This document shows, in pieces, positions 1-64,000 of a stretch of DNA of 64,000 bases. Where the stretch lies: IMG/VR virus record IMGVR_UViG_2695420475_000006; one strand, 5' to 3'. The notes below the pieces were generated by a model. The model searched no databases, was not told where the DNA came from, and saw only the letters and a program-made list of their open reading frames with translations. The position numbers were made by a program, and so were the translations under genes. Position 1 is the first letter of the stretch. The number at the start of each line of letters is the position of its first letter. The stretch comes from an uncultured virus (IMG/VR IMGVR_UViG_2695420475_000006). Lineage: Duplodnaviria > Heunggongvirae > Uroviricota > Caudoviricetes.

Positions 1-1119
1 ATGGCGTCCATTCGAACCCGAGCCCTCCGCAGCGGTGCCGAGGTGTTCGATGTGACCTATCGCCATGAGGGGCGGCAGCTTTCGATCACGTGGGAGGACC
101 GTCCGAGTGCCGAGGCATTCATGGCTGCAGTCGCCGCTCACGGGCACCAGCGGGCATGCGAGCTCTATCAGCTGAGCCCGGTCGCCCGGCAGCGCAATGA
201 GGCCAAGATGACGGTGGCGGAGTGGGTAAAGCACCACATCGATCACCTGACGGGCCTCGACGAGTACACGATCTACAAGTACAACTCTTTCCTGGAGAAT
301 GACATCGCTCCCTTGCTGGGGCAGATTCCTCTCGATGAACTGTCGGAAGAGGACATCTCGCGATGGGTCAAAAATCTGGAGGAGACGCCGACCAAACGCG
401 GGGGGAAGATCAGCGCGAAGACGCTCCGCAACAAGTATGGCTTCCTGTCCGGCGCGCTCAACGCTGCCGTGCCGAAACGCATCCCCAGCAACCCTGCTGC
501 GGGCCGCAAGCTAAAACGGGCGGGCGGCGATGAAGACGACGATCACGACATCCAGATGCTCACACACGAGCAGTTCGACCTTTTGCAGGACTCGACCACT
601 GAATACTGGCGCGAATTCCAGGAGTTCCTCGTCGCGTCCGGATGCCGGTGGAGTGAGGCGACAGCCTTGCAGCCAGCCGAACACATCGACAAGCGCAAGG
701 GAACGGTCAAGATTCGTCAGGCGTGGAAGTACTCGCCTGGCAAGGGGTACTACCTCGGTCCTCCGAAGACGAAACGCTCACGGCGCGAAATCGACGTCCC
801 TGATCACATTCTCTCGCGAGTGGACTTTTCGAGTGAATGGATGTTCGTGAATCGTGATGGCGGGCCAATCCGGTATCACGGTTACAAGCGCCGCGTCTGG
901 GATAAGGCTATCGGGCGCTCAGAATTGAATCCGAAACCAACACCGCACGATCTACGCCACACATGTGCCTCATGGCTGTTGTTGGCAGGTGTTCCGATTA
1001 CCGTGGTGTCCCGTCATCTGGGCCACGAGAATATCCAAATCACTGTTGACACATACGGAGACGTCGATCGGGCCAGTAGCAGGGCTGTCGCCGATTTCAT
1101 GAGTAAGACTCTCCGCTGA
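1..1119 (+). CDS. int: Tyrosine integrase
   Basis: Catalytic set GCRWSEA (R), PPKT (K), HDLRH (HxxR), LGH, TYG (Y); 372 aa. Confidence 0.95.
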   Translation: MASIRTRALRSGAEVFDVTYRHEGRQLSITWEDRPSAEAFMAAVAAHGHQRACELYQLSPVARQRNEAKMTVAEWVKHHIDHLTGLDEYTIYKYNSFLENDIAPLLGQIPLDELSEEDISRWVKNLEETPTKRGGKISAKTLRNKYGFLSGALNAAVPKRIPSNPAAGRKLKRAGGDEDDDHDIQMLTHEQFDLLQDSTTEYWREFQEFLVASGCRWSEATALQPAEHIDKRKGTVKIRQAWKYSPGKGYYLGPPKTKRSRREIDVPDHILSRVDFSSEWMFVNRDGGPIRYHGYKRRVWDKAIGRSELNPKPTPHDLRHTCASWLLLAGVPITVVSRHLGHENIQITVDTYGDVDRASSRAVADFMSKTLR

Positions 1120-1233
1120 GACCAGATCGTTACCTAAATTCAAGGGTTTCGGTCGGGTGACAGGGTGTAACGTTTTGTTCACTCCGGGGTGTGTCTAACT
1201 TCTAATTCCTTTAATTCACAAAGGTTTTCGCTG

Positions 1234-1968
1234 ATGCCTGCTGCTCTAATCACGTTTACCCTCGTCACGGTCTGTTGGTCTCTGTGGATCAGGCGCGTGA
1301 CTTGGACCCGCCGTATGGAAGTCGCCGCCACCCTCAACATCGCGTTGCAGGGTGCGGCGATTTTTCTTATGTCCCCGTTGGCATCTCGAACACTTGGGGT
1401 TTGGTTGCACGCACCAACCGGGTGTTGGAACCTTGAGGATCTGATCGGCCACGATTGCTATGTTGTTGCAGCGTCGGCGCTTTGCTACCACATGATTATC
1501 CGTTTGGATCAGGAGCAGTTGAAACGGCGGTTCAAGCTCCACGTGGAGCTGCCCGCGACTCTCTGTCTACCGATCATGCTGGCGCTGTTCACTATCGGTA
1601 ACAGCGCCGGGATCTACCACGATGACTTCTTTCGCGTCGTTGCGGACCTTTCGCTCATCGCCTATTGGATCGTGCTTTGCGGAACACTGATGTACCTGCT
1701 GGGTTACAGCATCTACTCGCTGATACCGATGTGGCGGGACCGGCCGGCGATCCGTGGGCTATGTGGGTCTTACATGCTGGCCGCAGGGTTCGGCATGGCC
1801 GCGTGTGCGGTCAGGATCGCAACGACGTTCCTACCTGCTGAGATGCAAGATACTGCAGCGGCTTCGCTGCCGGTGTGGCTCCTTGCGTGCTCGTGCGGGT
1901 TCGGGTTCGCCGCAATCTCAGCTCACTCCTGGTTGGAGAAGGGTCGACTTACGGGGCGGGTGCATTAG
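1234..1968 (+). CDS. Multi-pass membrane protein
   Basis: ~6-7 hydrophobic segments; ATG at 1234 preferred over GTG 1189; 3' end overlaps the convergent repressor gene. Confidence 0.8.
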   Translation: MPAALITFTLVTVCWSLWIRRVTWTRRMEVAATLNIALQGAAIFLMSPLASRTLGVWLHAPTGCWNLEDLIGHDCYVVAASALCYHMIIRLDQEQLKRRFKLHVELPATLCLPIMLALFTIGNSAGIYHDDFFRVVADLSLIAYWIVLCGTLMYLLGYSIYSLIPMWRDRPAIRGLCGSYMLAAGFGMAACAVRIATTFLPAEMQDTAAASLPVWLLACSCGFGFAAISAHSWLEKGRLTGRVH

Positions 1969-2353
1969 GGCTGAAGGTGTCGGGGTGGATTGGCGTGCGT
2001 TTGGTCTTCTTGGCGGGCCGCGCCTTGGTCTCCGTGCGGCCCTGGGCTTTTGGGCTGACGGAGCCCCCGGTGAATCCGGGGAAGCCTGGTTGTGGCTCGG
2101 TGATGCCGAACTCTACGAGCAGATTGAAGTAGCCCTCATCGCCTAGTTGGTAATGGGCGGCGATGAGTCGCAGTTCTTCGGCGTTCGGGAAGTCGTCAGC
2201 GTCTTTCCGGCCGGGGGTGCGCTTGTCGCCGCGGTATTGCCATGCGGTCAGTCCGGCTGCTTCGTGGACCTGGGTGACGGTGAGGTCGCTTCCGACTATC
2301 TCGGCTTGCAGGAACGTTTTCAGGTCACGTCCTCTGCGGTCACTTCTCGGCAT
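1949..2353 (-). CDS. Putative immunity repressor (HTH)
   Basis: Leftward gene divergent from Cro-like gene; HTH-like LTVTQVHEAAGLTAWQY; operator-like palindromes upstream. Confidence 0.65.
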   Translation of the reverse strand: MPRSDRRGRDLKTFLQAEIVGSDLTVTQVHEAAGLTAWQYRGDKRTPGRKDADDFPNAEELRLIAAHYQLGDEGYFNLLVEFGITEPQPGFPGFTGGSVSPKAQGRTETKARPAKKTKRTPIHPDTFSPNAPAP

Positions 2354-2490
2354 ACCGGAATGCTATCCCGGATTTCCGGAACCCGTCAAAGTTTCGTGAC
2401 ATGCGGAAACGTACCGACTGAACGCGACACGATTCCGGATTTCCGGAATGTAATGCCGGAATTCCGATATGCGGTGCTACTGTTCCTGAC
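2354..2490. promoter_or_regulatory. Divergent switch region with operator-like palindromes
   Basis: TCCCGGATTTCCGGAA 2366-2381, ATTCCGGATTTCCGGAAT 2432-2449, ATGCCGGAATTCCGATAT 2453-2470. Confidence 0.75.
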
Positions 2491-2766
2491 GTGAGCTACG
2501 GACTGGAATGGCAGCCGCAGGGTGTGCGGAACACCTTGGCCACCAACAACATTGAGACTGTCGCTGAACTAGCGAGATTCCTTGGCGTCGGATCATCGAC
2601 CGTCTATGACGCGTTCGACCGCAACTGGGCGGGACGGGCGACGCCGACGCTGATCGATGCCATGTGCCAGAAGTTCGGCATTCCCATGAGCCAGATCGTC
2701 GTCGAACCGATGACAAAGGCCCGGCCGAAGCAGATCCGGGCACGGCGGGCGGTGACTGTCGTATGA
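2491..2766 (+). CDS. Cro-like XRE HTH protein
   Basis: TVAELARFLGVGSSTVY HTH; first rightward gene after the switch. Confidence 0.8.
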   Translation: MSYGLEWQPQGVRNTLATNNIETVAELARFLGVGSSTVYDAFDRNWAGRATPTLIDAMCQKFGIPMSQIVVEPMTKARPKQIRARRAVTVV

Positions 2767-3053
2767 GCGACCGTATCGAGACATTCTCGCTGGCCCAGGT
2801 TGTGGCCGACGTGCTGCCCGAGGAATGGACCGACGGTGAGCGTTGGTTGCGGCGCCGACTGAATCGCGGCGAGATCGAGGGCTACAAGGTCGGCCGCGAG
2901 TGGCGCTTCACGAAAGCCCAAGTTGATGCGCTGATCGCGCACTTCACCAATGCCAAAACGGAGGTGGCCGCGCCCGAGGAAGATACCGAGTCCGAGGCGC
3001 CGCTGGCGCTCGGTCTCTCCGCGCGATCACGTCGACGGCTGGTGAACGCATGA
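2763..3053 (+). CDS. Excisionase-like winged HTH protein
   Basis: WLRRRLNRGEIEGYKVGREWRFT typical Xis/HTH_17 pattern. Confidence 0.75.
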   Translation: MSDRIETFSLAQVVADVLPEEWTDGERWLRRRLNRGEIEGYKVGREWRFTKAQVDALIAHFTNAKTEVAAPEEDTESEAPLALGLSARSRRRLVNA

Positions 3054-3427
3054 CCGCCCGCCCGGAAACGATCGAGGCAGCATTGGCGGCACTCGACCGC
3101 GTGAGCGCCGATCGTGATCGGCTGCTGCAGAAGTTGGACGCCGAGCCGGATTCGAAGAAGCTCGCGGGTGAGTTGATCTCAATGATCGGTACCTACTACA
3201 ACGCTGCCAACAGCGGTGATCAGCGGGTGCTGATTCTGAATCTCGGTCAACTGCTGCGGCAGTCCGGCGCGCTCATCGATGCGTTGACGACCGAGCTCAA
3301 GCACTGCGCCGACGCCGAGTGCGCGGCGCGCGATGAGCGCGACGCGCTGCAGGAGCGGGTCGCGGAGCTTTCCGACGAAGTCGCGGATCTGCGGGTGCGT
3401 GAGTGCGCCAGGTCGGTGTCGCTGTGA
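3050..3427 (+). CDS. Hypothetical coiled-coil phage protein
   Basis: ATGA-coupled ORF, heptad-rich C-terminus. Confidence 0.65.
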   Translation: MTARPETIEAALAALDRVSADRDRLLQKLDAEPDSKKLAGELISMIGTYYNAANSGDQRVLILNLGQLLRQSGALIDALTTELKHCADAECAARDERDALQERVAELSDEVADLRVRECARSVSL

Positions 3428-3687
3428 TCGCCGCGGATAGCGCTCTGGGAATCGTGTTCGACTTGGCTGTCGAGTTCCTGCGTGGCGCAGCGTCTTCCAC
3501 GGCAACGGCATGTCAGCGGCTGGCTGAGCAGCGCGGCGGCCCCGTGGAGGTGTCGCACGCCGACCTGGAGTCGCACGTCTACTCCAGCCTGGCTGGGCCG
3601 GGTGGATTGAGTTCCTCCGTCGCCGAGGCATTCGCGGAATGTGTCGCCGCTGACCTGCTGGATGAGTACCGCATCACCAAGAAGTAA
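3424..3687 (+). CDS. Hypothetical phage protein
   Basis: GTGA overlap with previous gene. Confidence 0.55.
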   Translation: MIAADSALGIVFDLAVEFLRGAASSTATACQRLAEQRGGPVEVSHADLESHVYSSLAGPGGLSSSVAEAFAECVAADLLDEYRITKK

Positions 3688-3744
3688 GCCCCGCTGCTGG
3701 AACAGCGGGGCCAGGCAATGGATCACAACGACGAAAGGAACCCA

Positions 3745-4029
3745 ATGCCAACCATGGAGTCTACCCACGAGGTCAGAGAGCGTGAAGACGGCGCTCTGGT
3801 CGCGTACGTCGAGCGGGCGCTGGGGCCGAGTCAGGTGGGTGTTGCGATGCCACATCCTGCCGGTGATGGATGGCTGACGATCCTGTGGGACGAGAAGGCC
3901 CAGAGTGCGGAATTCACGGCGCACGCTGCCGGTTCACGTTGCGACGAGAAGGCGCGGGAAGCCGCCCGCCAGCTGCTCGAATTTCACGCCGCAATCATCG
4001 CGCGTCTTGTTGCGGCGGTGGAGAAGTGA
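3745..4029 (+). CDS. Hypothetical phage protein
   Basis: AAAGGAA RBS upstream of ATG; start uncertain. Confidence 0.55.
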   Translation: MPTMESTHEVREREDGALVAYVERALGPSQVGVAMPHPAGDGWLTILWDEKAQSAEFTAHAAGSRCDEKAREAARQLLEFHAAIIARLVAAVEK

Positions 4030-4415
4030 GCGCCACGGCAGTGCGGCGCGTTCTGATCGGGATGCTCACAGGCGCGGTGCTGGCAATGGCTGCGCTGGGG
4101 TACGCCCAGCGCGCGCATGCCGCGCCCAACGACGGCTGCGAGACAGTGAGCTGGGGCCTGTTCGGTAGCCAGTTGCGAACGATCTGCGACGGCCCGAAAC
4201 GCCCGGATGGCAGCTGGATTCGGGAGCGCCGGATTTGGACGGCCGCTGGCTGGGTGCGGGGCAGCACCTACTGCGGCTACTACTCGTGCACTCGCAGCGA
4301 GGGCTACTACCGCCAGGAAAGCACGCAGGGCTACGAGAAGTACCTGGTGTTCGACTACAACGTGGTTCCCGGTGAGCCGGATTGGCTGCCGGCCGGAACG
4401 GTGGTCGTCCGGTGA
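4026..4415 (+). CDS. Secreted CDGP-domain protein
   Basis: Signal peptide ending AHA|A; ICDGPKRPDGSW motif. Confidence 0.75.
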   Translation: MSATAVRRVLIGMLTGAVLAMAALGYAQRAHAAPNDGCETVSWGLFGSQLRTICDGPKRPDGSWIRERRIWTAAGWVRGSTYCGYYSCTRSEGYYRQESTQGYEKYLVFDYNVVPGEPDWLPAGTVVVR

Positions 4416-4768
4416 TGAAGATCGAAACGACGACGAATGATTATGGCTTGCGCGTCATCCGGGCGATCGACGGTACTGGTTCTGTCGCAATGGCTATCGA
4501 GCACGCTGACGTGTGGCGCGATGGCGATCACACTCTGTGGCACCTCGTGGTTGTGGATGTGCCGGACTCGGTGAGCGTCGACCCATCGCGCGGCCCGTAT
4601 CCGGAGGTGCGAACCGAGCACGCCGCGATTGCGTGGGTGCGGTTTCTGGCCGAGCTGGTGCAGCGGGCGAAGCGGGTGGTGCCGGTGTGGTGTCCGGACA
4701 ACAGCAGGCAGGTGGCGGATGAGCTCGCCGAGCATGCCGCTGAGCCGGGTCTGGAGGTCATCCAGTGA
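4415..4768 (+). CDS. Hypothetical phage protein
   Basis: TGATG-coupled ORF. Confidence 0.6.
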   Translation: MKIETTTNDYGLRVIRAIDGTGSVAMAIEHADVWRDGDHTLWHLVVVDVPDSVSVDPSRGPYPEVRTEHAAIAWVRFLAELVQRAKRVVPVWCPDNSRQVADELAEHAAEPGLEVIQ

Positions 4769-5058
4769 GCGCCGCGTATGTACGGATTGGAGAGGTCAAG
4801 ACCGAAACAGGTTCGGTGACGGTGCATGTGGATCCGCATAGCGAGTACGTCGCGGTGCGCCTCAAGGAGCGCGGATACTCCGCCGATTTGACGGTTGTCG
4901 GTCCGGCCGCGGGGCTTGAGCTGACCAACCTCATGGTCCGAGCCTTCGCGATTGGGCCAAGCATCAAGGCGGCGCATGAAGTTCGGATGCGGGCCCGCGC
5001 GACCGCGGAGGACACGTACGACCGCATCGTGAATCACGCCGTGGGTGGTGCGCGGTGA
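4765..5058 (+). CDS. Hypothetical phage protein
   Basis: GTGA overlap, GGAGG RBS. Confidence 0.6.
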   Translation: MSAAYVRIGEVKTETGSVTVHVDPHSEYVAVRLKERGYSADLTVVGPAAGLELTNLMVRAFAIGPSIKAAHEVRMRARATAEDTYDRIVNHAVGGAR

Positions 5059-5333
5059 GGCGCCCAGGGGTCGACCAAGAGCTCTACGCGGACGCCATGT
5101 GTGCGGCGCGGAAAGCGTTCGCTCTGATCGACAAGGTTCGCGAGGACGATCCGAACGGGGTGTTCGAGGAGCTGCGGCTGCTGGCTGAGCTGCACCCCGC
5201 GAAGTACGCGCAGGTCGCGATGGTTCTGGCTGCGTTCGTCGATCCCGGGGAGGGTACGGCTGCGTTGTTGCGTCGCGCCGACGCGATAGCGGATTCGCGT
5301 ATTGCACGGCATCTTTCGGTGGTGGCGTCATGA
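5055..5333 (+). CDS. Hypothetical phage protein
   Basis: GTGA overlap. Confidence 0.6.
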   Translation: MRRPGVDQELYADAMCAARKAFALIDKVREDDPNGVFEELRLLAELHPAKYAQVAMVLAAFVDPGEGTAALLRRADAIADSRIARHLSVVAS

Positions 5334-5648
5334 CCCGCGCGGCGGTGATTGTCGGCTGGGTGTCCGGGGTGGTGGCGTGGATCGCCCTCGTCCTGTTCTG
5401 GAAGTCGCTGTTCGCGTTCGCTGCATTGCTTTGTGCCGCAGCGGTGTTGGTGTGGGGGTTCCAGATCTACCCGGAGCCGGAGAGCGGACGGGGCGAGCGG
5501 TGATGGCCTACGAGTACGAAGCCGAGGAGTGGCGGGCAGCCACCCACACGATGACGGAGATGGAGCGGGCTGCAGCGCGCGATGCCCGGGCGTCCCTCGG
5601 GATGGTCGGCGACCGCGACGACGCCCTCGACGAATTGAGGAACAACCG

Positions 5649-6665
5649 ATGACCGAAACCATGTCGCCCGCGTTCTGGGCTCTCCACGCGACACCGGCGG
5701 GTGAGTACCGCGACCGCGAGGAATGGCTCGAACTGCGCCGCACCGGAATCGGTTCGTCGGATTGCTCGGCGGTGCTCGGGATGGGCAAGTACGGCTCACC
5801 GTTCTCGGTGTGGGTCGACAAGACCGGCCGCGCCCGTCCGGAAGACGAGACCGAAGCGATGATGTGGGGCACTCTGCTGGAGCCTGTCATCCGCTCGGAG
5901 CTCGCCCGCCGCTTGGACGTCGAGATAGTCGAGTGCCCGACCCTTCGGTCGCTGGAGCGTCCGTGGCAGCTCTACAACCCTGATGGCCTGATCGTGTCGC
6001 TTAACGCCCTTGTGGAGATCAAGAACGCGTCCGCGTGGCTGGCCTCCGATTGGGAGGATCAGGTGCCCGATCATGCGGAGCTGCAGGTGCAGCACGGCAT
6101 GGCCGTCACCGGCGCGGATGGCGCTTACGTCGCGGGCCTGGTGGGTGGGAATCGGTTGCGGTGGGAGTACATCCCGCGTGACGACGAGCTGATAGCCACG
6201 ATCAACCAGGCCGAGCAGCATCTGTGGGAGACGTACATAGTCCCGGATGTTGCGCCGCCGATCGACGGATCGGATGCGACCGCCGAAGCCATCGCGGCGC
6301 GCTGGCCACGCCAGCACGGCGTCGAGCTGATCGCGGACGACCCGGCCGAGGTCGCCGATGCGGTCGCGGCGTATCGGGTCGCCCTCGCGGAGGGCAAGGC
6401 AGCAGAGGTCGCCAAAGCCGAGGCAGTCAATCGGATGGCCGCGCTGCTCCAGGGCGCCGACGTGCTCACCGATGCGGTGGGAAACAAGTTGATGGCGCTA
6501 AAGCGGGGCCAGTTCCGCGAGAAGGCATTCCGCGAGGAGGAACCCGACGCCGATCTGTGGATGCACAAGGTCGAGGTCGTCAACCGGGACCTACTTAAGA
6601 CCGAGGATCCCGAGCTGTATCGCCGTTATCAGTCCACATCCATCTACGTACCGAAAGGGAAATAA
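5649..6665 (+). CDS. YqaJ/RecE-like exonuclease
   Basis: EWLELRRTGIGSSD, PDG...EIK, QVQH motifs; directly upstream of RecT. Confidence 0.9.
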   Translation: MTETMSPAFWALHATPAGEYRDREEWLELRRTGIGSSDCSAVLGMGKYGSPFSVWVDKTGRARPEDETEAMMWGTLLEPVIRSELARRLDVEIVECPTLRSLERPWQLYNPDGLIVSLNALVEIKNASAWLASDWEDQVPDHAELQVQHGMAVTGADGAYVAGLVGGNRLRWEYIPRDDELIATINQAEQHLWETYIVPDVAPPIDGSDATAEAIAARWPRQHGVELIADDPAEVADAVAAYRVALAEGKAAEVAKAEAVNRMAALLQGADVLTDAVGNKLMALKRGQFREKAFREEEPDADLWMHKVEVVNRDLLKTEDPELYRRYQSTSIYVPKGK

Positions 6666-6670
6666 CAACC

Positions 6671-7735
6671 ATGGCAAGAGATTTGGCGCGTCGCGCACAG
6701 CAGTCAGTTGATCAGCAGCAGAGCGGCGGCGAGTCGTTGCAGCAGCAGCTCGCGAGGATGGAAACGCAGTTCCAGCGTGCCATGCCCCGAGGTGTGGAGG
6801 CGGTGCAGTTGATCCGCGACGTGATGACGTGCGTGAAGCAGACACCGAAGCTGGCGCAGTGCGACCCGGTATCGGTGTTGGGGTCGGCGATGACTTGCGC
6901 CCAGTTGGGACTGCGCCCGGGTGTGGGTGCGCTCGGGCATGCGTGGATTCTGCCGTTCTGGGACAAGAAGTCCAACGGCAACAAGGCACAGCTGATCATC
7001 GGTTACAAGGGGTACGTCGAGCTCGGGCATCGGTCCGAGCAGATCGCGTCTCTGCATTCGCGGATCGTGTACAGCAACGACCAGTTCGAGGTCGAATACG
7101 GTGCGGCCGAAGACAAGTGGGTGCACCGTCCCAACTTGGATGGGCCACGTGGCGACGCCCGCCTGTTCTATGCGGTGGGGCGCCTGGCGAACGGCGGGTA
7201 CTCGCTGACTGATCCGATGACGGTCGCGGACATGGAGGGGCATCGCGACAAATTCGCCATGGCCAAGTACCAGGGCAAGGTGATTGGCCCATGGGTGGAT
7301 CACTTCGACGCCATGGGCAAGAAGACGATGCTGCTGCGTCTCATGGCATTGATGCCGAAGTCGACGGAGATCCAGCGCGCTATCGACAACGACGGCAGTG
7401 TGCGCCTTGATCTTTCGGAGGGCGCGATCGATTCGCCGACGCACATCGACGGTGAGGTTGTCGGCGAGCCTGTCGATGAACCGACAGGGGAGCGCGAGTC
7501 GATCGACGTTCGTGGCTCGCAGGCTGATCCGTCTGGTGCGGTTCGGATGGCGACCGGCGAGCAGTTGGCGCGGTTGACGAAGATCCGGGCCGAGCAGGGT
7601 TTCGGCGGTGACGATTCCGGGTGGTTCGACTACGTGCTGCATGCAACGCAGGCGCAGGTCTCGCGGGATGAGGACCTGACGCAGGCGCAGGCGCAGTCCC
7701 TGATCGACCTGTTCGAAGCGGACACGAAGAAGTGA
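6671..7735 (+). CDS. recT: RecT-family single-strand annealing recombinase
   Basis: AQLGLRPG, AQLIIGYKGY, W..HFDAMGKKT motifs. Confidence 0.92.
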   Translation: MARDLARRAQQSVDQQQSGGESLQQQLARMETQFQRAMPRGVEAVQLIRDVMTCVKQTPKLAQCDPVSVLGSAMTCAQLGLRPGVGALGHAWILPFWDKKSNGNKAQLIIGYKGYVELGHRSEQIASLHSRIVYSNDQFEVEYGAAEDKWVHRPNLDGPRGDARLFYAVGRLANGGYSLTDPMTVADMEGHRDKFAMAKYQGKVIGPWVDHFDAMGKKTMLLRLMALMPKSTEIQRAIDNDGSVRLDLSEGAIDSPTHIDGEVVGEPVDEPTGERESIDVRGSQADPSGAVRMATGEQLARLTKIRAEQGFGGDDSGWFDYVLHATQAQVSRDEDLTQAQAQSLIDLFEADTKK

Positions 7736-8127
7736 GCACCACGTTCACCAACGTCGCGACGTACACCGTTGTTCATTGCGGTACCGAGGGTTGTGGGGTT
7801 CCGTTCGCGCTCAACGACGAGTTCATCCGTCAGCGTCGCAACGACCACAAGACGTTCTACTGCCCGAACGGTCACCGCCGCTATTACCCACAGGAGAACG
7901 AGACCGAGAAGGCCAAGGCGGCGGTCAGACGGTTGGAGCGGCAGCTGGCTAATCGCGATGAGGATCTGCGGGCGGCGAAGGTGGCGCATGCGGTCACAAA
8001 GGGCAAGTTGACCAAGACGCGCAACCGCATCGCGAAGGGCGTATGCCCCTGCTGCAACAGGTCTTTCGCCAACCTGCAGCGCCACATGGCAGGCCAGCAC
8101 CCCGACTATACGGACGCGAAGCAGTGA
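7732..8127 (+). CDS. Zn-binding coiled-coil phage protein
   Basis: FYCPNGH and CPCC...H...H motifs around a coiled coil. Confidence 0.7.
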   Translation: MSTTFTNVATYTVVHCGTEGCGVPFALNDEFIRQRRNDHKTFYCPNGHRRYYPQENETEKAKAAVRRLERQLANRDEDLRAAKVAHAVTKGKLTKTRNRIAKGVCPCCNRSFANLQRHMAGQHPDYTDAKQ

Positions 8128-8246
8128 GCGCGCCCGCATTGCCTCCCGAGCCGCTGATCAACCGGAAGCAGCTCGGGAACTAGAGCACGAAATCCGCACT
8201 GCCACCGGCAATCGTCGGTAGCCATCTCATCTTTGGAAGGCAATCC

Positions 8247-9311
8247 ATGAGCATCACAGTTCCAACCAACAAGCTGATCGACGTACTGACCGACGCGTTG
8301 GCGACAGCCAACAACACCTTCGGTGGAGTGCACATCGCCACCACCCGCGGGCCCTGGCGGGAAGAACCCGGCGACGTGGACCTGCTGGCCGCGACGTCGA
8401 CTACGAAGTTCGTCTTCGGGCACACGTGGATTCCGATCGACGGGCGCATTGACCCGATGGTGTGGCCCTGTGAATCGGTCGTTAACGTGCTGGCGCTGTG
8501 CAAGTCCTGGGCCAAGAGCAAGGGCGATCAGCACACCGTCGACATCCACCTGGTGTTGGCCGATCCGCCGGAGAACAAGAAGGACGACGAGCACCCAGGT
8601 TGGACCGTGACGCTGTCGGAGTCGCCCGCACTTTTTGGCTCGGACAACGAGTTTCAGTTCCACGCACATCACGAGTCGCGGTTCCCGACGAGCATCGTGC
8701 AGCGCCTGCGGACTGGTGATTTCCTGACCAAGGAGGACTACGAAGAGGTTCCGCTCACGCTGTGGTCGGCGGGGGTCTTGGCCTCGCTGGTGGCGGTGGC
8801 GAAGCGCCGCAAGATGCAGATCCAGATGTTCCGGTCGTCGAAGCGGCTGGTGCAGACCGTCCAGATCGGCGACACGTGGATCGGCCTTGCCACCCCGGGC
8901 TCGTATGTGGAGGGGTTCACGACCGACGGGCCGAGTATCGAGCCGGTCCTGGGACAGGACGACGGCGGCGCGAGTGTGGCTGCTGATCTGCTGCGCCACG
9001 GGGCTGGGTTGTTCCTGGCGCACAGCGACACCGCGCCGGAAGACGACGACACGGAGCAGTTGGAGATCGGCGGTGACGATCTATTGCGCCAGGCGGTGGA
9101 ACTGGTGGTCACCACCAACTTCGGATCCACATCCATGCTGCAACGCAAGCTCAAGATCGGATTCGCCAGAGCTGCCGGTCTCCTCGACGAAATGGCTGCA
9201 GTCGGGATCGTCGGGCCGGCCGAGGGCAGCAAGGCGCGTGAGGTGAAGTTCGCGCCGGAGCAACTAGCGGACGCGCTCGCCGCGATCGCCGCGAAAGCCG
9301 GTGAGCGGTGA
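8247..9311 (+). CDS. Protein with C-terminal FtsK gamma (winged-helix) domain
   Basis: [11 protein letters not shown]...[24 protein letters not shown]...[14 protein letters not shown]. Confidence 0.85.
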
Positions 9312-9739
9312 CCACGCAGACGCTGCTGGATGCCTCGGACGCGGTGTTCTTCGTCCCGGGTAAGCCAGCCCCACAGGGCAGCAAGAGACATGTCGGCCGG
9401 GGGGTGCTCGTCGAATCGTCGAAAGAGGTTGGCCCCTGGCGTGAACGGGTCGCACTGGTCGCTCACGGGGCGATGGCGGGCCGCCCGATGTTCGACGGGC
9501 CGGTGTCGGTCACGCTGCAATTCGTCCTGCCCAGGCCGAAATCCACGCCCAAGACCCGGACGCCGGCGGCGACCAAGCGGCCCGACTTGGACAAGCTGGA
9601 ACGCGCCATTCTCGATGCCCTCACCGATGTGTGTTTCTCCGACGACTCGCAGGTAGTGAGCCTGTCCGGGTACAAGCGGATCGCCGAGCTAGGGGAGACG
9701 GCCGGGGTCGAGGTCCGCGTAGAGAGCTTCGGATCATGA
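9308..9739 (+). CDS. rusA: RusA-family Holliday junction resolvase
   Basis: [27 protein letters not shown]. Confidence 0.92.
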
Positions 9740-9978
9740 GCCTGAGGTGGCGCGGACACAGCGAGATCATCGGTGCTCTAGTCGGGGTCGGGCTGCGCGG
9801 CACCTACATGGTTCAGAGCGTCGGCCGCGAATGGATCCTGCAGGGTGTCGGGCACGACGGCCTGCCCATGCTGGCATTGCCCGCGGAAGGTAAGGCGTTC
9901 GCCGCGTTGTACACCGCGCAGCTGTACGCCATCGAGCTCGACGGCGCGCACGCCGAAGCCCAGGCATCGGGGGTGTGA
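9736..9978 (+). CDS. Hypothetical phage protein
   Basis: ATGA overlap with rusA. Confidence 0.55.
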   Translation: MSLRWRGHSEIIGALVGVGLRGTYMVQSVGREWILQGVGHDGLPMLALPAEGKAFAALYTAQLYAIELDGAHAEAQASGV

Positions 9979-10304
9979 CGGTGGCGCAACTCGGACACAC
10001 CCTCAACGCGATCGACCGCGGGGCAGTGCTGGGCATCCTCGGTGCAGCCGACACCGTGCTGGCCACCAAGCAGCTCGCCGAACGGCAGAGCAAGGCAATC
10101 ACCACGATCCGGGAACTACACAGGCCGATCAACTTGGTTACCTGCGCGGAGTGCGGCGACACCACTGACGGCTGCGTATGCGAAGACGAGACAGCGTCGA
10201 CCACCTCTCGGGTGGTTTGTGAGGAGTGCGGACAGGACGAAGACGGGGAGTGGACCGATCACCCGTGCGCGACCGTCCGCGCGATCGATGAGGCAGGTGC
10301 GTGA
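9975..10304 (+). CDS. Cys-rich hypothetical phage protein
   Basis: LHRP..CxxC..CxxC..HPCATV pattern. Confidence 0.65.
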   Translation: MTVAQLGHTLNAIDRGAVLGILGAADTVLATKQLAERQSKAITTIRELHRPINLVTCAECGDTTDGCVCEDETASTTSRVVCEECGQDEDGEWTDHPCATVRAIDEAGA

Positions 10305-11875
10305 TGAGCACACACATATCGCTGACCGACTTCTTCTGCGGTGCAGGCGGTTCCAGCACGGGCGCGATTCAGGTGCCGGGTGTATCGGTCCGGTGCGCGG
10401 CGAACCACTGGCAGCTGGCGGTGGATACGCACAATGCCAATCACCCGGACGCCGATCACTATTGCGCGGATCTGTCGCAGATCCACCCGAAGTACTTTCC
10501 TAAGACGACATTCGGTTGGTTCTCTCCCGAGTGCACGAACCACTCACAGGCCAAGGGCCAGAAGCGGATAGACGCCCAGCCCGATCTGTTTGGCGACACG
10601 CTGCCTGACGAAGCCGCAGAGCGCTCGCGGGCAACCATGTGGGATGTCGTGCGGTTCTCGGAGTATCACCGCTACGAGGTGGTGTTCGTCGAGAACGTCG
10701 TCGAGGCAGCCAAGTGGGCACCGTTCCAAGCATGGCTAGCCGCAATGGACAGCCTCGGCTACGACCACCGTCTCGTCATGCTGAATTCAATGCACGCCCA
10801 ACTGGGCGGGCCCGGAGCACCGCAGTCCCGTGACCGCCTGTACGTCGTGTTCTGGCGCCGTACGAACCGAGCCCCGGACCTTGAGCGGGTGGTCCGGCCT
10901 CGGGCGATCTGCCCCGACTGCGGGCCCGTCAACGCCATGCAGGTATTCAAGAAACCCGGCAACACCGTCGGTCGGTACCGCCAGCAGTACATGTACCGCT
11001 GCCCAAACGTCAAGTGCCGCAACCAGGTCGTAGAACCCGTCGTGCGTGCAGCCGAAGAGATTATCGACTGGTCACTGCTGGGTGAACGCCTCGGGGACAA
11101 GCCGATCAAGAAGTTCGTCGACAAGAAAACCGGCGAAGTGAGCTACGGGCCACTGGCACCCAAGACCATGGCCCGAGTACACGCTGGCATCGACCGGTAC
11201 TGGTTGCCGCTGCTGGTGCCCGTTGAAGGGCGCGAGGGTAAGGAGGCGCGGCCCGTTTCCGAGCCCGTACGGACGATGACGACCCGCAACGAAACGGGAC
11301 TGCTGGTGCCGTGCGGGGGCACCTGGCGCGAAGACGCCGCGCCGACTAGCGAGCCGTTCTCCACTCGCACCACCCGGGAAACCGACGGGCTGGCATTCAT
11401 CGCCGAACTACGTGGCGGCAGTAGCGACGCACGGCCCGTGGCGCACCCACTGGCCACCGTCACGGCCTCGGGTAATCATCACGCGCTCGTCACCACCTAC
11501 AACGGCAAGGGCCGCACCGTGACGGTCAACGAACCGCTATCGACGGTGACGACCCGCGATCGGCATGCGCTGCTGATGCGCAACAACACCCCGCGTGGCA
11601 ACCCAGCCCAGATGGTCACGCCTGTATCTGAACCGATGCGCACCTTGACCACCGAGGGACACCAGTCGTTGTTGAGCGCCGAGCGCCCCACGATCGATAT
11701 CGGTGATGTCCGATTCCGAATGCTGGAACCGCACGAGCAGAAGCGCGCCATGGACTTTCCGGCCGACTACGTGATCAAGGGTAATCGGCGCGAGCAGGCG
11801 CGCCAGGCTGGAAATGCTGTCACCCCGCCATCATCACGGGATCTGATCACTGTGGGAGTGGAGAGCCTGAGATGA
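10304..11875 (+). CDS. DNA (cytosine-5) methyltransferase
   Basis: DFFCGAGG motif I, SPEC catalytic motif, ENV, QSRDR, AGNAV. Confidence 0.92.
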   Translation: MSTHISLTDFFCGAGGSSTGAIQVPGVSVRCAANHWQLAVDTHNANHPDADHYCADLSQIHPKYFPKTTFGWFSPECTNHSQAKGQKRIDAQPDLFGDTLPDEAAERSRATMWDVVRFSEYHRYEVVFVENVVEAAKWAPFQAWLAAMDSLGYDHRLVMLNSMHAQLGGPGAPQSRDRLYVVFWRRTNRAPDLERVVRPRAICPDCGPVNAMQVFKKPGNTVGRYRQQYMYRCPNVKCRNQVVEPVVRAAEEIIDWSLLGERLGDKPIKKFVDKKTGEVSYGPLAPKTMARVHAGIDRYWLPLLVPVEGREGKEARPVSEPVRTMTTRNETGLLVPCGGTWREDAAPTSEPFSTRTTRETDGLAFIAELRGGSSDARPVAHPLATVTASGNHHALVTTYNGKGRTVTVNEPLSTVTTRDRHALLMRNNTPRGNPAQMVTPVSEPMRTLTTEGHQSLLSAERPTIDIGDVRFRMLEPHEQKRAMDFPADYVIKGNRREQARQAGNAVTPPSSRDLITVGVESLR

Positions 11876-11999
11876 CGGATAGCCCGATCTGCATCTGCGG
11901 CGATCACTTCTCGCAGCACGTCGGCGACGTCAATCCCCGGTCGGTTCTGTCGGATTGCCCCGGATTCGAAGCCGACCCGAAAGCGAACGGAGACAACCA

Positions 12000-12260
12000 A
12001 TGAGCGATCCCTTGTTCACTGCTGCCAAGCTGCTCGAATCACACGGCTACGCGGTTGTCGAGCTGCCGAAGCCGGTTGGGGTCAACGGGGCTGATAACGC
12101 CGTCTGGTCTCACCAGCCGCACTACATCGAGCAAGAATTCAACGGCGACCTGATCATTGACGACCGAATCAGCTTCGCCGCAGCCGACTTACATGCCCTT
12201 GCGGAGATATTCGCCGCAGCCGCGAAGCGTGCCGGACGGGTGAGTGATGGGCGCCCGTAA
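12000..12260 (+). CDS. Hypothetical phage protein
   Basis: GGAG RBS; GYAVVELPKP motif. Confidence 0.55.
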   Translation: MSDPLFTAAKLLESHGYAVVELPKPVGVNGADNAVWSHQPHYIEQEFNGDLIIDDRISFAAADLHALAEIFAAAAKRAGRVSDGRP

Positions 12261-12684
12261 GTACATCTACCGCGTGGTTGTCGACGAGTGGCCGACCGAG
12301 GACGGCATGCCCTTCATTGACCAAGACTGGCGCTGGTGGGAGCAGATCGTCGACTACTTCCATAATCCCGAGGGTGATGACCCGTTGCCCGCGTGGCTGC
12401 CCGATATCACCGGGTACCTGGAAGACCCGGGTGACGAATGGACGCCAGCGGGCTGGGGTAACAAGCCGCGATTCACCCGCCTTGTGTGCGAATCCGGAGA
12501 TGCGCCCGACTACCCGAATGGATATCGGGGCTACGACGACCAGCCTGTGATCGCCGTGCCGATCGCTCCTGCCCGCCGGTTCATGCAACGGGCCCAGCCG
12601 GACGCGGCGGCAAAACAGCTGCGCGAGTGGGGATGCAAAGCACACGTGGAACGCGCTGCCCTTGGTGACTGGGAGGCGGCCTGA
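12247..12684 (+). CDS. Hypothetical protein, allele A of gene shared by both elements
   Basis: Near-identical copies at 20691, 27115, 37819. Confidence 0.7.
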   Translation: MGARKYIYRVVVDEWPTEDGMPFIDQDWRWWEQIVDYFHNPEGDDPLPAWLPDITGYLEDPGDEWTPAGWGNKPRFTRLVCESGDAPDYPNGYRGYDDQPVIAVPIAPARRFMQRAQPDAAAKQLREWGCKAHVERAALGDWEAA

Positions 12685-13046
12685 TGCCCATACGTCCCGA
12701 GAACCGCGACCGTTACCCCAAGGACTGGCCCGAGATCTCGCGCCGCATCCGTTTTGAGCGCGCCCAAGGCCGCTGCGAGTGTGAGGGCGAGTGCCTGCGC
12801 GGTACTCACCTCGACCGCTGCCCGAATGTCAACGGGCAGCCCGCATACGGCACCGGCAGCCGCGTCGTGCTGACCGTGGCGCACCTGAACCACACCCCCG
12901 AGGACTGCCGCGACGAGAACCTGCGTGCGATGTGCCAGGGCTGCCACCTGAACTACGACCTAGAGCACCACGCGCAGACGCGCCAGCGAGCCCGCACGGC
13001 AGCTCTTGAGGCGCAGATGGATTCGATGTTCGAGGAGGTTTCGTGA
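12684..13046 (+). CDS. HNH-like endonuclease/Zn-finger protein
   Basis: RCECEGEC, LTVAHLNH..E...ENL..MCQGCH. Confidence 0.75.
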   Translation: MPIRPENRDRYPKDWPEISRRIRFERAQGRCECEGECLRGTHLDRCPNVNGQPAYGTGSRVVLTVAHLNHTPEDCRDENLRAMCQGCHLNYDLEHHAQTRQRARTAALEAQMDSMFEEVS

Positions 13047-13108
13047 GCTATAGACGAGCCTGCGTCGAGCGCGGGGGCGGTGTCGAGCCGGACGGCGTCT
13101 CGACCACC

Positions 13109-13687
13109 TCAGAACACGTGGTGACCCTTGCGAACTTCGGGAAGGTCCGATGGCGGAGGTGTTATGTCGGCCAACCGGAAGCGTCTGATCTGCTGCCGAG
13201 ATCGCACTCCCCAATCCTTCTTCTTGCGAGTTGGTGGTGGCCACCAACTGATTTGAATGCTCGCCTTATCCCACACGTCGAAGCTCTCTGCGTTGGCCGT
13301 GACGGATATAGAGTCCCCGGTTCGCAAAAGGGGAATTGGCTGATGGATCTCCAGTTGTCCGTGACCGGCAGCATTTTCCACAGAACCCGTCCACGGCTCC
13401 CGGCTCAGATGCTCTCCGGAGATGCGCACCTGATGTGCTGTTCCATCGCCAATGTTTTGAAAGATCACGGCTACTTTTGGTGCAGCAACCCTGTTGCCGA
13501 CGCCGTCTTGCCCGCCACGTCGGACGAGTCGAATCGACCACTCCGCCTCTGTCCGGTCCTGATACCGCCACCAGATCGCGGTGGCAGTGGATGCCGCGGT
13601 AGACAGGGCGGTCGCAATCGCGGCGGCAAGACCTACACCGCCCCAGAATCCGACGTCGTGAAGTTGCTCTGCGGCGATCGTGATCAT
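13109..13687 (-). CDS. Single-pass membrane protein (antisense moron)
   Basis: N-terminal hydrophobic helix GGVGLAAAIATALSTAASTATAIWW then soluble domain; start inferred. Confidence 0.65.
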   Translation of the reverse strand: MITIAAEQLHDVGFWGGVGLAAAIATALSTAASTATAIWWRYQDRTEAEWSIRLVRRGGQDGVGNRVAAPKVAVIFQNIGDGTAHQVRISGEHLSREPWTGSVENAAGHGQLEIHQPIPLLRTGDSISVTANAESFDVWDKASIQISWWPPPTRKKKDWGVRSRQQIRRFRLADITPPPSDLPEVRKGHHVF

Positions 13688-13924
13688 GGACGCAAAGGGT
13701 ACGTCTTCAGTCGGGTGTTCGTAGTGAATCGCGATGGCGCCCTTCACGCCGCCCTTAGCCTCCTCCTTCACCTTGGCGGTGTCTGTGAGTGAGTTGTTGC
13801 CCCGGGTGCTGTTCACGTATGCCGAATGCCGCGCGCTGGGCCGCTGCACGTACTGCGGTTGGCATCCACCCACGCAGGGCCACCACCCGAATTGCCCACG
13901 CCCACAGAAACGGAAGGGATGTCG

Positions 13925-14215
13925 ATGAGTCGGAACTGGCAGGCCCGCGCAGTGTGCAGGGACGAAGACCCCGAGCTGTTCTTCCCTGACCCGTCCGACA
14001 CTGTGACTGCGCGGCAAGCGCAGGCGGTGTGCGCGAAATGTCCTGTGAGATCGCGGTGCCGGGCCGCCGCCAGCGCGAGACGTGAACCGTACGGGATCTG
14101 GGGCGGCGTCAACCGCGAGCTGGACGCGGACAGGCGACGATCCGCCTTTTCACCCCCGACGAATGAAATCAGCACACCGCCCACCATCCCGACCACCGCA
14201 GAGGCAGCACAGTGA
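13925..14215 (+). CDS. whiB: WhiB-family transcription factor
   Basis: W..RAVC...DPELFFP, CAKCPV..RC, GIWGG. Confidence 0.92.
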   Translation: MSRNWQARAVCRDEDPELFFPDPSDTVTARQAQAVCAKCPVRSRCRAAASARREPYGIWGGVNRELDADRRRSAFSPPTNEISTPPTIPTTAEAAQ

Positions 14216-15345
14216 CGACCCGCGAGTACGCCAAAAACCTGTTCGCCCAATGGTCCGACGACGACTTCTGCAACCAACCGATCTTCGACAAGCTGTTCTT
14301 CCAGGTCCTCAACGGGCAGCGCGCCGTCAATGCCGCCGGCATCCAGCCGATCAACTTCACCCGCTGGCGCAAGGCCATGCGCGACGGCGACCACCTGCCC
14401 GCCGTGGGCGACCTGCAGGCCGCGCTGGTGCGCATGGAGCGCCGCGGCTTCGTGTTCACCGACGAGGACACGGGGGAGGTGCTGGTGCGTTCCCGGATCC
14501 GCCGCGACGAACTCGACAAGCAGCCCACCATGTTCCTGGCCGCGCTGCGCCTCCTGGCCGTCATCGACTCGCCCAAGTTCGCCGCCGTGCTCGCCGACGA
14601 GCTCGACCGTATGGACGTCCCGGAAGTGAAGGGGGACAAGGACTACGCCAAGCGTCTGCGCGACTCCCTCAACGACACCCATCGGGCGGCCCGTGCACAC
14701 CTCAAGACCCTGGCCGACGGATACCCGCAGCCGTTCCCAGAACCATTCGACGGACTCACCGAGGGACCCTCCCAGGGACCCACCCCTAGACCCTCTACAG
14801 GACCCTCCGAAGGACCCACCTCGGGAGGGTCTACGGGACCCACCCCGTCACCTGGGGAAACAGGACCCACCCCGGGACCCTCCCCGAGACCCACCCAGGG
14901 ACCCTCGGGTTCTGGTTCAGGTTCAGGTTCTCTCACCTTGGTAACTACTCAAGTGGGGGGTACGCGTGCGCGCGCACACGAGACCGCCGAACCCACGCCA
15001 GCACCAGACGAACCCCCCACACGATGCAAAGCCCACCGCGACAACCCCGACGCCATCGAGGACAACTGCGGCCCCTGCGCCAACTTCCGCAAGGCACACG
15101 AACGCTGGACCGAACACCAAACACGCGCCCAAGCCCAAGCCAGGGCCGACACCCTCCACCAAGCCGCCCAACTCCGCGCCCACGCCATCGCCACCTGCGA
15201 CCTATGCGACCCAGACGGCTACCTCCCCGGCACCAGCACCGTCTGCAACCACAACCCCACCCAAGCCGAAACCAACGCCCGCGGACGCCAACTCGTCCAC
15301 GCCGCACTCCGCAGCCGAACCCAGCAGGAGACCGACGATGCGTGA
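14212..15345 (+). CDS. Putative replication initiator (O/RepA-like)
   Basis: N-terminal W.DDDF wHTH-like region, central iteron-encoded Pro/Gly/Thr linker, C-terminal Cys/His motifs. Confidence 0.65.
   Translation: MTTREYAKNLFAQWSDDDFCNQPIFDKLFFQVLNGQRAVNAAGIQPINFTRWRKAMRDGDHLPAVGDLQAALVRMERRGFVFTDEDTGEVLVRSRIRRDELDKQPTMFLAALRLLAVIDSPKFAAVLADELDRMDVPEVKGDKDYAKRLRDSLNDTHRAARAHLKTLADGYPQPFPEPFDGLTEGPSQGPTPRPSTGPSEGPTSGGSTGPTPSPGETGPTPGPSPRPTQGPSGSGSGSGSLTLVTTQVGGTRARAHETAEPTPAPDEPPTRCKAHRDNPDAIEDNCGPCANFRKAHERWTEHQTRAQAQARADTLHQAAQLRAHAIATCDLCDPDGYLPGTSTVCNHNPTQAETNARGRQLVHAALRSRTQQETDDA
14765..14930 (+). repeat. Iteron-like array inside rep gene (candidate origin)
   Basis: GACCC at 14765,14777,14789,14801,14813,14837,14864,14876,14888,14900 then (GGTTCA)n. 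Confidence 0.75.
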
Positions 15346-15622
15346 CCCCTACGACCCCTGGGCCGACGAACGCACACAAGCCCAACCCGACCTCACCGAC
15401 ATCGCCCAAGCCGAAGCCATCCGCAACTGCCACCTCTGCGACACCCACGGCCACCGAGACGGACTCCCATGCCGCCACATCGACCACGCCGCAGCCGCCA
15501 AACGAGGACTCGCCACCATCCGCGCCCAAATGGGCTGGAACACCCCCACAGGCACAACAACCCAACAAACCAGCCAAAAACCGCCCCACGACGCCACCAG
15601 CAGCCAAAAAACACCCCTGTAA
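15338..15622 (+). CDS. Small Zn-finger protein
   Basis: CHLCD..G....LPCRH, similar to C-terminus of upstream Rep; CAGGAG RBS. Confidence 0.6.
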   Translation: MRDPYDPWADERTQAQPDLTDIAQAEAIRNCHLCDTHGHRDGLPCRHIDHAAAAKRGLATIRAQMGWNTPTGTTTQQTSQKPPHDATSSQKTPL

Positions 15623-15708
15623 CTCACCCCCACCACCCAAAAACCCCGAACCATCAACCACCCAGCCCAAACCCCAGCCAGCACCCCCAACAAAGAAAAT
15701 CCACCACC

Positions 15709-16197
15709 ATGCCGCCAGTCATGAACCGCCAAGGCTCAAACCAACGCGCCGAAAAAGCCTGGCAGCTCCACATCGCCGGCCGAACCTGGCGCGAAGTCGC
15801 CGAGGTCACGGGCTTCAAATCGCCCCAATCGGCCCAGAAAGCCGCCATGGCATGGCTCAAGAAGAATCCGCCGTCCACCCTCGAAATAGCGCGCCGCGCG
15901 AACGGTGACGGCATCCGCCAGGTTCGCGGAATGCTGATGGAGACCATGGCGAAGGCCAAGGCCAAGGGGGAGCACCGCACCGTTTCTGAGCTGGGCCGCG
16001 CGGTACTCGACAGCTACGAGAAGGAGGCGAAGCTGTGGGGTCTGTTCGTCGTTGTGCCTGAGGAGGTCAACGTGAACGTTACGACCGCCGTGGCGGTGCT
16101 GGAGCGAGCGGAGGCCGAGCTACTGGCACTGGCTGCGGCCGGCCAGCCCGCGATCTCGGCGCAGCCCGTCATCGACGCCGAGGTGGTCGAGCCGTGA
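15709..16197 (+). CDS. HTH protein, terminase small subunit-like
   Basis: RAEKAWQLHIAGRTWREVAEVTGF HTH and EAKLWGL motif typical of actinophage TerS-like proteins. Confidence 0.55.
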   Translation: MPPVMNRQGSNQRAEKAWQLHIAGRTWREVAEVTGFKSPQSAQKAAMAWLKKNPPSTLEIARRANGDGIRQVRGMLMETMAKAKAKGEHRTVSELGRAVLDSYEKEAKLWGLFVVVPEEVNVNVTTAVAVLERAEAELLALAAAGQPAISAQPVIDAEVVEP

Positions 16198-16538
16198 CCG
16201 CCCCGACCGAGCCCGTGCAGGATGCGATCAAGGCGGCGATGTTGGTCGCCAAGGATGTGGCTGAGGGACGGCTGGACCCGGCCGCGCTGGACGCCGCAGT
16301 GGTGGCCGAGTGCCGCGAGCTGTTCGCGTTCGTGTCCGGGCCCGGAGATCCGTTGTGGGACATCCACGTCGAGGTGGCCCGCCAGGTGCTCGCCCTCGAT
16401 GGCATCCCGGTCGACGAGCTGGCCGAGTGGCTGGCCGTGACCCGCCGGGCGCAGGGCGTCGAAGCGCCGGCCGATTCGTGGATGGCGCGCGTACTGGAGC
16501 AGCTGGCCGACGAGGACGACGAGGCCGAGCCAGTCTAA
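16194..16538 (+). CDS. Hypothetical protein
   Basis: GTGA overlap; AEGRLDPA...CRELF..V.GPGDPLW. Confidence 0.7.
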   Translation: MTAPTEPVQDAIKAAMLVAKDVAEGRLDPAALDAAVVAECRELFAFVSGPGDPLWDIHVEVARQVLALDGIPVDELAEWLAVTRRAQGVEAPADSWMARVLEQLADEDDEAEPV

Positions 16539-16678
16539 CTGGGGTATACCCGTGCCGGACCCTTTATCGATCCCAGATTCTTGCCCGCGAAATGCGCAGA
16601 TGGTCTCTAAAAAGGGTGGTTGACGGATTGTTAGACGGCGATCTAATGTGGTCTAGAACCTAATTAGAAAAGGAGGGG
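16533..16678 (+). promoter_or_regulatory. Putative res site and SigA-type promoter of the resolvase operon
   Basis: Repeated GTCTAA/TTAGAC-like half sites; TTGACG 16620-16625, 18 nt, TAATGT 16644-16649; AAGGAGG RBS. Confidence 0.55.
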
Positions 16679-16681
16679 TTC

Positions 16682-16951
16682 ATGACCACCATCGCGGATG
16701 ACCTTGCCGCCGACCTCGGCAGCGACTTCCAAGTCACCACCACCCCGCAGGGCTGGACCGAAGTGCGCGTCCGACCCGAACGCGCGATCGGCGACAAGCT
16801 CGACTTGGCCCGCATCGTCACCGCCGACAACACCTATCGCCTGATTCACCTGACCCACAACGAGGTCTGCAAAGGCGAGGCGACATTCGTCGGCTCGATG
16901 CTCGGGTTCCTGCCGGCCGTGGTGCGTGAGTTTTGCGAAGTGGTGTTCTGA
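16682..16951 (+). CDS. Hypothetical protein
   Basis: Strong AAGGAGG RBS. Confidence 0.7.
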   Translation: MTTIADDLAADLGSDFQVTTTPQGWTEVRVRPERAIGDKLDLARIVTADNTYRLIHLTHNEVCKGEATFVGSMLGFLPAVVREFCEVVF

Positions 16952-16953
16952 CC

Positions 16954-17319
16954 GTGGCTGACGGCGACAAGCTGCACGCCGCGATCGGCGCCCGCACTAC
17001 CGCGCAACTGCTGTCCTACCTGGCGCACCTGGAGACCATGACCGTCACGCCAGAGACGCGTCTGGTGGGTGCGTTGATCGCTGACACCATCACCGAGCGC
17101 GAGGGCATTGACGACGCGCTGGACGAGGTGTTCGCGGACCAGACGTTCAACGGCACCTATCTCGACGCGATCCGCGCCGCGCTGGCCGACCGGCGCGTCC
17201 GGCACCGGCGCACTGGCGCCGAGGGCATGTTGCTCAACGAGCGCGGCCGGCCCATCGCGATCGTCCACTGGGACAGCCAGCCGCTACCGACGTGGGCCGA
17301 CTGGTCCGACCTCGAATGA
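16954..17319 (+). CDS. Hypothetical protein
   Basis: ORF filling operon between 16951 and the resolvase. Confidence 0.6.
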   Translation: MADGDKLHAAIGARTTAQLLSYLAHLETMTVTPETRLVGALIADTITEREGIDDALDEVFADQTFNGTYLDAIRAALADRRVRHRRTGAEGMLLNERGRPIAIVHWDSQPLPTWADWSDLE

Positions 17320-17337
17320 CGAAGGGATGATGACCCG

Positions 17338-17916
17338 ATGAGCGACTCGAAGACGGGGCAGCAGGTCGGCTACGTGCGGGTGTCCACCCTCGACCAGAAC
17401 ACCGAACGCCAGCTCGACGGCATCGAGGTTGATAAGCGGTTCGAGGACAAGGCCAGTGGCAAGGACACTGCGCGGCCGGCGCTCACCGAGGCGCTCGGCT
17501 ACGTACGCGACGGCGACACCCTGGTGGTTCATTCCATGGATCGGCTTGCCCGCTCGCTGGAGGATCTACGGCGCACTGTGCGGGAGCTGACCGCTCGGGG
17601 GGTGCGGGTCCACTTCGTCAAGGAGAATCTGACGTTCACGGGCGACGATTCGCCGATGTCCACGCTGCTGCTGTCGATGTTGGGCGCGGTGGCTGAGTTC
17701 GAGCGGTCGATGATCCGGGAGCGCCAGCGTGAGGGCATCGAGCTCGCGAAGGCTAAGGGCGTCTATAAGGGCCGCAAGCCGGCGCTGACCGATGAGCAGA
17801 CCGTCGAGGTGTTGGAGCGGCTGGCCGGCGGCGAGCATCCAGCCGATTTAGCGCGCGAGTTTGGGGTGTCGCGTGCGACTGTCTACAACGTGCGGGCCCG
17901 TGCCTCAGAGGGCTAG
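17338..17916 (+). CDS. Small serine recombinase (resolvase/invertase)
   Basis: GYVRVSTLDQ catalytic Ser, DRLARS, C-terminal HTH LAREFGVSRATVY. Confidence 0.95.
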   Translation: MSDSKTGQQVGYVRVSTLDQNTERQLDGIEVDKRFEDKASGKDTARPALTEALGYVRDGDTLVVHSMDRLARSLEDLRRTVRELTARGVRVHFVKENLTFTGDDSPMSTLLLSMLGAVAEFERSMIRERQREGIELAKAKGVYKGRKPALTDEQTVEVLERLAGGEHPADLAREFGVSRATVYNVRARASEG

Positions 17917-18192
17917 TTCTGGGGGTGGTGTTGTGAAGAGGGCCGAGACGGTGTGCCAGCTGGAATATTCCTTGTGGCGACCAGGTGAGTGACCGTTAGC
18001 GCTCACCAACACCCATTGTCCGTGCGGGAGGAAGTAGGTCCGCCGGTCCCCGTCGCTCCAGATTCCAAGCACGCCGCCGGGCAGGAAGGCGTAAGCGTCT
18101 TCGTCAGAGAACTCTTCGAACGGTTCCGCACCGTCCTGGGGGTTGGGCGCAGCGAACGTTGAACCCACGGGGTATGTCACTCGGAAGCTCAT
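17905..18192 (-). CDS. Hypothetical protein
   Basis: 95-aa ORF convergent with resolvase. Confidence 0.55.
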   Translation of the reverse strand: MSFRVTYPVGSTFAAPNPQDGAEPFEEFSDEDAYAFLPGGVLGIWSDGDRRTYFLPHGQWVLVSANGHSPGRHKEYSSWHTVSALFTTPPPELAL

Positions 18193-18255
18193 GGTGCCGA
18201 ACCCTAGTTGCGACTGGCCTGGGTTGATCCGACACACCCCCCGCGCTTACCGGGG

Positions 18256-18359
18256 AAAAATTATTTTCTGGGCTACTGTCTCTTCCTGTCCCCAGCTAGT
18301 CAACAGGTTTGTCCACACGGGCGGTGGCTGTTGATCTGCTGTTTCTGGATTCATCCACA
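18256..18359. promoter_or_regulatory. DnaA-box-like cluster beside AT-rich tract
   Basis: CTGTCCCCA 18286, TAGTCAACA 18297, TTGTCCACA 18309, TCATCCACA 18351; AAAAATTATTTTC 18256-18268. Confidence 0.5.
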
Positions 18360-18435
18360 GTTTCGGCATCGAAAATCGGCCGCCGTGCGTGGTTCTTAGA
18401 TTCGGGTGTTTTTGCAGTATTTCTGCGCTTGCGGC

Positions 18436-18464
18436 GTGACCTGCGTTACTTACACCGATAAGAT
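18436..18464 (+). promoter_or_regulatory. SigA-type promoter
   Basis: GTGACC-N17-TAAGAT immediately before the structured element. Confidence 0.55.
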
Positions 18465-18470
18465 TTAGCT

Positions 18471-18625
18471 GCTTGGAAGGAGCCCCGGGCCGGAATGCCT
18501 GGGGGTCAGGCGTCACGGCCTGGGACCCCTAATCCCTGTTTGCGGCAGGATTTGAAGGTATCAGGATTGGTCACGACTCGCCAAAAAAGTCTGCGAGTCG
18601 TGGGCTGGTGCCGTCACTTCCAACG
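18471..18625 (+). ncRNA. Putative structured ncRNA or leader (multibranch)
   Basis: Closing stem TTGGAAG/CTTCCAA enclosing three short hairpins and one long arm; G-U pairs favour + strand. Confidence 0.55.
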
Positions 18626-18661
18626 TTTGCGTATGGCGAATGACCTGCGCAAAGGAAGGAA

Positions 18662-19255
18662 ATGGCAATGATTGGTAACAAGATCGCTCGCGGCGCGGCT
18701 GCGGGCGTGTTGGCGGTCGGCGCGTTCGCGCTGACCGCGTGCGTCGGTGACAAATCCGAGGCCAGTCCGGCGGTCGCGCAGTTGGGTTCCCCTGTGAAGG
18801 TCAGCGGCTCGTCGGGCTGGAGTGGTGACGGGGATTATTCCGGCACCGTCACTGTCGACCCTGGTCCCGCGTGTGCGCTCGATGATGACGGTCGGGTCGT
18901 CGTGTTCCATGTTCGGGCTGGTGCTGAGAAAGGCTCGGTCCCGACTGGCAACTGGAGGTTGCAGACCGGGAATGCCGACCCTGTGTCGAATGGTCACTTC
19001 GATCTTGGCGATTTCGCTGGGCCGTTGATTGGGTCGCCGGTTGATACGGACAAGGCGTGGGGTGATATCGCGTTCCATCTGCCCCCGAAGACCGTTCCGA
19101 CCCGATTGCAGCTTTTCGCGGGTGACGATCGGTACAGCAACTCTCCGGGGGTTGCGCTTGCCCAGTGGGCGACGCCGATGGAGGTCAAAGCATCGGTGTA
19201 TTGCTCGGGGCCGCTGCAGGCCGCAGTCAAGCGTGAGACGCCTGTGACGAACTGA
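18662..19255 (+). CDS. Lipoprotein
   Basis: Signal peptide with lipobox LTAC; GGAAGGA RBS. Confidence 0.8.
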   Translation: MAMIGNKIARGAAAGVLAVGAFALTACVGDKSEASPAVAQLGSPVKVSGSSGWSGDGDYSGTVTVDPGPACALDDDGRVVVFHVRAGAEKGSVPTGNWRLQTGNADPVSNGHFDLGDFAGPLIGSPVDTDKAWGDIAFHLPPKTVPTRLQLFAGDDRYSNSPGVALAQWATPMEVKASVYCSGPLQAAVKRETPVTN

Positions 19256-19265
19256 TCGTGTGAGG

Positions 19266-19312
19266 AATCCCCCGCGGACGGCGTGGGGAAGATGCCGTCC
19301 CCGGGGGATTTT
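19266..19312 (+). terminator. Long hairpin terminator
   Basis: AATCCCCCG-C-GGACGGCGT...ATGCCGTCC-C-CGGGGGATT followed by T tract. Confidence 0.6.
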
Positions 19313-19406
19313 CATCCTCGACGGGTGATGTGTCCCACGAGTTTTGGCGTTTGGTTCTTGTTACCCGGATGTCCGTTCTCAAATGATCTGTCGCANNNNN
19401 NNNNNN

Positions 19407-19583
19407 GTCGGCGCGGTGGTGCTGGAACCGTTCGCCGGATCGGGCACGACTGCCGAGGCGTGCATCCTCGAGGACCGGCGTTGCATCGCGATTGAACGTG
19501 AGGCCGAGTACCTGCCGTTGATCGTGTCCCGGCTACGCAAGCCGGTGCAGCAAGGGCTATTCGGGTTAGGGGCGGGCGCATGA
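19407..19583 (+). CDS. 3' fragment of N6A/N4C DNA methyltransferase (cut by gap)
   Basis: VLEPFAGSGTT SAM-binding motif, IAIERE. Confidence 0.75.
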   Translation, partial: VGAVVLEPFAGSGTTAEACILEDRRCIAIEREAEYLPLIVSRLRKPVQQGLFGLGAGA

Positions 19584-19708
19584 CCCGCACCCCCGAGAGC
19601 ACCAAGGCATACCAGGCCGGTCTGTGCGTGGACTGCAAGACCGAGCCGCGCAGCGCCGGTCGGCCACGGTGCGACAAATGCCATACAAAATTCAGAAGGG
19701 GTGAGTGA
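19580..19708 (+). CDS. 42-aa Zn-finger protein
   Basis: CVDC...CDKC; coupled at both ends. Confidence 0.6.
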   Translation: MTRTPESTKAYQAGLCVDCKTEPRSAGRPRCDKCHTKFRRGE

Positions 19709-20691
19709 TGGGCGACAAGACCGGCATCGAATGGGCCGATGCCACATGGAATCCGGTAACCGGTTGCGACAAGGTGTCTCCCGGCTGCGATCACTGCTAC
19801 GCCGAGACGTTCGCAGAGCGTTGGCGCGGCACGCGGGGGCACTATTTCGAGACCGGATTCGATGTGCAGCTGCGACCGGACAAGCTCGACTTGCCGCTGC
19901 GCTGGACCAAGCCTCGCCGCATCTTCGTAAATTCAATGTCAGATCTATTCCACGACAAGGTGCCTGACGAGTACATCGCCCGCGTGTTCGCCGTCATGGC
20001 GCTCGCACCGCAGCACACGTTCCAGCTGCTCACTAAGCGTCACGGGCGGATGCGGACACTGTTGCGAGATGGCGAGTTTCAACAGCAGGTCTACGACGCA
20101 TGGGGACAGCTGGAGATGCCGAAGGGGCGCCCGTCGATGGAGGACTGGCCGTGGTCCGGTTGGCCACTACCCAACGTCTGGCTGGGTGTCAGCGCCGAGG
20201 ATCAGAAGCGCGCCGACCTCCGCATCCCCGCGCTGCTGGACACCCCGGCCGCCGCACGGTTCGTCAGTGCCGAGCCGCTTCTCGGGCCGATCGACCTACA
20301 TGGTGACCCGATCGGGAAAGACTCGGTTTTCTGGATCGGGCATCTGGACTGGGTGATCGTCGGCGGCGAATCTGGCTCCGGCGCAAGGCCAATGCACCCA
20401 GACTGGGCGCGCTCACTGCGCGACCAATGCCTAGCCGCTGGCGTGCCGTTCCTGTTCAAACAGTGGGGCGAATGGCGTTGGACGCGCGAGGCCGACGACT
20501 ACGAGTATGAGCGAGCGCACGGCGATCTCTACCCCAACGCCAAATGGGAAACGGTCTCACCTGACGGCGTGATCGCCGCCGATAACATCCCGCATCCGGG
20601 GTACGCCACCATGCAGCGCGTCGGCAAGAAGCGCGCCGGGCGCGAGCTGGACGGGCGCACATGGGACCAATACCCCGAGGTGGTGCGCTGA
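19708..20691 (+). CDS. DUF5131 (Gp37/Gp68) family protein
   Basis: TGIEW.D.TWNP.TGCDKVSPGCDHCYA, NSMSDLFH, WVIVGGESG, FKQWG. Confidence 0.9.
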   Translation: MGDKTGIEWADATWNPVTGCDKVSPGCDHCYAETFAERWRGTRGHYFETGFDVQLRPDKLDLPLRWTKPRRIFVNSMSDLFHDKVPDEYIARVFAVMALAPQHTFQLLTKRHGRMRTLLRDGEFQQQVYDAWGQLEMPKGRPSMEDWPWSGWPLPNVWLGVSAEDQKRADLRIPALLDTPAAARFVSAEPLLGPIDLHGDPIGKDSVFWIGHLDWVIVGGESGSGARPMHPDWARSLRDQCLAAGVPFLFKQWGEWRWTREADDYEYERAHGDLYPNAKWETVSPDGVIAADNIPHPGYATMQRVGKKRAGRELDGRTWDQYPEVVR

Positions 20692-21128
20692 TGGCCACAC
20701 GTAAGTACATCTACCGCGTGGTTGTCGACGAGTGGCCGACCGAGGACGGCATGCCCTTCATTGACCAAGACTGGCGCTGGTGGGAGCAGATCGTCGACTA
20801 CTTCCACAATCCCGAGGGTGATGACCCGTCGCCCGCCTGGCTGCCCGATATCACCGAGTACCTGGAAGACCAGGGTGACGAATGGACGCCGGCGGGTTGG
20901 GGCAACAAGCCGCGATTCACCCGCCTTGTGTGCGAATCCGGAGATGCGCCCGACTACCCGAATGGATATCGGGGCTACGACGACCAGCCTGTGATCGCCG
21001 TGCCGATCGCTCCTGCCCGCCGGTTCATGCAACGGGCCCAGCCGGACGCGGCGGCAAAACAGCTGCGCGAGTGGGGATGCAAAGCACACGTGGAACGCGC
21101 TGCCCTTGGTGACTGGGAGGCGGCCTGA
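20691..21128 (+). CDS. Hypothetical protein (mosaic copy of 12247/37819 gene)
   Basis: Mix of allele A and allele D SNPs. Confidence 0.6.
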   Translation: MATRKYIYRVVVDEWPTEDGMPFIDQDWRWWEQIVDYFHNPEGDDPSPAWLPDITEYLEDQGDEWTPAGWGNKPRFTRLVCESGDAPDYPNGYRGYDDQPVIAVPIAPARRFMQRAQPDAAAKQLREWGCKAHVERAALGDWEAA

Positions 21129-21490
21129 TGCCCATACGTCCCGAGAACCGCGACCGTTACCCCAAGGACTGGCCCGAGATCTCGCGCCGCATCCGTTTTG
21201 AGCGCGCCCAAGGCCGCTGCGAGTGTGAGGGCGAGTGCCTGCGCGGTACTCACCTCGACCGCTGCCCGAATGTCAACGGGCAGCCCGCATACGGCACCGG
21301 CAGCCGCGTCGTGCTGACCGTGGCGCACCTGAACCACACCCCCGAGGACTGCCGCGACGAGAACCTGCGTGCGATGTGCCAGGGCTGCCACCTGAACTAC
21401 GACCTAGAGCACCACGCGCAGACGCGCCAGCGAGCCCGCACGGCAGCTCTTGAGGCGCAGATGGATTCGATGTTCGAGGAGGTTTCGTGA
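21128..21490 (+). CDS. HNH-like protein (copy 2)
   Basis: Same protein as 12684-13046. Confidence 0.7.
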   Translation: MPIRPENRDRYPKDWPEISRRIRFERAQGRCECEGECLRGTHLDRCPNVNGQPAYGTGSRVVLTVAHLNHTPEDCRDENLRAMCQGCHLNYDLEHHAQTRQRARTAALEAQMDSMFEEVS

Positions 21491-21552
21491 GCTATAGACG
21501 AGCCTGCGTCGAGCGCGGGGGCGGTGTCGAGCCGGACGGCGTCTCGACCACC

Positions 21553-22131
21553 TCAGAACACGTGGTGACCCTTGCGAACTTCGGGAAGGTCCGATGGCGG
21601 AGGTGTTATGTCGGCCAACCGGAAGCGTCTGATCTGCTGCCGAGATCGCACTCCCCAATCCTTCTTCTTGCGAGTTGGTGGTGGCCACCAACTGATTTGA
21701 ATGCTCGCCTTATCCCACACGTCGAAGCTCTCTGCGTTGGCCGTGACGGATATAGAGTCCCCGGTTCGCAAAAGGGGAATTGGCTGATGGATCTCCAGTT
21801 GTCCGTGACCGGCAGCATTTTCCACAGAACCCGTCCACGGCTCCCGGCTCAGATGCTCTCCGGAGATGCGCACCTGATGTGCTGTTCCATCGCCAATGTT
21901 TTGAAAGATCACGGCTACTTTTGGTGCAGCAACCCTGTTGCCGACGCCGTCTTGCCCGCCACGTCGGACGAGTCGAATCGACCACTCCGCCTCTGTCCGG
22001 TCCTGATACCGCCACCAGATCGCGGTGGCAGTGGATGCCGCGGTAGACAGGGCGGTCGCAATCGCGGCGGCAAGACCTACACCGCCCCAGAATCCGACGT
22101 CGTGAAGTTGCTCTGCGGCGATCGTGATCAT
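21553..22131 (-). CDS. Single-pass membrane protein (copy 2)
   Basis: Same as 13109-13687. Confidence 0.6.
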   Translation of the reverse strand: MITIAAEQLHDVGFWGGVGLAAAIATALSTAASTATAIWWRYQDRTEAEWSIRLVRRGGQDGVGNRVAAPKVAVIFQNIGDGTAHQVRISGEHLSREPWTGSVENAAGHGQLEIHQPIPLLRTGDSISVTANAESFDVWDKASIQISWWPPPTRKKKDWGVRSRQQIRRFRLADITPPPSDLPEVRKGHHVF

Positions 22132-22368
22132 GGACGCAAAGGGTACGTCTTCAGTCGGGTGTTCGTAGTGAATCGCGATGGCGCCCTTCACGCCGCCCTT
22201 AGCCTCCTCCTTCACCTTGGCGGTGTCTGTGAGTGAGTTGTTGCCCCGGGTGCTGTTCACGTATGCCGAATGCCGCGCGCTGGGCCGCTGCACGTACTGC
22301 GGTTGGCATCCACCCACGCAGGGCCACCACCCGAATTGCCCACGCCCACAGAAACGGAAGGGATGTCG

Positions 22369-22659
22369 ATGAGTCGGAACTGGCAGGCCCGCGCAGTGTG
22401 CAGGGACGAAGACCCCGAGCTGTTCTTCCCTGACCCGTCCGACACTGTGACTGCGCGGCAAGCGCAGGCGGTGTGCGCGAAATGTCCTGTGAGATCGCGG
22501 TGCCGGGCCGCCGCCAGCGCGAGACGTGAACCGTACGGGATCTGGGGCGGCGTCAACCGCGAGCTGGACGCGGACAGGCGACGATCCGCCTTTTCACCCC
22601 CGACGAATGAAATCAGCACACCGCCCACCATCCCGACCACCGCAGAGGCAGCACAGTGA
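22369..22659 (+). CDS. whiB: WhiB-family regulator (copy 2)
   Basis: Same as 13925-14215. Confidence 0.85.
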   Translation: MSRNWQARAVCRDEDPELFFPDPSDTVTARQAQAVCAKCPVRSRCRAAASARREPYGIWGGVNRELDADRRRSAFSPPTNEISTPPTIPTTAEAAQ

Positions 22660-23789
22660 CGACCCGCGAGTACGCCAAAAACCTGTTCGCCCAATGGTCC
22701 GACGACGACTTCTGCAACCAACCGATCTTCGACAAGCTGTTCTTCCAGGTCCTCAACGGGCAGCGCGCCGTCAATGCCGCCGGCATCCAGCCGATCAACT
22801 TCACCCGCTGGCGCAAGGCCATGCGCGACGGCGACCACCTGCCCGCCGTGGGCGACCTGCAGGCCGCGCTGGTGCGCATGGAGCGCCGCGGCTTCGTGTT
22901 CACCGACGAGGACACGGGGGAGGTGCTGGTGCGTTCCCGGATCCGCCGCGACGAACTCGACAAGCAGCCCACCATGTTCCTGGCCGCGCTGCGCCTCCTG
23001 GCCGTCATCGACTCGCCCAAGTTCGCCGCCGTGCTCGCCGACGAGCTCGACCGTATGGACGTCCCGGAAGTGAAGGGGGACAAGGACTACGCCAAGCGTC
23101 TGCGCGACTCCCTCAACGACACCCATCGGGCGGCCCGTGCACACCTCAAGACCCTGGCCGACGGATACCCGCAGCCGTTCCCAGAACCATTCGACGGACT
23201 CACCGAGGGACCCTCCCAGGGACCCACCCCTAGACCCTCTACAGGACCCTCCGAAGGACCCACCTCGGGAGGGTCTACGGGACCCACCCCGTCACCTGGG
23301 GAAACAGGACCCACCCCGGGACCCTCCCCGAGACCCACCCAGGGACCCTCGGGTTCTGGTTCAGGTTCAGGTTCTCTCACCTTGGTAACTACTCAAGTGG
23401 GGGGTACGCGTGCGCGCGCACACGAGACCGCCGAACCCACGCCAGCACCAGACGAACCCCCCACACGATGCAAAGCCCACCGCGACAACCCCGACGCCAT
23501 CGAGGACAACTGCGGCCCCTGCGCCAACTTCCGCAAGGCACACGAACGCTGGACCGAACACCAAACACGCGCCCAAGCCCAAGCCAGGGCCGACACCCTC
23601 CACCAAGCCGCCCAACTCCGCGCCCACGCCATCGCCACCTGCGACCTATGCGACCCAGACGGCTACCTCCCCGGCACCAGCACCGTCTGCAACCACAACC
23701 CCACCCAAGCCGAAACCAACGCCCGCGGACGCCAACTCGTCCACGCCGCACTCCGCAGCCGAACCCAGCAGGAGACCGACGATGCGTGA
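22656..23789 (+). CDS. Putative replication initiator (copy 2)
   Basis: Same as 14212-15345. Confidence 0.6.
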   Translation: MTTREYAKNLFAQWSDDDFCNQPIFDKLFFQVLNGQRAVNAAGIQPINFTRWRKAMRDGDHLPAVGDLQAALVRMERRGFVFTDEDTGEVLVRSRIRRDELDKQPTMFLAALRLLAVIDSPKFAAVLADELDRMDVPEVKGDKDYAKRLRDSLNDTHRAARAHLKTLADGYPQPFPEPFDGLTEGPSQGPTPRPSTGPSEGPTSGGSTGPTPSPGETGPTPGPSPRPTQGPSGSGSGSGSLTLVTTQVGGTRARAHETAEPTPAPDEPPTRCKAHRDNPDAIEDNCGPCANFRKAHERWTEHQTRAQAQARADTLHQAAQLRAHAIATCDLCDPDGYLPGTSTVCNHNPTQAETNARGRQLVHAALRSRTQQETDDA

Positions 23790-24152
23790 CCCCTACGACC
23801 CCTGGGCCGACGAACGCACACAAGCCCAACCCGACCTCACCGACATCGCCCAAGCCGAAGCCATCCGCAACTGCCACCTCTGCGACACCCACGGCCACCG
23901 AGACGGACTCCCATGCCGCCACATCGACCACGCCGCAGCCGCCAAACGAGGACTCGCCACCATCCGCGCCCAAATGGGCTGGAACACCCCCACAGGCACA
24001 ACAACCCAACAAACCAGCCAAAAACCGCCCCACGACGCCACCAGCAGCCAAAAAACACCCCTGTAACTCACCCCCACCACCCAAAAACCCCGAACCATCA
24101 ACCACCCAGCCCAAACCCCAGCCAGCACCCCCAACAAAGAAAATCCACCACC

Positions 24153-24641
24153 ATGCCGCCAGTCATGAACCGCCAAGGCTCAAACCAACGCGCCGAAAAA
24201 GCCTGGCAGCTCCACATCGCCGGCCGAACCTGGCGCGAAGTCGCCGAGGTCACGGGCTTCAAATCGCCCCAATCGGCCCAGAAAGCCGCCATGGCATGGC
24301 TCAAGAAGAATCCGCCGTCCACCCTCGAAATAGCGCGCCGCGCGAACGGTGACGGCATCCGCCAGGTTCGCGGAATGCTGATGGAGACCATGGCGAAGGC
24401 CAAGGCCAAGGGGGAGCACCGCACCGTTTCTGAGCTGGGCCGCGCGGTACTCGACAGCTACGAGAAGGAGGCGAAGCTGTGGGGTCTGTTCGTCGTTGTG
24501 CCTGAGGAGGTCAACGTGAACGTTACGACCGCCGTGGCGGTGCTGGAGCGAGCGGAGGCCGAGCTACTGGCACTGGCTGCGGCCGGCCAGCCCGCGATCT
24601 CGGCGCAGCCCGTCATCGACGCCGAGGTGGTCGAGCCGTGA
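24153..24641 (+). CDS. TerS-like HTH protein (copy 2)
   Basis: Same as 15709-16197. Confidence 0.5.
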   Translation: MPPVMNRQGSNQRAEKAWQLHIAGRTWREVAEVTGFKSPQSAQKAAMAWLKKNPPSTLEIARRANGDGIRQVRGMLMETMAKAKAKGEHRTVSELGRAVLDSYEKEAKLWGLFVVVPEEVNVNVTTAVAVLERAEAELLALAAAGQPAISAQPVIDAEVVEP

Positions 24642-24982
24642 CCGCCCCGACCGAGCCCGTGCAGGATGCGATCAAGGCGGCGATGTTGGTCGCCAAGGAT
24701 GTGGCTGAGGGACGGCTGGACCCGGCCGCGCTGGACGCCGCAGTGGTGGCCGAGTGCCGCGAGCTGTTCGCGTTCGTGTCCGGGCCCGGAGATCCGTTGT
24801 GGGACATCCACGTCGAGGTGGCCCGCCAGGTGCTCGCCCTCGATGGCATCCCGGTCGACGAGCTGGCCGAGTGGCTGGCCGTGACCCGCCGGGCGCAGGG
24901 CGTCGAAGCGCCGGCCGATTCGTGGATGGCGCGCGTACTGGAGCAGCTGGCCGACGAGGACGACGAGGCCGAGCCAGTCTAA
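24638..24982 (+). CDS. Hypothetical protein (copy 2)
   Basis: Same as 16194-16538. Confidence 0.6.
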   Translation: MTAPTEPVQDAIKAAMLVAKDVAEGRLDPAALDAAVVAECRELFAFVSGPGDPLWDIHVEVARQVLALDGIPVDELAEWLAVTRRAQGVEAPADSWMARVLEQLADEDDEAEPV

Positions 24983-25125
24983 CTGGGGTATACCCGTGCC
25001 GGACCCTTTATCGATCCCAGATTCTTGCCCGCGAAATGCGCAGATGGTCTCTAAAAAGGGTGGTTGACGGATTGTTAGACGGCGATCTAATGTGGTCTAG
25101 AACCTAATTAGAAAAGGAGGGGTTC

Positions 25126-25395
25126 ATGACCACCATCGCGGATGACCTTGCCGCCGACCTCGGCAGCGACTTCCAAGTCACCACCACCCCGCAGGGCTGG
25201 ACCGAAGTGCGCGTCCGACCCGAACGCGCGATCGGCGACAAGCTCGACTTGGCCCGCATCGTCACCGCCGACAACACCTATCGCCTGATTCACCTGACCC
25301 ACAACGAGGTCTGCAAAGGCGAGGCGACATTCGTCGGCTCGATGCTCGGGTTCCTGCCGGCCGTGGTGCGTGAGTTTTGCGAAGTGGTGTTCTGA
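25126..25395 (+). CDS. Hypothetical protein (copy 2)
   Basis: Same as 16682-16951. Confidence 0.6.
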   Translation: MTTIADDLAADLGSDFQVTTTPQGWTEVRVRPERAIGDKLDLARIVTADNTYRLIHLTHNEVCKGEATFVGSMLGFLPAVVREFCEVVF

Positions 25396-25397
25396 CC

Positions 25398-25763
25398 GTG
25401 GCTGACGGCGACAAGCTGCACGCCGCGATCGGCGCCCGCACTACCGCGCAACTGCTGTCCTACCTGGCGCACCTGGAGACCATGACCGTCACGCCAGAGA
25501 CGCGTCTGGTGGGTGCGTTGATCGCTGACACCATCACCGAGCGCGAGGGCATTGACGACGCGCTGGACGAGGTGTTCGCGGACCAGACGTTCAACGGCAC
25601 CTATCTCGACGCGATCCGCGCCGCGCTGGCCGACCGGCGCGTCCGGCACCGGCGCACTGGCGCCGAGGGCATGTTGCTCAACGAGCGCGGCCGGCCCATC
25701 GCGATCGTCCACTGGGACAGCCAGCCGCTACCGACGTGGGCCGACTGGTCCGACCTCGAATGA
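25398..25763 (+). CDS. Hypothetical protein (copy 2)
   Basis: Same as 16954-17319. Confidence 0.55.
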   Translation: MADGDKLHAAIGARTTAQLLSYLAHLETMTVTPETRLVGALIADTITEREGIDDALDEVFADQTFNGTYLDAIRAALADRRVRHRRTGAEGMLLNERGRPIAIVHWDSQPLPTWADWSDLE

Positions 25764-26131
25764 CGAAGGGATGATGACCCGATGAGCGACTCGAAGACGG
25801 GGCAGCAGGTCGGCTACGTNNNNNNNNNNNGTCGGCGCGGTGGTGCTGGAACCGTTCGCCGGATCGGGCACGACTGCCGAGGCGTGCATCCTCGAGGACC
25901 GGCGTTGCATCGCGATTGAACGTGAGGCCGAGTACCTGCCGTTGATCGTGTCCCGGCTACGCAAGCCGGTGCAGCAAGGGCTATTCGGGTTAGGGGCGGG
26001 CGCATGACCCGCACCCCCGAGAGCACCAAGGCATACCAGGCCGGTCTGTGCGTGGACTGCAAGACCGAGCCGCGCAGCGCCGGTCGGCCACGGTGCGACA
26101 AATGCCATACAAAATTCAGAAGGGGTGAGTG

Positions 26132-27115
26132 ATGGGCGACAAGACCGGCATCGAATGGGCCGATGCCACATGGAATCCGGTAACCGGTTGCGACAAGGTG
26201 TCTCCCGGCTGCGATCACTGCTACGCCGAGACGTTCGCAGAGCGTTGGCGCGGCACGCGGGGGCACTATTTCGAGACCGGATTCGATGTGCAGCTGCGAC
26301 CGGACAAGCTCGACTTGCCGCTGCGCTGGACCAAGCCTCGCCGCATCTTCGTAAATTCAATGTCAGATCTATTCCACGACAAGGTGCCTGACGAGTACAT
26401 CGCCCGCGTGTTCGCCGTCATGGCGCTCGCACCGCAGCACACGTTCCAGCTGCTCACTAAGCGTCACGGGCGGATGCGGACACTGTTGCGAGATGGCGAG
26501 TTTCAACAGCAGGTCTACGACGCATGGGGACAGCTGGAGATGCCGAAGGGGCGCCCGTCGATGGAGGACTGGCCGTGGTCCGGTTGGCCACTACCCAACG
26601 TCTGGCTGGGTGTCAGCGCCGAGGATCAGAAGCGCGCCGACCTCCGCATCCCCGCGCTGCTGGACACCCCGGCCGCCGCACGGTTCGTCAGTGCCGAGCC
26701 GCTTCTCGGGCCGATCGACCTACATGGTGACCCGATCGGGAAAGACTCGGTTTTCTGGATCGGGCATCTGGACTGGGTGATCGTCGGCGGCGAATCTGGC
26801 TCCGGCGCAAGGCCAATGCACCCAGACTGGGCGCGCTCACTGCGCGACCAATGCCTAGCCGCTGGCGTGCCGTTCCTGTTCAAACAGTGGGGCGAATGGC
26901 GTTGGACGCGCGAGGCCGACGACTACGAGTATGAGCGAGCGCACGGCGATCTCTACCCCAACGCCAAATGGGAAACGGTCTCACCTGACGGCGTGATCGC
27001 CGCCGATAACATCCCGCATCCGGGGTACGCCACCATGCAGCGCGTCGGCAAGAAGCGCGCCGGGCGCGAGCTGGACGGGCGCACATGGGACCAATACCCC
27101 GAGGTGGTGCGCTGA
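26132..27115 (+). CDS. DUF5131 family protein (copy)
   Basis: Same as 19708-20691. Confidence 0.85.
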   Translation: MGDKTGIEWADATWNPVTGCDKVSPGCDHCYAETFAERWRGTRGHYFETGFDVQLRPDKLDLPLRWTKPRRIFVNSMSDLFHDKVPDEYIARVFAVMALAPQHTFQLLTKRHGRMRTLLRDGEFQQQVYDAWGQLEMPKGRPSMEDWPWSGWPLPNVWLGVSAEDQKRADLRIPALLDTPAAARFVSAEPLLGPIDLHGDPIGKDSVFWIGHLDWVIVGGESGSGARPMHPDWARSLRDQCLAAGVPFLFKQWGEWRWTREADDYEYERAHGDLYPNAKWETVSPDGVIAADNIPHPGYATMQRVGKKRAGRELDGRTWDQYPEVVR

Positions 27116-27552
27116 TGGCCACACGTAAGTACATCTACCGCGTGGTTGTCGACGAGTGGCCGACCGAGGACGGCATGCCCTTCATCGACCAGGACTGGCG
27201 CTGGTGGGAGCAGATCGTCGACTACTTCCACAATCCCGAGGGTGATGACCCGTCGCCCGCCTGGCTGCCCGATATCACCGAGTACCTGGAAGACCAGGGT
27301 GACGAATGGACGCCGGCGGGTTGGGGCAACAAGCCGCGATTCACCCGCCTTGTGTGCGAACCCGGAGACGAGCCCGACTACCCGAACGGATACCGAGGTT
27401 ACGACGACCAACCTGTGATCGCCGTGCCCATCGCTCCTGCCCGCCGGTTCATGCAACGCGCCCAACCGGACGCGGCGGCAAAACAGCTGCGCGAGTGGGG
27501 ATGCAAAGCACACGTGGAACGCGCTGCCCTTGGTGACTGGGAGGCGGCCTGA
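27115..27552 (+). CDS. Hypothetical protein (mosaic copy)
   Basis: Allele D except for allele A 3' end. Confidence 0.6.
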   Translation: MATRKYIYRVVVDEWPTEDGMPFIDQDWRWWEQIVDYFHNPEGDDPSPAWLPDITEYLEDQGDEWTPAGWGNKPRFTRLVCEPGDEPDYPNGYRGYDDQPVIAVPIAPARRFMQRAQPDAAAKQLREWGCKAHVERAALGDWEAA

Positions 27553-27914
27553 TGCCCATACGTCCCGAGAACCGCGACCGTTACCCCAAGGACTGGCCCG
27601 AGATCTCGCGCCGCATCCGTTTTGAGCGCGCCCAAGGCCGCTGCGAGTGTGAGGGCGAGTGCCTGCGCGGTACTCACCTCGACCGCTGCCCGAATGTCAA
27701 CGGGCAGCCCGCATACGGCACCGGCAGCCGCGTCGTGCTGACCGTGGCGCACCTGAACCACACCCCCGAGGACTGCCGCGACGAGAACCTGCGTGCGATG
27801 TGCCAGGGCTGCCACCTGAACTACGACCTAGAGCACCACGCGCAGACGCGCCAGCGAGCCCGCACGGCAGCTCTTGAGGCGCAGATGGATTCGATGTTCG
27901 AGGAGGTTTCGTGA
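27552..27914 (+). CDS. HNH-like protein (copy 3)
   Basis: Same as 12684-13046. Confidence 0.7.
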   Translation: MPIRPENRDRYPKDWPEISRRIRFERAQGRCECEGECLRGTHLDRCPNVNGQPAYGTGSRVVLTVAHLNHTPEDCRDENLRAMCQGCHLNYDLEHHAQTRQRARTAALEAQMDSMFEEVS

Positions 27915-27976
27915 GCTATAGACGAGCCTGCGTCGAGCGCGGGGGCGGTGTCGAGCCGGACGGCGTCTCGACCACC

Positions 27977-28555
27977 TCAGAACACGTGGTGACCCTTGCG
28001 AACTTCGGGAAGGTCCGATGGCGGAGGTGTTATGTCGGCCAACCGGAAGCGTCTGATCTGCTGCCGAGATCGCACTCCCCAATCCTTCTTCTTGCGAGTT
28101 GGTGGTGGCCACCAACTGATTTGAATGCTCGCCTTATCCCACACGTCGAAGCTCTCTGCGTTGGCCGTGACGGATATAGAGTCCCCGGTTCGCAAAAGGG
28201 GAATTGGCTGATGGATCTCCAGTTGTCCGTGACCGGCAGCATTTTCCACAGAACCCGTCCACGGCTCCCGGCTCAGATGCTCTCCGGAGATGCGCACCTG
28301 ATGTGCTGTTCCATCGCCAATGTTTTGAAAGATCACGGCTACTTTTGGTGCAGCAACCCTGTTGCCGACGCCGTCTTGCCCGCCACGTCGGACGAGTCGA
28401 ATCGACCACTCCGCCTCTGTCCGGTCCTGATACCGCCACCAGATCGCGGTGGCAGTGGATGCCGCGGTAGACAGGGCGGTCGCAATCGCGGCGGCAAGAC
28501 CTACACCGCCCCAGAATCCGACGTCGTGAAGTTGCTCTGCGGCGATCGTGATCAT
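27977..28555 (-). CDS. Single-pass membrane protein (copy 3)
   Basis: Same as 13109-13687. Confidence 0.6.
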   Translation of the reverse strand: MITIAAEQLHDVGFWGGVGLAAAIATALSTAASTATAIWWRYQDRTEAEWSIRLVRRGGQDGVGNRVAAPKVAVIFQNIGDGTAHQVRISGEHLSREPWTGSVENAAGHGQLEIHQPIPLLRTGDSISVTANAESFDVWDKASIQISWWPPPTRKKKDWGVRSRQQIRRFRLADITPPPSDLPEVRKGHHVF

Positions 28556-28792
28556 GGACGCAAAGGGTACGTCTTCAGTCGGGTGTTCGTAGTGAATCGC
28601 GATGGCGCCCTTCACGCCGCCCTTAGCCTCCTCCTTCACCTTGGCGGTGTCTGTGAGTGAGTTGTTGCCCCGGGTGCTGTTCACGTATGCCGAATGCCGC
28701 GCGCTGGGCCGCTGCACGTACTGCGGTTGGCATCCACCCACGCAGGGCCACCACCCGAATTGCCCACGCCCACAGAAACGGAAGGGATGTCG

Positions 28793-29083
28793 ATGAGTCG
28801 GAACTGGCAGGCCCGCGCAGTGTGCAGGGACGAAGACCCCGAGCTGTTCTTCCCTGACCCGTCCGACACTGTGACTGCGCGGCAAGCGCAGGCGGTGTGC
28901 GCGAAATGTCCTGTGAGATCGCGGTGCCGGGCCGCCGCCAGCGCGAGACGTGAACCGTACGGGATCTGGGGCGGCGTCAACCGCGAGCTGGACGCGGACA
29001 GGCGACGATCCGCCTTTTCACCCCCGACGAATGAAATCAGCACACCGCCCACCATCCCGACCACCGCAGAGGCAGCACAGTGA
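28793..29083 (+). CDS. whiB: WhiB-family regulator (copy 3)
   Basis: Same as 13925-14215. Confidence 0.85.
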   Translation: MSRNWQARAVCRDEDPELFFPDPSDTVTARQAQAVCAKCPVRSRCRAAASARREPYGIWGGVNRELDADRRRSAFSPPTNEISTPPTIPTTAEAAQ

Positions 29084-30213
29084 CGACCCGCGAGTACGCC
29101 AAAAACCTGTTCGCCCAATGGTCCGACGACGACTTCTGCAACCAACCGATCTTCGACAAGCTGTTCTTCCAGGTCCTCAACGGGCAGCGCGCCGTCAATG
29201 CCGCCGGCATCCAGCCGATCAACTTCACCCGCTGGCGCAAGGCCATGCGCGACGGCGACCACCTGCCCGCCGTGGGCGACCTGCAGGCCGCGCTGGTGCG
29301 CATGGAGCGCCGCGGCTTCGTGTTCACCGACGAGGACACGGGGGAGGTGCTGGTGCGTTCCCGGATCCGCCGCGACGAACTCGACAAGCAGCCCACCATG
29401 TTCCTGGCCGCGCTGCGCCTCCTGGCCGTCATCGACTCGCCCAAGTTCGCCGCCGTGCTCGCCGACGAGCTCGACCGTATGGACGTCCCGGAAGTGAAGG
29501 GGGACAAGGACTACGCCAAGCGTCTGCGCGACTCCCTCAACGACACCCATCGGGCGGCCCGTGCACACCTCAAGACCCTGGCCGACGGATACCCGCAGCC
29601 GTTCCCAGAACCATTCGACGGACTCACCGAGGGACCCTCCCAGGGACCCACCCCTAGACCCTCTACAGGACCCTCCGAAGGACCCACCTCGGGAGGGTCT
29701 ACGGGACCCACCCCGTCACCTGGGGAAACAGGACCCACCCCGGGACCCTCCCCGAGACCCACCCAGGGACCCTCGGGTTCTGGTTCAGGTTCAGGTTCTC
29801 TCACCTTGGTAACTACTCAAGTGGGGGGTACGCGTGCGCGCGCACACGAGACCGCCGAACCCACGCCAGCACCAGACGAACCCCCCACACGATGCAAAGC
29901 CCACCGCGACAACCCCGACGCCATCGAGGACAACTGCGGCCCCTGCGCCAACTTCCGCAAGGCACACGAACGCTGGACCGAACACCAAACACGCGCCCAA
30001 GCCCAAGCCAGGGCCGACACCCTCCACCAAGCCGCCCAACTCCGCGCCCACGCCATCGCCACCTGCGACCTATGCGACCCAGACGGCTACCTCCCCGGCA
30101 CCAGCACCGTCTGCAACCACAACCCCACCCAAGCCGAAACCAACGCCCGCGGACGCCAACTCGTCCACGCCGCACTCCGCAGCCGAACCCAGCAGGAGAC
30201 CGACGATGCGTGA
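29080..30213 (+). CDS. Putative replication initiator (copy 3)
   Basis: Same as 14212-15345. Confidence 0.6.
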   Translation: MTTREYAKNLFAQWSDDDFCNQPIFDKLFFQVLNGQRAVNAAGIQPINFTRWRKAMRDGDHLPAVGDLQAALVRMERRGFVFTDEDTGEVLVRSRIRRDELDKQPTMFLAALRLLAVIDSPKFAAVLADELDRMDVPEVKGDKDYAKRLRDSLNDTHRAARAHLKTLADGYPQPFPEPFDGLTEGPSQGPTPRPSTGPSEGPTSGGSTGPTPSPGETGPTPGPSPRPTQGPSGSGSGSGSLTLVTTQVGGTRARAHETAEPTPAPDEPPTRCKAHRDNPDAIEDNCGPCANFRKAHERWTEHQTRAQAQARADTLHQAAQLRAHAIATCDLCDPDGYLPGTSTVCNHNPTQAETNARGRQLVHAALRSRTQQETDDA

Positions 30214-30576
30214 CCCCTACGACCCCTGGGCCGACGAACGCACACAAGCCCAACCCGACCTCACCGACATCGCCCAAGCCGAAGCCATCCGCAACTGCCA
30301 CCTCTGCGACACCCACGGCCACCGAGACGGACTCCCATGCCGCCACATCGACCACGCCGCAGCCGCCAAACGAGGACTCGCCACCATCCGCGCCCAAATG
30401 GGCTGGAACACCCCCACAGGCACAACAACCCAACAAACCAGCCAAAAACCGCCCCACGACGCCACCAGCAGCCAAAAAACACCCCTGTAACTCACCCCCA
30501 CCACCCAAAAACCCCGAACCATCAACCACCCAGCCCAAACCCCAGCCAGCACCCCCAACAAAGAAAATCCACCACC

Positions 30577-31065
30577 ATGCCGCCAGTCATGAACCGCCAA
30601 GGCTCAAACCAACGCGCCGAAAAAGCCTGGCAGCTCCACATCGCCGGCCGAACCTGGCGCGAAGTCGCCGAGGTCACGGGCTTCAAATCGCCCCAATCGG
30701 CCCAGAAAGCCGCCATGGCATGGCTCAAGAAGAATCCGCCGTCCACCCTCGAAATAGCGCGCCGCGCGAACGGTGACGGCATCCGCCAGGTTCGCGGAAT
30801 GCTGATGGAGACCATGGCGAAGGCCAAGGCCAAGGGGGAGCACCGCACCGTTTCTGAGCTGGGCCGCGCGGTACTCGACAGCTACGAGAAGGAGGCGAAG
30901 CTGTGGGGTCTGTTCGTCGTTGTGCCTGAGGAGGTCAACGTGAACGTTACGACCGCCGTGGCGGTGCTGGAGCGAGCGGAGGCCGAGCTACTGGCACTGG
31001 CTGCGGCCGGCCAGCCCGCGATCTCGGCGCAGCCCGTCATCGACGCCGAGGTGGTCGAGCCGTGA
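30577..31065 (+). CDS. TerS-like HTH protein (copy 3)
   Basis: Same as 15709-16197. Confidence 0.5.
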   Translation: MPPVMNRQGSNQRAEKAWQLHIAGRTWREVAEVTGFKSPQSAQKAAMAWLKKNPPSTLEIARRANGDGIRQVRGMLMETMAKAKAKGEHRTVSELGRAVLDSYEKEAKLWGLFVVVPEEVNVNVTTAVAVLERAEAELLALAAAGQPAISAQPVIDAEVVEP

Positions 31066-31406
31066 CCGCCCCGACCGAGCCCGTGCAGGATGCGATCAAG
31101 GCGGCGATGTTGGTCGCCAAGGATGTGGCTGAGGGACGGCTGGACCCGGCCGCGCTGGACGCCGCAGTGGTGGCCGAGTGCCGCGAGCTGTTCGCGTTCG
31201 TGTCCGGGCCCGGAGATCCGTTGTGGGACATCCACGTCGAGGTGGCCCGCCAGGTGCTCGCCCTCGATGGCATCCCGGTCGACGAGCTGGCCGAGTGGCT
31301 GGCCGTGACCCGCCGGGCGCAGGGCGTCGAAGCGCCGGCCGATTCGTGGATGGCGCGCGTACTGGAGCAGCTGGCCGACGAGGACGACGAGGCCGAGCCA
31401 GTCTAA
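31062..31406 (+). CDS. Hypothetical protein (copy 3)
   Basis: Same as 16194-16538. Confidence 0.6.
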   Translation: MTAPTEPVQDAIKAAMLVAKDVAEGRLDPAALDAAVVAECRELFAFVSGPGDPLWDIHVEVARQVLALDGIPVDELAEWLAVTRRAQGVEAPADSWMARVLEQLADEDDEAEPV

Positions 31407-31549
31407 CTGGGGTATACCCGTGCCGGACCCTTTATCGATCCCAGATTCTTGCCCGCGAAATGCGCAGATGGTCTCTAAAAAGGGTGGTTGACGGATTGTT
31501 AGACGGCGATCTAATGTGGTCTAGAACCTAATTAGAAAAGGAGGGGTTC

Positions 31550-31819
31550 ATGACCACCATCGCGGATGACCTTGCCGCCGACCTCGGCAGCGACTTCCAA
31601 GTCACCACCACCCCGCAGGGCTGGACCGAAGTGCGCGTCCGACCCGAACGCGCGATCGGCGACAAGCTCGACTTGGCCCGCATCGTCACCGCCGACAACA
31701 CCTATCGCCTGATTCACCTGACCCACAACGAGGTCTGCAAAGGCGAGGCGACATTCGTCGGCTCGATGCTCGGGTTCCTGCCGGCCGTGGTGCGTGAGTT
31801 TTGCGAAGTGGTGTTCTGA
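31550..31819 (+). CDS. Hypothetical protein (copy 3)
   Basis: Same as 16682-16951. Confidence 0.6.
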   Translation: MTTIADDLAADLGSDFQVTTTPQGWTEVRVRPERAIGDKLDLARIVTADNTYRLIHLTHNEVCKGEATFVGSMLGFLPAVVREFCEVVF

Positions 31820-31821
31820 CC

Positions 31822-32187
31822 GTGGCTGACGGCGACAAGCTGCACGCCGCGATCGGCGCCCGCACTACCGCGCAACTGCTGTCCTACCTGGCGCACCTGG
31901 AGACCATGACCGTCACGCCAGAGACGCGTCTGGTGGGTGCGTTGATCGCTGACACCATCACCGAGCGCGAGGGCATTGACGACGCGCTGGACGAGGTGTT
32001 CGCGGACCAGACGTTCAACGGCACCTATCTCGACGCGATCCGCGCCGCGCTGGCCGACCGGCGCGTCCGGCACCGGCGCACTGGCGCCGAGGGCATGTTG
32101 CTCAACGAGCGCGGCCGGCCCATCGCGATCGTCCACTGGGACAGCCAGCCGCTACCGACGTGGGCCGACTGGTCCGACCTCGAATGA
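31822..32187 (+). CDS. Hypothetical protein (copy 3)
   Basis: Same as 16954-17319. Confidence 0.55.
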   Translation: MADGDKLHAAIGARTTAQLLSYLAHLETMTVTPETRLVGALIADTITEREGIDDALDEVFADQTFNGTYLDAIRAALADRRVRHRRTGAEGMLLNERGRPIAIVHWDSQPLPTWADWSDLE

Positions 32188-32205
32188 CGAAGGGATGATG
32201 ACCCG

Positions 32206-32784
32206 ATGAGCGACTCGAAGACGGGGCAGCAGGTCGGCTACGTGCGGGTGTCCACCCTCGACCAGAACACCGAACGCCAGCTCGACGGCATCGAGGTTGA
32301 TAAGCGGTTCGAGGACAAGGCCAGTGGCAAGGACACTGCGCGGCCGGCGCTCACCGAGGCGCTCGGCTACGTACGCGACGGCGACACCCTGGTGGTTCAT
32401 TCCATGGATCGGCTTGCCCGCTCGCTGGAGGATCTACGGCGCACTGTGCGGGAGCTGACCGCTCGGGGGGTGCGGGTCCACTTCGTCAAGGAGAATCTGA
32501 CGTTCACGGGCGACGATTCGCCGATGTCCACGCTGCTGCTGTCGATGTTGGGCGCGGTGGCTGAGTTCGAGCGGTCGATGATCCGGGAGCGCCAGCGTGA
32601 GGGCATCGAGCTCGCGAAGGCTAAGGGCGTCTATAAGGGCCGCAAGCCGGCGCTGACCGATGAGCAGACCGTCGAGGTGTTGGAGCGGCTGGCCGGCGGC
32701 GAGCATCCAGCCGATTTAGCGCGCGAGTTTGGGGTGTCGCGTGCGACTGTCTACAACGTGCGGGCCCGTGCCTCAGAGGGCTAG
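32206..32784 (+). CDS. Small serine recombinase (copy)
   Basis: Same as 17338-17916. Confidence 0.9.
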   Translation: MSDSKTGQQVGYVRVSTLDQNTERQLDGIEVDKRFEDKASGKDTARPALTEALGYVRDGDTLVVHSMDRLARSLEDLRRTVRELTARGVRVHFVKENLTFTGDDSPMSTLLLSMLGAVAEFERSMIRERQREGIELAKAKGVYKGRKPALTDEQTVEVLERLAGGEHPADLAREFGVSRATVYNVRARASEG

Positions 32785-33060
32785 TTCTGGGGGTGGTGTT
32801 GTGAAGAGGGCCGAGACGGTGTGCCAGCTGGAATATTCCTTGTGGCGACCAGGTGAGTGACCGTTAGCGCTCACCAACACCCATTGTCCGTGCGGGAGGA
32901 AGTAGGTCCGCCGGTCCCCGTCGCTCCAGATTCCAAGCACGCCGCCGGGCAGGAAGGCGTAAGCGTCTTCGTCAGAGAACTCTTCGAACGGTTCCGCACC
33001 GTCCTGGGGGTTGGGCGCAGCGAACGTTGAACCCACGGGGTATGTCACTCGGAAGCTCAT
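32773..33060 (-). CDS. Hypothetical protein (copy)
   Basis: Same as 17905-18192. Confidence 0.5.
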   Translation of the reverse strand: MSFRVTYPVGSTFAAPNPQDGAEPFEEFSDEDAYAFLPGGVLGIWSDGDRRTYFLPHGQWVLVSANGHSPGRHKEYSSWHTVSALFTTPPPELAL

Positions 33061-33338
33061 GGTGCCGAACCCTAGTTGCGACTGGCCTGGGTTGATCCGA
33101 CACACCCCCCGCGCTTACCGGGGAAAAATTATTTTCTGGGCTACTGTCTCTTCCTGTCCCCAGCTAGTCAACAGGTTTGTCCACACGGGCGGTGGCTGTT
33201 GATCTGCTGTTTCTGGATTCATCCACAGTTTCGGCATCGAAAATCGGCCGCCGTGCGTGGTTCTTAGATTCGGGTGTTTTTGCAGTATTTCTGCGCTTGC
33301 GGCGTGACCTGCGTTACTTACACCGATAAGATTTAGCT

Positions 33339-33493
33339 GCTTGGAAGGAGCCCCGGGCCGGAATGCCTGGGGGTCAGGCGTCACGGCCTGGGACCCCTAA
33401 TCCCTGTTTGCGGCAGGATTTGAAGGTATCAGGATTGGTCACGACTCGCCAAAAAAGTCTGCGAGTCGTGGGCTGGTGCCGTCACTTCCAACG
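33339..33493 (+). ncRNA. Putative structured ncRNA (copy)
   Basis: Same as 18471-18625. Confidence 0.5.
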
Positions 33494-33529
33494 TTTGCGT
33501 ATGGCGAATGACCTGCGCAAAGGAAGGAA

Positions 33530-34123
33530 ATGGCAATGATTGGTAACAAGATCGCTCGCGGCGCGGCTGCGGGCGTGTTGGCGGTCGGCGCGTTCGCGCT
33601 GACCGCGTGCGTCGGTGACAAATCCGAGGCCAGTCCGGCGGTCGCGCAGTTGGGTTCCCCTGTGAAGGTCAGCGGCTCGTCGGGCTGGAGTGGTGACGGG
33701 GATTATTCCGGCACCGTCACTGTCGACCCTGGTCCCGCGTGTGCGCTCGATGATGACGGTCGGGTCGTCGTGTTCCATGTTCGGGCTGGTGCTGAGAAAG
33801 GCTCGGTCCCGACTGGCAACTGGAGGTTGCAGACCGGGAATGCCGACCCTGTGTCGAATGGTCACTTCGATCTTGGCGATTTCGCTGGGCCGTTGATTGG
33901 GTCGCCGGTTGATACGGACAAGGCGTGGGGTGATATCGCGTTCCATCTGCCCCCGAAGACCGTTCCGACCCGATTGCAGCTTTTCGCGGGTGACGATCGG
34001 TACAGCAACTCTCCGGGGGTTGCGCTTGCCCAGTGGGCGACGCCGATGGAGGTCAAAGCATCGGTGTATTGCTCGGGGCCGCTGCAGGCCGCAGTCAAGC
34101 GTGAGACGCCTGTGACGAACTGA
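33530..34123 (+). CDS. Lipoprotein (copy)
   Basis: Same as 18662-19255. Confidence 0.75.
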   Translation: MAMIGNKIARGAAAGVLAVGAFALTACVGDKSEASPAVAQLGSPVKVSGSSGWSGDGDYSGTVTVDPGPACALDDDGRVVVFHVRAGAEKGSVPTGNWRLQTGNADPVSNGHFDLGDFAGPLIGSPVDTDKAWGDIAFHLPPKTVPTRLQLFAGDDRYSNSPGVALAQWATPMEVKASVYCSGPLQAAVKRETPVTN

Positions 34124-34459
34124 TCGTGTGAGGAATCCCCCGCGGACGGCGTGGGGAAGATGCCGTCCCCGGGGGATTTTCATCCTCGACGGGTGATGTG
34201 TCCCACGAGTTTTGGCGTTTGGTTCTTGTTACCCGGATGTCCGTTCTCAAATGATCTGTCGCAGATTATTTGACAAAAGCCGCTACTGAACAGGGTTGCG
34301 ACAGATTAAGGAGAACTCTTTTCACCGTTGATGGCCCAGCGGTTCTCATTTGATCTGTCACAAGTCCACTCGAGCGGGCTCGCGTCGCCAAGGTCACTGG
34401 CTGCCACTGGAACAGCCAGCTCGATTCGTGCCGGCGATCGCCGGCTTGTTCGTCAAAGC

Positions 34460-34533
34460 TGACTGCCACTGTCAGGGGGTGATGAACCCGAATCCCTTTC
34501 GGCGTTGAACCACTCCACGATGCCTTGTGCCAT
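34460..34533 (-). pseudogene. cspA: Frameshifted, truncated cold-shock protein remnant
   Basis: Minus strand reads MAQGIVEWFNAE then, after shift, GFGFITP (CspA RNP1 motif WFNAEKGFGFI). Confidence 0.75.
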
Positions 34534-34605
34534 GCGATAACTACTCAAAAGCGGGGGTCGACTTTCGATCCCGGGTCTGCGATCCGGGCGGCCCGGTGAA
34601 GGTCA

Positions 34606-35073
34606 TCACCCTGTTCTGCGTGCTGCCGCCAATGGTTCGATTGACAGCAATGCTGTTGGGCTACATGTGCTGCCCGGTTCGGCAGCTCTAGTCATCACGT
34701 CGTGGGCATGATGGGGGTCGGTCATCGGAGGGACAACCAGCAGTACTAGTCGACGATGGTCTAGATCGCTGATGTAGATGGTGTCTGGCCTCTGGTAACG
34801 GTACCCGTCTAACGACACCATACGACCCCAGTAGCACAGTTGTTTCGGCGCTGTGTCCCATTCGGTGATGCGGTAGATCACGCGCTTGATGGTCCCTAAC
34901 CGGGAAGCTACAGCATCCAAAACTGCTGGTAAGTCTTGATTTAGGTCCTGTGAGCGCGGCCACCATGCGCCGTCGATATGTCCGCTCCAATCACCATCGG
35001 GCTTTAGTCGAAGACGAACCGAGTCGTCGCAGTCGAGTGTCTCTACCGCCGCCGAAGTGACCGCGCTGATCAT
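34606..35073 (-). CDS. DUF5994 family protein
   Basis: RLRLKP...GHIDGAWWPRS.DL...LLVVPP motif. Confidence 0.8.
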   Translation of the reverse strand: MISAVTSAAVETLDCDDSVRLRLKPDGDWSGHIDGAWWPRSQDLNQDLPAVLDAVASRLGTIKRVIYRITEWDTAPKQLCYWGRMVSLDGYRYQRPDTIYISDLDHRRLVLLVVPPMTDPHHAHDVMTRAAEPGSTCSPTALLSIEPLAAARRTG

Positions 35074-35495
35074 GATGTCGTCGGTCCGGCTGATTGCGAC
35101 TTAAGCACCCGGTCGGATCTACCGCCAAAATCGCATTGATCCTCTGCTTCCGAATGCGATTTCCTGGACGGGGGGACAATCAGCAGGGTCAAATGTGCGC
35201 CGTTCGTCCCTCGAACGCTAATAGTGCTGGCGGGCTGCAGAAGTGACCAACCCAGGTGAACCAGACGGTTGAGGAAAAGCACTCTCCGCGAGGAGGGTGC
35301 CCATTCCCCAGCTCGATAGGTAATCCGATCAATGGGACCCAAATCGAGGCTAAGTCGCGTAAGCAACGGCAGAACCTCGACCGATAGATCCTTAGATCGT
35401 GGGCACCAAGCTCCATCGGCGTATCCAGTTTTCGGATCCAGATGAAGGCGCAGAGCCGACTGGAGTGGTTGTGGACAAAATATCTGATGCGTCAT
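35070..35495 (-). CDS. DUF5994 family protein (paralog)
   Basis: LRLHL...GYADGAWCPRS.DL...LLIVPP; AGGAG RBS; ATGA overlap with paralog. Confidence 0.75.
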   Translation of the reverse strand: MTHQIFCPQPLQSALRLHLDPKTGYADGAWCPRSKDLSVEVLPLLTRLSLDLGPIDRITYRAGEWAPSSRRVLFLNRLVHLGWSLLQPASTISVRGTNGAHLTLLIVPPSRKSHSEAEDQCDFGGRSDRVLKSQSAGPTTS

Positions 35496-36534
35496 CAGAC
35501 GCTCCTAGCCTCGGCCCGTAATCGGTGCCGAATAGTTCGACGGTGCCGCGCCCATGAGTAGGCAGGTACTAGATATCCGTCTACGTCCAGGATACTCCGG
35601 CTTGGACAGCCCAGTGGGTGATTGAGAGTCCTTGGAACGATTTTGCGCATGCCACGCACTACTGGCGGACCTCCCTAACCGGACACACTCAACAGCGTCA
35701 ACAGCTACAGAAACAGCCTCACGAGAACCTCAGAAGCATCCCGGCACACTGAAAAGAACCCGATCGATCCCACCGATCTGGCATCAGCGGCGACCCGATG
35801 CGGCTCCCTACAAGCAGGCCAGCAGATAGCAGCGGGGCGACACAACAAGCGGCACATCACTCTCCCCAGTTGCGGGTGCCGCCGTACCCTTCTTCGGCTG
35901 GTAATAGGAAGAAAAGAGAAATCAGCTTGTGCTTCCTCAGGTCGCGTGTCGTTGCCAGCAGGTGCTCGACACGCGGTTGCGACAGATTAGATGAGAATGC
36001 GACAGCCCATTTGAGAACGGACACCGGACGTAGCGGCTAGCGTTGCGCCGCTGCGGCAGGGTGCTGCGGCGGAGAGGGGTGATGGATGCCTGATAGCGAT
36101 TTGACGAAAGAGACTCGGGAGGCGTTGTTGACGGCGATCAAAGCGGACGCCGAGGGGCGGCAGGGGAGCGTCTCCATCATTTGGCTGCGGCATTTGCGCT
36201 GACTGTGGGCGCCAACATTCACAAGTTGCCGGGCTACCTGCCGCCGTCATCGTCGTAGTTGGTCCGGAGATGGGGCTGGCTCGGTACTGAGCTGAGCTGG
36301 CCCCACCCCCCTGGCGAATCTCTTCGCGGAAAGCAGGGGGAGCTACCTTTCCGCAGGTCGCGCCCAGTGCGACGGCAAAGAATCAAGATAGTTTTCTGAA
36401 TCAGCTTTCGCCCCAGTTCAACGTGCTTTACCATGTTCCCCATGGCCTCCGGGGACCTCGATTCAGGCAACCACTACAAGGCATACTGGTGCCGTGTACT
36501 GCAACACCAGCCGNNNNNNNNNNNNNNNNNNNNN

Positions 36535-36711
36535 GTCGGCGCGGTGGTGCTGGAACCGTTCGCCGGATCGGGCACGACTGCCGAGGCGTGCATCCTCGAG
36601 GACCGGCGTTGCATCGCGATTGAACGTGAGGCCGAGTACCTGCCGTTGATCGTGTCCCGGCTACGCAAGCCGGTGCAGCAAGGGCTATTCGGGTTAGGGG
36701 CGGGCGCATGA
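36535..36711 (+). CDS. 3' fragment of N6A/N4C DNA methyltransferase (cut by gap)
   Basis: VLEPFAGSGTT motif. Confidence 0.75.
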   Translation, partial: VGAVVLEPFAGSGTTAEACILEDRRCIAIEREAEYLPLIVSRLRKPVQQGLFGLGAGA

Positions 36712-36835
36712 CCCGCACCCCCGAGAGCACCAAGGCATACCAGGCCGGTCTGTGCGTGGACTGCAAGACCGAGCCGCGCAGCGCCGGTCGGCCACGGTGC
36801 GACAAATGCCATACAAAATTCAGAAGGGGTGAGTG

Positions 36836-37819
36836 ATGGGCGACAAGACCGGCATCGAATGGGCCGATGCCACATGGAATCCGGTAACCGGTTGCGACAA
36901 GGTGTCTCCCGGCTGCGATCACTGCTACGCCGAGACGTTCGCAGAGCGTTGGCGCGGCACGCGGGGGCACTATTTCGAGACCGGATTCGATGTGCAGCTG
37001 CGACCGGACAAGCTCGACTTGCCGCTGCGCTGGACCAAGCCTCGCCGCATCTTCGTAAATTCAATGTCAGATCTATTCCACGACAAGGTGCCTGACGAGT
37101 ACATCGCCCGCGTGTTCGCCGTCATGGCGCTCGCACCGCAGCACACGTTCCAGCTGCTCACTAAGCGTCACGGGCGGATGCGGACACTGTTGCGAGATGG
37201 CGAGTTTCAACAGCAGGTCTACGACGCATGGGGACAGCTGGAGATGCCGAAGGGGCGCCCGTCGATGGAGGACTGGCCGTGGTCCGGTTGGCCACTACCC
37301 AACGTCTGGCTGGGTGTCAGCGCCGAGGATCAGAAGCGCGCCGACCTCCGCATCCCCGCGCTGCTGGACACCCCGGCCGCCGCACGGTTCGTCAGTGCCG
37401 AGCCGCTTCTCGGGCCGATCGACCTACATGGTGACCCGATCGGGAAAGACTCGGTTTTCTGGATCGGGCATCTGGACTGGGTGATCGTCGGCGGCGAATC
37501 TGGCTCCGGCGCAAGGCCAATGCACCCAGACTGGGCGCGCTCACTGCGCGACCAATGCCTAGCCGCTGGCGTGCCGTTCCTGTTCAAACAGTGGGGCGAA
37601 TGGCGTTGGACGCGCGAGGCCGACGACTACGAGTATGAGCGAGCGCACGGCGATCTCTACCCCAACGCCAAATGGGAAACGGTCTCACCTGACGGCGTGA
37701 TCGCCGCCGATAACATCCCGCATCCGGGGTACGCCACCATGCAGCGCGTCGGCAAGAAGCGCGCCGGGCGCGAGCTGGACGGGCGCACATGGGACCAATA
37801 CCCCGAGGTGGTGCGCTGA
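36836..37819 (+). CDS. DUF5131 (Gp37/Gp68) family protein
   Basis: Three-Cys motif CDKVSPGCDHC; probably the native copy. Confidence 0.9.
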   Translation: MGDKTGIEWADATWNPVTGCDKVSPGCDHCYAETFAERWRGTRGHYFETGFDVQLRPDKLDLPLRWTKPRRIFVNSMSDLFHDKVPDEYIARVFAVMALAPQHTFQLLTKRHGRMRTLLRDGEFQQQVYDAWGQLEMPKGRPSMEDWPWSGWPLPNVWLGVSAEDQKRADLRIPALLDTPAAARFVSAEPLLGPIDLHGDPIGKDSVFWIGHLDWVIVGGESGSGARPMHPDWARSLRDQCLAAGVPFLFKQWGEWRWTREADDYEYERAHGDLYPNAKWETVSPDGVIAADNIPHPGYATMQRVGKKRAGRELDGRTWDQYPEVVR

Positions 37820-38256
37820 TGGCCACACGTAAGTACATCTACCGCGTGGTTGTCGACGAGTGGCCGACCGAGGACGGCATGCCCTTCATCGACCAGGACT
37901 GGCGCTGGTGGGAGCAGATCGTCGACTACTTCCACAATCCCGAGGGTGATGACCCGTCGCCCGCCTGGCTGCCCGATATCACCGAGTACCTGGAAGACCA
38001 GGGTGACGAATGGACGCCGGCGGGTTGGGGCAACAAGCCGCGATTCACCCGCCTTGTGTGCGAACCCGGAGACGAGCCCGACTACCCGAACGGATACCGA
38101 GGTTACGACGACCAACCTGTGATCGCCGTGCCCATCGCTCCTGCCCGCCGGTTCATGCAACGCGCCCAACCGGACGCGGCGGCAAAACAGCTGCGCGAGT
38201 GGGGATGCAAAGCACACGTGGAACGCGCTGCCCTTGGTGATTGGGAGGTGGCCTGA
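37819..38256 (+). CDS. Hypothetical protein, allele D of shared gene
   Basis: Diverged paralog of 12247-12684. Confidence 0.7.
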   Translation: MATRKYIYRVVVDEWPTEDGMPFIDQDWRWWEQIVDYFHNPEGDDPSPAWLPDITEYLEDQGDEWTPAGWGNKPRFTRLVCEPGDEPDYPNGYRGYDDQPVIAVPIAPARRFMQRAQPDAAAKQLREWGCKAHVERAALGDWEVA

Positions 38257-38621
38257 TGCCCAAGCGAATCCAGCGCAAGCGTACCGCGGGCTGGCGGATG
38301 CCCGAGGGGGCTATCTACGTCGGGCGGCCGAGCCAGTGGGGCAACCCGTACGTTGCGGGTCCAGGTCGACCACGAATGCCATGGCTGCCAGAGGGAACCG
38401 TTCTGACCGTTGAGCAGACCGTCGCCTGCTATGCCGACATGGTTCGTGGCGGTGGCCCGAACATCAACGGCGACAAGTGGCTTACATCGCAAGTCGGTGT
38501 AATTCGCTACCTCCTAGCTGGCCGCGACCTGGCGTGCTGGTGCCCGCTCGACCAGCCATGCCATGCCGACGTGCTGCTGGAAATCGCCAACTCCACAACC
38601 GAATCGGAGGTAACGGCGTAA
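38256..38621 (+). CDS. DUF4326 family protein
   Basis: YVGRPS.WGNPY, LAGRDLACWCP...CHADVL. Confidence 0.85.
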   Translation: MPKRIQRKRTAGWRMPEGAIYVGRPSQWGNPYVAGPGRPRMPWLPEGTVLTVEQTVACYADMVRGGGPNINGDKWLTSQVGVIRYLLAGRDLACWCPLDQPCHADVLLEIANSTTESEVTA

Positions 38622-39454
38622 TGCCGCATTTCAAGGTCAGCGACGACTCACACTCGCACCCCAAGGCGATCATGGCCGGGGATGCAGCGTGGGGCATGTG
38701 GAACCGCGCTGGCTGCTGGTCGATGGCCTACGGCACAGACGGATTCGTGCCCGAGTGGTGGGTCAAGCAACAGCCTCAGGGCACGGTCAAGGCCAAGGCG
38801 CTCATCGGTGCCCAACTGTGGCGCCGAGGCGAGTACGAGGGCGATCGTCCGGAATACCAAGGGCAGAAGGGCTACACATTCCACGAGTGGCGCCAGGACA
38901 GCTACGAGAAGGTCGAAGCTGACCGCGCGAAGTGGCGTGACAAGAAGGCCAACCAACGCGGCTCGGTTCACCGCGTGTCCCCCGGGGACAAACGGGGGGA
39001 CAACACCGGGGACACCCGAAGGGACTCCCGCGAGAGTCCCGGGTATATACCCAATACCCAATACCCAAAGAACTCTGGGGAACCTAAGAGCGTTAGTCCC
39101 GACTCGACCGAGCGCGAGCCGCGCAGCGCACCCGTCACGCCAGCAGCCAATCGGCTTGTCAGTGAGCACATCCCCGCCAAGCACCCTGCGGCCGTCCGAA
39201 CCGAACTGCGCCTACAGGCATCCGCGCTGCTCAAGGACGGCCAATCCGAGGAGCTGGTCGGCGCGGCGCTCGCGCTCTGGACCACCAAGAGCCTCCACCC
39301 GAAGACCCTGCCCAGCTTGGTATCCGAGCTGATCAACGGCCGTAGTTCACCAGTCCCCGGCGCCGTCCGGCCCGTGCAATCGACCTCCGACCAGCGCGTT
39401 GCGCAGGTCCAAGCACTCAAGAACTCCACCACCAACCGATTGGAGCTGACATGA
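38621..39454 (+). CDS. Putative replication initiator
   Basis: FKVSDD.HSHPK, TDGFVP N-terminus; internal 12-bp-period repeats; followed by loader-like gene. Confidence 0.65.
   Translation: MPHFKVSDDSHSHPKAIMAGDAAWGMWNRAGCWSMAYGTDGFVPEWWVKQQPQGTVKAKALIGAQLWRRGEYEGDRPEYQGQKGYTFHEWRQDSYEKVEADRAKWRDKKANQRGSVHRVSPGDKRGDNTGDTRRDSRESPGYIPNTQYPKNSGEPKSVSPDSTEREPRSAPVTPAANRLVSEHIPAKHPAAVRTELRLQASALLKDGQSEELVGAALALWTTKSLHPKTLPSLVSELINGRSSPVPGAVRPVQSTSDQRVAQVQALKNSTTNRLELT
38976..39068 (+). repeat. Iteron-like array inside rep gene
   Basis: GGGGACA at 38984, 38996, 39008, AGGGACT at 39020; inverted TGTCCCC 38976; (TACCCAA)x3 39048-39068. Confidence 0.7.
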
Positions 39455-39945
39455 ACCGCAACGACGTGATCGACGTGCTGACCGCCGTGGCCGCTGCCGA
39501 CCGGCGCACCGTGGGCGAGACCGATGTCGACGTGTGGCAAGCCGTGATTGGCGATCTCCCGCGCAATCTCGCCCTCACGGCAGTGCGAGACCACCTCCGG
39601 GAGAATCCGGGCGTCTGGCTCGAACCCGGGCACGTCTACGGGCGCGTCAAGGTCATGCGGCGAGACCAGATGGAACGCGAAAGCCGTGAGGAACGCGAAG
39701 CTCGCCAGGCGCAACTGGAGGCCAAGTCGGTCGAGCCGATTGCCCGGCTCGCGCAGCACCTCGACCTCGATGTCGGGCTCAAATACCAGCGCCGCGGGGC
39801 AGACCAACGCCCCGAGCTGAGTGTCCGGTGCCCGTACCCGCCATGTGCCGCCGGGGTCGGCAAGCCATGCTGGAACAGCGCTACCGGCAGTGAGCGCAAG
39901 GACTTCCACCCCTCGCGCTCCGAGGCAGCGAGGGCAGTCGCATGA
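39451..39945 (+). CDS. Helicase loader/inhibitor-like protein with C-terminal Zn finger
   Basis: D.R......W...I.DL....AL.AV..H pattern; CP..C.A..G.PC...H..R. Confidence 0.6.
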   Translation: MNRNDVIDVLTAVAAADRRTVGETDVDVWQAVIGDLPRNLALTAVRDHLRENPGVWLEPGHVYGRVKVMRRDQMERESREEREARQAQLEAKSVEPIARLAQHLDLDVGLKYQRRGADQRPELSVRCPYPPCAAGVGKPCWNSATGSERKDFHPSRSEAARAVA

Positions 39946-40109
39946 GCGCCGCCGGCAAGATCCCGAAACTGGCCAACCCCCAATCTCCCGCAGTCCTGGC
40001 CGCACTGCGCATCCAATGCCCCACATGCAAAGCCCTACCCCAACAACGCTGTCGGGGACTGAACTACCGGATCGTTCACTTCGCCCGCTGCGCCTTCAAG
40101 GAGATCTGA
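39942..40109 (+). CDS. Small Zn-finger protein
   Basis: CPTCKA.P.QRC...HFAR; coupled at both ends. Confidence 0.6.
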   Translation: MSAAGKIPKLANPQSPAVLAALRIQCPTCKALPQQRCRGLNYRIVHFARCAFKEI

Positions 40110-40291
40110 TGAGCTTCGAGGCGAAATTCCAGGGACGGTGCGGTGACTGCGACGGCGAGATTCGCCCGGGCGACGAGGTGCGGTACACGTACCCGGACCG
40201 CGAGTTAGTGCACGATCGATGCCCTATCGAGTCAGGCTCGACCGACGTCTGCCCGGCCTGCTGGACCATTCACGCCGGGGAGTGCGCATGA
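40109..40291 (+). CDS. Small Cys-rich protein
   Basis: FEAKF.GRCGDC..EI.PGD; AAGGAG RBS. Confidence 0.6.
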   Translation: MSFEAKFQGRCGDCDGEIRPGDEVRYTYPDRELVHDRCPIESGSTDVCPACWTIHAGECA

Positions 40292-40833
40292 CCATCGTCC
40301 TCGGTATCGACCCGAGCCTGCGTAGCACCGGTCTGGCCGTGCTGCGCGACGGTGCGCCCGCCGCACTGCACTCGATCGGCTACGGCGGCCACGACGGCGA
40401 TTCGTACGCAACCCGCAGCCGGCGCGTTCGCGCCGTGTGCCGATCGGTCATCGAGTGGGCGCTGCGCGACGGCCCGCCCGATCTGGCCGTCATCGAGGGG
40501 CCGGCCTATGGCCAATTCCTGCCCTCGACGTTCGATCGCAGCGGGCTATGGCACGGGCTGTACGGCGCGCTGGACGCCAAAAAGGTTCCCGTTGCGGTAG
40601 TTCCCCCGCAGACCCGCGCCAAGTGGGCCACCGGCAGCGGACGGGCCGAGAAAGGCGAGGTTCTGGCCAACGTCCGCGAGTGGTTCGAGCCCCGCGTCAA
40701 GGTACTCAACCATGACATCGCCGACGCCGCGGTGCTCGCGCTCATGGGCGCTTTCCACCTCGGGGAGGCAATGCCGTTCACGGTCAAGGAACGTCACTAC
40801 GCAGGACTGGAGGCAGCGGCATGGCCGAAGTGA
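40288..40833 (+). CDS. ruvC: RuvC-like Holliday junction resolvase
   Basis: VLGIDPSLRSTG, VIEG, K.ATG.G.A.K, DIADA. Confidence 0.88.
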   Translation: MTIVLGIDPSLRSTGLAVLRDGAPAALHSIGYGGHDGDSYATRSRRVRAVCRSVIEWALRDGPPDLAVIEGPAYGQFLPSTFDRSGLWHGLYGALDAKKVPVAVVPPQTRAKWATGSGRAEKGEVLANVREWFEPRVKVLNHDIADAAVLALMGAFHLGEAMPFTVKERHYAGLEAAAWPK

Positions 40834-41126
40834 GCGACGCACAGAAGCTCACCGCAAAGGTAGTTCGGATGCATGAGCGCAACCCATGGGGTCAGCACGA
40901 CGGGTGGTGGGAGTGCTTCTGTGGCGCGGTGTATTCACATGAACACGTTGCCGCCGAGATCGAAAAAGCCTTTGGGAGACTCACGCAGGAACACCGGACT
41001 CTTCATAACGGTTGGGTACAGCCAGGCTACGGAGCCTTTTACTACGCGCAAGGTCTAACGCCACCACCGGCTATCATCACCAATCAGGTCCGTTGGGTAT
41101 CGACGTGGGCCGAGGTCTCCGAGTGA
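40830..41126 (+). CDS. Hypothetical phage protein
   Basis: GTGA overlaps both ends. Confidence 0.55.
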   Translation: MSDAQKLTAKVVRMHERNPWGQHDGWWECFCGAVYSHEHVAAEIEKAFGRLTQEHRTLHNGWVQPGYGAFYYAQGLTPPPAIITNQVRWVSTWAEVSE

Positions 41127-42040
41127 CCAAGTGCCGCAAGTGCTCCCAGAAGTGCGATCTGTACCTGTGCAACGACTGCATAGACCAGCTACAGGAACAC
41201 CTCACCGAGATCGCCTGGCTGATAGGCGAACTGGAGATCACGCTCACCGGGCAAGATGTACTCACCACCGGATCGGTCGGTCAGTCCAGCGAGGAACCCA
41301 GCCCGATTCGGTTCGATTCGCAGGGCAACCCGAACACCATCGGCAACCAAACGCGCAACGCCGTCACCACATGGGTGCGCGACCTGTGCGAGACCCGGCG
41401 TATCACATTCGAGCCGGTGCGCGTCGTCCCGCTCGACTTCATCGGGCCACTACCCGATGAACGCTGGCGGCGCCTACCGAAGCGATACCAGCCCACCGCG
41501 GCCGACGCCGCCGAATGGCTCGCCGAGCACGTGCACACCATCGCGGCCGACCCCGGAGCCATGCGGTGCTTCAAGGAAATGGCCGACCTGCGCGCCAATG
41601 CCCTGCGCATGATCAACCGGCCAGACCGCCATTTCGCCGGCCCCTGCCCCACCATCAAGGCGTACTCACGCGCCGGCAAGGCGATCGAGTGCGGCAAGTT
41701 CCTGTACGCCGCGACCGACGAGCGCAGCATCACCTGCCCAGCGTGCAAGCAGCCCGTCGACGTACAGCGCAACCGCCAACGCGCATGGCTGGAAGGCGAT
41801 TTGATGACCGAGCGCGTGCTGCTCAAGCGCCTCGCCGACATCGACGAACCGGTCGGGCGCAACAAGTTCTATGAGTGGATCGCCTCGGGCAAGATCCGGC
41901 CGCGCGGGTGGCTGCACAAGGGCGTGTTCGTCGAGCACTACGTCCAGCGCGGCGACCCCCGGGTATTCAGCTTCCGGGCTGTACGTCAGATACGCGAGAC
42001 GGAACAGGAACCCGTTGAGAACACCGCATCAACTGATTGA
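41123..42040 (+). CDS. Zn-ribbon/HTH phage protein (possible late regulator)
   Basis: N-terminal CxxC..LCxxC, GPCP..C..CPAC, C-terminal W...GKI; last early gene. Confidence 0.65.
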   Translation: MTKCRKCSQKCDLYLCNDCIDQLQEHLTEIAWLIGELEITLTGQDVLTTGSVGQSSEEPSPIRFDSQGNPNTIGNQTRNAVTTWVRDLCETRRITFEPVRVVPLDFIGPLPDERWRRLPKRYQPTAADAAEWLAEHVHTIAADPGAMRCFKEMADLRANALRMINRPDRHFAGPCPTIKAYSRAGKAIECGKFLYAATDERSITCPACKQPVDVQRNRQRAWLEGDLMTERVLLKRLADIDEPVGRNKFYEWIASGKIRPRGWLHKGVFVEHYVQRGDPRVFSFRAVRQIRETEQEPVENTASTD

Positions 42041-42376
42041 GTTATGTTGTTCGACAACACGTTTAAGCGATTCCGCCTCGTCAATGTATCCATGCCGGGT
42101 GAGTACTTCCTGAGCCTTCTCGATCGAGTTGAGATCGTCACCCTCGATCGGCGTATAGAGAATGGCAACGCGCTCACTCAGTCTGTAGAGACGCTGATGC
42201 CCGGTCTGGCCTCTCACATCCAGGACTGCGCGGCTGCCTTCGATTACCCGTTTGGTGGACTTCACGTAGAACGGGTCTCCGAGTTTGATTCGGCCATCAC
42301 TCTCCCACTCTTCATACGCGGACACCAGGACGTGGCCCGGTTGAAGGTCGCTCGCTTGGATGTACTTGGGGTCCAT
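42029..42376 (-). CDS. Hypothetical protein (antisense moron)
   Basis: 115-aa ORF convergent with upstream gene. Confidence 0.55.
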   Translation of the reverse strand: MDPKYIQASDLQPGHVLVSAYEEWESDGRIKLGDPFYVKSTKRVIEGSRAVLDVRGQTGHQRLYRLSERVAILYTPIEGDDLNSIEKAQEVLTRHGYIDEAESLKRVVEQHNSIS

Positions 42377-42448
42377 AGCCAGATCCTTGCAGAGTTCTGC
42401 ACGCCCAGGGCCACGTTCTAGCCAGAACACGCCCATGGTCGACACTGT

Positions 42449-42477
42449 TTGTATTAACCCTCTGACCTGCGTAAACT
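42449..42477 (+). promoter_or_regulatory. SigA-type promoter (candidate late promoter)
   Basis: TTGTAT-N17-TAAACT. Confidence 0.55.
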
Positions 42478-42505
42478 CCGAGATGCCAGTCGAAAACCCT
42501 GCCCA

Positions 42506-42533
42506 AAAAACCCCGGCCTAGCTGGGGTTTTGT
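42506..42533. terminator. Bidirectional intrinsic terminator
   Basis: AAAAACCCCGGC-CTA-GCTGGGGTTTTGT. Confidence 0.7.
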
Positions 42534-42575
42534 CATATCTGGGGTGATGTCGGACCCTCGGAGTAGAACTGGCGA

Positions 42576-42986
42576 ATGGACCCTTTCACGGCCATCTGCG
42601 AGGTCATCACGGCAATCCCGGAGTTCTTCCGGGAGAAGCGACTCGTGCGTAACGAGGTCGTGCAGGGCTGGAGTGACGAAACGGCGGTGTTGTCGCAGGC
42701 AGAGATTGCCGCGAAGGTGGCGCGGGCACTGTTGCACCACCTCGGCGAGAAGGGCTACCAGGTGGTCTGGCTGCCACCAGTTCAGGTCGATGAATTCGGC
42801 ACTCGCACGGTACAGGTGCCGCTGTCCTTTCAGCCATGGGCCGACGGTGAGGTGCGGCTCAATGAGTCGGGTGCGGGCGTGACCATCGCGCATGTCCCCT
42901 CACGGCTGCCCACCATCGATGCCCCAATCCTGGGTGCTGCGCTCCTGGCTGCCCACGCTGCGGCCCGACACCAGAGCCCGGGATAA
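42576..42986 (+). CDS. Hypothetical phage protein
   Basis: 136-aa ORF before HNH. Confidence 0.6.
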   Translation: MDPFTAICEVITAIPEFFREKRLVRNEVVQGWSDETAVLSQAEIAAKVARALLHHLGEKGYQVVWLPPVQVDEFGTRTVQVPLSFQPWADGEVRLNESGAGVTIAHVPSRLPTIDAPILGAALLAAHAAARHQSPG

Positions 42987-43024
42987 CGGGCAGTTCGGGG
43001 CCAGTCCTATCGAGAGGTCGCACC

Positions 43025-43354
43025 ATGCCCAGTGCGCCACCGCGCGTGTGCGCTCGCTGCCACAAGTCCGCGCCCAAGGGCCGGCCCTGCTCGTGTCGTC
43101 CCGCATGGGAAGGGTCCACCCACGACAGCGGCAATGACCGACGCTGGCAGGGCGTGCGTGATGCCTACCTGGCCACACACCCGCTGTGCGAGCGCCCGGG
43201 CTGCCCACGACTGGCCGACGACGTGGACCACGTGACACCGCTGGCTGAGGGTGGCGCCAAGTACGACCCGCGCAACTTCATGGCCCTGTGCGAGGACCAC
43301 CACAAGGCCAAGACCAACGCCGACGCACTGCGTGGCAAGACCAGAGCGAGGTGA
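43025..43354 (+). CDS. Packaging-associated HNH endonuclease
   Basis: HPLC...C...VDHVTPL..GG....N...LC..HH..KT; upstream of P27 TerS. Confidence 0.9.
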   Translation: MPSAPPRVCARCHKSAPKGRPCSCRPAWEGSTHDSGNDRRWQGVRDAYLATHPLCERPGCPRLADDVDHVTPLAEGGAKYDPRNFMALCEDHHKAKTNADALRGKTRAR

Positions 43355-43363
43355 GCACGACCC

Positions 43364-43567
43364 ATGGCACCAGCCGAGTTCCGAACCATGACGATCACCA
43401 CCGAGGTACGCGAGCCCCACGTGATCACTCTGGTGTGCGGTGGCCAGGCCGTCGGCACCCTCGACCTGCGCAAGTACATGCCATGGCACACCAAGCTCCG
43501 CATCGCCATTGCGTGCTGGACGAAGAGCATCTTCGCCAAGCTGTGCAGCAAATGCCGTCTGTGGTGA
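43364..43567 (+). CDS. Small hypothetical protein
   Basis: GAGG RBS; 67 aa. Confidence 0.45.
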   Translation: MAPAEFRTMTITTEVREPHVITLVCGGQAVGTLDLRKYMPWHTKLRIAIACWTKSIFAKLCSKCRLW

Positions 43568-43584
43568 GCAAACTTCTATCCAAG

Positions 43585-43800
43585 AGTGCGTGCATAAATA
43601 TTCAGAGGTTTATGCATGGCGAATAGCCCCCTTGGATGCATATTCGCAGGTCAGAAGGGGTATAGGGGTGAGTATCGCTCTGACCAGCACATATGCGACT
43701 CGCCGCGGTAGGCAAAGATTTTTCTGCACAACATTCATGCAAGGGGGGTAATTATGCATAAATCCCATGGCGCGCCAGCAAATGGCCTCCCTGTACAGCA
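43585..43800. other. Putative cos/packaging region
   Basis: Non-coding, lower-GC gap between HNH and TerS with several inverted repeats and G tracts. Confidence 0.55.
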
Positions 43801-43815
43801 AATAGGTGGTGAGTG

Positions 43816-44316
43816 ATGCCCGCACGGCAGCCTGCGAAACTGCTCTTGCTCAGTGGTCGCGGTGAGGGCCAGGACAGTGCAGGTCGGCCGGTTGCGCAGC
43901 CCCCGGCGTTCAAGCGTCTGGCCCCGAATCCGCCGACCTGGCTCTCTCCTGAGGCAAAGGCCGAGTGGAAGCGCGTTGCCCCTGGTCTGGTGCGTCTTGA
44001 CCTGATCAAACCGGAGGACCGCGCGACGTTGGCCGCGTATTGCGAGACGTGGGCGCGGTTCGTCGCGGCGACCAGGGATGTGAACGCCAACGGGATCACG
44101 GTGCGCAACGAGTCGACCCGCAAGGACGGCAGCACGTCGGTGTGGTGGACGAAGAACCCCGCGGTGGCGGTGGCCGAGCAGGCGTCCTCGCGATTGCTGC
44201 AGTTCGCCAACCACTTCGGTTTGACGCCGGCCGCTGAGCGCAACGTGTCCAAGCGAGACGACGATCGTGGCGAGTTCGAGGCGAACCCGTTCGCGGGTGC
44301 AGCCGACGACGACTGA
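43816..44316 (+). CDS. Terminase small subunit, P27 family
   Basis: PPTWLS.EAKAEW, D...LAAYC, KNPAV, FGLTPAA. Confidence 0.92.
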   Translation: MPARQPAKLLLLSGRGEGQDSAGRPVAQPPAFKRLAPNPPTWLSPEAKAEWKRVAPGLVRLDLIKPEDRATLAAYCETWARFVAATRDVNANGITVRNESTRKDGSTSVWWTKNPAVAVAEQASSRLLQFANHFGLTPAAERNVSKRDDDRGEFEANPFAGAADDD

Positions 44317-46078
44317 TAGCCCTTGGGCTGACGCGGATCTCGATGCGCTCAAGCTCAGCCCCGAGGTGGCGTGGTATCTCCAGTCACGCGGCTATCCGGT
44401 TCCTGACTGCCCGCCGCTGATCAAGACGCCGGAGCCCCGGGAGGTTCCGGGGGCGCGGTTCGATCCTGAGCGCGTCGACAAGGTAGTTGCTGCGTTCCGG
44501 CAGTTGCGGCACACCAAGGGTAGATTCGCTGGTCAGCGCTTCGATCCTGACGTGTGGCAGGTGGCGTACATGATCGCCCCGGTTGCTGGCTGGGTGCATC
44601 GCTCTGTCGATTCGGGCGCCTGGGTGCGGATCATCACGCAGGCGTATTTCGATATGCCGCGCAAGAACGGCAAGAGCACGACCGCGGCCGGGTGGGGCAT
44701 CTACCTGACGGCGGCCGACGGCGAGTTCGGCGCGCAGGTGCTCGCCGCGGCGACGACCAAGGAACAGGCCGGGTTCGTGTTCGAGCCGATCCGGCAGATC
44801 GTCAACAAGTCGCCCGGCTTGAAACGGCATCTACGGGCGCTGCAAGCGAAGATCACCCATGCGGCGTCGGGCTCGTACTTCAAGCCGATCGCCAACGCCG
44901 GTGATGCGCAGCACGGCGCCGACATTCACGGCGCGATCATCGACGAGCTGCACCTGCACAAAGACATGGTGCTGATCGAGGCCTTGGAGACCGGCACGGG
45001 CTCTCGTGAGCAGCCGCTCATCATCTACATCACGACCGCCGACGCCGGGCGCCGGCACACGCCGTACGACGAGAAGCGCTCCCTGATCGAGAAACTGGCC
45101 CGCGGGGTGCTCAAGCGGCCAAGCACCTACGGGGTGGTGTTCGCCGCCGAGAAGCCCGAATACGAAAACGGCAAGCTCATCAAGGGCGATGACCCATTCG
45201 CCGAATCGACGTGGCGCAAGTCCAATCCCGGCTACGGAATTAGCCCGACGAAGCGGTACATGATCGAGGCTGCGGAGAAGGCCAAGGACTCACCTGCCGA
45301 GTTGGCGCGGTTTCTGCGGCTGCACTTGGGTGTTCGGACCAAACAGGCGACCCGGTATTTCGAGGTCGAGGACTGGGACGCCAACGCCTCGATCGTGGAC
45401 CTGTCCCGGCTGGCCGGCCGCCAGTGCTACGGCGGGCTGGACTTGGGCTCGACATCGGACCTGACGGCGCTGGTGTGGGTGTTCCCCACCGAGGACGGCG
45501 CTTTCGAGGTACTGGCCCGGCATTGGGCGCCAGAGGATTCCATTCCGGCGCTCGACGAGCGCACCGCGAACGCGGCATCGACGTGGGTCAAACAGGGCTG
45601 GCTGACGACTACCCCGGGCAACGTGACCGATTACGACTTCATCGAGGCGCAGATCGGCCGGGACCGTGACGAGTTCCTGGTGCAGGAATGCGCCTACGAC
45701 CGCTGGAACGCCAACCAGCTGATCAACAACCTGACCAGCGACGGCGCCCCAATGCTCACCATGGGCCAAGGGTTCGCCTCGATGAGCGCGCCAACCAAGG
45801 ATCTACAGCGGTTGATCCGCATCGGCGCCCGCACCGACGAGAACGGTTTACCAATCAAGCCGATGATCCGCCACGGCGGCAATCCGCTGTTGCGCTGGGA
45901 GATTGACAACTTCGCGGTGGCCATGGACCCCGCGGGAAATGTGAAGCCGGATAAGGCCAATGCCGGCGACAAGATCGACGGCGTGGTGGGACTGATCATG
46001 GCGCTTTCGCGTGCGCTGGCCGCCAAGGAATCCGAGACGAGGAGTGCATATGCAGACAACGACTTTGTCGCGCTGTGA
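44267..46078 (+). CDS. Terminase large subunit
   Basis: PRKNGKST Walker A, IIDELH Walker B, ITTA, GLDL, YDRW, KIDG; exact start uncertain. Confidence 0.95.
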   Translation: MASSRRTRSRVQPTTTDSPWADADLDALKLSPEVAWYLQSRGYPVPDCPPLIKTPEPREVPGARFDPERVDKVVAAFRQLRHTKGRFAGQRFDPDVWQVAYMIAPVAGWVHRSVDSGAWVRIITQAYFDMPRKNGKSTTAAGWGIYLTAADGEFGAQVLAAATTKEQAGFVFEPIRQIVNKSPGLKRHLRALQAKITHAASGSYFKPIANAGDAQHGADIHGAIIDELHLHKDMVLIEALETGTGSREQPLIIYITTADAGRRHTPYDEKRSLIEKLARGVLKRPSTYGVVFAAEKPEYENGKLIKGDDPFAESTWRKSNPGYGISPTKRYMIEAAEKAKDSPAELARFLRLHLGVRTKQATRYFEVEDWDANASIVDLSRLAGRQCYGGLDLGSTSDLTALVWVFPTEDGAFEVLARHWAPEDSIPALDERTANAASTWVKQGWLTTTPGNVTDYDFIEAQIGRDRDEFLVQECAYDRWNANQLINNLTSDGAPMLTMGQGFASMSAPTKDLQRLIRIGARTDENGLPIKPMIRHGGNPLLRWEIDNFAVAMDPAGNVKPDKANAGDKIDGVVGLIMALSRALAAKESETRSAYADNDFVAL

Positions 46079-46087
46079 GGCTGACCG

Positions 46088-47452
46088 GTGGGGCTAGCCT
46101 CATGGCTCGGGTTCGCGCCCAAGCCTTCTCAGATTCCAAGCATGCCAGCGCGGCCGACGTACGAGCTGATTCCCGAGGGCATGAGCTTGGACGAGTACTT
46201 GACCAGCATCATGCACCAGCCCGTCGAGAAGCTGTGGCGCGAGCAGCCGCACTTGCGCACCCTGGTCGGATTCGTCTCGCGCAACATCGCACAGCTGGGC
46301 ATCCACGTCTTCGAGCGCGATGCCGAGGACGGACGTAACCGAGTCCGTGACAGCCCGCTCGCCGAGCTGCTGCGCGACCCCAACGACGATATGACTCAGT
46401 TCGAGCTGATCGAGGCCACCGTTGCCTCGCGGATGCTCTACGACGAAACGTATTGGTACGTCGGCCGCGACAACAACGCACCGACTGGTTGGGTTATCCG
46501 GCACATCCCGACGACATGGGTCATCGGCACCATCGGGCAGACGGCATTCAACGTCGCCAAGTACAAGGTGGCGATCCCGGGGACATCTGGGCAGTGGACC
46601 GAGATCGACGCCTCCGACATGATCGTGTTCCGCGGCTGGAACCCGGTCGACCCGAGGTCTGGCGTTTCTCCGGTGCATTCGCTGAAAGCGATTCTGGCCG
46701 AACAGATCCACGGCCAGGTATTCCGTGACCAGATGTGGAAGCGCGGCGGCCGGGTCGGCACATATCTGACGCGCCCCGAGACGGCGCCCAACTGGACCGA
46801 AGCGGGCCCGGACGGTGTTTCGCCACGCAAGCGATTCATCCAGCAATGGAAAGACTCGTACGCCGGTGACAGCGCGACCAACGCCGGCGGGACGCCGCTG
46901 CTTGAGGACGGCATGCAACTCAAGGCAATCGCGTTCAACGCCAAGGAAAACCAGTGGGCCGAGGGCGTGAAATTGTCGCTGGAGACTTGCGCGCAGGTGT
47001 ACTTCGTCAACCCCACGATGGTGGGCATTCTCGACAACGCGAACTACGCCAATGTGCGCGAGTTCCGCAAGGCGCTCTACGGGGACAACCTCGGTCCCGA
47101 GATCGAGCGGACGGTGCAGCGCATCAACAAGAAGCTGGTGCCGAAGCTGGCCGACCCGCGAAACGTGTACTGCGAGTTCAACCTACAGACGAAGCTGGCC
47201 GGCTCGTTTGAAGAGCAGGGCGACATGTTGCAGAAGGCCATCGGTGGCCCGTACATGACGCGCAACGAGGGGCGCGCACGGCTGAACATGCCGCGCATCG
47301 ACGGCGGCGACGAGCTGATCGTCCCGCTGAATGTCACCGCCAACGGTGACCAGAATCCGGTACCCGCAGGCAATGAGCCAACCGACCCGAACGAGGGAGA
47401 TAAGAGCAATGGCCGCCACATCAACGGACACGATTTGCATGTCCACTTCTGA
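46088..47452 (+). CDS. Portal protein (HK97-like)
   Basis: LL..PN..MT.FE, G.SP, NAG...LLEDG, MTRNEGR...N.P.I.GGD. Confidence 0.95.
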   Translation: MGLASWLGFAPKPSQIPSMPARPTYELIPEGMSLDEYLTSIMHQPVEKLWREQPHLRTLVGFVSRNIAQLGIHVFERDAEDGRNRVRDSPLAELLRDPNDDMTQFELIEATVASRMLYDETYWYVGRDNNAPTGWVIRHIPTTWVIGTIGQTAFNVAKYKVAIPGTSGQWTEIDASDMIVFRGWNPVDPRSGVSPVHSLKAILAEQIHGQVFRDQMWKRGGRVGTYLTRPETAPNWTEAGPDGVSPRKRFIQQWKDSYAGDSATNAGGTPLLEDGMQLKAIAFNAKENQWAEGVKLSLETCAQVYFVNPTMVGILDNANYANVREFRKALYGDNLGPEIERTVQRINKKLVPKLADPRNVYCEFNLQTKLAGSFEEQGDMLQKAIGGPYMTRNEGRARLNMPRIDGGDELIVPLNVTANGDQNPVPAGNEPTDPNEGDKSNGRHINGHDLHVHF

Positions 47453-48245
47453 CGACCTCACCGCAAAACTCGGCCCACACGCCGACGCCGGCACCAAGGC
47501 CGTGGTCGTGAAGTTCAAGACCGACGGCCTGGAAGAGGGCGAATTCATCGGCTACGCCAGTGTTTTCGGCAACAAGGACAGCTACGGCGATGTGGTGCAG
47601 CCGGGCGCGTTCACGAACACGCTGGCCGACTGGAAAGCCAAGGGTGTCCCGATCCCGCTGCTATGGGGCCACAACACCGCCGACCCCGATTTCAATCTCG
47701 GCGAGATCATCGAGGCCACCGAGGATGACCGCGGGCTCAAGGTTCACGGCCGCCTGGACATGGAATCGCCCAAGTCGGCGCAGACCTATCGGCTACTCAA
47801 GTCGGGCCGGGTCAATCAGATGTCATTCGCCTATCGCGTCGTCGACGGGGCGTATGTTCAGCCCGAGGGCGAGGACAAGACCTGGCGGGATGCCTACTAC
47901 GAGCTGCGAGAACTCGAACTCTACGAGGTGTCCATCGTGCCGATTGGCGCCAATCAGGAGACCGAGATCTTGGCGGTCAAGGCAGCCACCAGCGCCATGG
48001 CGGCCAAGGCCGAGCGCGTGCTGTCGGCCAAGAACGGACAGGCGCTGCGCGGTGCGCTTGCTCAGGCCGAAGAGATTGTGGCCGCTCTCAAAAGTGTGCT
48101 GCCGGATAAGGATTCGGCAGACGAAGAAGACCAGGACCAGACCAGCGGTGAGGAACCGCCCTCCGAGGAGCCGAAGGCTTCGTCGGATGTGGCCACGCCG
48201 GACCCGTCCGTCTACCTGGCGCTGTTAGCAATCAACGAAGCCTGA
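47439..48245 (+). CDS. Prohead protease (HK97/U35 type)
   Basis: GYASVF...DSYGD.V.PGAF, LLWGH, MSFAY, LYEVSIV. Confidence 0.93.
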   Translation: MSTSDDLTAKLGPHADAGTKAVVVKFKTDGLEEGEFIGYASVFGNKDSYGDVVQPGAFTNTLADWKAKGVPIPLLWGHNTADPDFNLGEIIEATEDDRGLKVHGRLDMESPKSAQTYRLLKSGRVNQMSFAYRVVDGAYVQPEGEDKTWRDAYYELRELELYEVSIVPIGANQETEILAVKAATSAMAAKAERVLSAKNGQALRGALAQAEEIVAALKSVLPDKDSADEEDQDQTSGEEPPSEEPKASSDVATPDPSVYLALLAINEA

Positions 48246-48259
48246 AAGGGGCACATGGG

Positions 48260-49504
48260 ATGAATCCCAAGGAAAAGCTCGCAGCGCTGATCAAGGCGGC
48301 GCGTGAGGTGGCCGAGAAGGCCAAGGGTGAGAACCGGGCACTGACCCCGGAAGAGCAGACCGACCTCGATGCCAAGATGGGCGAGATCGACCAGCTCAAG
48401 TCCGACATCGCCGCCGGCGAGAAGTCGGCCGCGACACTGGCCGCGCTCGACGCAATGGCCGGCGAGATCCCGGGCGACGTCCAGCCGGGCGGTGACGAGC
48501 GGGGCGCGAAGTCCCTCGGCGAGCACTTCGTCAAGCACGCGCATGCGAGCATGATCGAGAAGAAGGGCCAATCTAACGTCACTGTCGGGGCGCCCGAATA
48601 TCTCGGCGCGAAGGCCGCGACCGATAGTCACGTCGTCGGCGGCTGGACCGACGGTGTGCCGTATCTGACGGATTTCGATCGAACCATCGTGCAGGCGTAT
48701 CGAATTCGCCTTACGATCGACGACCTTCTCGCGCAGGGCACAATCTCGGGCAACGCCATCTCGTATCTCGTCGAGGACGCGATGGAAGGCGACGTGGCAC
48801 CGGTCGCCGAGGGCGGGGCGATGCCACAGGTCCACTTCGTCAACCCGACGCAGAGGACCGACGCACTCAAGAAGATCTCTGGATTCATCGACCTCACCGA
48901 CGAGTTCATTGACGATGCCGACTTCCTCAAGTCGGAAATCGACACCCGCCTGCTCTACCGGCTGGCGTATGTCCAGGAGCAGCAGCTGCTCAACGGCAGC
49001 GGGGCCGGGCAGAACATTCTCGGTGTGCTGAACCGGTCCGGTCTGCAGACCGAAACCTCGGCCGGCCCGGAGGACAACTTTGAAGCCATCTTCCGCGGCA
49101 TGACCAAGGTGGACACCAACTCGGGGTTGCCGGTAGACGGTCTGGTCATCCACCCGAACGACTACCAGAAGTTCCGCCTGTCCAAGGATGGCAACAAGCA
49201 GTACTACGGCGGCGGCCCGTTCGCCGGCCAGTATGCCAATGGCGGCGGAATCACGCTCAAGCCGCCGCTATGGGATCAGAAGACGGTGATTACCCCGGCC
49301 ATCGCTGAGGGCACCGTGGCCGTGGGCTCGTGGAAGCTGGCGGCGACCGCGTACCGCAAGGGTGGCGTTCGCGTCGAGGCTGCAACGCAGCATGCGTCGA
49401 ACTTCACCAGTGGCAAGGTGGTGATTCGCGGCGTGGTCCGTCGGGCTCTCGCTGTTCGCGTGCCGCTCGGCTTCTGCAAGGTCACGCTCGACTGGACCCC
49501 GTAG
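48260..49504 (+). CDS. Major capsid protein (HK97 fold, N-terminal delta domain)
   Basis: Coiled-coil N-terminus, VAEG, LLNGSG, IHP.D...L.KD.N.QY. Confidence 0.93.
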   Translation: MNPKEKLAALIKAAREVAEKAKGENRALTPEEQTDLDAKMGEIDQLKSDIAAGEKSAATLAALDAMAGEIPGDVQPGGDERGAKSLGEHFVKHAHASMIEKKGQSNVTVGAPEYLGAKAATDSHVVGGWTDGVPYLTDFDRTIVQAYRIRLTIDDLLAQGTISGNAISYLVEDAMEGDVAPVAEGGAMPQVHFVNPTQRTDALKKISGFIDLTDEFIDDADFLKSEIDTRLLYRLAYVQEQQLLNGSGAGQNILGVLNRSGLQTETSAGPEDNFEAIFRGMTKVDTNSGLPVDGLVIHPNDYQKFRLSKDGNKQYYGGGPFAGQYANGGGITLKPPLWDQKTVITPAIAEGTVAVGSWKLAATAYRKGGVRVEAATQHASNFTSGKVVIRGVVRRALAVRVPLGFCKVTLDWTP

Positions 49505-49515
49505 TAGACCGCTGA

Positions 49516-49559
49516 GCGCTGTTGCGGCACTGGGGAATCCCTCGGTGCCGCAACAGCGC
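49516..49559 (+). terminator. Long GC-rich hairpin after capsid gene
   Basis: GCGCTGTTGCGGCAC.../...GTGCCGCAACAGCGC 15-bp perfect stem. Confidence 0.65.
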
Positions 49560-49595
49560 AGAGTGTCACATCCCCCATCAATCGAAGGAGAAGCA

Positions 49596-49802
49596 ATGGC
49601 CCTGAAGGAATACACCCTGACCACGGTCCACGGGAGCGAGACGACCGTGCAGCTGGATGCCGAGGATGTCGAGCGCTACGGCGATCGCGTCAAGCCCGTC
49701 GGCGCGAAGTCCAAGCGCGCGGCGAACAAGGCAGCGACACCCGAGAGCAAGACGACGCCGCCGCAGAATGAGGGCGCCGGATCGTCCGAGCCGAGCGCGT
49801 AG
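49596..49802 (+). CDS. Small virion-associated protein
   Basis: AAGGAG RBS; TTVQL...D...Y, ANK motif. Confidence 0.7.
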   Translation: MALKEYTLTTVHGSETTVQLDAEDVERYGDRVKPVGAKSKRAANKAATPESKTTPPQNEGAGSSEPSA

Positions 49803-49808
49803 GGTTCT

Positions 49809-50357
49809 ATGCCCGAACTCAAACCCGCCGATGTCGAGCAGTACACGCGAGGCCGGCTCGACAAGACGGACGCTGAGACCGAGCGGCTGCTGGCCGTGGG
49901 ACTGTCCGCTGTGCGGCAGTTCTGCGGCTGGCACGTCACCCCGGTCAGGGAAAACCACGAGGTCGAGTTGGACGGGCCCGGCGGACGCCTGCTGGCCCTT
50001 CCCACCCTCAGACTCGTTACACTGACTGAGGTCACCGAAGACGGTAAGACGCTGGATGTTTCGGGCCTATACGTGTCCAAGCGCGGGCTAGTACGCAAGA
50101 AGAGCGGTGGCTTTTGGTCGCCGCATTACGGCGCGATCACCGTGACCATGGACCACGGCATCGACGATGACGATGCCGGCGCATTCAATGCCGCGGTGCT
50201 CTCATTCATTGATCGCATGTCGAAAGCCCCGACAGGCGGCGATCCGATCGCGGTGGGGCCATTCCGCTGGGCCGAGCAGAAAACCGTTTCCCGGACGGCG
50301 TTTTCCGCTACGGAGCTGGCAATCCTGGAGCAGTACCGCCTGGAGAGTCCGGCATGA
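49809..50357 (+). CDS. Head-to-tail adaptor
   Basis: Position; VR.FCGWHVTP, LALPTL, IL..YRL. Confidence 0.8.
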   Translation: MPELKPADVEQYTRGRLDKTDAETERLLAVGLSAVRQFCGWHVTPVRENHEVELDGPGGRLLALPTLRLVTLTEVTEDGKTLDVSGLYVSKRGLVRKKSGGFWSPHYGAITVTMDHGIDDDDAGAFNAAVLSFIDRMSKAPTGGDPIAVGPFRWAEQKTVSRTAFSATELAILEQYRLESPA

Positions 50358-50668
50358 GCGAGCAGGTGATCCGCCACCGCGGCGGCGGCCGCGACGAGAA
50401 CGGTCAGCTGACCCAGGCAACCGACACCACCCTGATAGCCGTCGCCGTGGCACCCGGCAGCGGCTCGCAGACCGGGCAGGGACACCGCCAAGAGCGGGCG
50501 CGCAGCGGCGAGGACATCGCGTGCACGGTCTACTTCAACCCCGGCACCGACCTGATCAACAGCGACGAACTGACGGTGCGCGGCAAGCGGTATCCGATCA
50601 TCGTCAACGACTGGATGCTCTCGGGGCGCGGCGGCCTGGAGGTGCTGTGCACCCGGGGGCAGGGCTGA
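50354..50668 (+). CDS. Head-to-tail stopper
   Basis: Position; D.L.VRG..Y motif. Confidence 0.75.
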   Translation: MSEQVIRHRGGGRDENGQLTQATDTTLIAVAVAPGSGSQTGQGHRQERARSGEDIACTVYFNPGTDLINSDELTVRGKRYPIIVNDWMLSGRGGLEVLCTRGQG

Positions 50669-51039
50669 TGGCCTTCGTACTGGATCAAGAGGGCGGCGCC
50701 GAAGTCCTCAAGGAACTCGCCGCGACCGCGATCAAGGATCTGGCAGACCAGATTGCCGATGACATCGGCGAGGGCGCCAAGGTCAAGACCTACACCACCG
50801 ACCGCGCCGCGGCCACGGTGAGTGTGCCCGCCGAGATGCAAGCCAAGGATGGCGTGCTCACCCGTGCCGCCGCGGCGGCCGGACTGCAGGTGCGGCCCAA
50901 ACCCGCCGTCGAGAAGCGCAGTCGCGGTAAGAGCCGCAAGGCGCGGCCGGAGGCCTCACCCGCGCAGGCGAAGGTCTCCGGCGATGCAAACGAGGCGTGG
51001 GTGGCTGCGCGGCGGGCACAACGCAAGGCGGGCCGGTGA
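50668..51039 (+). CDS. Neck/tail completion protein
   Basis: Position; QAKDGVLTRAA motif. Confidence 0.7.
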   Translation: MAFVLDQEGGAEVLKELAATAIKDLADQIADDIGEGAKVKTYTTDRAAATVSVPAEMQAKDGVLTRAAAAAGLQVRPKPAVEKRSRGKSRKARPEASPAQAKVSGDANEAWVAARRAQRKAGR

Positions 51040-51431
51040 CGCTGCCTGCGGTGCGAGAGCCCGTCGACGTTGCGCGGCTGATCAAGGACTGGCTCAAGGC
51101 CGATTTGGCGGCCCGGTTCCCTGAGCTGTCGGTGCGTCTGGAGCTTCCGGCCAATTGGGCGCTCGGGTCTCCCCCGGTGCTGCTGGTCGCCGACGACGGG
51201 GCCACCTTGGACATGTGGCCGGCGGCAACCGACCCGACCATTCGCGTCACGTCATGGACATCGGGCCGCGAGACGAAGTACGCCTACGCCGCGATGCCCC
51301 GCTTGCTCACCACCCGGATTCCCGGCCTCGCCGCGATCCTGCCCGGAACCGCGTTCCTCGAGGCGCGCGACTCCAAGACCGGCGGTGACCTGATCTCGTT
51401 CACCGTGCGCACCCGAGCGCGCACCCGATAA
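51036..51431 (+). CDS. Tail terminator
   Basis: Position before major tail gene; V.DDG motif. Confidence 0.7.
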   Translation: MTLPAVREPVDVARLIKDWLKADLAARFPELSVRLELPANWALGSPPVLLVADDGATLDMWPAATDPTIRVTSWTSGRETKYAYAAMPRLLTTRIPGLAAILPGTAFLEARDSKTGGDLISFTVRTRARTR

Positions 51432-51453
51432 CCGCGCAGAAAGCGCACCGATC

Positions 51454-51482
51454 AACCCCGTCAAATCTGGCGGGGTTTTTTG
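51454..51482 (+). terminator. Intrinsic terminator
   Basis: AACCCCGTCA-AATC-TGGCGGGGTT followed by T tract. Confidence 0.75.
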
Positions 51483-51525
51483 TTGGCCCGCAAGGGCTCT
51501 GGAGCCCTTAAGGAGGGAATCAACA

Positions 51526-52341
51526 ATGGTTGCAACCATCAATCCCGATGCGACTGTCATCCCGGACAAGGCCGAGGTCTGGCTGATACTGAAGCAGGAT
51601 GTGCCAGGCGACAACATCACCTCCCTGATCCCGACGACTGCCACCGAAGACCCCGGAACCAAGCGCTGGGAGTTCTCTGGTCTGATCGACGACAAGAAGG
51701 GCATCCCGCTCGACCCGTCTGGCGAGGTCAAGGAATACGACGGGTTCGGGCACCCCTCGTTCCGTATCAAGTTCCGCAAGGGCAAGCTCAAGAGCGGTTT
51801 CACCGCGCTGGAGTACAACGCCGTTACCCGCAAGGTCGTCCTGCCCGGGTCCACACCCGACAAGCTGGGCATCCCCAAGGATGTGCAAATCTACGTGCTG
51901 TACCGGTACGTCGATGAGGACATCACCCGCGTGTGGGTGGCGCTGCGCCCCGCTTTGGCCGAACTCAAGAGCCACGGCGGCATTGTCGACGGCGAACTGT
52001 CATTCGCGGAAATCACCGTGCATCACACCGCCGACGCGAACGGGGATGTGTTCAAGTACCTGGACAGCAGCACCGCCGATGATGTCACCAAGACCTTCAC
52101 CATCGGCGCGGGCGTGACCGCCTACACGGCGACAGTGGGTGATGACACCACGGTCTCCCTCACGGCGAAGACGGCGTACGCGTTGCAATCGGCGTTGCGG
52201 GACTTGCACTCTGTGCAGGCACTCGATGCGCCCGGCGTGACCGTCGAGGGCCCCGACGGCGGTCCGTTGGTGGCCACCTTCACCGGCCCCGTCCCCGCGG
52301 TCTCGGCGACCGGAACCGGCGGCACTGTCACGGTCGAGTAG
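51526..52341 (+). CDS. Major tail (tube) protein
   Basis: Position, AAGGAGG RBS, FTALE motif, C-terminal extra domain. Confidence 0.85.
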   Translation: MVATINPDATVIPDKAEVWLILKQDVPGDNITSLIPTTATEDPGTKRWEFSGLIDDKKGIPLDPSGEVKEYDGFGHPSFRIKFRKGKLKSGFTALEYNAVTRKVVLPGSTPDKLGIPKDVQIYVLYRYVDEDITRVWVALRPALAELKSHGGIVDGELSFAEITVHHTADANGDVFKYLDSSTADDVTKTFTIGAGVTAYTATVGDDTTVSLTAKTAYALQSALRDLHSVQALDAPGVTVEGPDGGPLVATFTGPVPAVSATGTGGTVTVE

Positions 52342-52440
52342 GCGAAAGCACCCGCCCCGGACGCGAACCGACTCCCGCGTCCGGGCTGGGGCTCCACCTT
52401 CGCGAGTCGGCCCCCTCCCCCTATAGTCAAGGAGTCGAAC

Positions 52441-52770
52441 ATGACCGCACCACGTAAGAGCGCACCGCGCAAGGCGATTCCCGCCAATGCGCCCAAGCCG
52501 CAGGATCGCAAGGCCAAGAAGAGCGCGGCGATTCGTCAAGCCGAGGCCGATGGATATGTAGACATCGAACAGAACGGGATCACGTTGCGAATCCCATTCG
52601 GCGAGGCAGTGCCCCTGGAGGCCTATATGAAACTCAAGGACGGCGACGAACTCGGCGGTACCGAGCTGCTTCTCGGGTCCGAACAGTGGGCGGCGTTCCT
52701 GGCAACGAACCCGACCGTGGGAGATTTCGCCGCGATCGGCGCCAAGCTGCTGGAGCTGTCGGGGGAATAA
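52441..52770 (+). CDS. Tail assembly chaperone (G)
   Basis: Between major tail and TMP; ends in slippery GGGGGAA-TAA. Confidence 0.85.
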   Translation: MTAPRKSAPRKAIPANAPKPQDRKAKKSAAIRQAEADGYVDIEQNGITLRIPFGEAVPLEAYMKLKDGDELGGTELLLGSEQWAAFLATNPTVGDFAAIGAKLLELSGE

Positions 52771-53147
52771 TCGGCCTCTTGAGTCTGCTCGACGAGCACG
52801 GCGACGAAATAGAGGCCGACCTAGCCCAGTATTACAACGGACTTGATCTCACCGACTTGTACCGCGGCACACTGTCTATCCGCCGTCTCGGTGTCCTGGT
52901 GCGCCAACTGCCGCCGCATTCGCGCACGGTAGCGGCTGTCAACGACGGTCAGTCAGGATGGACGATCACCGATCACCTGATCGCCGACGTGTGGGCTGCC
53001 ATGGTCAAACTACTCGGCGATCAGGACAAGACACCCGCCGACATCGACCATCCGACGCGCGCCGCAATGGTCGCCAAAGCCGTTGCCGCAGCGAAGGAAA
53101 CGCTCAAGGCAATGTTCCTCAAACGCAAGAGCGGATATGCCAAGTAG
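52761..53147 (+). CDS. Tail assembly chaperone frameshift extension (GT)
   Basis: -1 frame continues GIIGLLSLLDEHGDEIEADL.QYY.G.DL. Confidence 0.8.
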   Translation, partial: GGIIGLLSLLDEHGDEIEADLAQYYNGLDLTDLYRGTLSIRRLGVLVRQLPPHSRTVAAVNDGQSGWTITDHLIADVWAAMVKLLGDQDKTPADIDHPTRAAMVAKAVAAAKETLKAMFLKRKSGYAK

Positions 53148-53186
53148 CTACCTACCTGTGAAACCTGTTGTGGAGGTGAGACATAC

Positions 53187-55697
53187 GTGACAACCATCGG
53201 GTACGCGACCTTGCAGATCATCCCGGCACTGCGGGGCGTGACCGAGGCGATCGACCAGCAGATCGACGGCAAGGTCGTCAACGTCTCTATCACACCCAAG
53301 GTTGACCAGAAGGCCGCCGACACCGCGGGCAAGCAGGTCAAGGACACTATCGAGAAGCAGACGACCGATGTTGCGGTCAAGCCCAAGGTCGACCAGCCCG
53401 CCGCGGAGACCGCCGGCAAGCAAGCCAAAGAGACGGTCGAAAAGCACACCGGCGATGTCAAGGTCACCCCGAAAATCGAATCCGCGGCAATGGTCAGCGC
53501 GGGTGCCGAGGCGGGCGAGCGGGCGGGCCGCGCCATCGGCGAGCAGATCGCCAAGACCATACCCGCCGGGATGCCTGGCATTGCAGGGTCGGTCGGCAAC
53601 ATTCTGCGTAGCGCCCTTCCGGGACTGGGGTCGATAGTAGGCGCGGGCACCGGCGCAGCCATCGTGACGGCGATCCTCGATAAGGTCAGCAAAGGCAACT
53701 ACACCAAGGCCGGCGAGTCCATCAAGCACAGCCTTGTTGGCGCGGTGGACAAGGCCAACGTCGGCACCGATATCGCCATCCGGCTGGGCAATTCGCTCTC
53801 TGGAGGCCTGTCCAAGGCGTCCGACAAGATCACCGCCGTCACCGGCTCGATCACCGGCAGGATCAGTGAAGTCGGCAATGCGCTGACCACCACCAAGGAA
53901 CTGATCGGCGGGGACGACGCCTGGGGTGCGGGGGCGATCGACACGCTGAACAACGCCCTCGGCACCGCAACCCCGCTGCTGGAGGGGATGAACGCTGCCG
54001 CGGTGCTGGCCTCTGCTGGGGCGAACGCGATCGCGTTGGGCACCAAGGCCGCTGCTGCTGCGCAACGGTTGTGGAACCTGGCGATGACTGCCAACCCCAT
54101 TGGCTTGGTGGTGACGGCTATTGCCGCATTGGCTGCTGGAATCATCTACGCGTACAACCACTCTGAAACCTTCCGCAAGATCGTTGACGCCGCGTGGGCG
54201 GCGATCAAGGTTGCCGCCGAGGCGGTCGTGAAATGGTTTATGGACACCGCCTGGCCGCTGCTCAAGCGGGTGTGGGAAGGCATCGGCGACGGCTGGAGTT
54301 GGCTGGTCACCAAAGCTGGCGAGGTCTGGACCGGCGTCAAGGAGAAGTTCACGGCCATAGTCGATTTCGTCAAAGGCATGCCCAGCGCTATCACCAACGC
54401 AGCCAAGGGCATGTGGGACGGGCTCAAGAACGGCCTGGTGACGGTGCTCAACTGGATCGGCGATAAGTGGAATGCGGTCGCCGACACCCTGTCTATCGAG
54501 GTCGGCGGCACCAAGATCAGCGCGATACCGCACATGCCCAAGTTCGACGGTGGCGGCTACACCGGCAACGTGTCGGCCCAGCAGATCGCGGGCGTGGTGC
54601 ATGGGGACGAGTTCGTTATCAAATCCAAGTCGCGCAAGGGGATTGAGAATGCCTACCCCGGCCTGCTGGACTACCTGAACAACCAGGGCAAGCTGCCCGG
54701 ATATGCCGGCGGCGGCCTGGTCGCCGGGACCTCGCAGCTGCGCAAGATCATCAGCGAGCGATTCGGAATCTCCGACATCGGCGGCTGGCGGCCGGCCGAC
54801 AAATACGGGGAGCATTCCACCGGCCGCGCCCTGGATGTGATGACCAGTGACAAGGCCAAGGGCGATGCAGTCAAGGACTTCGCCGTCGACAACGCCTCGG
54901 CCATCGACCTGAAATGGGCGATCTGGCAACAGAAACTCTGGTACCCGGGCGGAAGTTCGCAGAAGATGGACGACCGCGGCAGCCCTACGCAGAACCACAT
55001 GGATCACGTGCACATCTTCTCCGGGCCCGGTATCACCAATGGCCTGTTGGGTGCGCTCAAGTCCAAGGGCGGCGAGACCGGACAGGGCGTAGCCGCGGGC
55101 GTCAACCCGCCGGTCGGCGACACCATGGTCTCGCCCGGCGGCACGGAAGCGGTGAGCGCCGCTGCTCCGGGTGGTGGCACATCCTCCGCCGGCGGCGGGG
55201 GTTTTACGCTGCCGTCGTCCATCGCCGGACTGTCAGGGATCGGGCTGGCCGGTATGGGTGTCAAGTCGCAGATGCCCGGTCAGCCAGAGCGCACATTCGA
55301 GTTCGGCAACGCAGCTGCCGCGGCGGTCGGCGGACAGGTGTCCTCGGCGCTCGGGGTGCTCGGTGTTCCTGATTCGCCGGGCTGGCTCAAGGGAATCTCC
55401 CAATTCGTCAGCGGCATATCCATCGGTGGTGGTGGTTCCGGTGGCGGGCTTGGTGGCGCACCCGAGGGAGCAGGCCCCGGCGCCAGATTCGGCGGCGCGA
55501 CCCCCATTGCCGCGTCGGCCGCTGTGCCGGCGCCCGCAGCGCTTCCCGCGGGATCTGCTCACGGCGCGCAGGCGGGGGCCCGGCCGGGGCCGGTCTTCAA
55601 CACCACCATCAGCGCGTTCAACACCAGCGATGCCGTGTCGATTATGCGGCAGCAACAAGACGAAATGGCGGCGGCGAAATTGGGTAGGTGGTCATAG
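53187..55697 (+). CDS. Tape measure protein
   Basis: IGYATLQIIP start, AAQ.LWNLAM.ANPIG, W-periodic amphipathic repeats, GGYTG..VH.DE. Confidence 0.92.
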   Translation: MTTIGYATLQIIPALRGVTEAIDQQIDGKVVNVSITPKVDQKAADTAGKQVKDTIEKQTTDVAVKPKVDQPAAETAGKQAKETVEKHTGDVKVTPKIESAAMVSAGAEAGERAGRAIGEQIAKTIPAGMPGIAGSVGNILRSALPGLGSIVGAGTGAAIVTAILDKVSKGNYTKAGESIKHSLVGAVDKANVGTDIAIRLGNSLSGGLSKASDKITAVTGSITGRISEVGNALTTTKELIGGDDAWGAGAIDTLNNALGTATPLLEGMNAAAVLASAGANAIALGTKAAAAAQRLWNLAMTANPIGLVVTAIAALAAGIIYAYNHSETFRKIVDAAWAAIKVAAEAVVKWFMDTAWPLLKRVWEGIGDGWSWLVTKAGEVWTGVKEKFTAIVDFVKGMPSAITNAAKGMWDGLKNGLVTVLNWIGDKWNAVADTLSIEVGGTKISAIPHMPKFDGGGYTGNVSAQQIAGVVHGDEFVIKSKSRKGIENAYPGLLDYLNNQGKLPGYAGGGLVAGTSQLRKIISERFGISDIGGWRPADKYGEHSTGRALDVMTSDKAKGDAVKDFAVDNASAIDLKWAIWQQKLWYPGGSSQKMDDRGSPTQNHMDHVHIFSGPGITNGLLGALKSKGGETGQGVAAGVNPPVGDTMVSPGGTEAVSAAAPGGGTSSAGGGGFTLPSSIAGLSGIGLAGMGVKSQMPGQPERTFEFGNAAAAAVGGQVSSALGVLGVPDSPGWLKGISQFVSGISIGGGGSGGGLGGAPEGAGPGARFGGATPIAASAAVPAPAALPAGSAHGAQAGARPGPVFNTTISAFNTSDAVSIMRQQQDEMAAAKLGRWS

Positions 55698-57101
55698 ATG
55701 ACGGTCGCGACGATCACGCTTGAATCGTCCAACGGCGACTCGGTGGTGGTGTCCGCACCCAACGATGAGTACCTGCTCGATGACATCGTGCTCGACACCG
55801 ATCCGAAGGGTATGTACGACACCGGGTTTACGATGCGCACCCAGTCGGGAGCGTTCCAGCCCGGCGGGCGGCCGGTCGGCGAAGAGGTACCGATCCGCAA
55901 TCCGATTCTGCCGTTCTGGCTGACCCCAGCGTCCCGCCCTCGGTTTCAAAAGCTCTGGGGCACCCCGTACAACCTGCACAAGGTCAAGTGCACATGGGAC
56001 GGACCTTCGGGCCCGCGGTTCCTGTATTTGAAGCTGGCCAAGGAGATTCAGTACACAACCGAGGATGGTTTCGACGCTGATATCGACAAGGTCTATCACG
56101 CGGTGGTCTCGGCGAACGCCTATAACCCGATGTACGAGGGCGTCGAGGATGTTGCCGTGTGGACCAATCCCGGGAACTTCACCGTCTACAACGCCGGCTC
56201 GGCGGGCACCTACAAACTCGGATATGCCCATGGGGCGACCGTGGATAAGACCGCAGACCTCGCGGTCGATGCGGACATTGCCGCCATCCAAGCCGCGCTG
56301 GAGGCACTGCCGTCCCTTGGGCCTGGCAACGTCACGGTGACGGGCACGCCCAAGCAGTTCACGGTCCGTACCCCGATCACTCATCCCGGCATGCTGACCG
56401 TCGACGGCGGCGGGCTGGCGCCACTGGCGTTCTCCATCACCCTGGGCACGCTGTCGTACACCATCACTATCGGCGGCCAGACCACCGCGCCAATCTCCTT
56501 CATCTCGTCAGCGACCTCGATTCGGCAAGCCATCGAGCAGCTTTCGAACATCGGGACTGGCGGGGTGTCGGTCACCGGCACCTTCTTCGGGTACGTGCTG
56601 TCGTTCACCAGCGGACCGCTGGCCGGGTTCCTGACGGCGCTGTTCACGGGCAAGACCACCGCTGTTGCGCCGGTGATCCGGGTGGTGGCCAACCCGAACA
56701 CCGGATGGTTCGACGTGTGGAATCCCACTGATCAAGACCTGTGGCCCGAATGGGAGCTGGACCCCGCGATTCAATGGCAGTTCCCGGACTTTGCATTCGG
56801 TCAAGAACGCAAATGGAACCGCCCGGTGGGCGCGGATGCGGCCCGCATGATCGTGACCCCGCAGCTGACCCAACTACTGTCCGTGATGTCTGACCCGTTC
56901 ATGGATACCTACGTGTCTGCGGACCTGTCGAATGCCGCTGGCCTGTTCAACGGGGTTGAACCGCTCTATCCGGTGCCCCAGTACACCGGCACCGCCGATG
57001 ATCCGGTGGTGGTGCCGGTCGTGTGCCAGGGCCCCTCGGGAGCGAAGGCCACCTTGCGGCAGCGCCGTTTCTGGTCAGCAGAAAGCGGACTTGAGGCGTG
57101 A
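55698..57101 (+). CDS. Minor tail protein (distal tail-like)
   Basis: Follows TMP; NPTDQ..WPEW; two internal IQAALE.L..G.G.V.VTG repeats. Confidence 0.8.
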   Translation: MTVATITLESSNGDSVVVSAPNDEYLLDDIVLDTDPKGMYDTGFTMRTQSGAFQPGGRPVGEEVPIRNPILPFWLTPASRPRFQKLWGTPYNLHKVKCTWDGPSGPRFLYLKLAKEIQYTTEDGFDADIDKVYHAVVSANAYNPMYEGVEDVAVWTNPGNFTVYNAGSAGTYKLGYAHGATVDKTADLAVDADIAAIQAALEALPSLGPGNVTVTGTPKQFTVRTPITHPGMLTVDGGGLAPLAFSITLGTLSYTITIGGQTTAPISFISSATSIRQAIEQLSNIGTGGVSVTGTFFGYVLSFTSGPLAGFLTALFTGKTTAVAPVIRVVANPNTGWFDVWNPTDQDLWPEWELDPAIQWQFPDFAFGQERKWNRPVGADAARMIVTPQLTQLLSVMSDPFMDTYVSADLSNAAGLFNGVEPLYPVPQYTGTADDPVVVPVVCQGPSGAKATLRQRRFWSAESGLEA

Positions 57102-57289
57102 GGGTAGCGATCGCAGGTGCCGCCGTAGCGTTCCTCATTCAGTCCGCTGCGCTAGCCGCTGGTGCGTTGTGGGCGGGCTGGTGGCTGCACAAGTCCGCAG
57201 CAGATCTTCTGAGGACACCACAACCGAAGGTGCCACAGGGAGGCCCGCAGCTCCGCGTCGTCGGCAACTCCAGTGAAGTTCAACGATGA
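57098..57289 (+). CDS. Small membrane protein
   Basis: Hydrophobic N-terminus; 4-bp overlaps at both ends. Confidence 0.55.
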   Translation: MRVAIAGAAVAFLIQSAALAAGALWAGWWLHKSAADLLRTPQPKVPQGGPQLRVVGNSSEVQR

Positions 57290-59052
57290 CCGTCGCAACT
57301 TTCGCCGAGCCGTTCACCGGCACCGATCACGACGACTTCGCGGCGTGGGCGCGGGAGGTACGCGAGTACCGCATTGAGCGCGCCTACGACCCGCCGCACA
57401 TTGAGCTTTACGACGGGGATTGGGTCTATCGCGGCACGGTGCGCGGCGAGCTGGGCGGGCGGGTCAATCCGATCGTCAACCAGACCGGGACTATTTCGCT
57501 GCGCCTACCGATCGATCTCGACGACCGCCGGGGTACGTGGCCGGCTTTCTGGGCCCTGGACGAAGAGGCGCGCGGCACCAGCAATATTCACGTGATCGTC
57601 GAGACCATGGGTGCCCGCATCGGCGGCCGGATGAAGGCCAAAGACGGTGTGCATATTGAGCGTGGGGCCACCGGAGACGTGGTGGTCATCGAGTTCCTGG
57701 ACGATATCGAAGAGCTGAAATTCGTTCACACAGCGGGCAATCCGTTCCTACCGTTGTCACTAATCCAGCAGCCGAAGGCGTGGATGCTGCTCGCGCAGGC
57801 TGATCACGGGATCTTGCTGACGATGGCGGCGAATCTACTTCGGTTGCAGCTGACCAACATTGACATCGGCACCCTGTTCAAACTGCTCGACCCGGCCAAC
57901 TGGAACATTCCCGAGCTGGTCGACATATTCCTCAACATCTGGCAGCAGTCGCAAATCGTCATCGTGCCACGCACGTTCGGCGATTCGGTGGCCCCGCTGT
58001 CCCTGGTCGTCGGCAGCATCAAGACATCGATCTTCGACGTGGCCGCGCCGATCATGGAAGACGCAGAGCTGCAATGGGACCTGCGGCGCTGGAAAACCGG
58101 CGACCCCGAACCGTGGCCGGGCGCAGGCACCAACTGGCGCAACGGCACCCTGTTCGTCCGCATCGTCGACAAGTCAGGGTTCCGCACCGGCACATCCATC
58201 GGCGGCAACCTGGCCACGGGCCTGACCCGAACAATCGCCGATGTGCTGTCCAACCACGTCGAGGACAGCTACAACCTGTTCACCGGGGAGACCATCGACG
58301 AGACAGGCTACCGGCTGCCCGGCATCCTCGGCACGCAGGCCGCGCACCCCTACGTGGTGTACCGCGACGGCGACATCACCGGCATCCAAACATCGAACTT
58401 CTCGCGCTCACCGGGCGGCGCCGGCCGTATCACCGTGGGCGGCCAGTCGATGCCGGGTGTGAACGAATTGATAAGTGCCGCAATTCAGTACGGCGGCGAT
58501 GTGCTCGGCGACAACATTTCGGCGGCGATCAGCGCGGGCGTCGGGTTCACAGTGTCGGTCGGCTCCCTCGGCGGTGCGATCGATTCGTTCCTCAACCCGA
58601 TCTACCGAGATTCGATCCTGGCGCACATGTCGGTTCCGCTGCTACTGCGGACAAGCCGTCAGGGGTGGGGTCATTACCTGGAGACCACCAGCACCAACGT
58701 CACCCAGGCGTTCACCGCGGCGAGCGTGATGGACCTGCGCAGGCGCCGGCGTGAGACCGACCCCGACACCTCATTCACGCTGACCGTCGCCAACGCCTCG
58801 CCGTGGCTCATCGGCGACAACGGTTTCGGGCATTGGTGGCTGGGCGATCGTGTCGGCGGCACCAGCAAGTACCTGATGCCGCGGGTGTTCGTGCGCCGCT
58901 GCCGGTCTCTGGACATCAATTGGGGTGAGCACCGGCCGTTGACGGTCGAGGGCACCTTCGGGGACACCCGCCAGGAAAAGGACGCGATCGAGCGCATGGC
59001 CGAACTGATGAGCCGCACCATGAGCGGCCTGCAACAGATAGGACTGTGGTGA
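57286..59052 (+). CDS. Minor tail protein (baseplate hub-like)
   Basis: LYDGDW..G start, GHWWLGDRVG; position. Confidence 0.85.
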   Translation: MTVATFAEPFTGTDHDDFAAWAREVREYRIERAYDPPHIELYDGDWVYRGTVRGELGGRVNPIVNQTGTISLRLPIDLDDRRGTWPAFWALDEEARGTSNIHVIVETMGARIGGRMKAKDGVHIERGATGDVVVIEFLDDIEELKFVHTAGNPFLPLSLIQQPKAWMLLAQADHGILLTMAANLLRLQLTNIDIGTLFKLLDPANWNIPELVDIFLNIWQQSQIVIVPRTFGDSVAPLSLVVGSIKTSIFDVAAPIMEDAELQWDLRRWKTGDPEPWPGAGTNWRNGTLFVRIVDKSGFRTGTSIGGNLATGLTRTIADVLSNHVEDSYNLFTGETIDETGYRLPGILGTQAAHPYVVYRDGDITGIQTSNFSRSPGGAGRITVGGQSMPGVNELISAAIQYGGDVLGDNISAAISAGVGFTVSVGSLGGAIDSFLNPIYRDSILAHMSVPLLLRTSRQGWGHYLETTSTNVTQAFTAASVMDLRRRRRETDPDTSFTLTVANASPWLIGDNGFGHWWLGDRVGGTSKYLMPRVFVRRCRSLDINWGEHRPLTVEGTFGDTRQEKDAIERMAELMSRTMSGLQQIGLW

Positions 59053-59465
59053 CAGAGGGTATCTCGCCCGAAGAGGCGCAAGCACTGGCCGACAAGGTTG
59101 TCGAGTCGCAGGTCATCCCGAAGAAGATCCCGCCGGTCGATGACATCGACGGCCAGGTCAAGGCCCTAGGTGGTGCGCTGGCCTCGGCACTGCTGACTGC
59201 GACCGAATTGCCGTTGACGGTGATGCAGCCAGTTGTCGCCGACCTGGCCGCCCAGCTGGTAGCACTCGGCATCCGCCAGACCGAGCACATTGACCCGACC
59301 GCGGTGCACGCGCCGGCCTGGATCACCGATGGGGTACGCCAGGAATCGATCAAGCTGCCCGAGCAACCCCAGCACACCGAATCCGATCCGCATGTGGAGA
59401 TGACCGCCACCGCGCCCAAGTGCCCCAAGCGCATACCCAAGGCAGCCCGGGCGGTGCGGCGATGA
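59049..59465 (+). CDS. Minor tail region protein
   Basis: Position, coupled ORF. Confidence 0.65.
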   Translation: MTEGISPEEAQALADKVVESQVIPKKIPPVDDIDGQVKALGGALASALLTATELPLTVMQPVVADLAAQLVALGIRQTEHIDPTAVHAPAWITDGVRQESIKLPEQPQHTESDPHVEMTATAPKCPKRIPKAARAVRR

Positions 59466-61804
59466 CCACACCCGGTGGAGTGCCCAACCTTCCCGCGGGC
59501 GGGATGACGCTGGAGACCCTGGCTCAAAAGCTGCAAGACATGACGCCCGGGGCGATGCGCAACCGGGCCGCCGAGCGCATGCCCGGCACGTTCCACGGCT
59601 CCACCGGCGGTGACCCGCTGCAAGACCTCTCGCCGTTCGGGATCTTGACGAAGCTGTTCGCCGGATTCAATTCCCACGTCGCCAATGCCGACCCGAACGA
59701 TATTCAGAGCCCCGAAGACCTGCCCGGCCTACTGGTCGACTTCATCGAAAGCCTGCCCGTCATCGGACAGTTCGTTGGCTTGGCCGAGGCGATCATGGGC
59801 ACCTACGACGGCGACGACGAAACGCTGCTGGCGATTCAACAGATCTTCATGCCGATACGTCGACTGCTCCAGCTCGCCTCTGGACAGGACGTTGGCTGGC
59901 CCACCCTAGAAGAGATTGAAGAGGGTTGGGAGGATCTGTTTGCTGCCATAGTCAAGGCGGCGAGTCAGTTCTTTAAGGGCGTGATCCCGGTGTCGTGGAT
60001 CGCCGATGTGATCGAGGATCTGATTCAAGGCGCTGGCCAGTTCTTGAATGCAGGTGCCATCGCCGACAATCCGTTCCTGCATTGGGACCCGAATACGCCA
60101 GGCAAAGACTCTGGATTCTCCGGGAAGATGACGGCCGATGGGACTTGGCAATCGGTGCGCGGCGAGATTTTCGATGTAGCACCTAAGCAAGTGGTGAAGT
60201 TGCCGGCGGCAACGAAGTGGTCAGGCGTAACCGCGACACCAGGTTCGAATCCGATCAAGGTTGGGTTCGTAGCATGGGACGCCGCTGGTAATGCCCTGCC
60301 CGATGTCATCACCGGGCAGGTTCAACCCGGTACCGCGTCGGCGCCGTGGCAGGTCATACCAACTACTGATTGGGTTGTGCCCGAGGGGGTTGCGCGCGCA
60401 GCGACGATGGTGACGCTCGATGCCGGGGCATTGTCCGGCGATGTGTGGTTCTCGAATATCTCGAGCTATATGGCGAACAAGATGGCGCCCGACTTGCTTA
60501 CGAGCATCGTCGAGGGCGGGCAGAATTTCGCAAGGGATGTGCAGAACGGCTGGGATGCGTTCTGGAACGGGGTTTTTGGCGCCAACGCCACCGGCAAGAC
60601 CCCTGATGATGTCAAGGCGGCTTCGGCGCATGTCACCGCGGTCGCCAACGACGCGAACGCTGCGGCGCAGTTCGCCTCGTCGATGGTGATCCGGCCACGC
60701 CGCAGCCCGCGCTGGATGTCGACTGGCACTCACGACGACGTGTCTTTCCCGATCGCGCTGGCACAATCGATGTTCACCCCGGCCTTGGGGGACATCACCT
60801 ACATACCGATCACCCCGGACACCGACCGCGTGTACAAGGCCCTCAAATTCGGGCTAGTCGGCAACGCGATGACCAACCTCTACGTCGGCGTCTACAAGTT
60901 TCAATATGACGGAACACTCACCCGAGCGGTCTATCTCGGCGATGTGAAGTCCGCGCTGACCGCCTCGAAGGTGCAGACGTTCGCGGCACCCGGCGGCGTA
61001 TCGGTCGGGCGCGGCGAAACCGTCTACCTCGCCGTACGCCAGGTTGGCGGCACCGCCGGGCAGATGTTCACCACGCCCTCGCTGCTGCAAGTGACCGAGG
61101 TGGTGCAACCGGTCCCGACCTACATCACCGAGAAGAACAACACCGGTTCTGGTCTGCCCGAAACAATCTCGGGCGCGATCGTGCGTTCGGAGTCCGCGCC
61201 GGCCTGGGGTGCGCTCGGTGAGACCCTGTTGGATTCACCGTGGACGGACTACACCGCGCCGGGCTGGTACACCTACCTGTTCGGTGCCGATTCACGCTAC
61301 GTCTACATCGCGGGATCGAGCGCCGGTGGCGGCGGCGGTGGCGGCGACGGCGGCTGGGACAAGCCAGGCGAAGGCGGACGCCGCGGCAACTGGGCGGCGC
61401 TGAGTCTGGAGCGCGGTGTCGGGATTCCCTGGGATGTACCCGGTTTGGACGTGTACGTTCCGGCGCCAGGTGCGGGCTCGCCGAGCAGGGAAACAAACGG
61501 CAGCCCCGGTGAAGCGTTGATTGTGCGGCTGTCGACCGCGCCGGGCACGGTGCTGTTGAACATTCCGGGCGGCAACGGCGGGCGCCTGGCCTACGGCGGG
61601 TTCTTCAACCGCGATCCCGTTGGCGAGGCACAGACCAATTACCCGTTCTTCGGGCGTCTATTCGTCGGCGGCCTGGCGGCCCCGAAAGACACCAACGGCA
61701 ACAGCCCCGGTGGCGGTGGCGGCGGCGGCGACGGCGGTGTCGGCGGCAACGCGCGGGCAGGCCGTCCGGGCGGGGCCGGTTTCTGCGCGATAAGGACGGC
61801 GTGA
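59462..61804 (+). CDS. Minor tail protein with C-terminal glycine-rich domain
   Basis: MTTPGGVPNLP start, carbohydrate-binding-like VPEGV...VWF region, GGGGGG repeats. Confidence 0.85.
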   Translation: MTTPGGVPNLPAGGMTLETLAQKLQDMTPGAMRNRAAERMPGTFHGSTGGDPLQDLSPFGILTKLFAGFNSHVANADPNDIQSPEDLPGLLVDFIESLPVIGQFVGLAEAIMGTYDGDDETLLAIQQIFMPIRRLLQLASGQDVGWPTLEEIEEGWEDLFAAIVKAASQFFKGVIPVSWIADVIEDLIQGAGQFLNAGAIADNPFLHWDPNTPGKDSGFSGKMTADGTWQSVRGEIFDVAPKQVVKLPAATKWSGVTATPGSNPIKVGFVAWDAAGNALPDVITGQVQPGTASAPWQVIPTTDWVVPEGVARAATMVTLDAGALSGDVWFSNISSYMANKMAPDLLTSIVEGGQNFARDVQNGWDAFWNGVFGANATGKTPDDVKAASAHVTAVANDANAAAQFASSMVIRPRRSPRWMSTGTHDDVSFPIALAQSMFTPALGDITYIPITPDTDRVYKALKFGLVGNAMTNLYVGVYKFQYDGTLTRAVYLGDVKSALTASKVQTFAAPGGVSVGRGETVYLAVRQVGGTAGQMFTTPSLLQVTEVVQPVPTYITEKNNTGSGLPETISGAIVRSESAPAWGALGETLLDSPWTDYTAPGWYTYLFGADSRYVYIAGSSAGGGGGGGDGGWDKPGEGGRRGNWAALSLERGVGIPWDVPGLDVYVPAPGAGSPSRETNGSPGEALIVRLSTAPGTVLLNIPGGNGGRLAYGGFFNRDPVGEAQTNYPFFGRLFVGGLAAPKDTNGNSPGGGGGGGDGGVGGNARAGRPGGAGFCAIRTA

Positions 61805-63540
61805 TGACCACAACGACTGCGCGTACCGGCGGCAAATGGTATGGCCGATTCCGCATCACACCCGCGAGCGTCCCGTCACGCGTCGCGGTCGGTACCCCGA
61901 CTATCACGACAGGGCCACTGACGATCCGGCCGACCAGCGTCCCGTCGCGCGTAGCGGTCGGTACCCCGACTATCACCTGGCCGCAAGACATCCGGCCCAC
62001 GAGCGTTGCGTCACGCGTCGCGGTCGGTACCCCGAGCTTGATTCCGATCGTTGCCCCGGCCAGCGTGCCCTCGCGTGCCGCGGTGGGTACCCCGACCGTC
62101 ACCGTCGGGCCGGTCACGATCAGTCCGACCGCCGTGCCCTCGCGGGTGGCGGTCGGTACCCCGAGCCTGGCGCAGGTCATCAAACCTGCCGCCGTACCCT
62201 CCCGCGCCGCGGTGGGCACCCCGAGCGTTGCCTACGTGGTCAAGCCGACCGCCGTCCCGTCACGGGCTGCTGTCGGCACCCCCACCCTGACACCGGGCCC
62301 GGTCACCATCGCGCCCACCAGCGTTGCGTCGCGGGTGGCTGTTGGCACGCCGACGATCACTCAGCCCGCCTCGGTCAACTACAACACCCAAGGCGTGGGC
62401 ACCGAGACAACCAGCTCGCCGGCGACGTGCACCATTTCCCCGAATGCTGGTGATGACGTGCTGGTGTTCTACTCGCTGGGATCGGGGGCGGTCTCGTCGG
62501 CGACCTACGGGGCGAGCAACCTGCCGATGATCTGCGCCGGGCAAGCACTGTCCAACGGTGTGTTGATCGCGGCCTACCTCATCAGGAACGTCGCATCCGG
62601 TAGCGCGACGATCAATATCAACAAGACCGGTTCGAGCTGGGGGCAGGCCGTGGCCGTGTCCTACGCCGGCGCGCAAGGATTCCGGCCCGCGAAATCCGCT
62701 GTCGGCAACGGAACATCGTTCTCCCTGCCCGTCACCGTGCCGCTCAACGGGCGCACCGTGCACGCGTTCACCCCCGGACAGAACAGCACCACCTTGTCGG
62801 CGCTGTCCGGCGGCACCAGCCGCTACCTCGACAACGTGGGGTTCTTGACCCAATCGGTGCGTGACGCCGACGCGGCCACAACATTCGGTGGCACGCTCAG
62901 CGCGACCCGCGACTGGGCCGCGCTCGGCGTCCCCCTGTGCGCGGTAGCCCCCACCGGGCCTATCCCGAAGTACAGCACCGGCACGGACGCCGACGGCATC
63001 AACGGCACCAAGACATTCGATGTCTACACCGCAGTCGGCGATTACGTCTACGCGATCGTCGGACAAACCGGGCCGGGTGATCCATCCGCGGTCACCTGCG
63101 CCGGTACCGCCATGACGCTGCTCGACACACTGACCTGGAACGCCGGATCTGCCACCGGATTTATCAAGATCTACCGCAGCGCTGCGGCGATGACCTCGGC
63201 CGGCGCGAAAACCGTGTCGATCACAGCCACCGGCGGCAACTGGTGGCGTGCCTTCGGATTGGCCGTATCCGGGGTTACCGCGCCTTCGGGCACCGTGACC
63301 AAGACCTCGGCGACCACATCGCAACCCACACAGTCCGTCACCTGCGCAGCCGACCAGCTGATCGTGCAGATATTCATCACCAGCGCAGCGGCGACCGGGA
63401 CCGCGGGCGGGGCGGCTCTGTGGCTGACGCCCGCGGCCGGGCAAGTCTTCATGACCGTCAATGTTGCCGACGAGTCAACAACTTTCACCATCGCCAACAC
63501 CTCCGTGAACTGGGGCGCGGCAGCCGTCGTGCTCAATTGA
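61804..63540 (+). CDS. Tail fibre-like minor tail protein
   Basis: Eight PxxVxSRxAVGTP repeats then two related beta-rich domains. Confidence 0.8.
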   Translation: MTTTTARTGGKWYGRFRITPASVPSRVAVGTPTITTGPLTIRPTSVPSRVAVGTPTITWPQDIRPTSVASRVAVGTPSLIPIVAPASVPSRAAVGTPTVTVGPVTISPTAVPSRVAVGTPSLAQVIKPAAVPSRAAVGTPSVAYVVKPTAVPSRAAVGTPTLTPGPVTIAPTSVASRVAVGTPTITQPASVNYNTQGVGTETTSSPATCTISPNAGDDVLVFYSLGSGAVSSATYGASNLPMICAGQALSNGVLIAAYLIRNVASGSATININKTGSSWGQAVAVSYAGAQGFRPAKSAVGNGTSFSLPVTVPLNGRTVHAFTPGQNSTTLSALSGGTSRYLDNVGFLTQSVRDADAATTFGGTLSATRDWAALGVPLCAVAPTGPIPKYSTGTDADGINGTKTFDVYTAVGDYVYAIVGQTGPGDPSAVTCAGTAMTLLDTLTWNAGSATGFIKIYRSAAAMTSAGAKTVSITATGGNWWRAFGLAVSGVTAPSGTVTKTSATTSQPTQSVTCAADQLIVQIFITSAAATGTAGGAALWLTPAAGQVFMTVNVADESTTFTIANTSVNWGAAAVVLN

Positions 63541-63565
63541 CACAACCAGAAAGAGAGAATACCCA

Positions 63566-63973
63566 ATGGCAAACATCATGTACGACAAGGCATATGAGGC
63601 GTTCGGCAACGCGCAAATCAACTGGCTTGCCGACACCATCAAGGTCGTTCTGGTGGACACCGGCGGCTACACCCTGAACGCGGCCACCCACGAATTCCTA
63701 TCGGATATCCCCTCCGGTGCTCGTATCGCCACCTCGGCCGCGCTCACGGGTAAGGCGAACGTGCTTGGCGTGCTCGATGCCAATGATTCTTCATGGCCAG
63801 GGGTGACCGGTCTCAGCGGTGAAGCGGTGGTGATCTTCAAAGACACCGGCACGGCCGGTACGTCGCGGCTGATCTTCTACCTAGACACGGCCTCGGGGCT
63901 GCCCGTGACGCCCAACGGCGGCGACATCAACATCAAATGGAACGACGGCACCGACAAAATTGGCCGACTGTGA
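63566..63973 (+). CDS. Minor tail protein
   Basis: INW.ADTIKV.LV, LPVTPNGGDI...W motifs. Confidence 0.75.
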   Translation: MANIMYDKAYEAFGNAQINWLADTIKVVLVDTGGYTLNAATHEFLSDIPSGARIATSAALTGKANVLGVLDANDSSWPGVTGLSGEAVVIFKDTGTAGTSRLIFYLDTASGLPVTPNGGDINIKWNDGTDKIGRL

Positions 63974-64000
63974 TGACGACATGGCCGGTCAAGGTCGGCG

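Follow-up and report, generated by a model that had tools for sequence, protein, structure and literature searches.

The element at 34238-36023 of the window, the whole 64-kb stretch of DNA that was analyzed, is almost certainly a real, internally deleted and non-autonomous descendant of a known Tn7-like transposon. The window is a prophage of Mycobacterium abscessus. The full-length transposon is already known, as judged from the available part of the 2021 publication by Dedrick et al. (PMC8092298), which describes the 8,452-bp copy of prophiGD20-1, and the window element is its stripped-down copy. Nothing found contradicts its identity as a Tn7-like deletion derivative. Since the transposition genes were lost while the ends and a few passenger genes were kept, this is an ordinary decayed mobile element and not a new kind of system.

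The boundaries were established by an inverted-repeat search of the window and by inspection of the sequence. With 26-nt arms at 34238-34263 and 35998-36023, the element measures 1786 bp. The arms are identical at 24/26 positions (92% complementary) and have TGT...ACA tips. The sequence TGTCCG...CGGACA is bracketed by CCGGA at 34233-34237 and 36024-36028, an exact 5-bp target-site duplication (TSD). Allowing up to three mismatches, the 26-mer of the inverted repeat (IR) was found three times in the window (19370, 34238 and 35998), against 0.00 expected from 100 shuffles. A 20-bp site motif gave five matches (19376, 34244, 34343, 35978 and 35998), against 0.01 expected, and the inverted middle site L2 (34294-34315) surfaced as a direct repeat paired with R2. 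The length, the IR identity, the TGT/ACA ends, the CCGGA duplication and the repeated sites of about 20 bp at both ends, all proposed in a first-pass annotation made from the sequence alone, were thus confirmed. The element carries five such sites (L1, L2, L3, R1 and R2), which are predicted to bind the transposase; L1-L3 span 125 bp and R1-R2 abut, the two ends differing in layout. Coordinates are listed in Table 1.

Table 1. Features of the element and its surroundings, in window coordinates.
Feature	Position	Strand	Remarks
Second left-IR copy	19370..19395	+	Preceded by the same flank and CCGGA; truncated by 11-N scaffold gap
Left TSD copy, CCGGA	34233..34237	.	5-mer single in empty sites of prophi88-1 and prophiT46-2
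Left terminal IR, TGT tip	34238..34263	+	Holds site L1 (34244-34263); identical to left ends of prophiGD15-1 and prophiGD20-1
Site L2	34294..34315	-	Opposite orientation to L1 and L3; 1 base shorter than in 3/3 aligned relatives
Site L3	34343..34362	+	Direct repeat, motif scan, alignment with relatives
Junction of ~2.15-kb deletion	34397..34402	.	6-bp microhomology CTGGCT; two DUF5994 genes and a DUF6307 gene lost relative to prophiGD15-1
Cold-shock protein gene remnant	34463..34546	-	Start MAQGIVEWFNAE, then frameshift and stop (six-frame translation)
DUF5994 gene, 155 aa, intact	34606..35073	-	Pfam E 9.2e-35
DUF5994 paralogue, 141 aa, intact	35070..35495	-	Pfam E 6.1e-24; Pfam score same as prophiGD15-1 copy
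Junction of ~4.75-kb deletion	35967..35969	.	3-bp microhomology; R3, tnsA, tnsB, tnsC and tniQ lost (L003 about 5354-10101)
Site R2	35978..35997	-	Motif scan, alignment with relatives
Right terminal IR, ACA tip	35998..36023	-	Holds site R1 (35998-36017); GG here, AC in 5/5 relatives
Right TSD copy, CCGGA	36024..36028	.	Sequence inspection

The insertion site is intergenic. Empty-site alleles, for which a search in relatives had been suggested, were found in the related prophages prophi88-1 and prophiT46-2, each with a single copy of CCGGA. The window scaffold contains N gaps and redundant blocks, which would suit an assembly artefact, or else a chance IR beside a chance 5-mer, instead of a mobile element. 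The probability of such a reading is negligible: chance matches were expected at 0.00-0.01, and it is refuted by the empty sites, by the identical structure in independent contigs of two runs and by one IMG/VR record (G003). The first-pass annotation had also noted that block 1 of the scaffold stops at 19395 and had taken this as a sign of a multi-copy IR. The stop was seen, immediately ahead of the 11-N run, and the explanation did not stand, since the 268 bases preceding the break, CCGGA included, repeat this insertion site within a duplicated block of the scaffold that ends in the N gap, and in G003 the same flank continues into a complete mini element. The nearest virus record (G001) begins to the right of where the element inserted and does not inform on it.

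The cargo consists of two DUF5994 paralogs and a decayed cspA, as first annotated. The DNA at 34463-34546 resembles cold-shock genes and its reading frame is broken. Searching plasmids with the element returned 34 records, every match being limited to the cold-shock part of ~60-85 bp and mostly lying under genes annotated as cold-shock protein. The absence of a transposase was likewise verified. By tblastn, no tns genes were detected in the 64-kb window (best E 0.3): a TnsB-type DDE transposase is absent from element and window, and the TnsA endonuclease, the TnsC/TniB AAA+ regulator and TniQ are each absent from the window. A promoter and terminator scan of 33900-36500 gave nothing exceeding shuffles.

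Same-ended elements with tnsA, tnsB, tnsC and tniQ, autonomous partners of the sort that the first-pass annotation had proposed to look for (tnsB/tnsC/tniQ or istAB), were found in related M. abscessus prophages, supporting its assignment to non-autonomous elements of the TnsB/Tn7 type. The full-length relatives measure 8,780 bp in prophiGD15-1 (L003) and 8,452 bp in prophiGD20-1, the latter length agreeing with the figure in the available part of PMC8092298. Both have 5-bp TSDs, ends nearly identical to those of the window element, a tnsA-like gene, tnsB, tnsC, a weak tniQ and the same DUF5994 cargo, and their R1-R3 lie within 77 bp. As TnsB is present in these relatives and missing from the window, the window copy is a derivative and not an autonomous member. 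A phage search with the element returned five records, the true relatives being prophiGD15-1 and prophiGD20-1 alone. An exact IR scan gave one locus in genome contigs (Mycobacteroides franklinii) and five loci on four viral contigs. A 5-bp TSD accompanies all five insertions with two visible flanks (window, GD15-1, GD20-1, M. franklinii and run X17).

The transposition proteins were characterized from L003. Its TnsA-like protein matched NF033179 (TnsA_like_Actin) with an E value of 3e-84 and 281.7 bits (cut-off 110); Pfam and PDB sequence searches with the TnsA-like protein of the relatives gave no match. TnsB matched Mu-transpos_C, with a sub-threshold rve match, and its best PDB matches were TnsB chains (E 2e-8 or weaker, ~100 residues in the top rows). 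TnsC matched TniB/AAA_22 (TniB 56.9 bits, cut-off 22.4) and ShCAST TnsC (E 3.4e-5). The fourth gene of the relatives scored 22.2 bits against Pfam TniQ, below the cut-off of 27, and had no PDB match; a TniQ in the parent transposon is probable.

TGT/ACA ends, a TSD of 5 bp and repeated sites are typical of Tn5053/Tn402 (TniA/B/Q/R) and IS21 as well. A resolvase (serine recombinase) gene is located at 32206-32784, 1.45 kb upstream of the element, and TnsC matches Pfam TniB, so that a defective Tn5053/Tn402 member drawn by the resolvase gene, or a defective IS21, had to be weighed. Membership of either family is very improbable. Neither is known to have TnsA, whereas in the full-length relatives a TnsA-like endonuclease scores over the NCBIfam cut-off. 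TnsB reached 26.5 bits with the IS21 model (cut-off 160) and 75 with IS481 (cut-off 224), and the nearest proteins of solved structure are TnsB. The full-length insertions are located in the HNH/MRE11 region of MabA1 prophages and not at res sites, both in the sequences and in the available part of PMC8092298. The reading of the element as a Tn5053-like 'res-hunter' was rejected on account of the TnsA-like gene in the parent element. In MabA1 prophages, full-length copies struck one stretch of ~350 bp on three or more separate occasions and in either orientation. No target motif common to the window site and the MabA1 region was found better than E 0.05 (blastn, tblastx).

The window element is collinear with L003 in five blocks of 97-99.7% identity, with left end, cargo and right end in the same order. 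Missing are ~4.75 kb with R3 and all four tns genes, and ~2.15 kb of cargo. Shared with the transposons of both prophiGD15-1 and prophiGD20-1 are the 26-bp left-end IR, the R1-R2 arrangement, the 5-bp TSD, the DUF5994 pair and cold-shock remnant (97-99.7%), the species and a location within a prophage. Unlike these, the window copy lacks R3, tnsA, tnsB, tnsC, tniQ and ~2.15 kb of cargo, is inserted between genes of a different type of prophage, at a site unrelated to theirs, and has an altered R1 and L2. Its predicted sites carry three lesions: R3 is gone, R1 is two bases off 5/5 relatives, and L2 lacks one base of 3/3 relatives. In runs X15 and X17, an extra C was present behind 34310, in the L2 site, relative to the window.

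The parent is almost certainly the actinobacterial Tn7-like transposon with a TnsA-like endonuclease, a TnsB DDE transposase, a TnsC/TniB ATPase and a probable TniQ that occurs full-length in MabA1 prophages. Cut-and-paste transposition would have brought it into another prophage, between genes, where staggered cutting of the target by 5 bp would account for the CCGGA duplication. The cut-and-paste mechanism is that of Tn7 and is applied here by inference from footprints only. In the history that we somewhat favor, the complete element inserted first, and the transposition module (R3, tnsA, tnsB, tnsC and tniQ) and part of the cargo would then have been lost in place by microhomology-mediated deletions. 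The remainder would be a fixed passenger island of two DUF5994 genes and a cold-shock remnant, passed on vertically with the prophage. A precedent for decay in place exists in the family, as the TSD (ACGTA) of the M. franklinii copy has persisted despite a damaged L1 and lost genes. Against deletion in place, the CCGGA site was not found occupied by a full-length element in any sister strain, making an ancestor there hypothetical.

Alternatively, the deletions could have arisen elsewhere, the 1.8-kb mini element then being mobilized to its present site in trans by full-length TnsA/B/C/TniQ in the same cell, with later loss of the helper. We consider this course of events possible, though rather unlikely. 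Both termini and five of the six predicted binding sites were kept, with a clean 5-bp TSD, so transposition of the mini form itself would have been possible with a helper present; potential helpers, full-length and nearly identical at their ends, are in circulation in this species, in prophages. The window site also differs from the MabA1 region that holds the cluster of full-length copies, without detectable similarity, which speaks for movement in trans and against deletion in place. On the other hand, mobilization in trans takes one event more (helper loss), R3 is absent, and R1 and L2 are altered compared with all aligned relatives.

The distribution of the mini form bears on the same choice. 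With these flanks, it was present in the window, in G003 and in 14 of the 24 runs listed (five studies), always at one site. Within this limited search space (window, G003 and the 14 runs), no copy at a second site or with other flanks or TSD was found, and the deletion junction had 0 matches in metagenome contigs. In runs X1 and X5, one contig spans 33500-36513 and carries the element; the contigs of these two runs showed no helper, nor did the ends or cargo occur in them again, although contigs can drop sequence. Ends and cargo thus fall on a single contig in X1 and X5, and no helper was seen in these runs. Unlike X1 and X5, run X17 yielded a 57-bp right-end piece. Full-length-type relatives at other sites were detected in X15 and X17, where the mini form was not seen, the contigs of X15-X19 containing only ~1/3 of the sampled words. 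Because all mini copies found occupy one site and X1 and X5 show no second copy of the ends, mobilization in trans is unproven and deletion in place is the likelier. Of the first-pass description as a non-autonomous element mobilized in trans, the first half is supported (no tns genes) and the second was not borne out, as all mini copies found share flanks and no helper was seen in X1 and X5. The window element is probably immobile now, judging from the lack of a helper in the strains examined and the lesions in three of the six ancestral predicted binding sites.

Decay is further illustrated by the M. franklinii CV002 copy (L005 5856-10026), which resembles the window copy in its right end (R1-R3), its 5-bp TSD (ACGTA) and its loss of transposition genes. 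It differs in retaining tnsA and an 80-residue tnsB piece, in its broken L1 and in its cargo, with no DUF5994 pair inside. As to its location in a prophage or plasmid, Pfam families were assigned to 2/22 ORFs, weak PHROGs matches were obtained for 6/21 ORFs, and plasmid megablast gave no match.

Tn7 of E. coli has TGT/ACA tips, a 5-bp TSD, spaced left sites and packed right sites, and uses a heteromeric TnsA+TnsB transposase with TnsC; mini-Tn7 consists of ends and cargo without the genes. The window copy shares the tips, TSD, end layout and ends-plus-cargo structure, and its parent has TnsA+TnsB+TnsC. In contrast to Tn7, the sequence is distant, the family has one TniQ-like selector instead of TnsD and TnsE, the left end has its middle site inverted and no attTn7-like single target was seen. 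Unlike laboratory mini-Tn7, the present mini form arose naturally through deletion. Defective Tn402 derivatives, the class 1 integrons whose tni module was lost by deletion, keep 25-26-bp IRs and a 5-bp TSD as cargo carriers, and their mobilization in trans has been reported. They too are transposons of the TnsB/TniA kind that lost genes internally, kept their ends and persist carrying cargo, but belong to another family (not known to have TnsA, resolvase-based) with other hosts and resistance cargo.

The known workings of such elements are unchanged by these findings. The window copy shows the decay of an actinobacterial Tn7-like transposon into a fixed cargo island in a prophage of M. abscessus, a species of clinical relevance, and provides a clean natural example of the mini-Tn7 type with predicted binding sites, deletion junctions and empty site all mapped. 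The full-length family, with its defined ends, could interest builders of mycobacterial transposition tools. It is conceivable, if doubtful, that the family specializes in hitch-hiking on mycobacterial prophages and that its mini form is a trans-mobilizable 'natural mini-Tn7' spreading DUF5994 between them. Junction and insertion were unchanged in 14 runs of five studies and are therefore usable as lineage markers.

For the function of DUF5994, an NCBIfam search gave no match, a protein atlas gave DUF5994 clusters only, and no paper using the term was found among those searched. The AlphaFold model (pLDDT 78) had no PDB match at E <= 0.001 with Foldseek. With VIA-align, the best Z was 5.7, under the noise guide of the tool, and nearly all top rows were HK97-fold capsid proteins or encapsulins, a likeness of the model that may serve as a weak lead only. 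At E <= 1e-5, the 155-aa protein has 761 homologues, and those nearest to it among the named ones are chromosomal in Mycobacteroides. In M. franklinii, the chromosomal pair of which the cargo genes are paralogues adjoins a universal-stress-protein gene.

The left boundary of the element reads TTACCCGGA/TGTCCGTTCTCAAATGATCTGTCGCA and the right boundary TGCGACAGCCCATTTGAGAACGGACA/CCGGACGTAGCGG, with CCGGA on each side (34233-34237 and 36024-36028). Terminal inverted repeats (IRs) of 26 nt were detected by a repeat finder at 34238-34263 and 35998-36023 (92% complementary, 24/26), giving an element length of 1786 bp. Allowing up to three mismatches, the 26-mer occurred three times in the window (0.00 expected), and the 20-bp site motif five times (0.01 expected). 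Within the element, the minus strand encodes two intact DUF5994 genes (E 9e-35 and 6e-24), and the stretch 34463-34546 matched cold-shock genes at the DNA level, its frame being broken after ∼12 codons. The G+C content was 56.7%, versus 63-65% in the flanks. The four transposition proteins of full-length relatives gave no match in the 64-kb window (tblastn, best E 0.3). The first-pass annotation, which had described a transposase-less element with target-site duplication (TSD), IRs and repeated sites, carrying two DUF5994 genes and a decayed cold-shock gene, was thereby borne out.

The window is a prophage of Mycobacterium abscessus; among 41 phage records matching 32000-38300, 30 were Mycobacterium prophages or phages. 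In prophi88-1 (L006), the left flank aligned to position 6253 and the right flank from 6249, the 5-base overlap being a single CCGGA. In prophiT46-2, the site was uninterrupted and collinear in the same way, so that the empty-site allele, suggested earlier as a check, is present in two related prophages. Related prophages also conserve a serine recombinase gene (resolvase/invertase type, 192 aa) that in the window lies at 32206-32784 (+), 1.45 kb upstream of the insertion; no connection between this gene and the transposon was found.

Good matches to the interior were obtained in only two phage records, prophiGD15-1 (MW584180) and prophiGD20-1 (MW584158), at ∼98% identity and in blocks scattered across 3.6-4.0 kb. 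Adjoining these blocks, both carry four genes annotated as TnsA (so named in GenBank), transposase, DNA-binding protein and RNA-binding protein. At full length, the element spans 8,780 bp in prophiGD15-1 (TSD ACCGA, L-to-R orientation) and 8,452 bp in prophiGD20-1 (TSD ACAGT). Elements with the same ends and with tnsA, tnsB, tnsC and a weak tniQ, of the kind sought in the first-pass annotation, therefore exist in related prophages. The full-length transposon is already known: in the accessible text of Dedrick et al. 2021 (PMC8092298), that of prophiGD20-1 is given as 8,452 bp with imperfect IRs of ∼25 bp and a 5-bp duplication, in exact agreement with our length, IRs and TSD. A similar copy in prophiGD15-1, 25 bp away, and loss of the transposon from the lytically growing phage are also reported there. 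The transposon is briefly mentioned in PMC9934374, and in the accessible text of both papers the family is left unnamed.

Features of the element, its relatives and the scaffold (L003, prophiGD15-1)
Feature	Window	L003	Remark
Site L1	34244-34263		left end
Site L2	~34294-34315		left end, inverted
Site L3	34343-34362		left end
Site R2	35978-35997		right end, abuts R1
Site R1	35998-36017		right end, abuts R2
L end, aligned	34236-34402	14081-13914	
Cargo, aligned	34397-34438, 34435-35619, 35615-35969	11773-10102	
R end, aligned	35967-36026	5356-5296	
Gene 1 of relatives			TnsA-like heteromeric transposase endonuclease subunit (NF033179, E 3e-84)
Gene 2 of relatives			Mu-transpos_C, sub-threshold rve; best solved relatives TnsB proteins
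Gene 3 of relatives			TniB/AAA_22; nearest ShCAST TnsC
Gene 4 of relatives			sub-threshold TniQ (22.2 bits, cut-off 27); no PDB match
Redundant block	12239-19395		~99.6% identical to 27106-34263
Redundant block	19407-25819		~99.8% identical to 25831-32243
Redundant block	36535-38262		repeats start of those blocks

The element resembles Tn7 in its TGT/ACA tips, 5-bp duplication and asymmetric site arrays, and its parent in a heteromeric TnsA+TnsB transposase with TnsC; by analogy, the element would work, or once have worked, like Tn7. Its gene content is not that of an autonomous member, and it is for this reason not classed as one. We class it as a deletion derivative of the transposon already published from M. 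abscessus prophages. Such a derivative is not mentioned in the literature searched, of which full texts or supplements may note one. At E <= 1e-20, the parent's TnsB had homologues in 196 plasmid records from actinobacteria, with at least 80% of the protein covered in 109. The TnsB family is large and already modelled, and is widespread on plasmids and prophages. By genus, the plasmid records comprised Streptomyces (119), Rhodococcus (42), Mycobacterium (8) and others, the homologues usually adjoining ATP-binding or TnsA-like genes.

Using prophiGD15-1 as the reference, alignment blocks were collinear with the window. The window lacks ∼4.75 kb (L003 ∼5354-10101) comprising R3, tnsA, tnsB, tnsC and tniQ to 8 bp past its stop, ∼2.15 kb of cargo with two further DUF5994 genes and a DUF6307 gene, and two small stretches of ∼39 and ∼57 bp. 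Microhomology of 3 bp (TCG) and 6 bp (CTGGCT) marks the two large junctions, a signature of illegitimate recombination, not of transposase action. In the aligned ends, R3 is absent, R1 has GG in place of the AC found in five of five relatives, and L2 is one base short relative to three of three relatives; this base is present in sequencing runs X15 and X17.

The insertion sites show the family to be clearly mobile. Duplications of 5 bp were found in all five distinct insertions with both flanks visible, the remaining two, besides the window, prophiGD15-1 and prophiGD20-1, being M. franklinii CV002 (ACGTA) and run X17 (ACCAG). In IMG/VR contig L024, the R end adjoins the equivalent of L003 position 5065 in opposite orientation, and the GD15-1 insertion site is uninterrupted; in contigs L022 and L023, the R end adjoins position 4979. 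Given these differing positions and orientations, the MRE11/HNH stretch of MabA1 prophages has received at least three independent insertions (GD15-1, GD20-1, L024), possibly four. Full-length copies occupy three or four positions, in both orientations, within ∼350 bp (L003 ∼4979-5330). This clustering suggests either a strong regional target preference or the sole place tolerating insertion. In the M. franklinii CV002 copy (L005 5856-10026), the R end and TSD are intact and tnsA is present, yet L1 is broken and tnsB is reduced to an 80-residue piece, which shows that decay in place occurs in the family. The cargo of this copy differs, and one of its ORFs weakly matches a DNA-methyltransferase PHROG.

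All copies of the mini form found had identical flanks. The IMG/VR record G003 was 99.98% identical to the window over 5,276 bp, its left flank matching block 1 (the duplicated segment ending at 19395) at 100% over 7,396 bp. Of the 24 listed runs, 14 (from 5 studies) contained every one of the 206 words sampled from the element and its 100-bp flanks; several of these may represent the source itself or clones related to it, and do not count as independent. In runs X1 and X5, a single contig spans 33500-36513 with one base difference; no other contig matched the ends or cargo, and since the same method detected a 57-bp R-end piece in X17, no helper was seen in these two strains. Together with the M. 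franklinii decay, the uniform flanks and lack of a helper in X1 and X5 lead us to favour, as the somewhat more probable course, that a complete element inserted at the CCGGA site and then lost its transposition module and part of its cargo by deletion in place. The element is non-autonomous, as first proposed; mobilisation in trans of an already shortened element, the history proposed along with this, we consider less likely.

The break at 19395 had been read as a sign that the IR is multi-copy. The flank and the CCGGA before the IR at 19370-19395 match those at the element's left end; this IR therefore belongs to the same insertion, within a duplicated block ending in an N gap, and is not a solo IR elsewhere. 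N runs are located at 19396-19406, 25820-25830 and 36514-36534, and after each of them the sequence resumes at the same stretch of a truncated DNA-methylase gene. Beyond the equivalent of 36513, G003 continues differently from the scaffold's join, and the N runs are true gaps. The ORF starting at 36433 (window 36433-36513) extends in G003 (L021 1-321) into Pro/Gly-rich, membrane-protein-like sequence, and in the window is joined across the gap to a methylase C-terminal fragment, so that the gene right of the insertion is misrepresented in the scaffold. The order of the blocks across 12239-38262 resembles three tandem copies of a ∼9-11-kb prophage segment; the redundancy could stem from a true duplication, from the presence of two related prophages or from an artefact of scaffolding.

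Actinomycetota commonly encode DUF5994 proteins, with 761 matches at E <= 1e-5 among 895 candidates. For the product of 34606-35073 (-), an AlphaFold model (pLDDT 78) aligned best almost only with HK97-fold capsid proteins and encapsulins, at weak Z scores of 4-5.7, below the tool's noise guide and thus a lead only. Among named homologues, the closest are encoded on the chromosomes of M. chelonae (82%) and M. franklinii (72%). In the latter, a DUF5994 pair (L019 4815-5806, G002:C10) with 73-76% DNA identity to the cargo adjoins universal-stress-protein, GNAT acetyltransferase and alpha/beta-hydrolase genes. Because of this chromosomal pair, the cargo seems to be a gene pair captured from a host, for which the M. 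franklinii pair is likely the source type.
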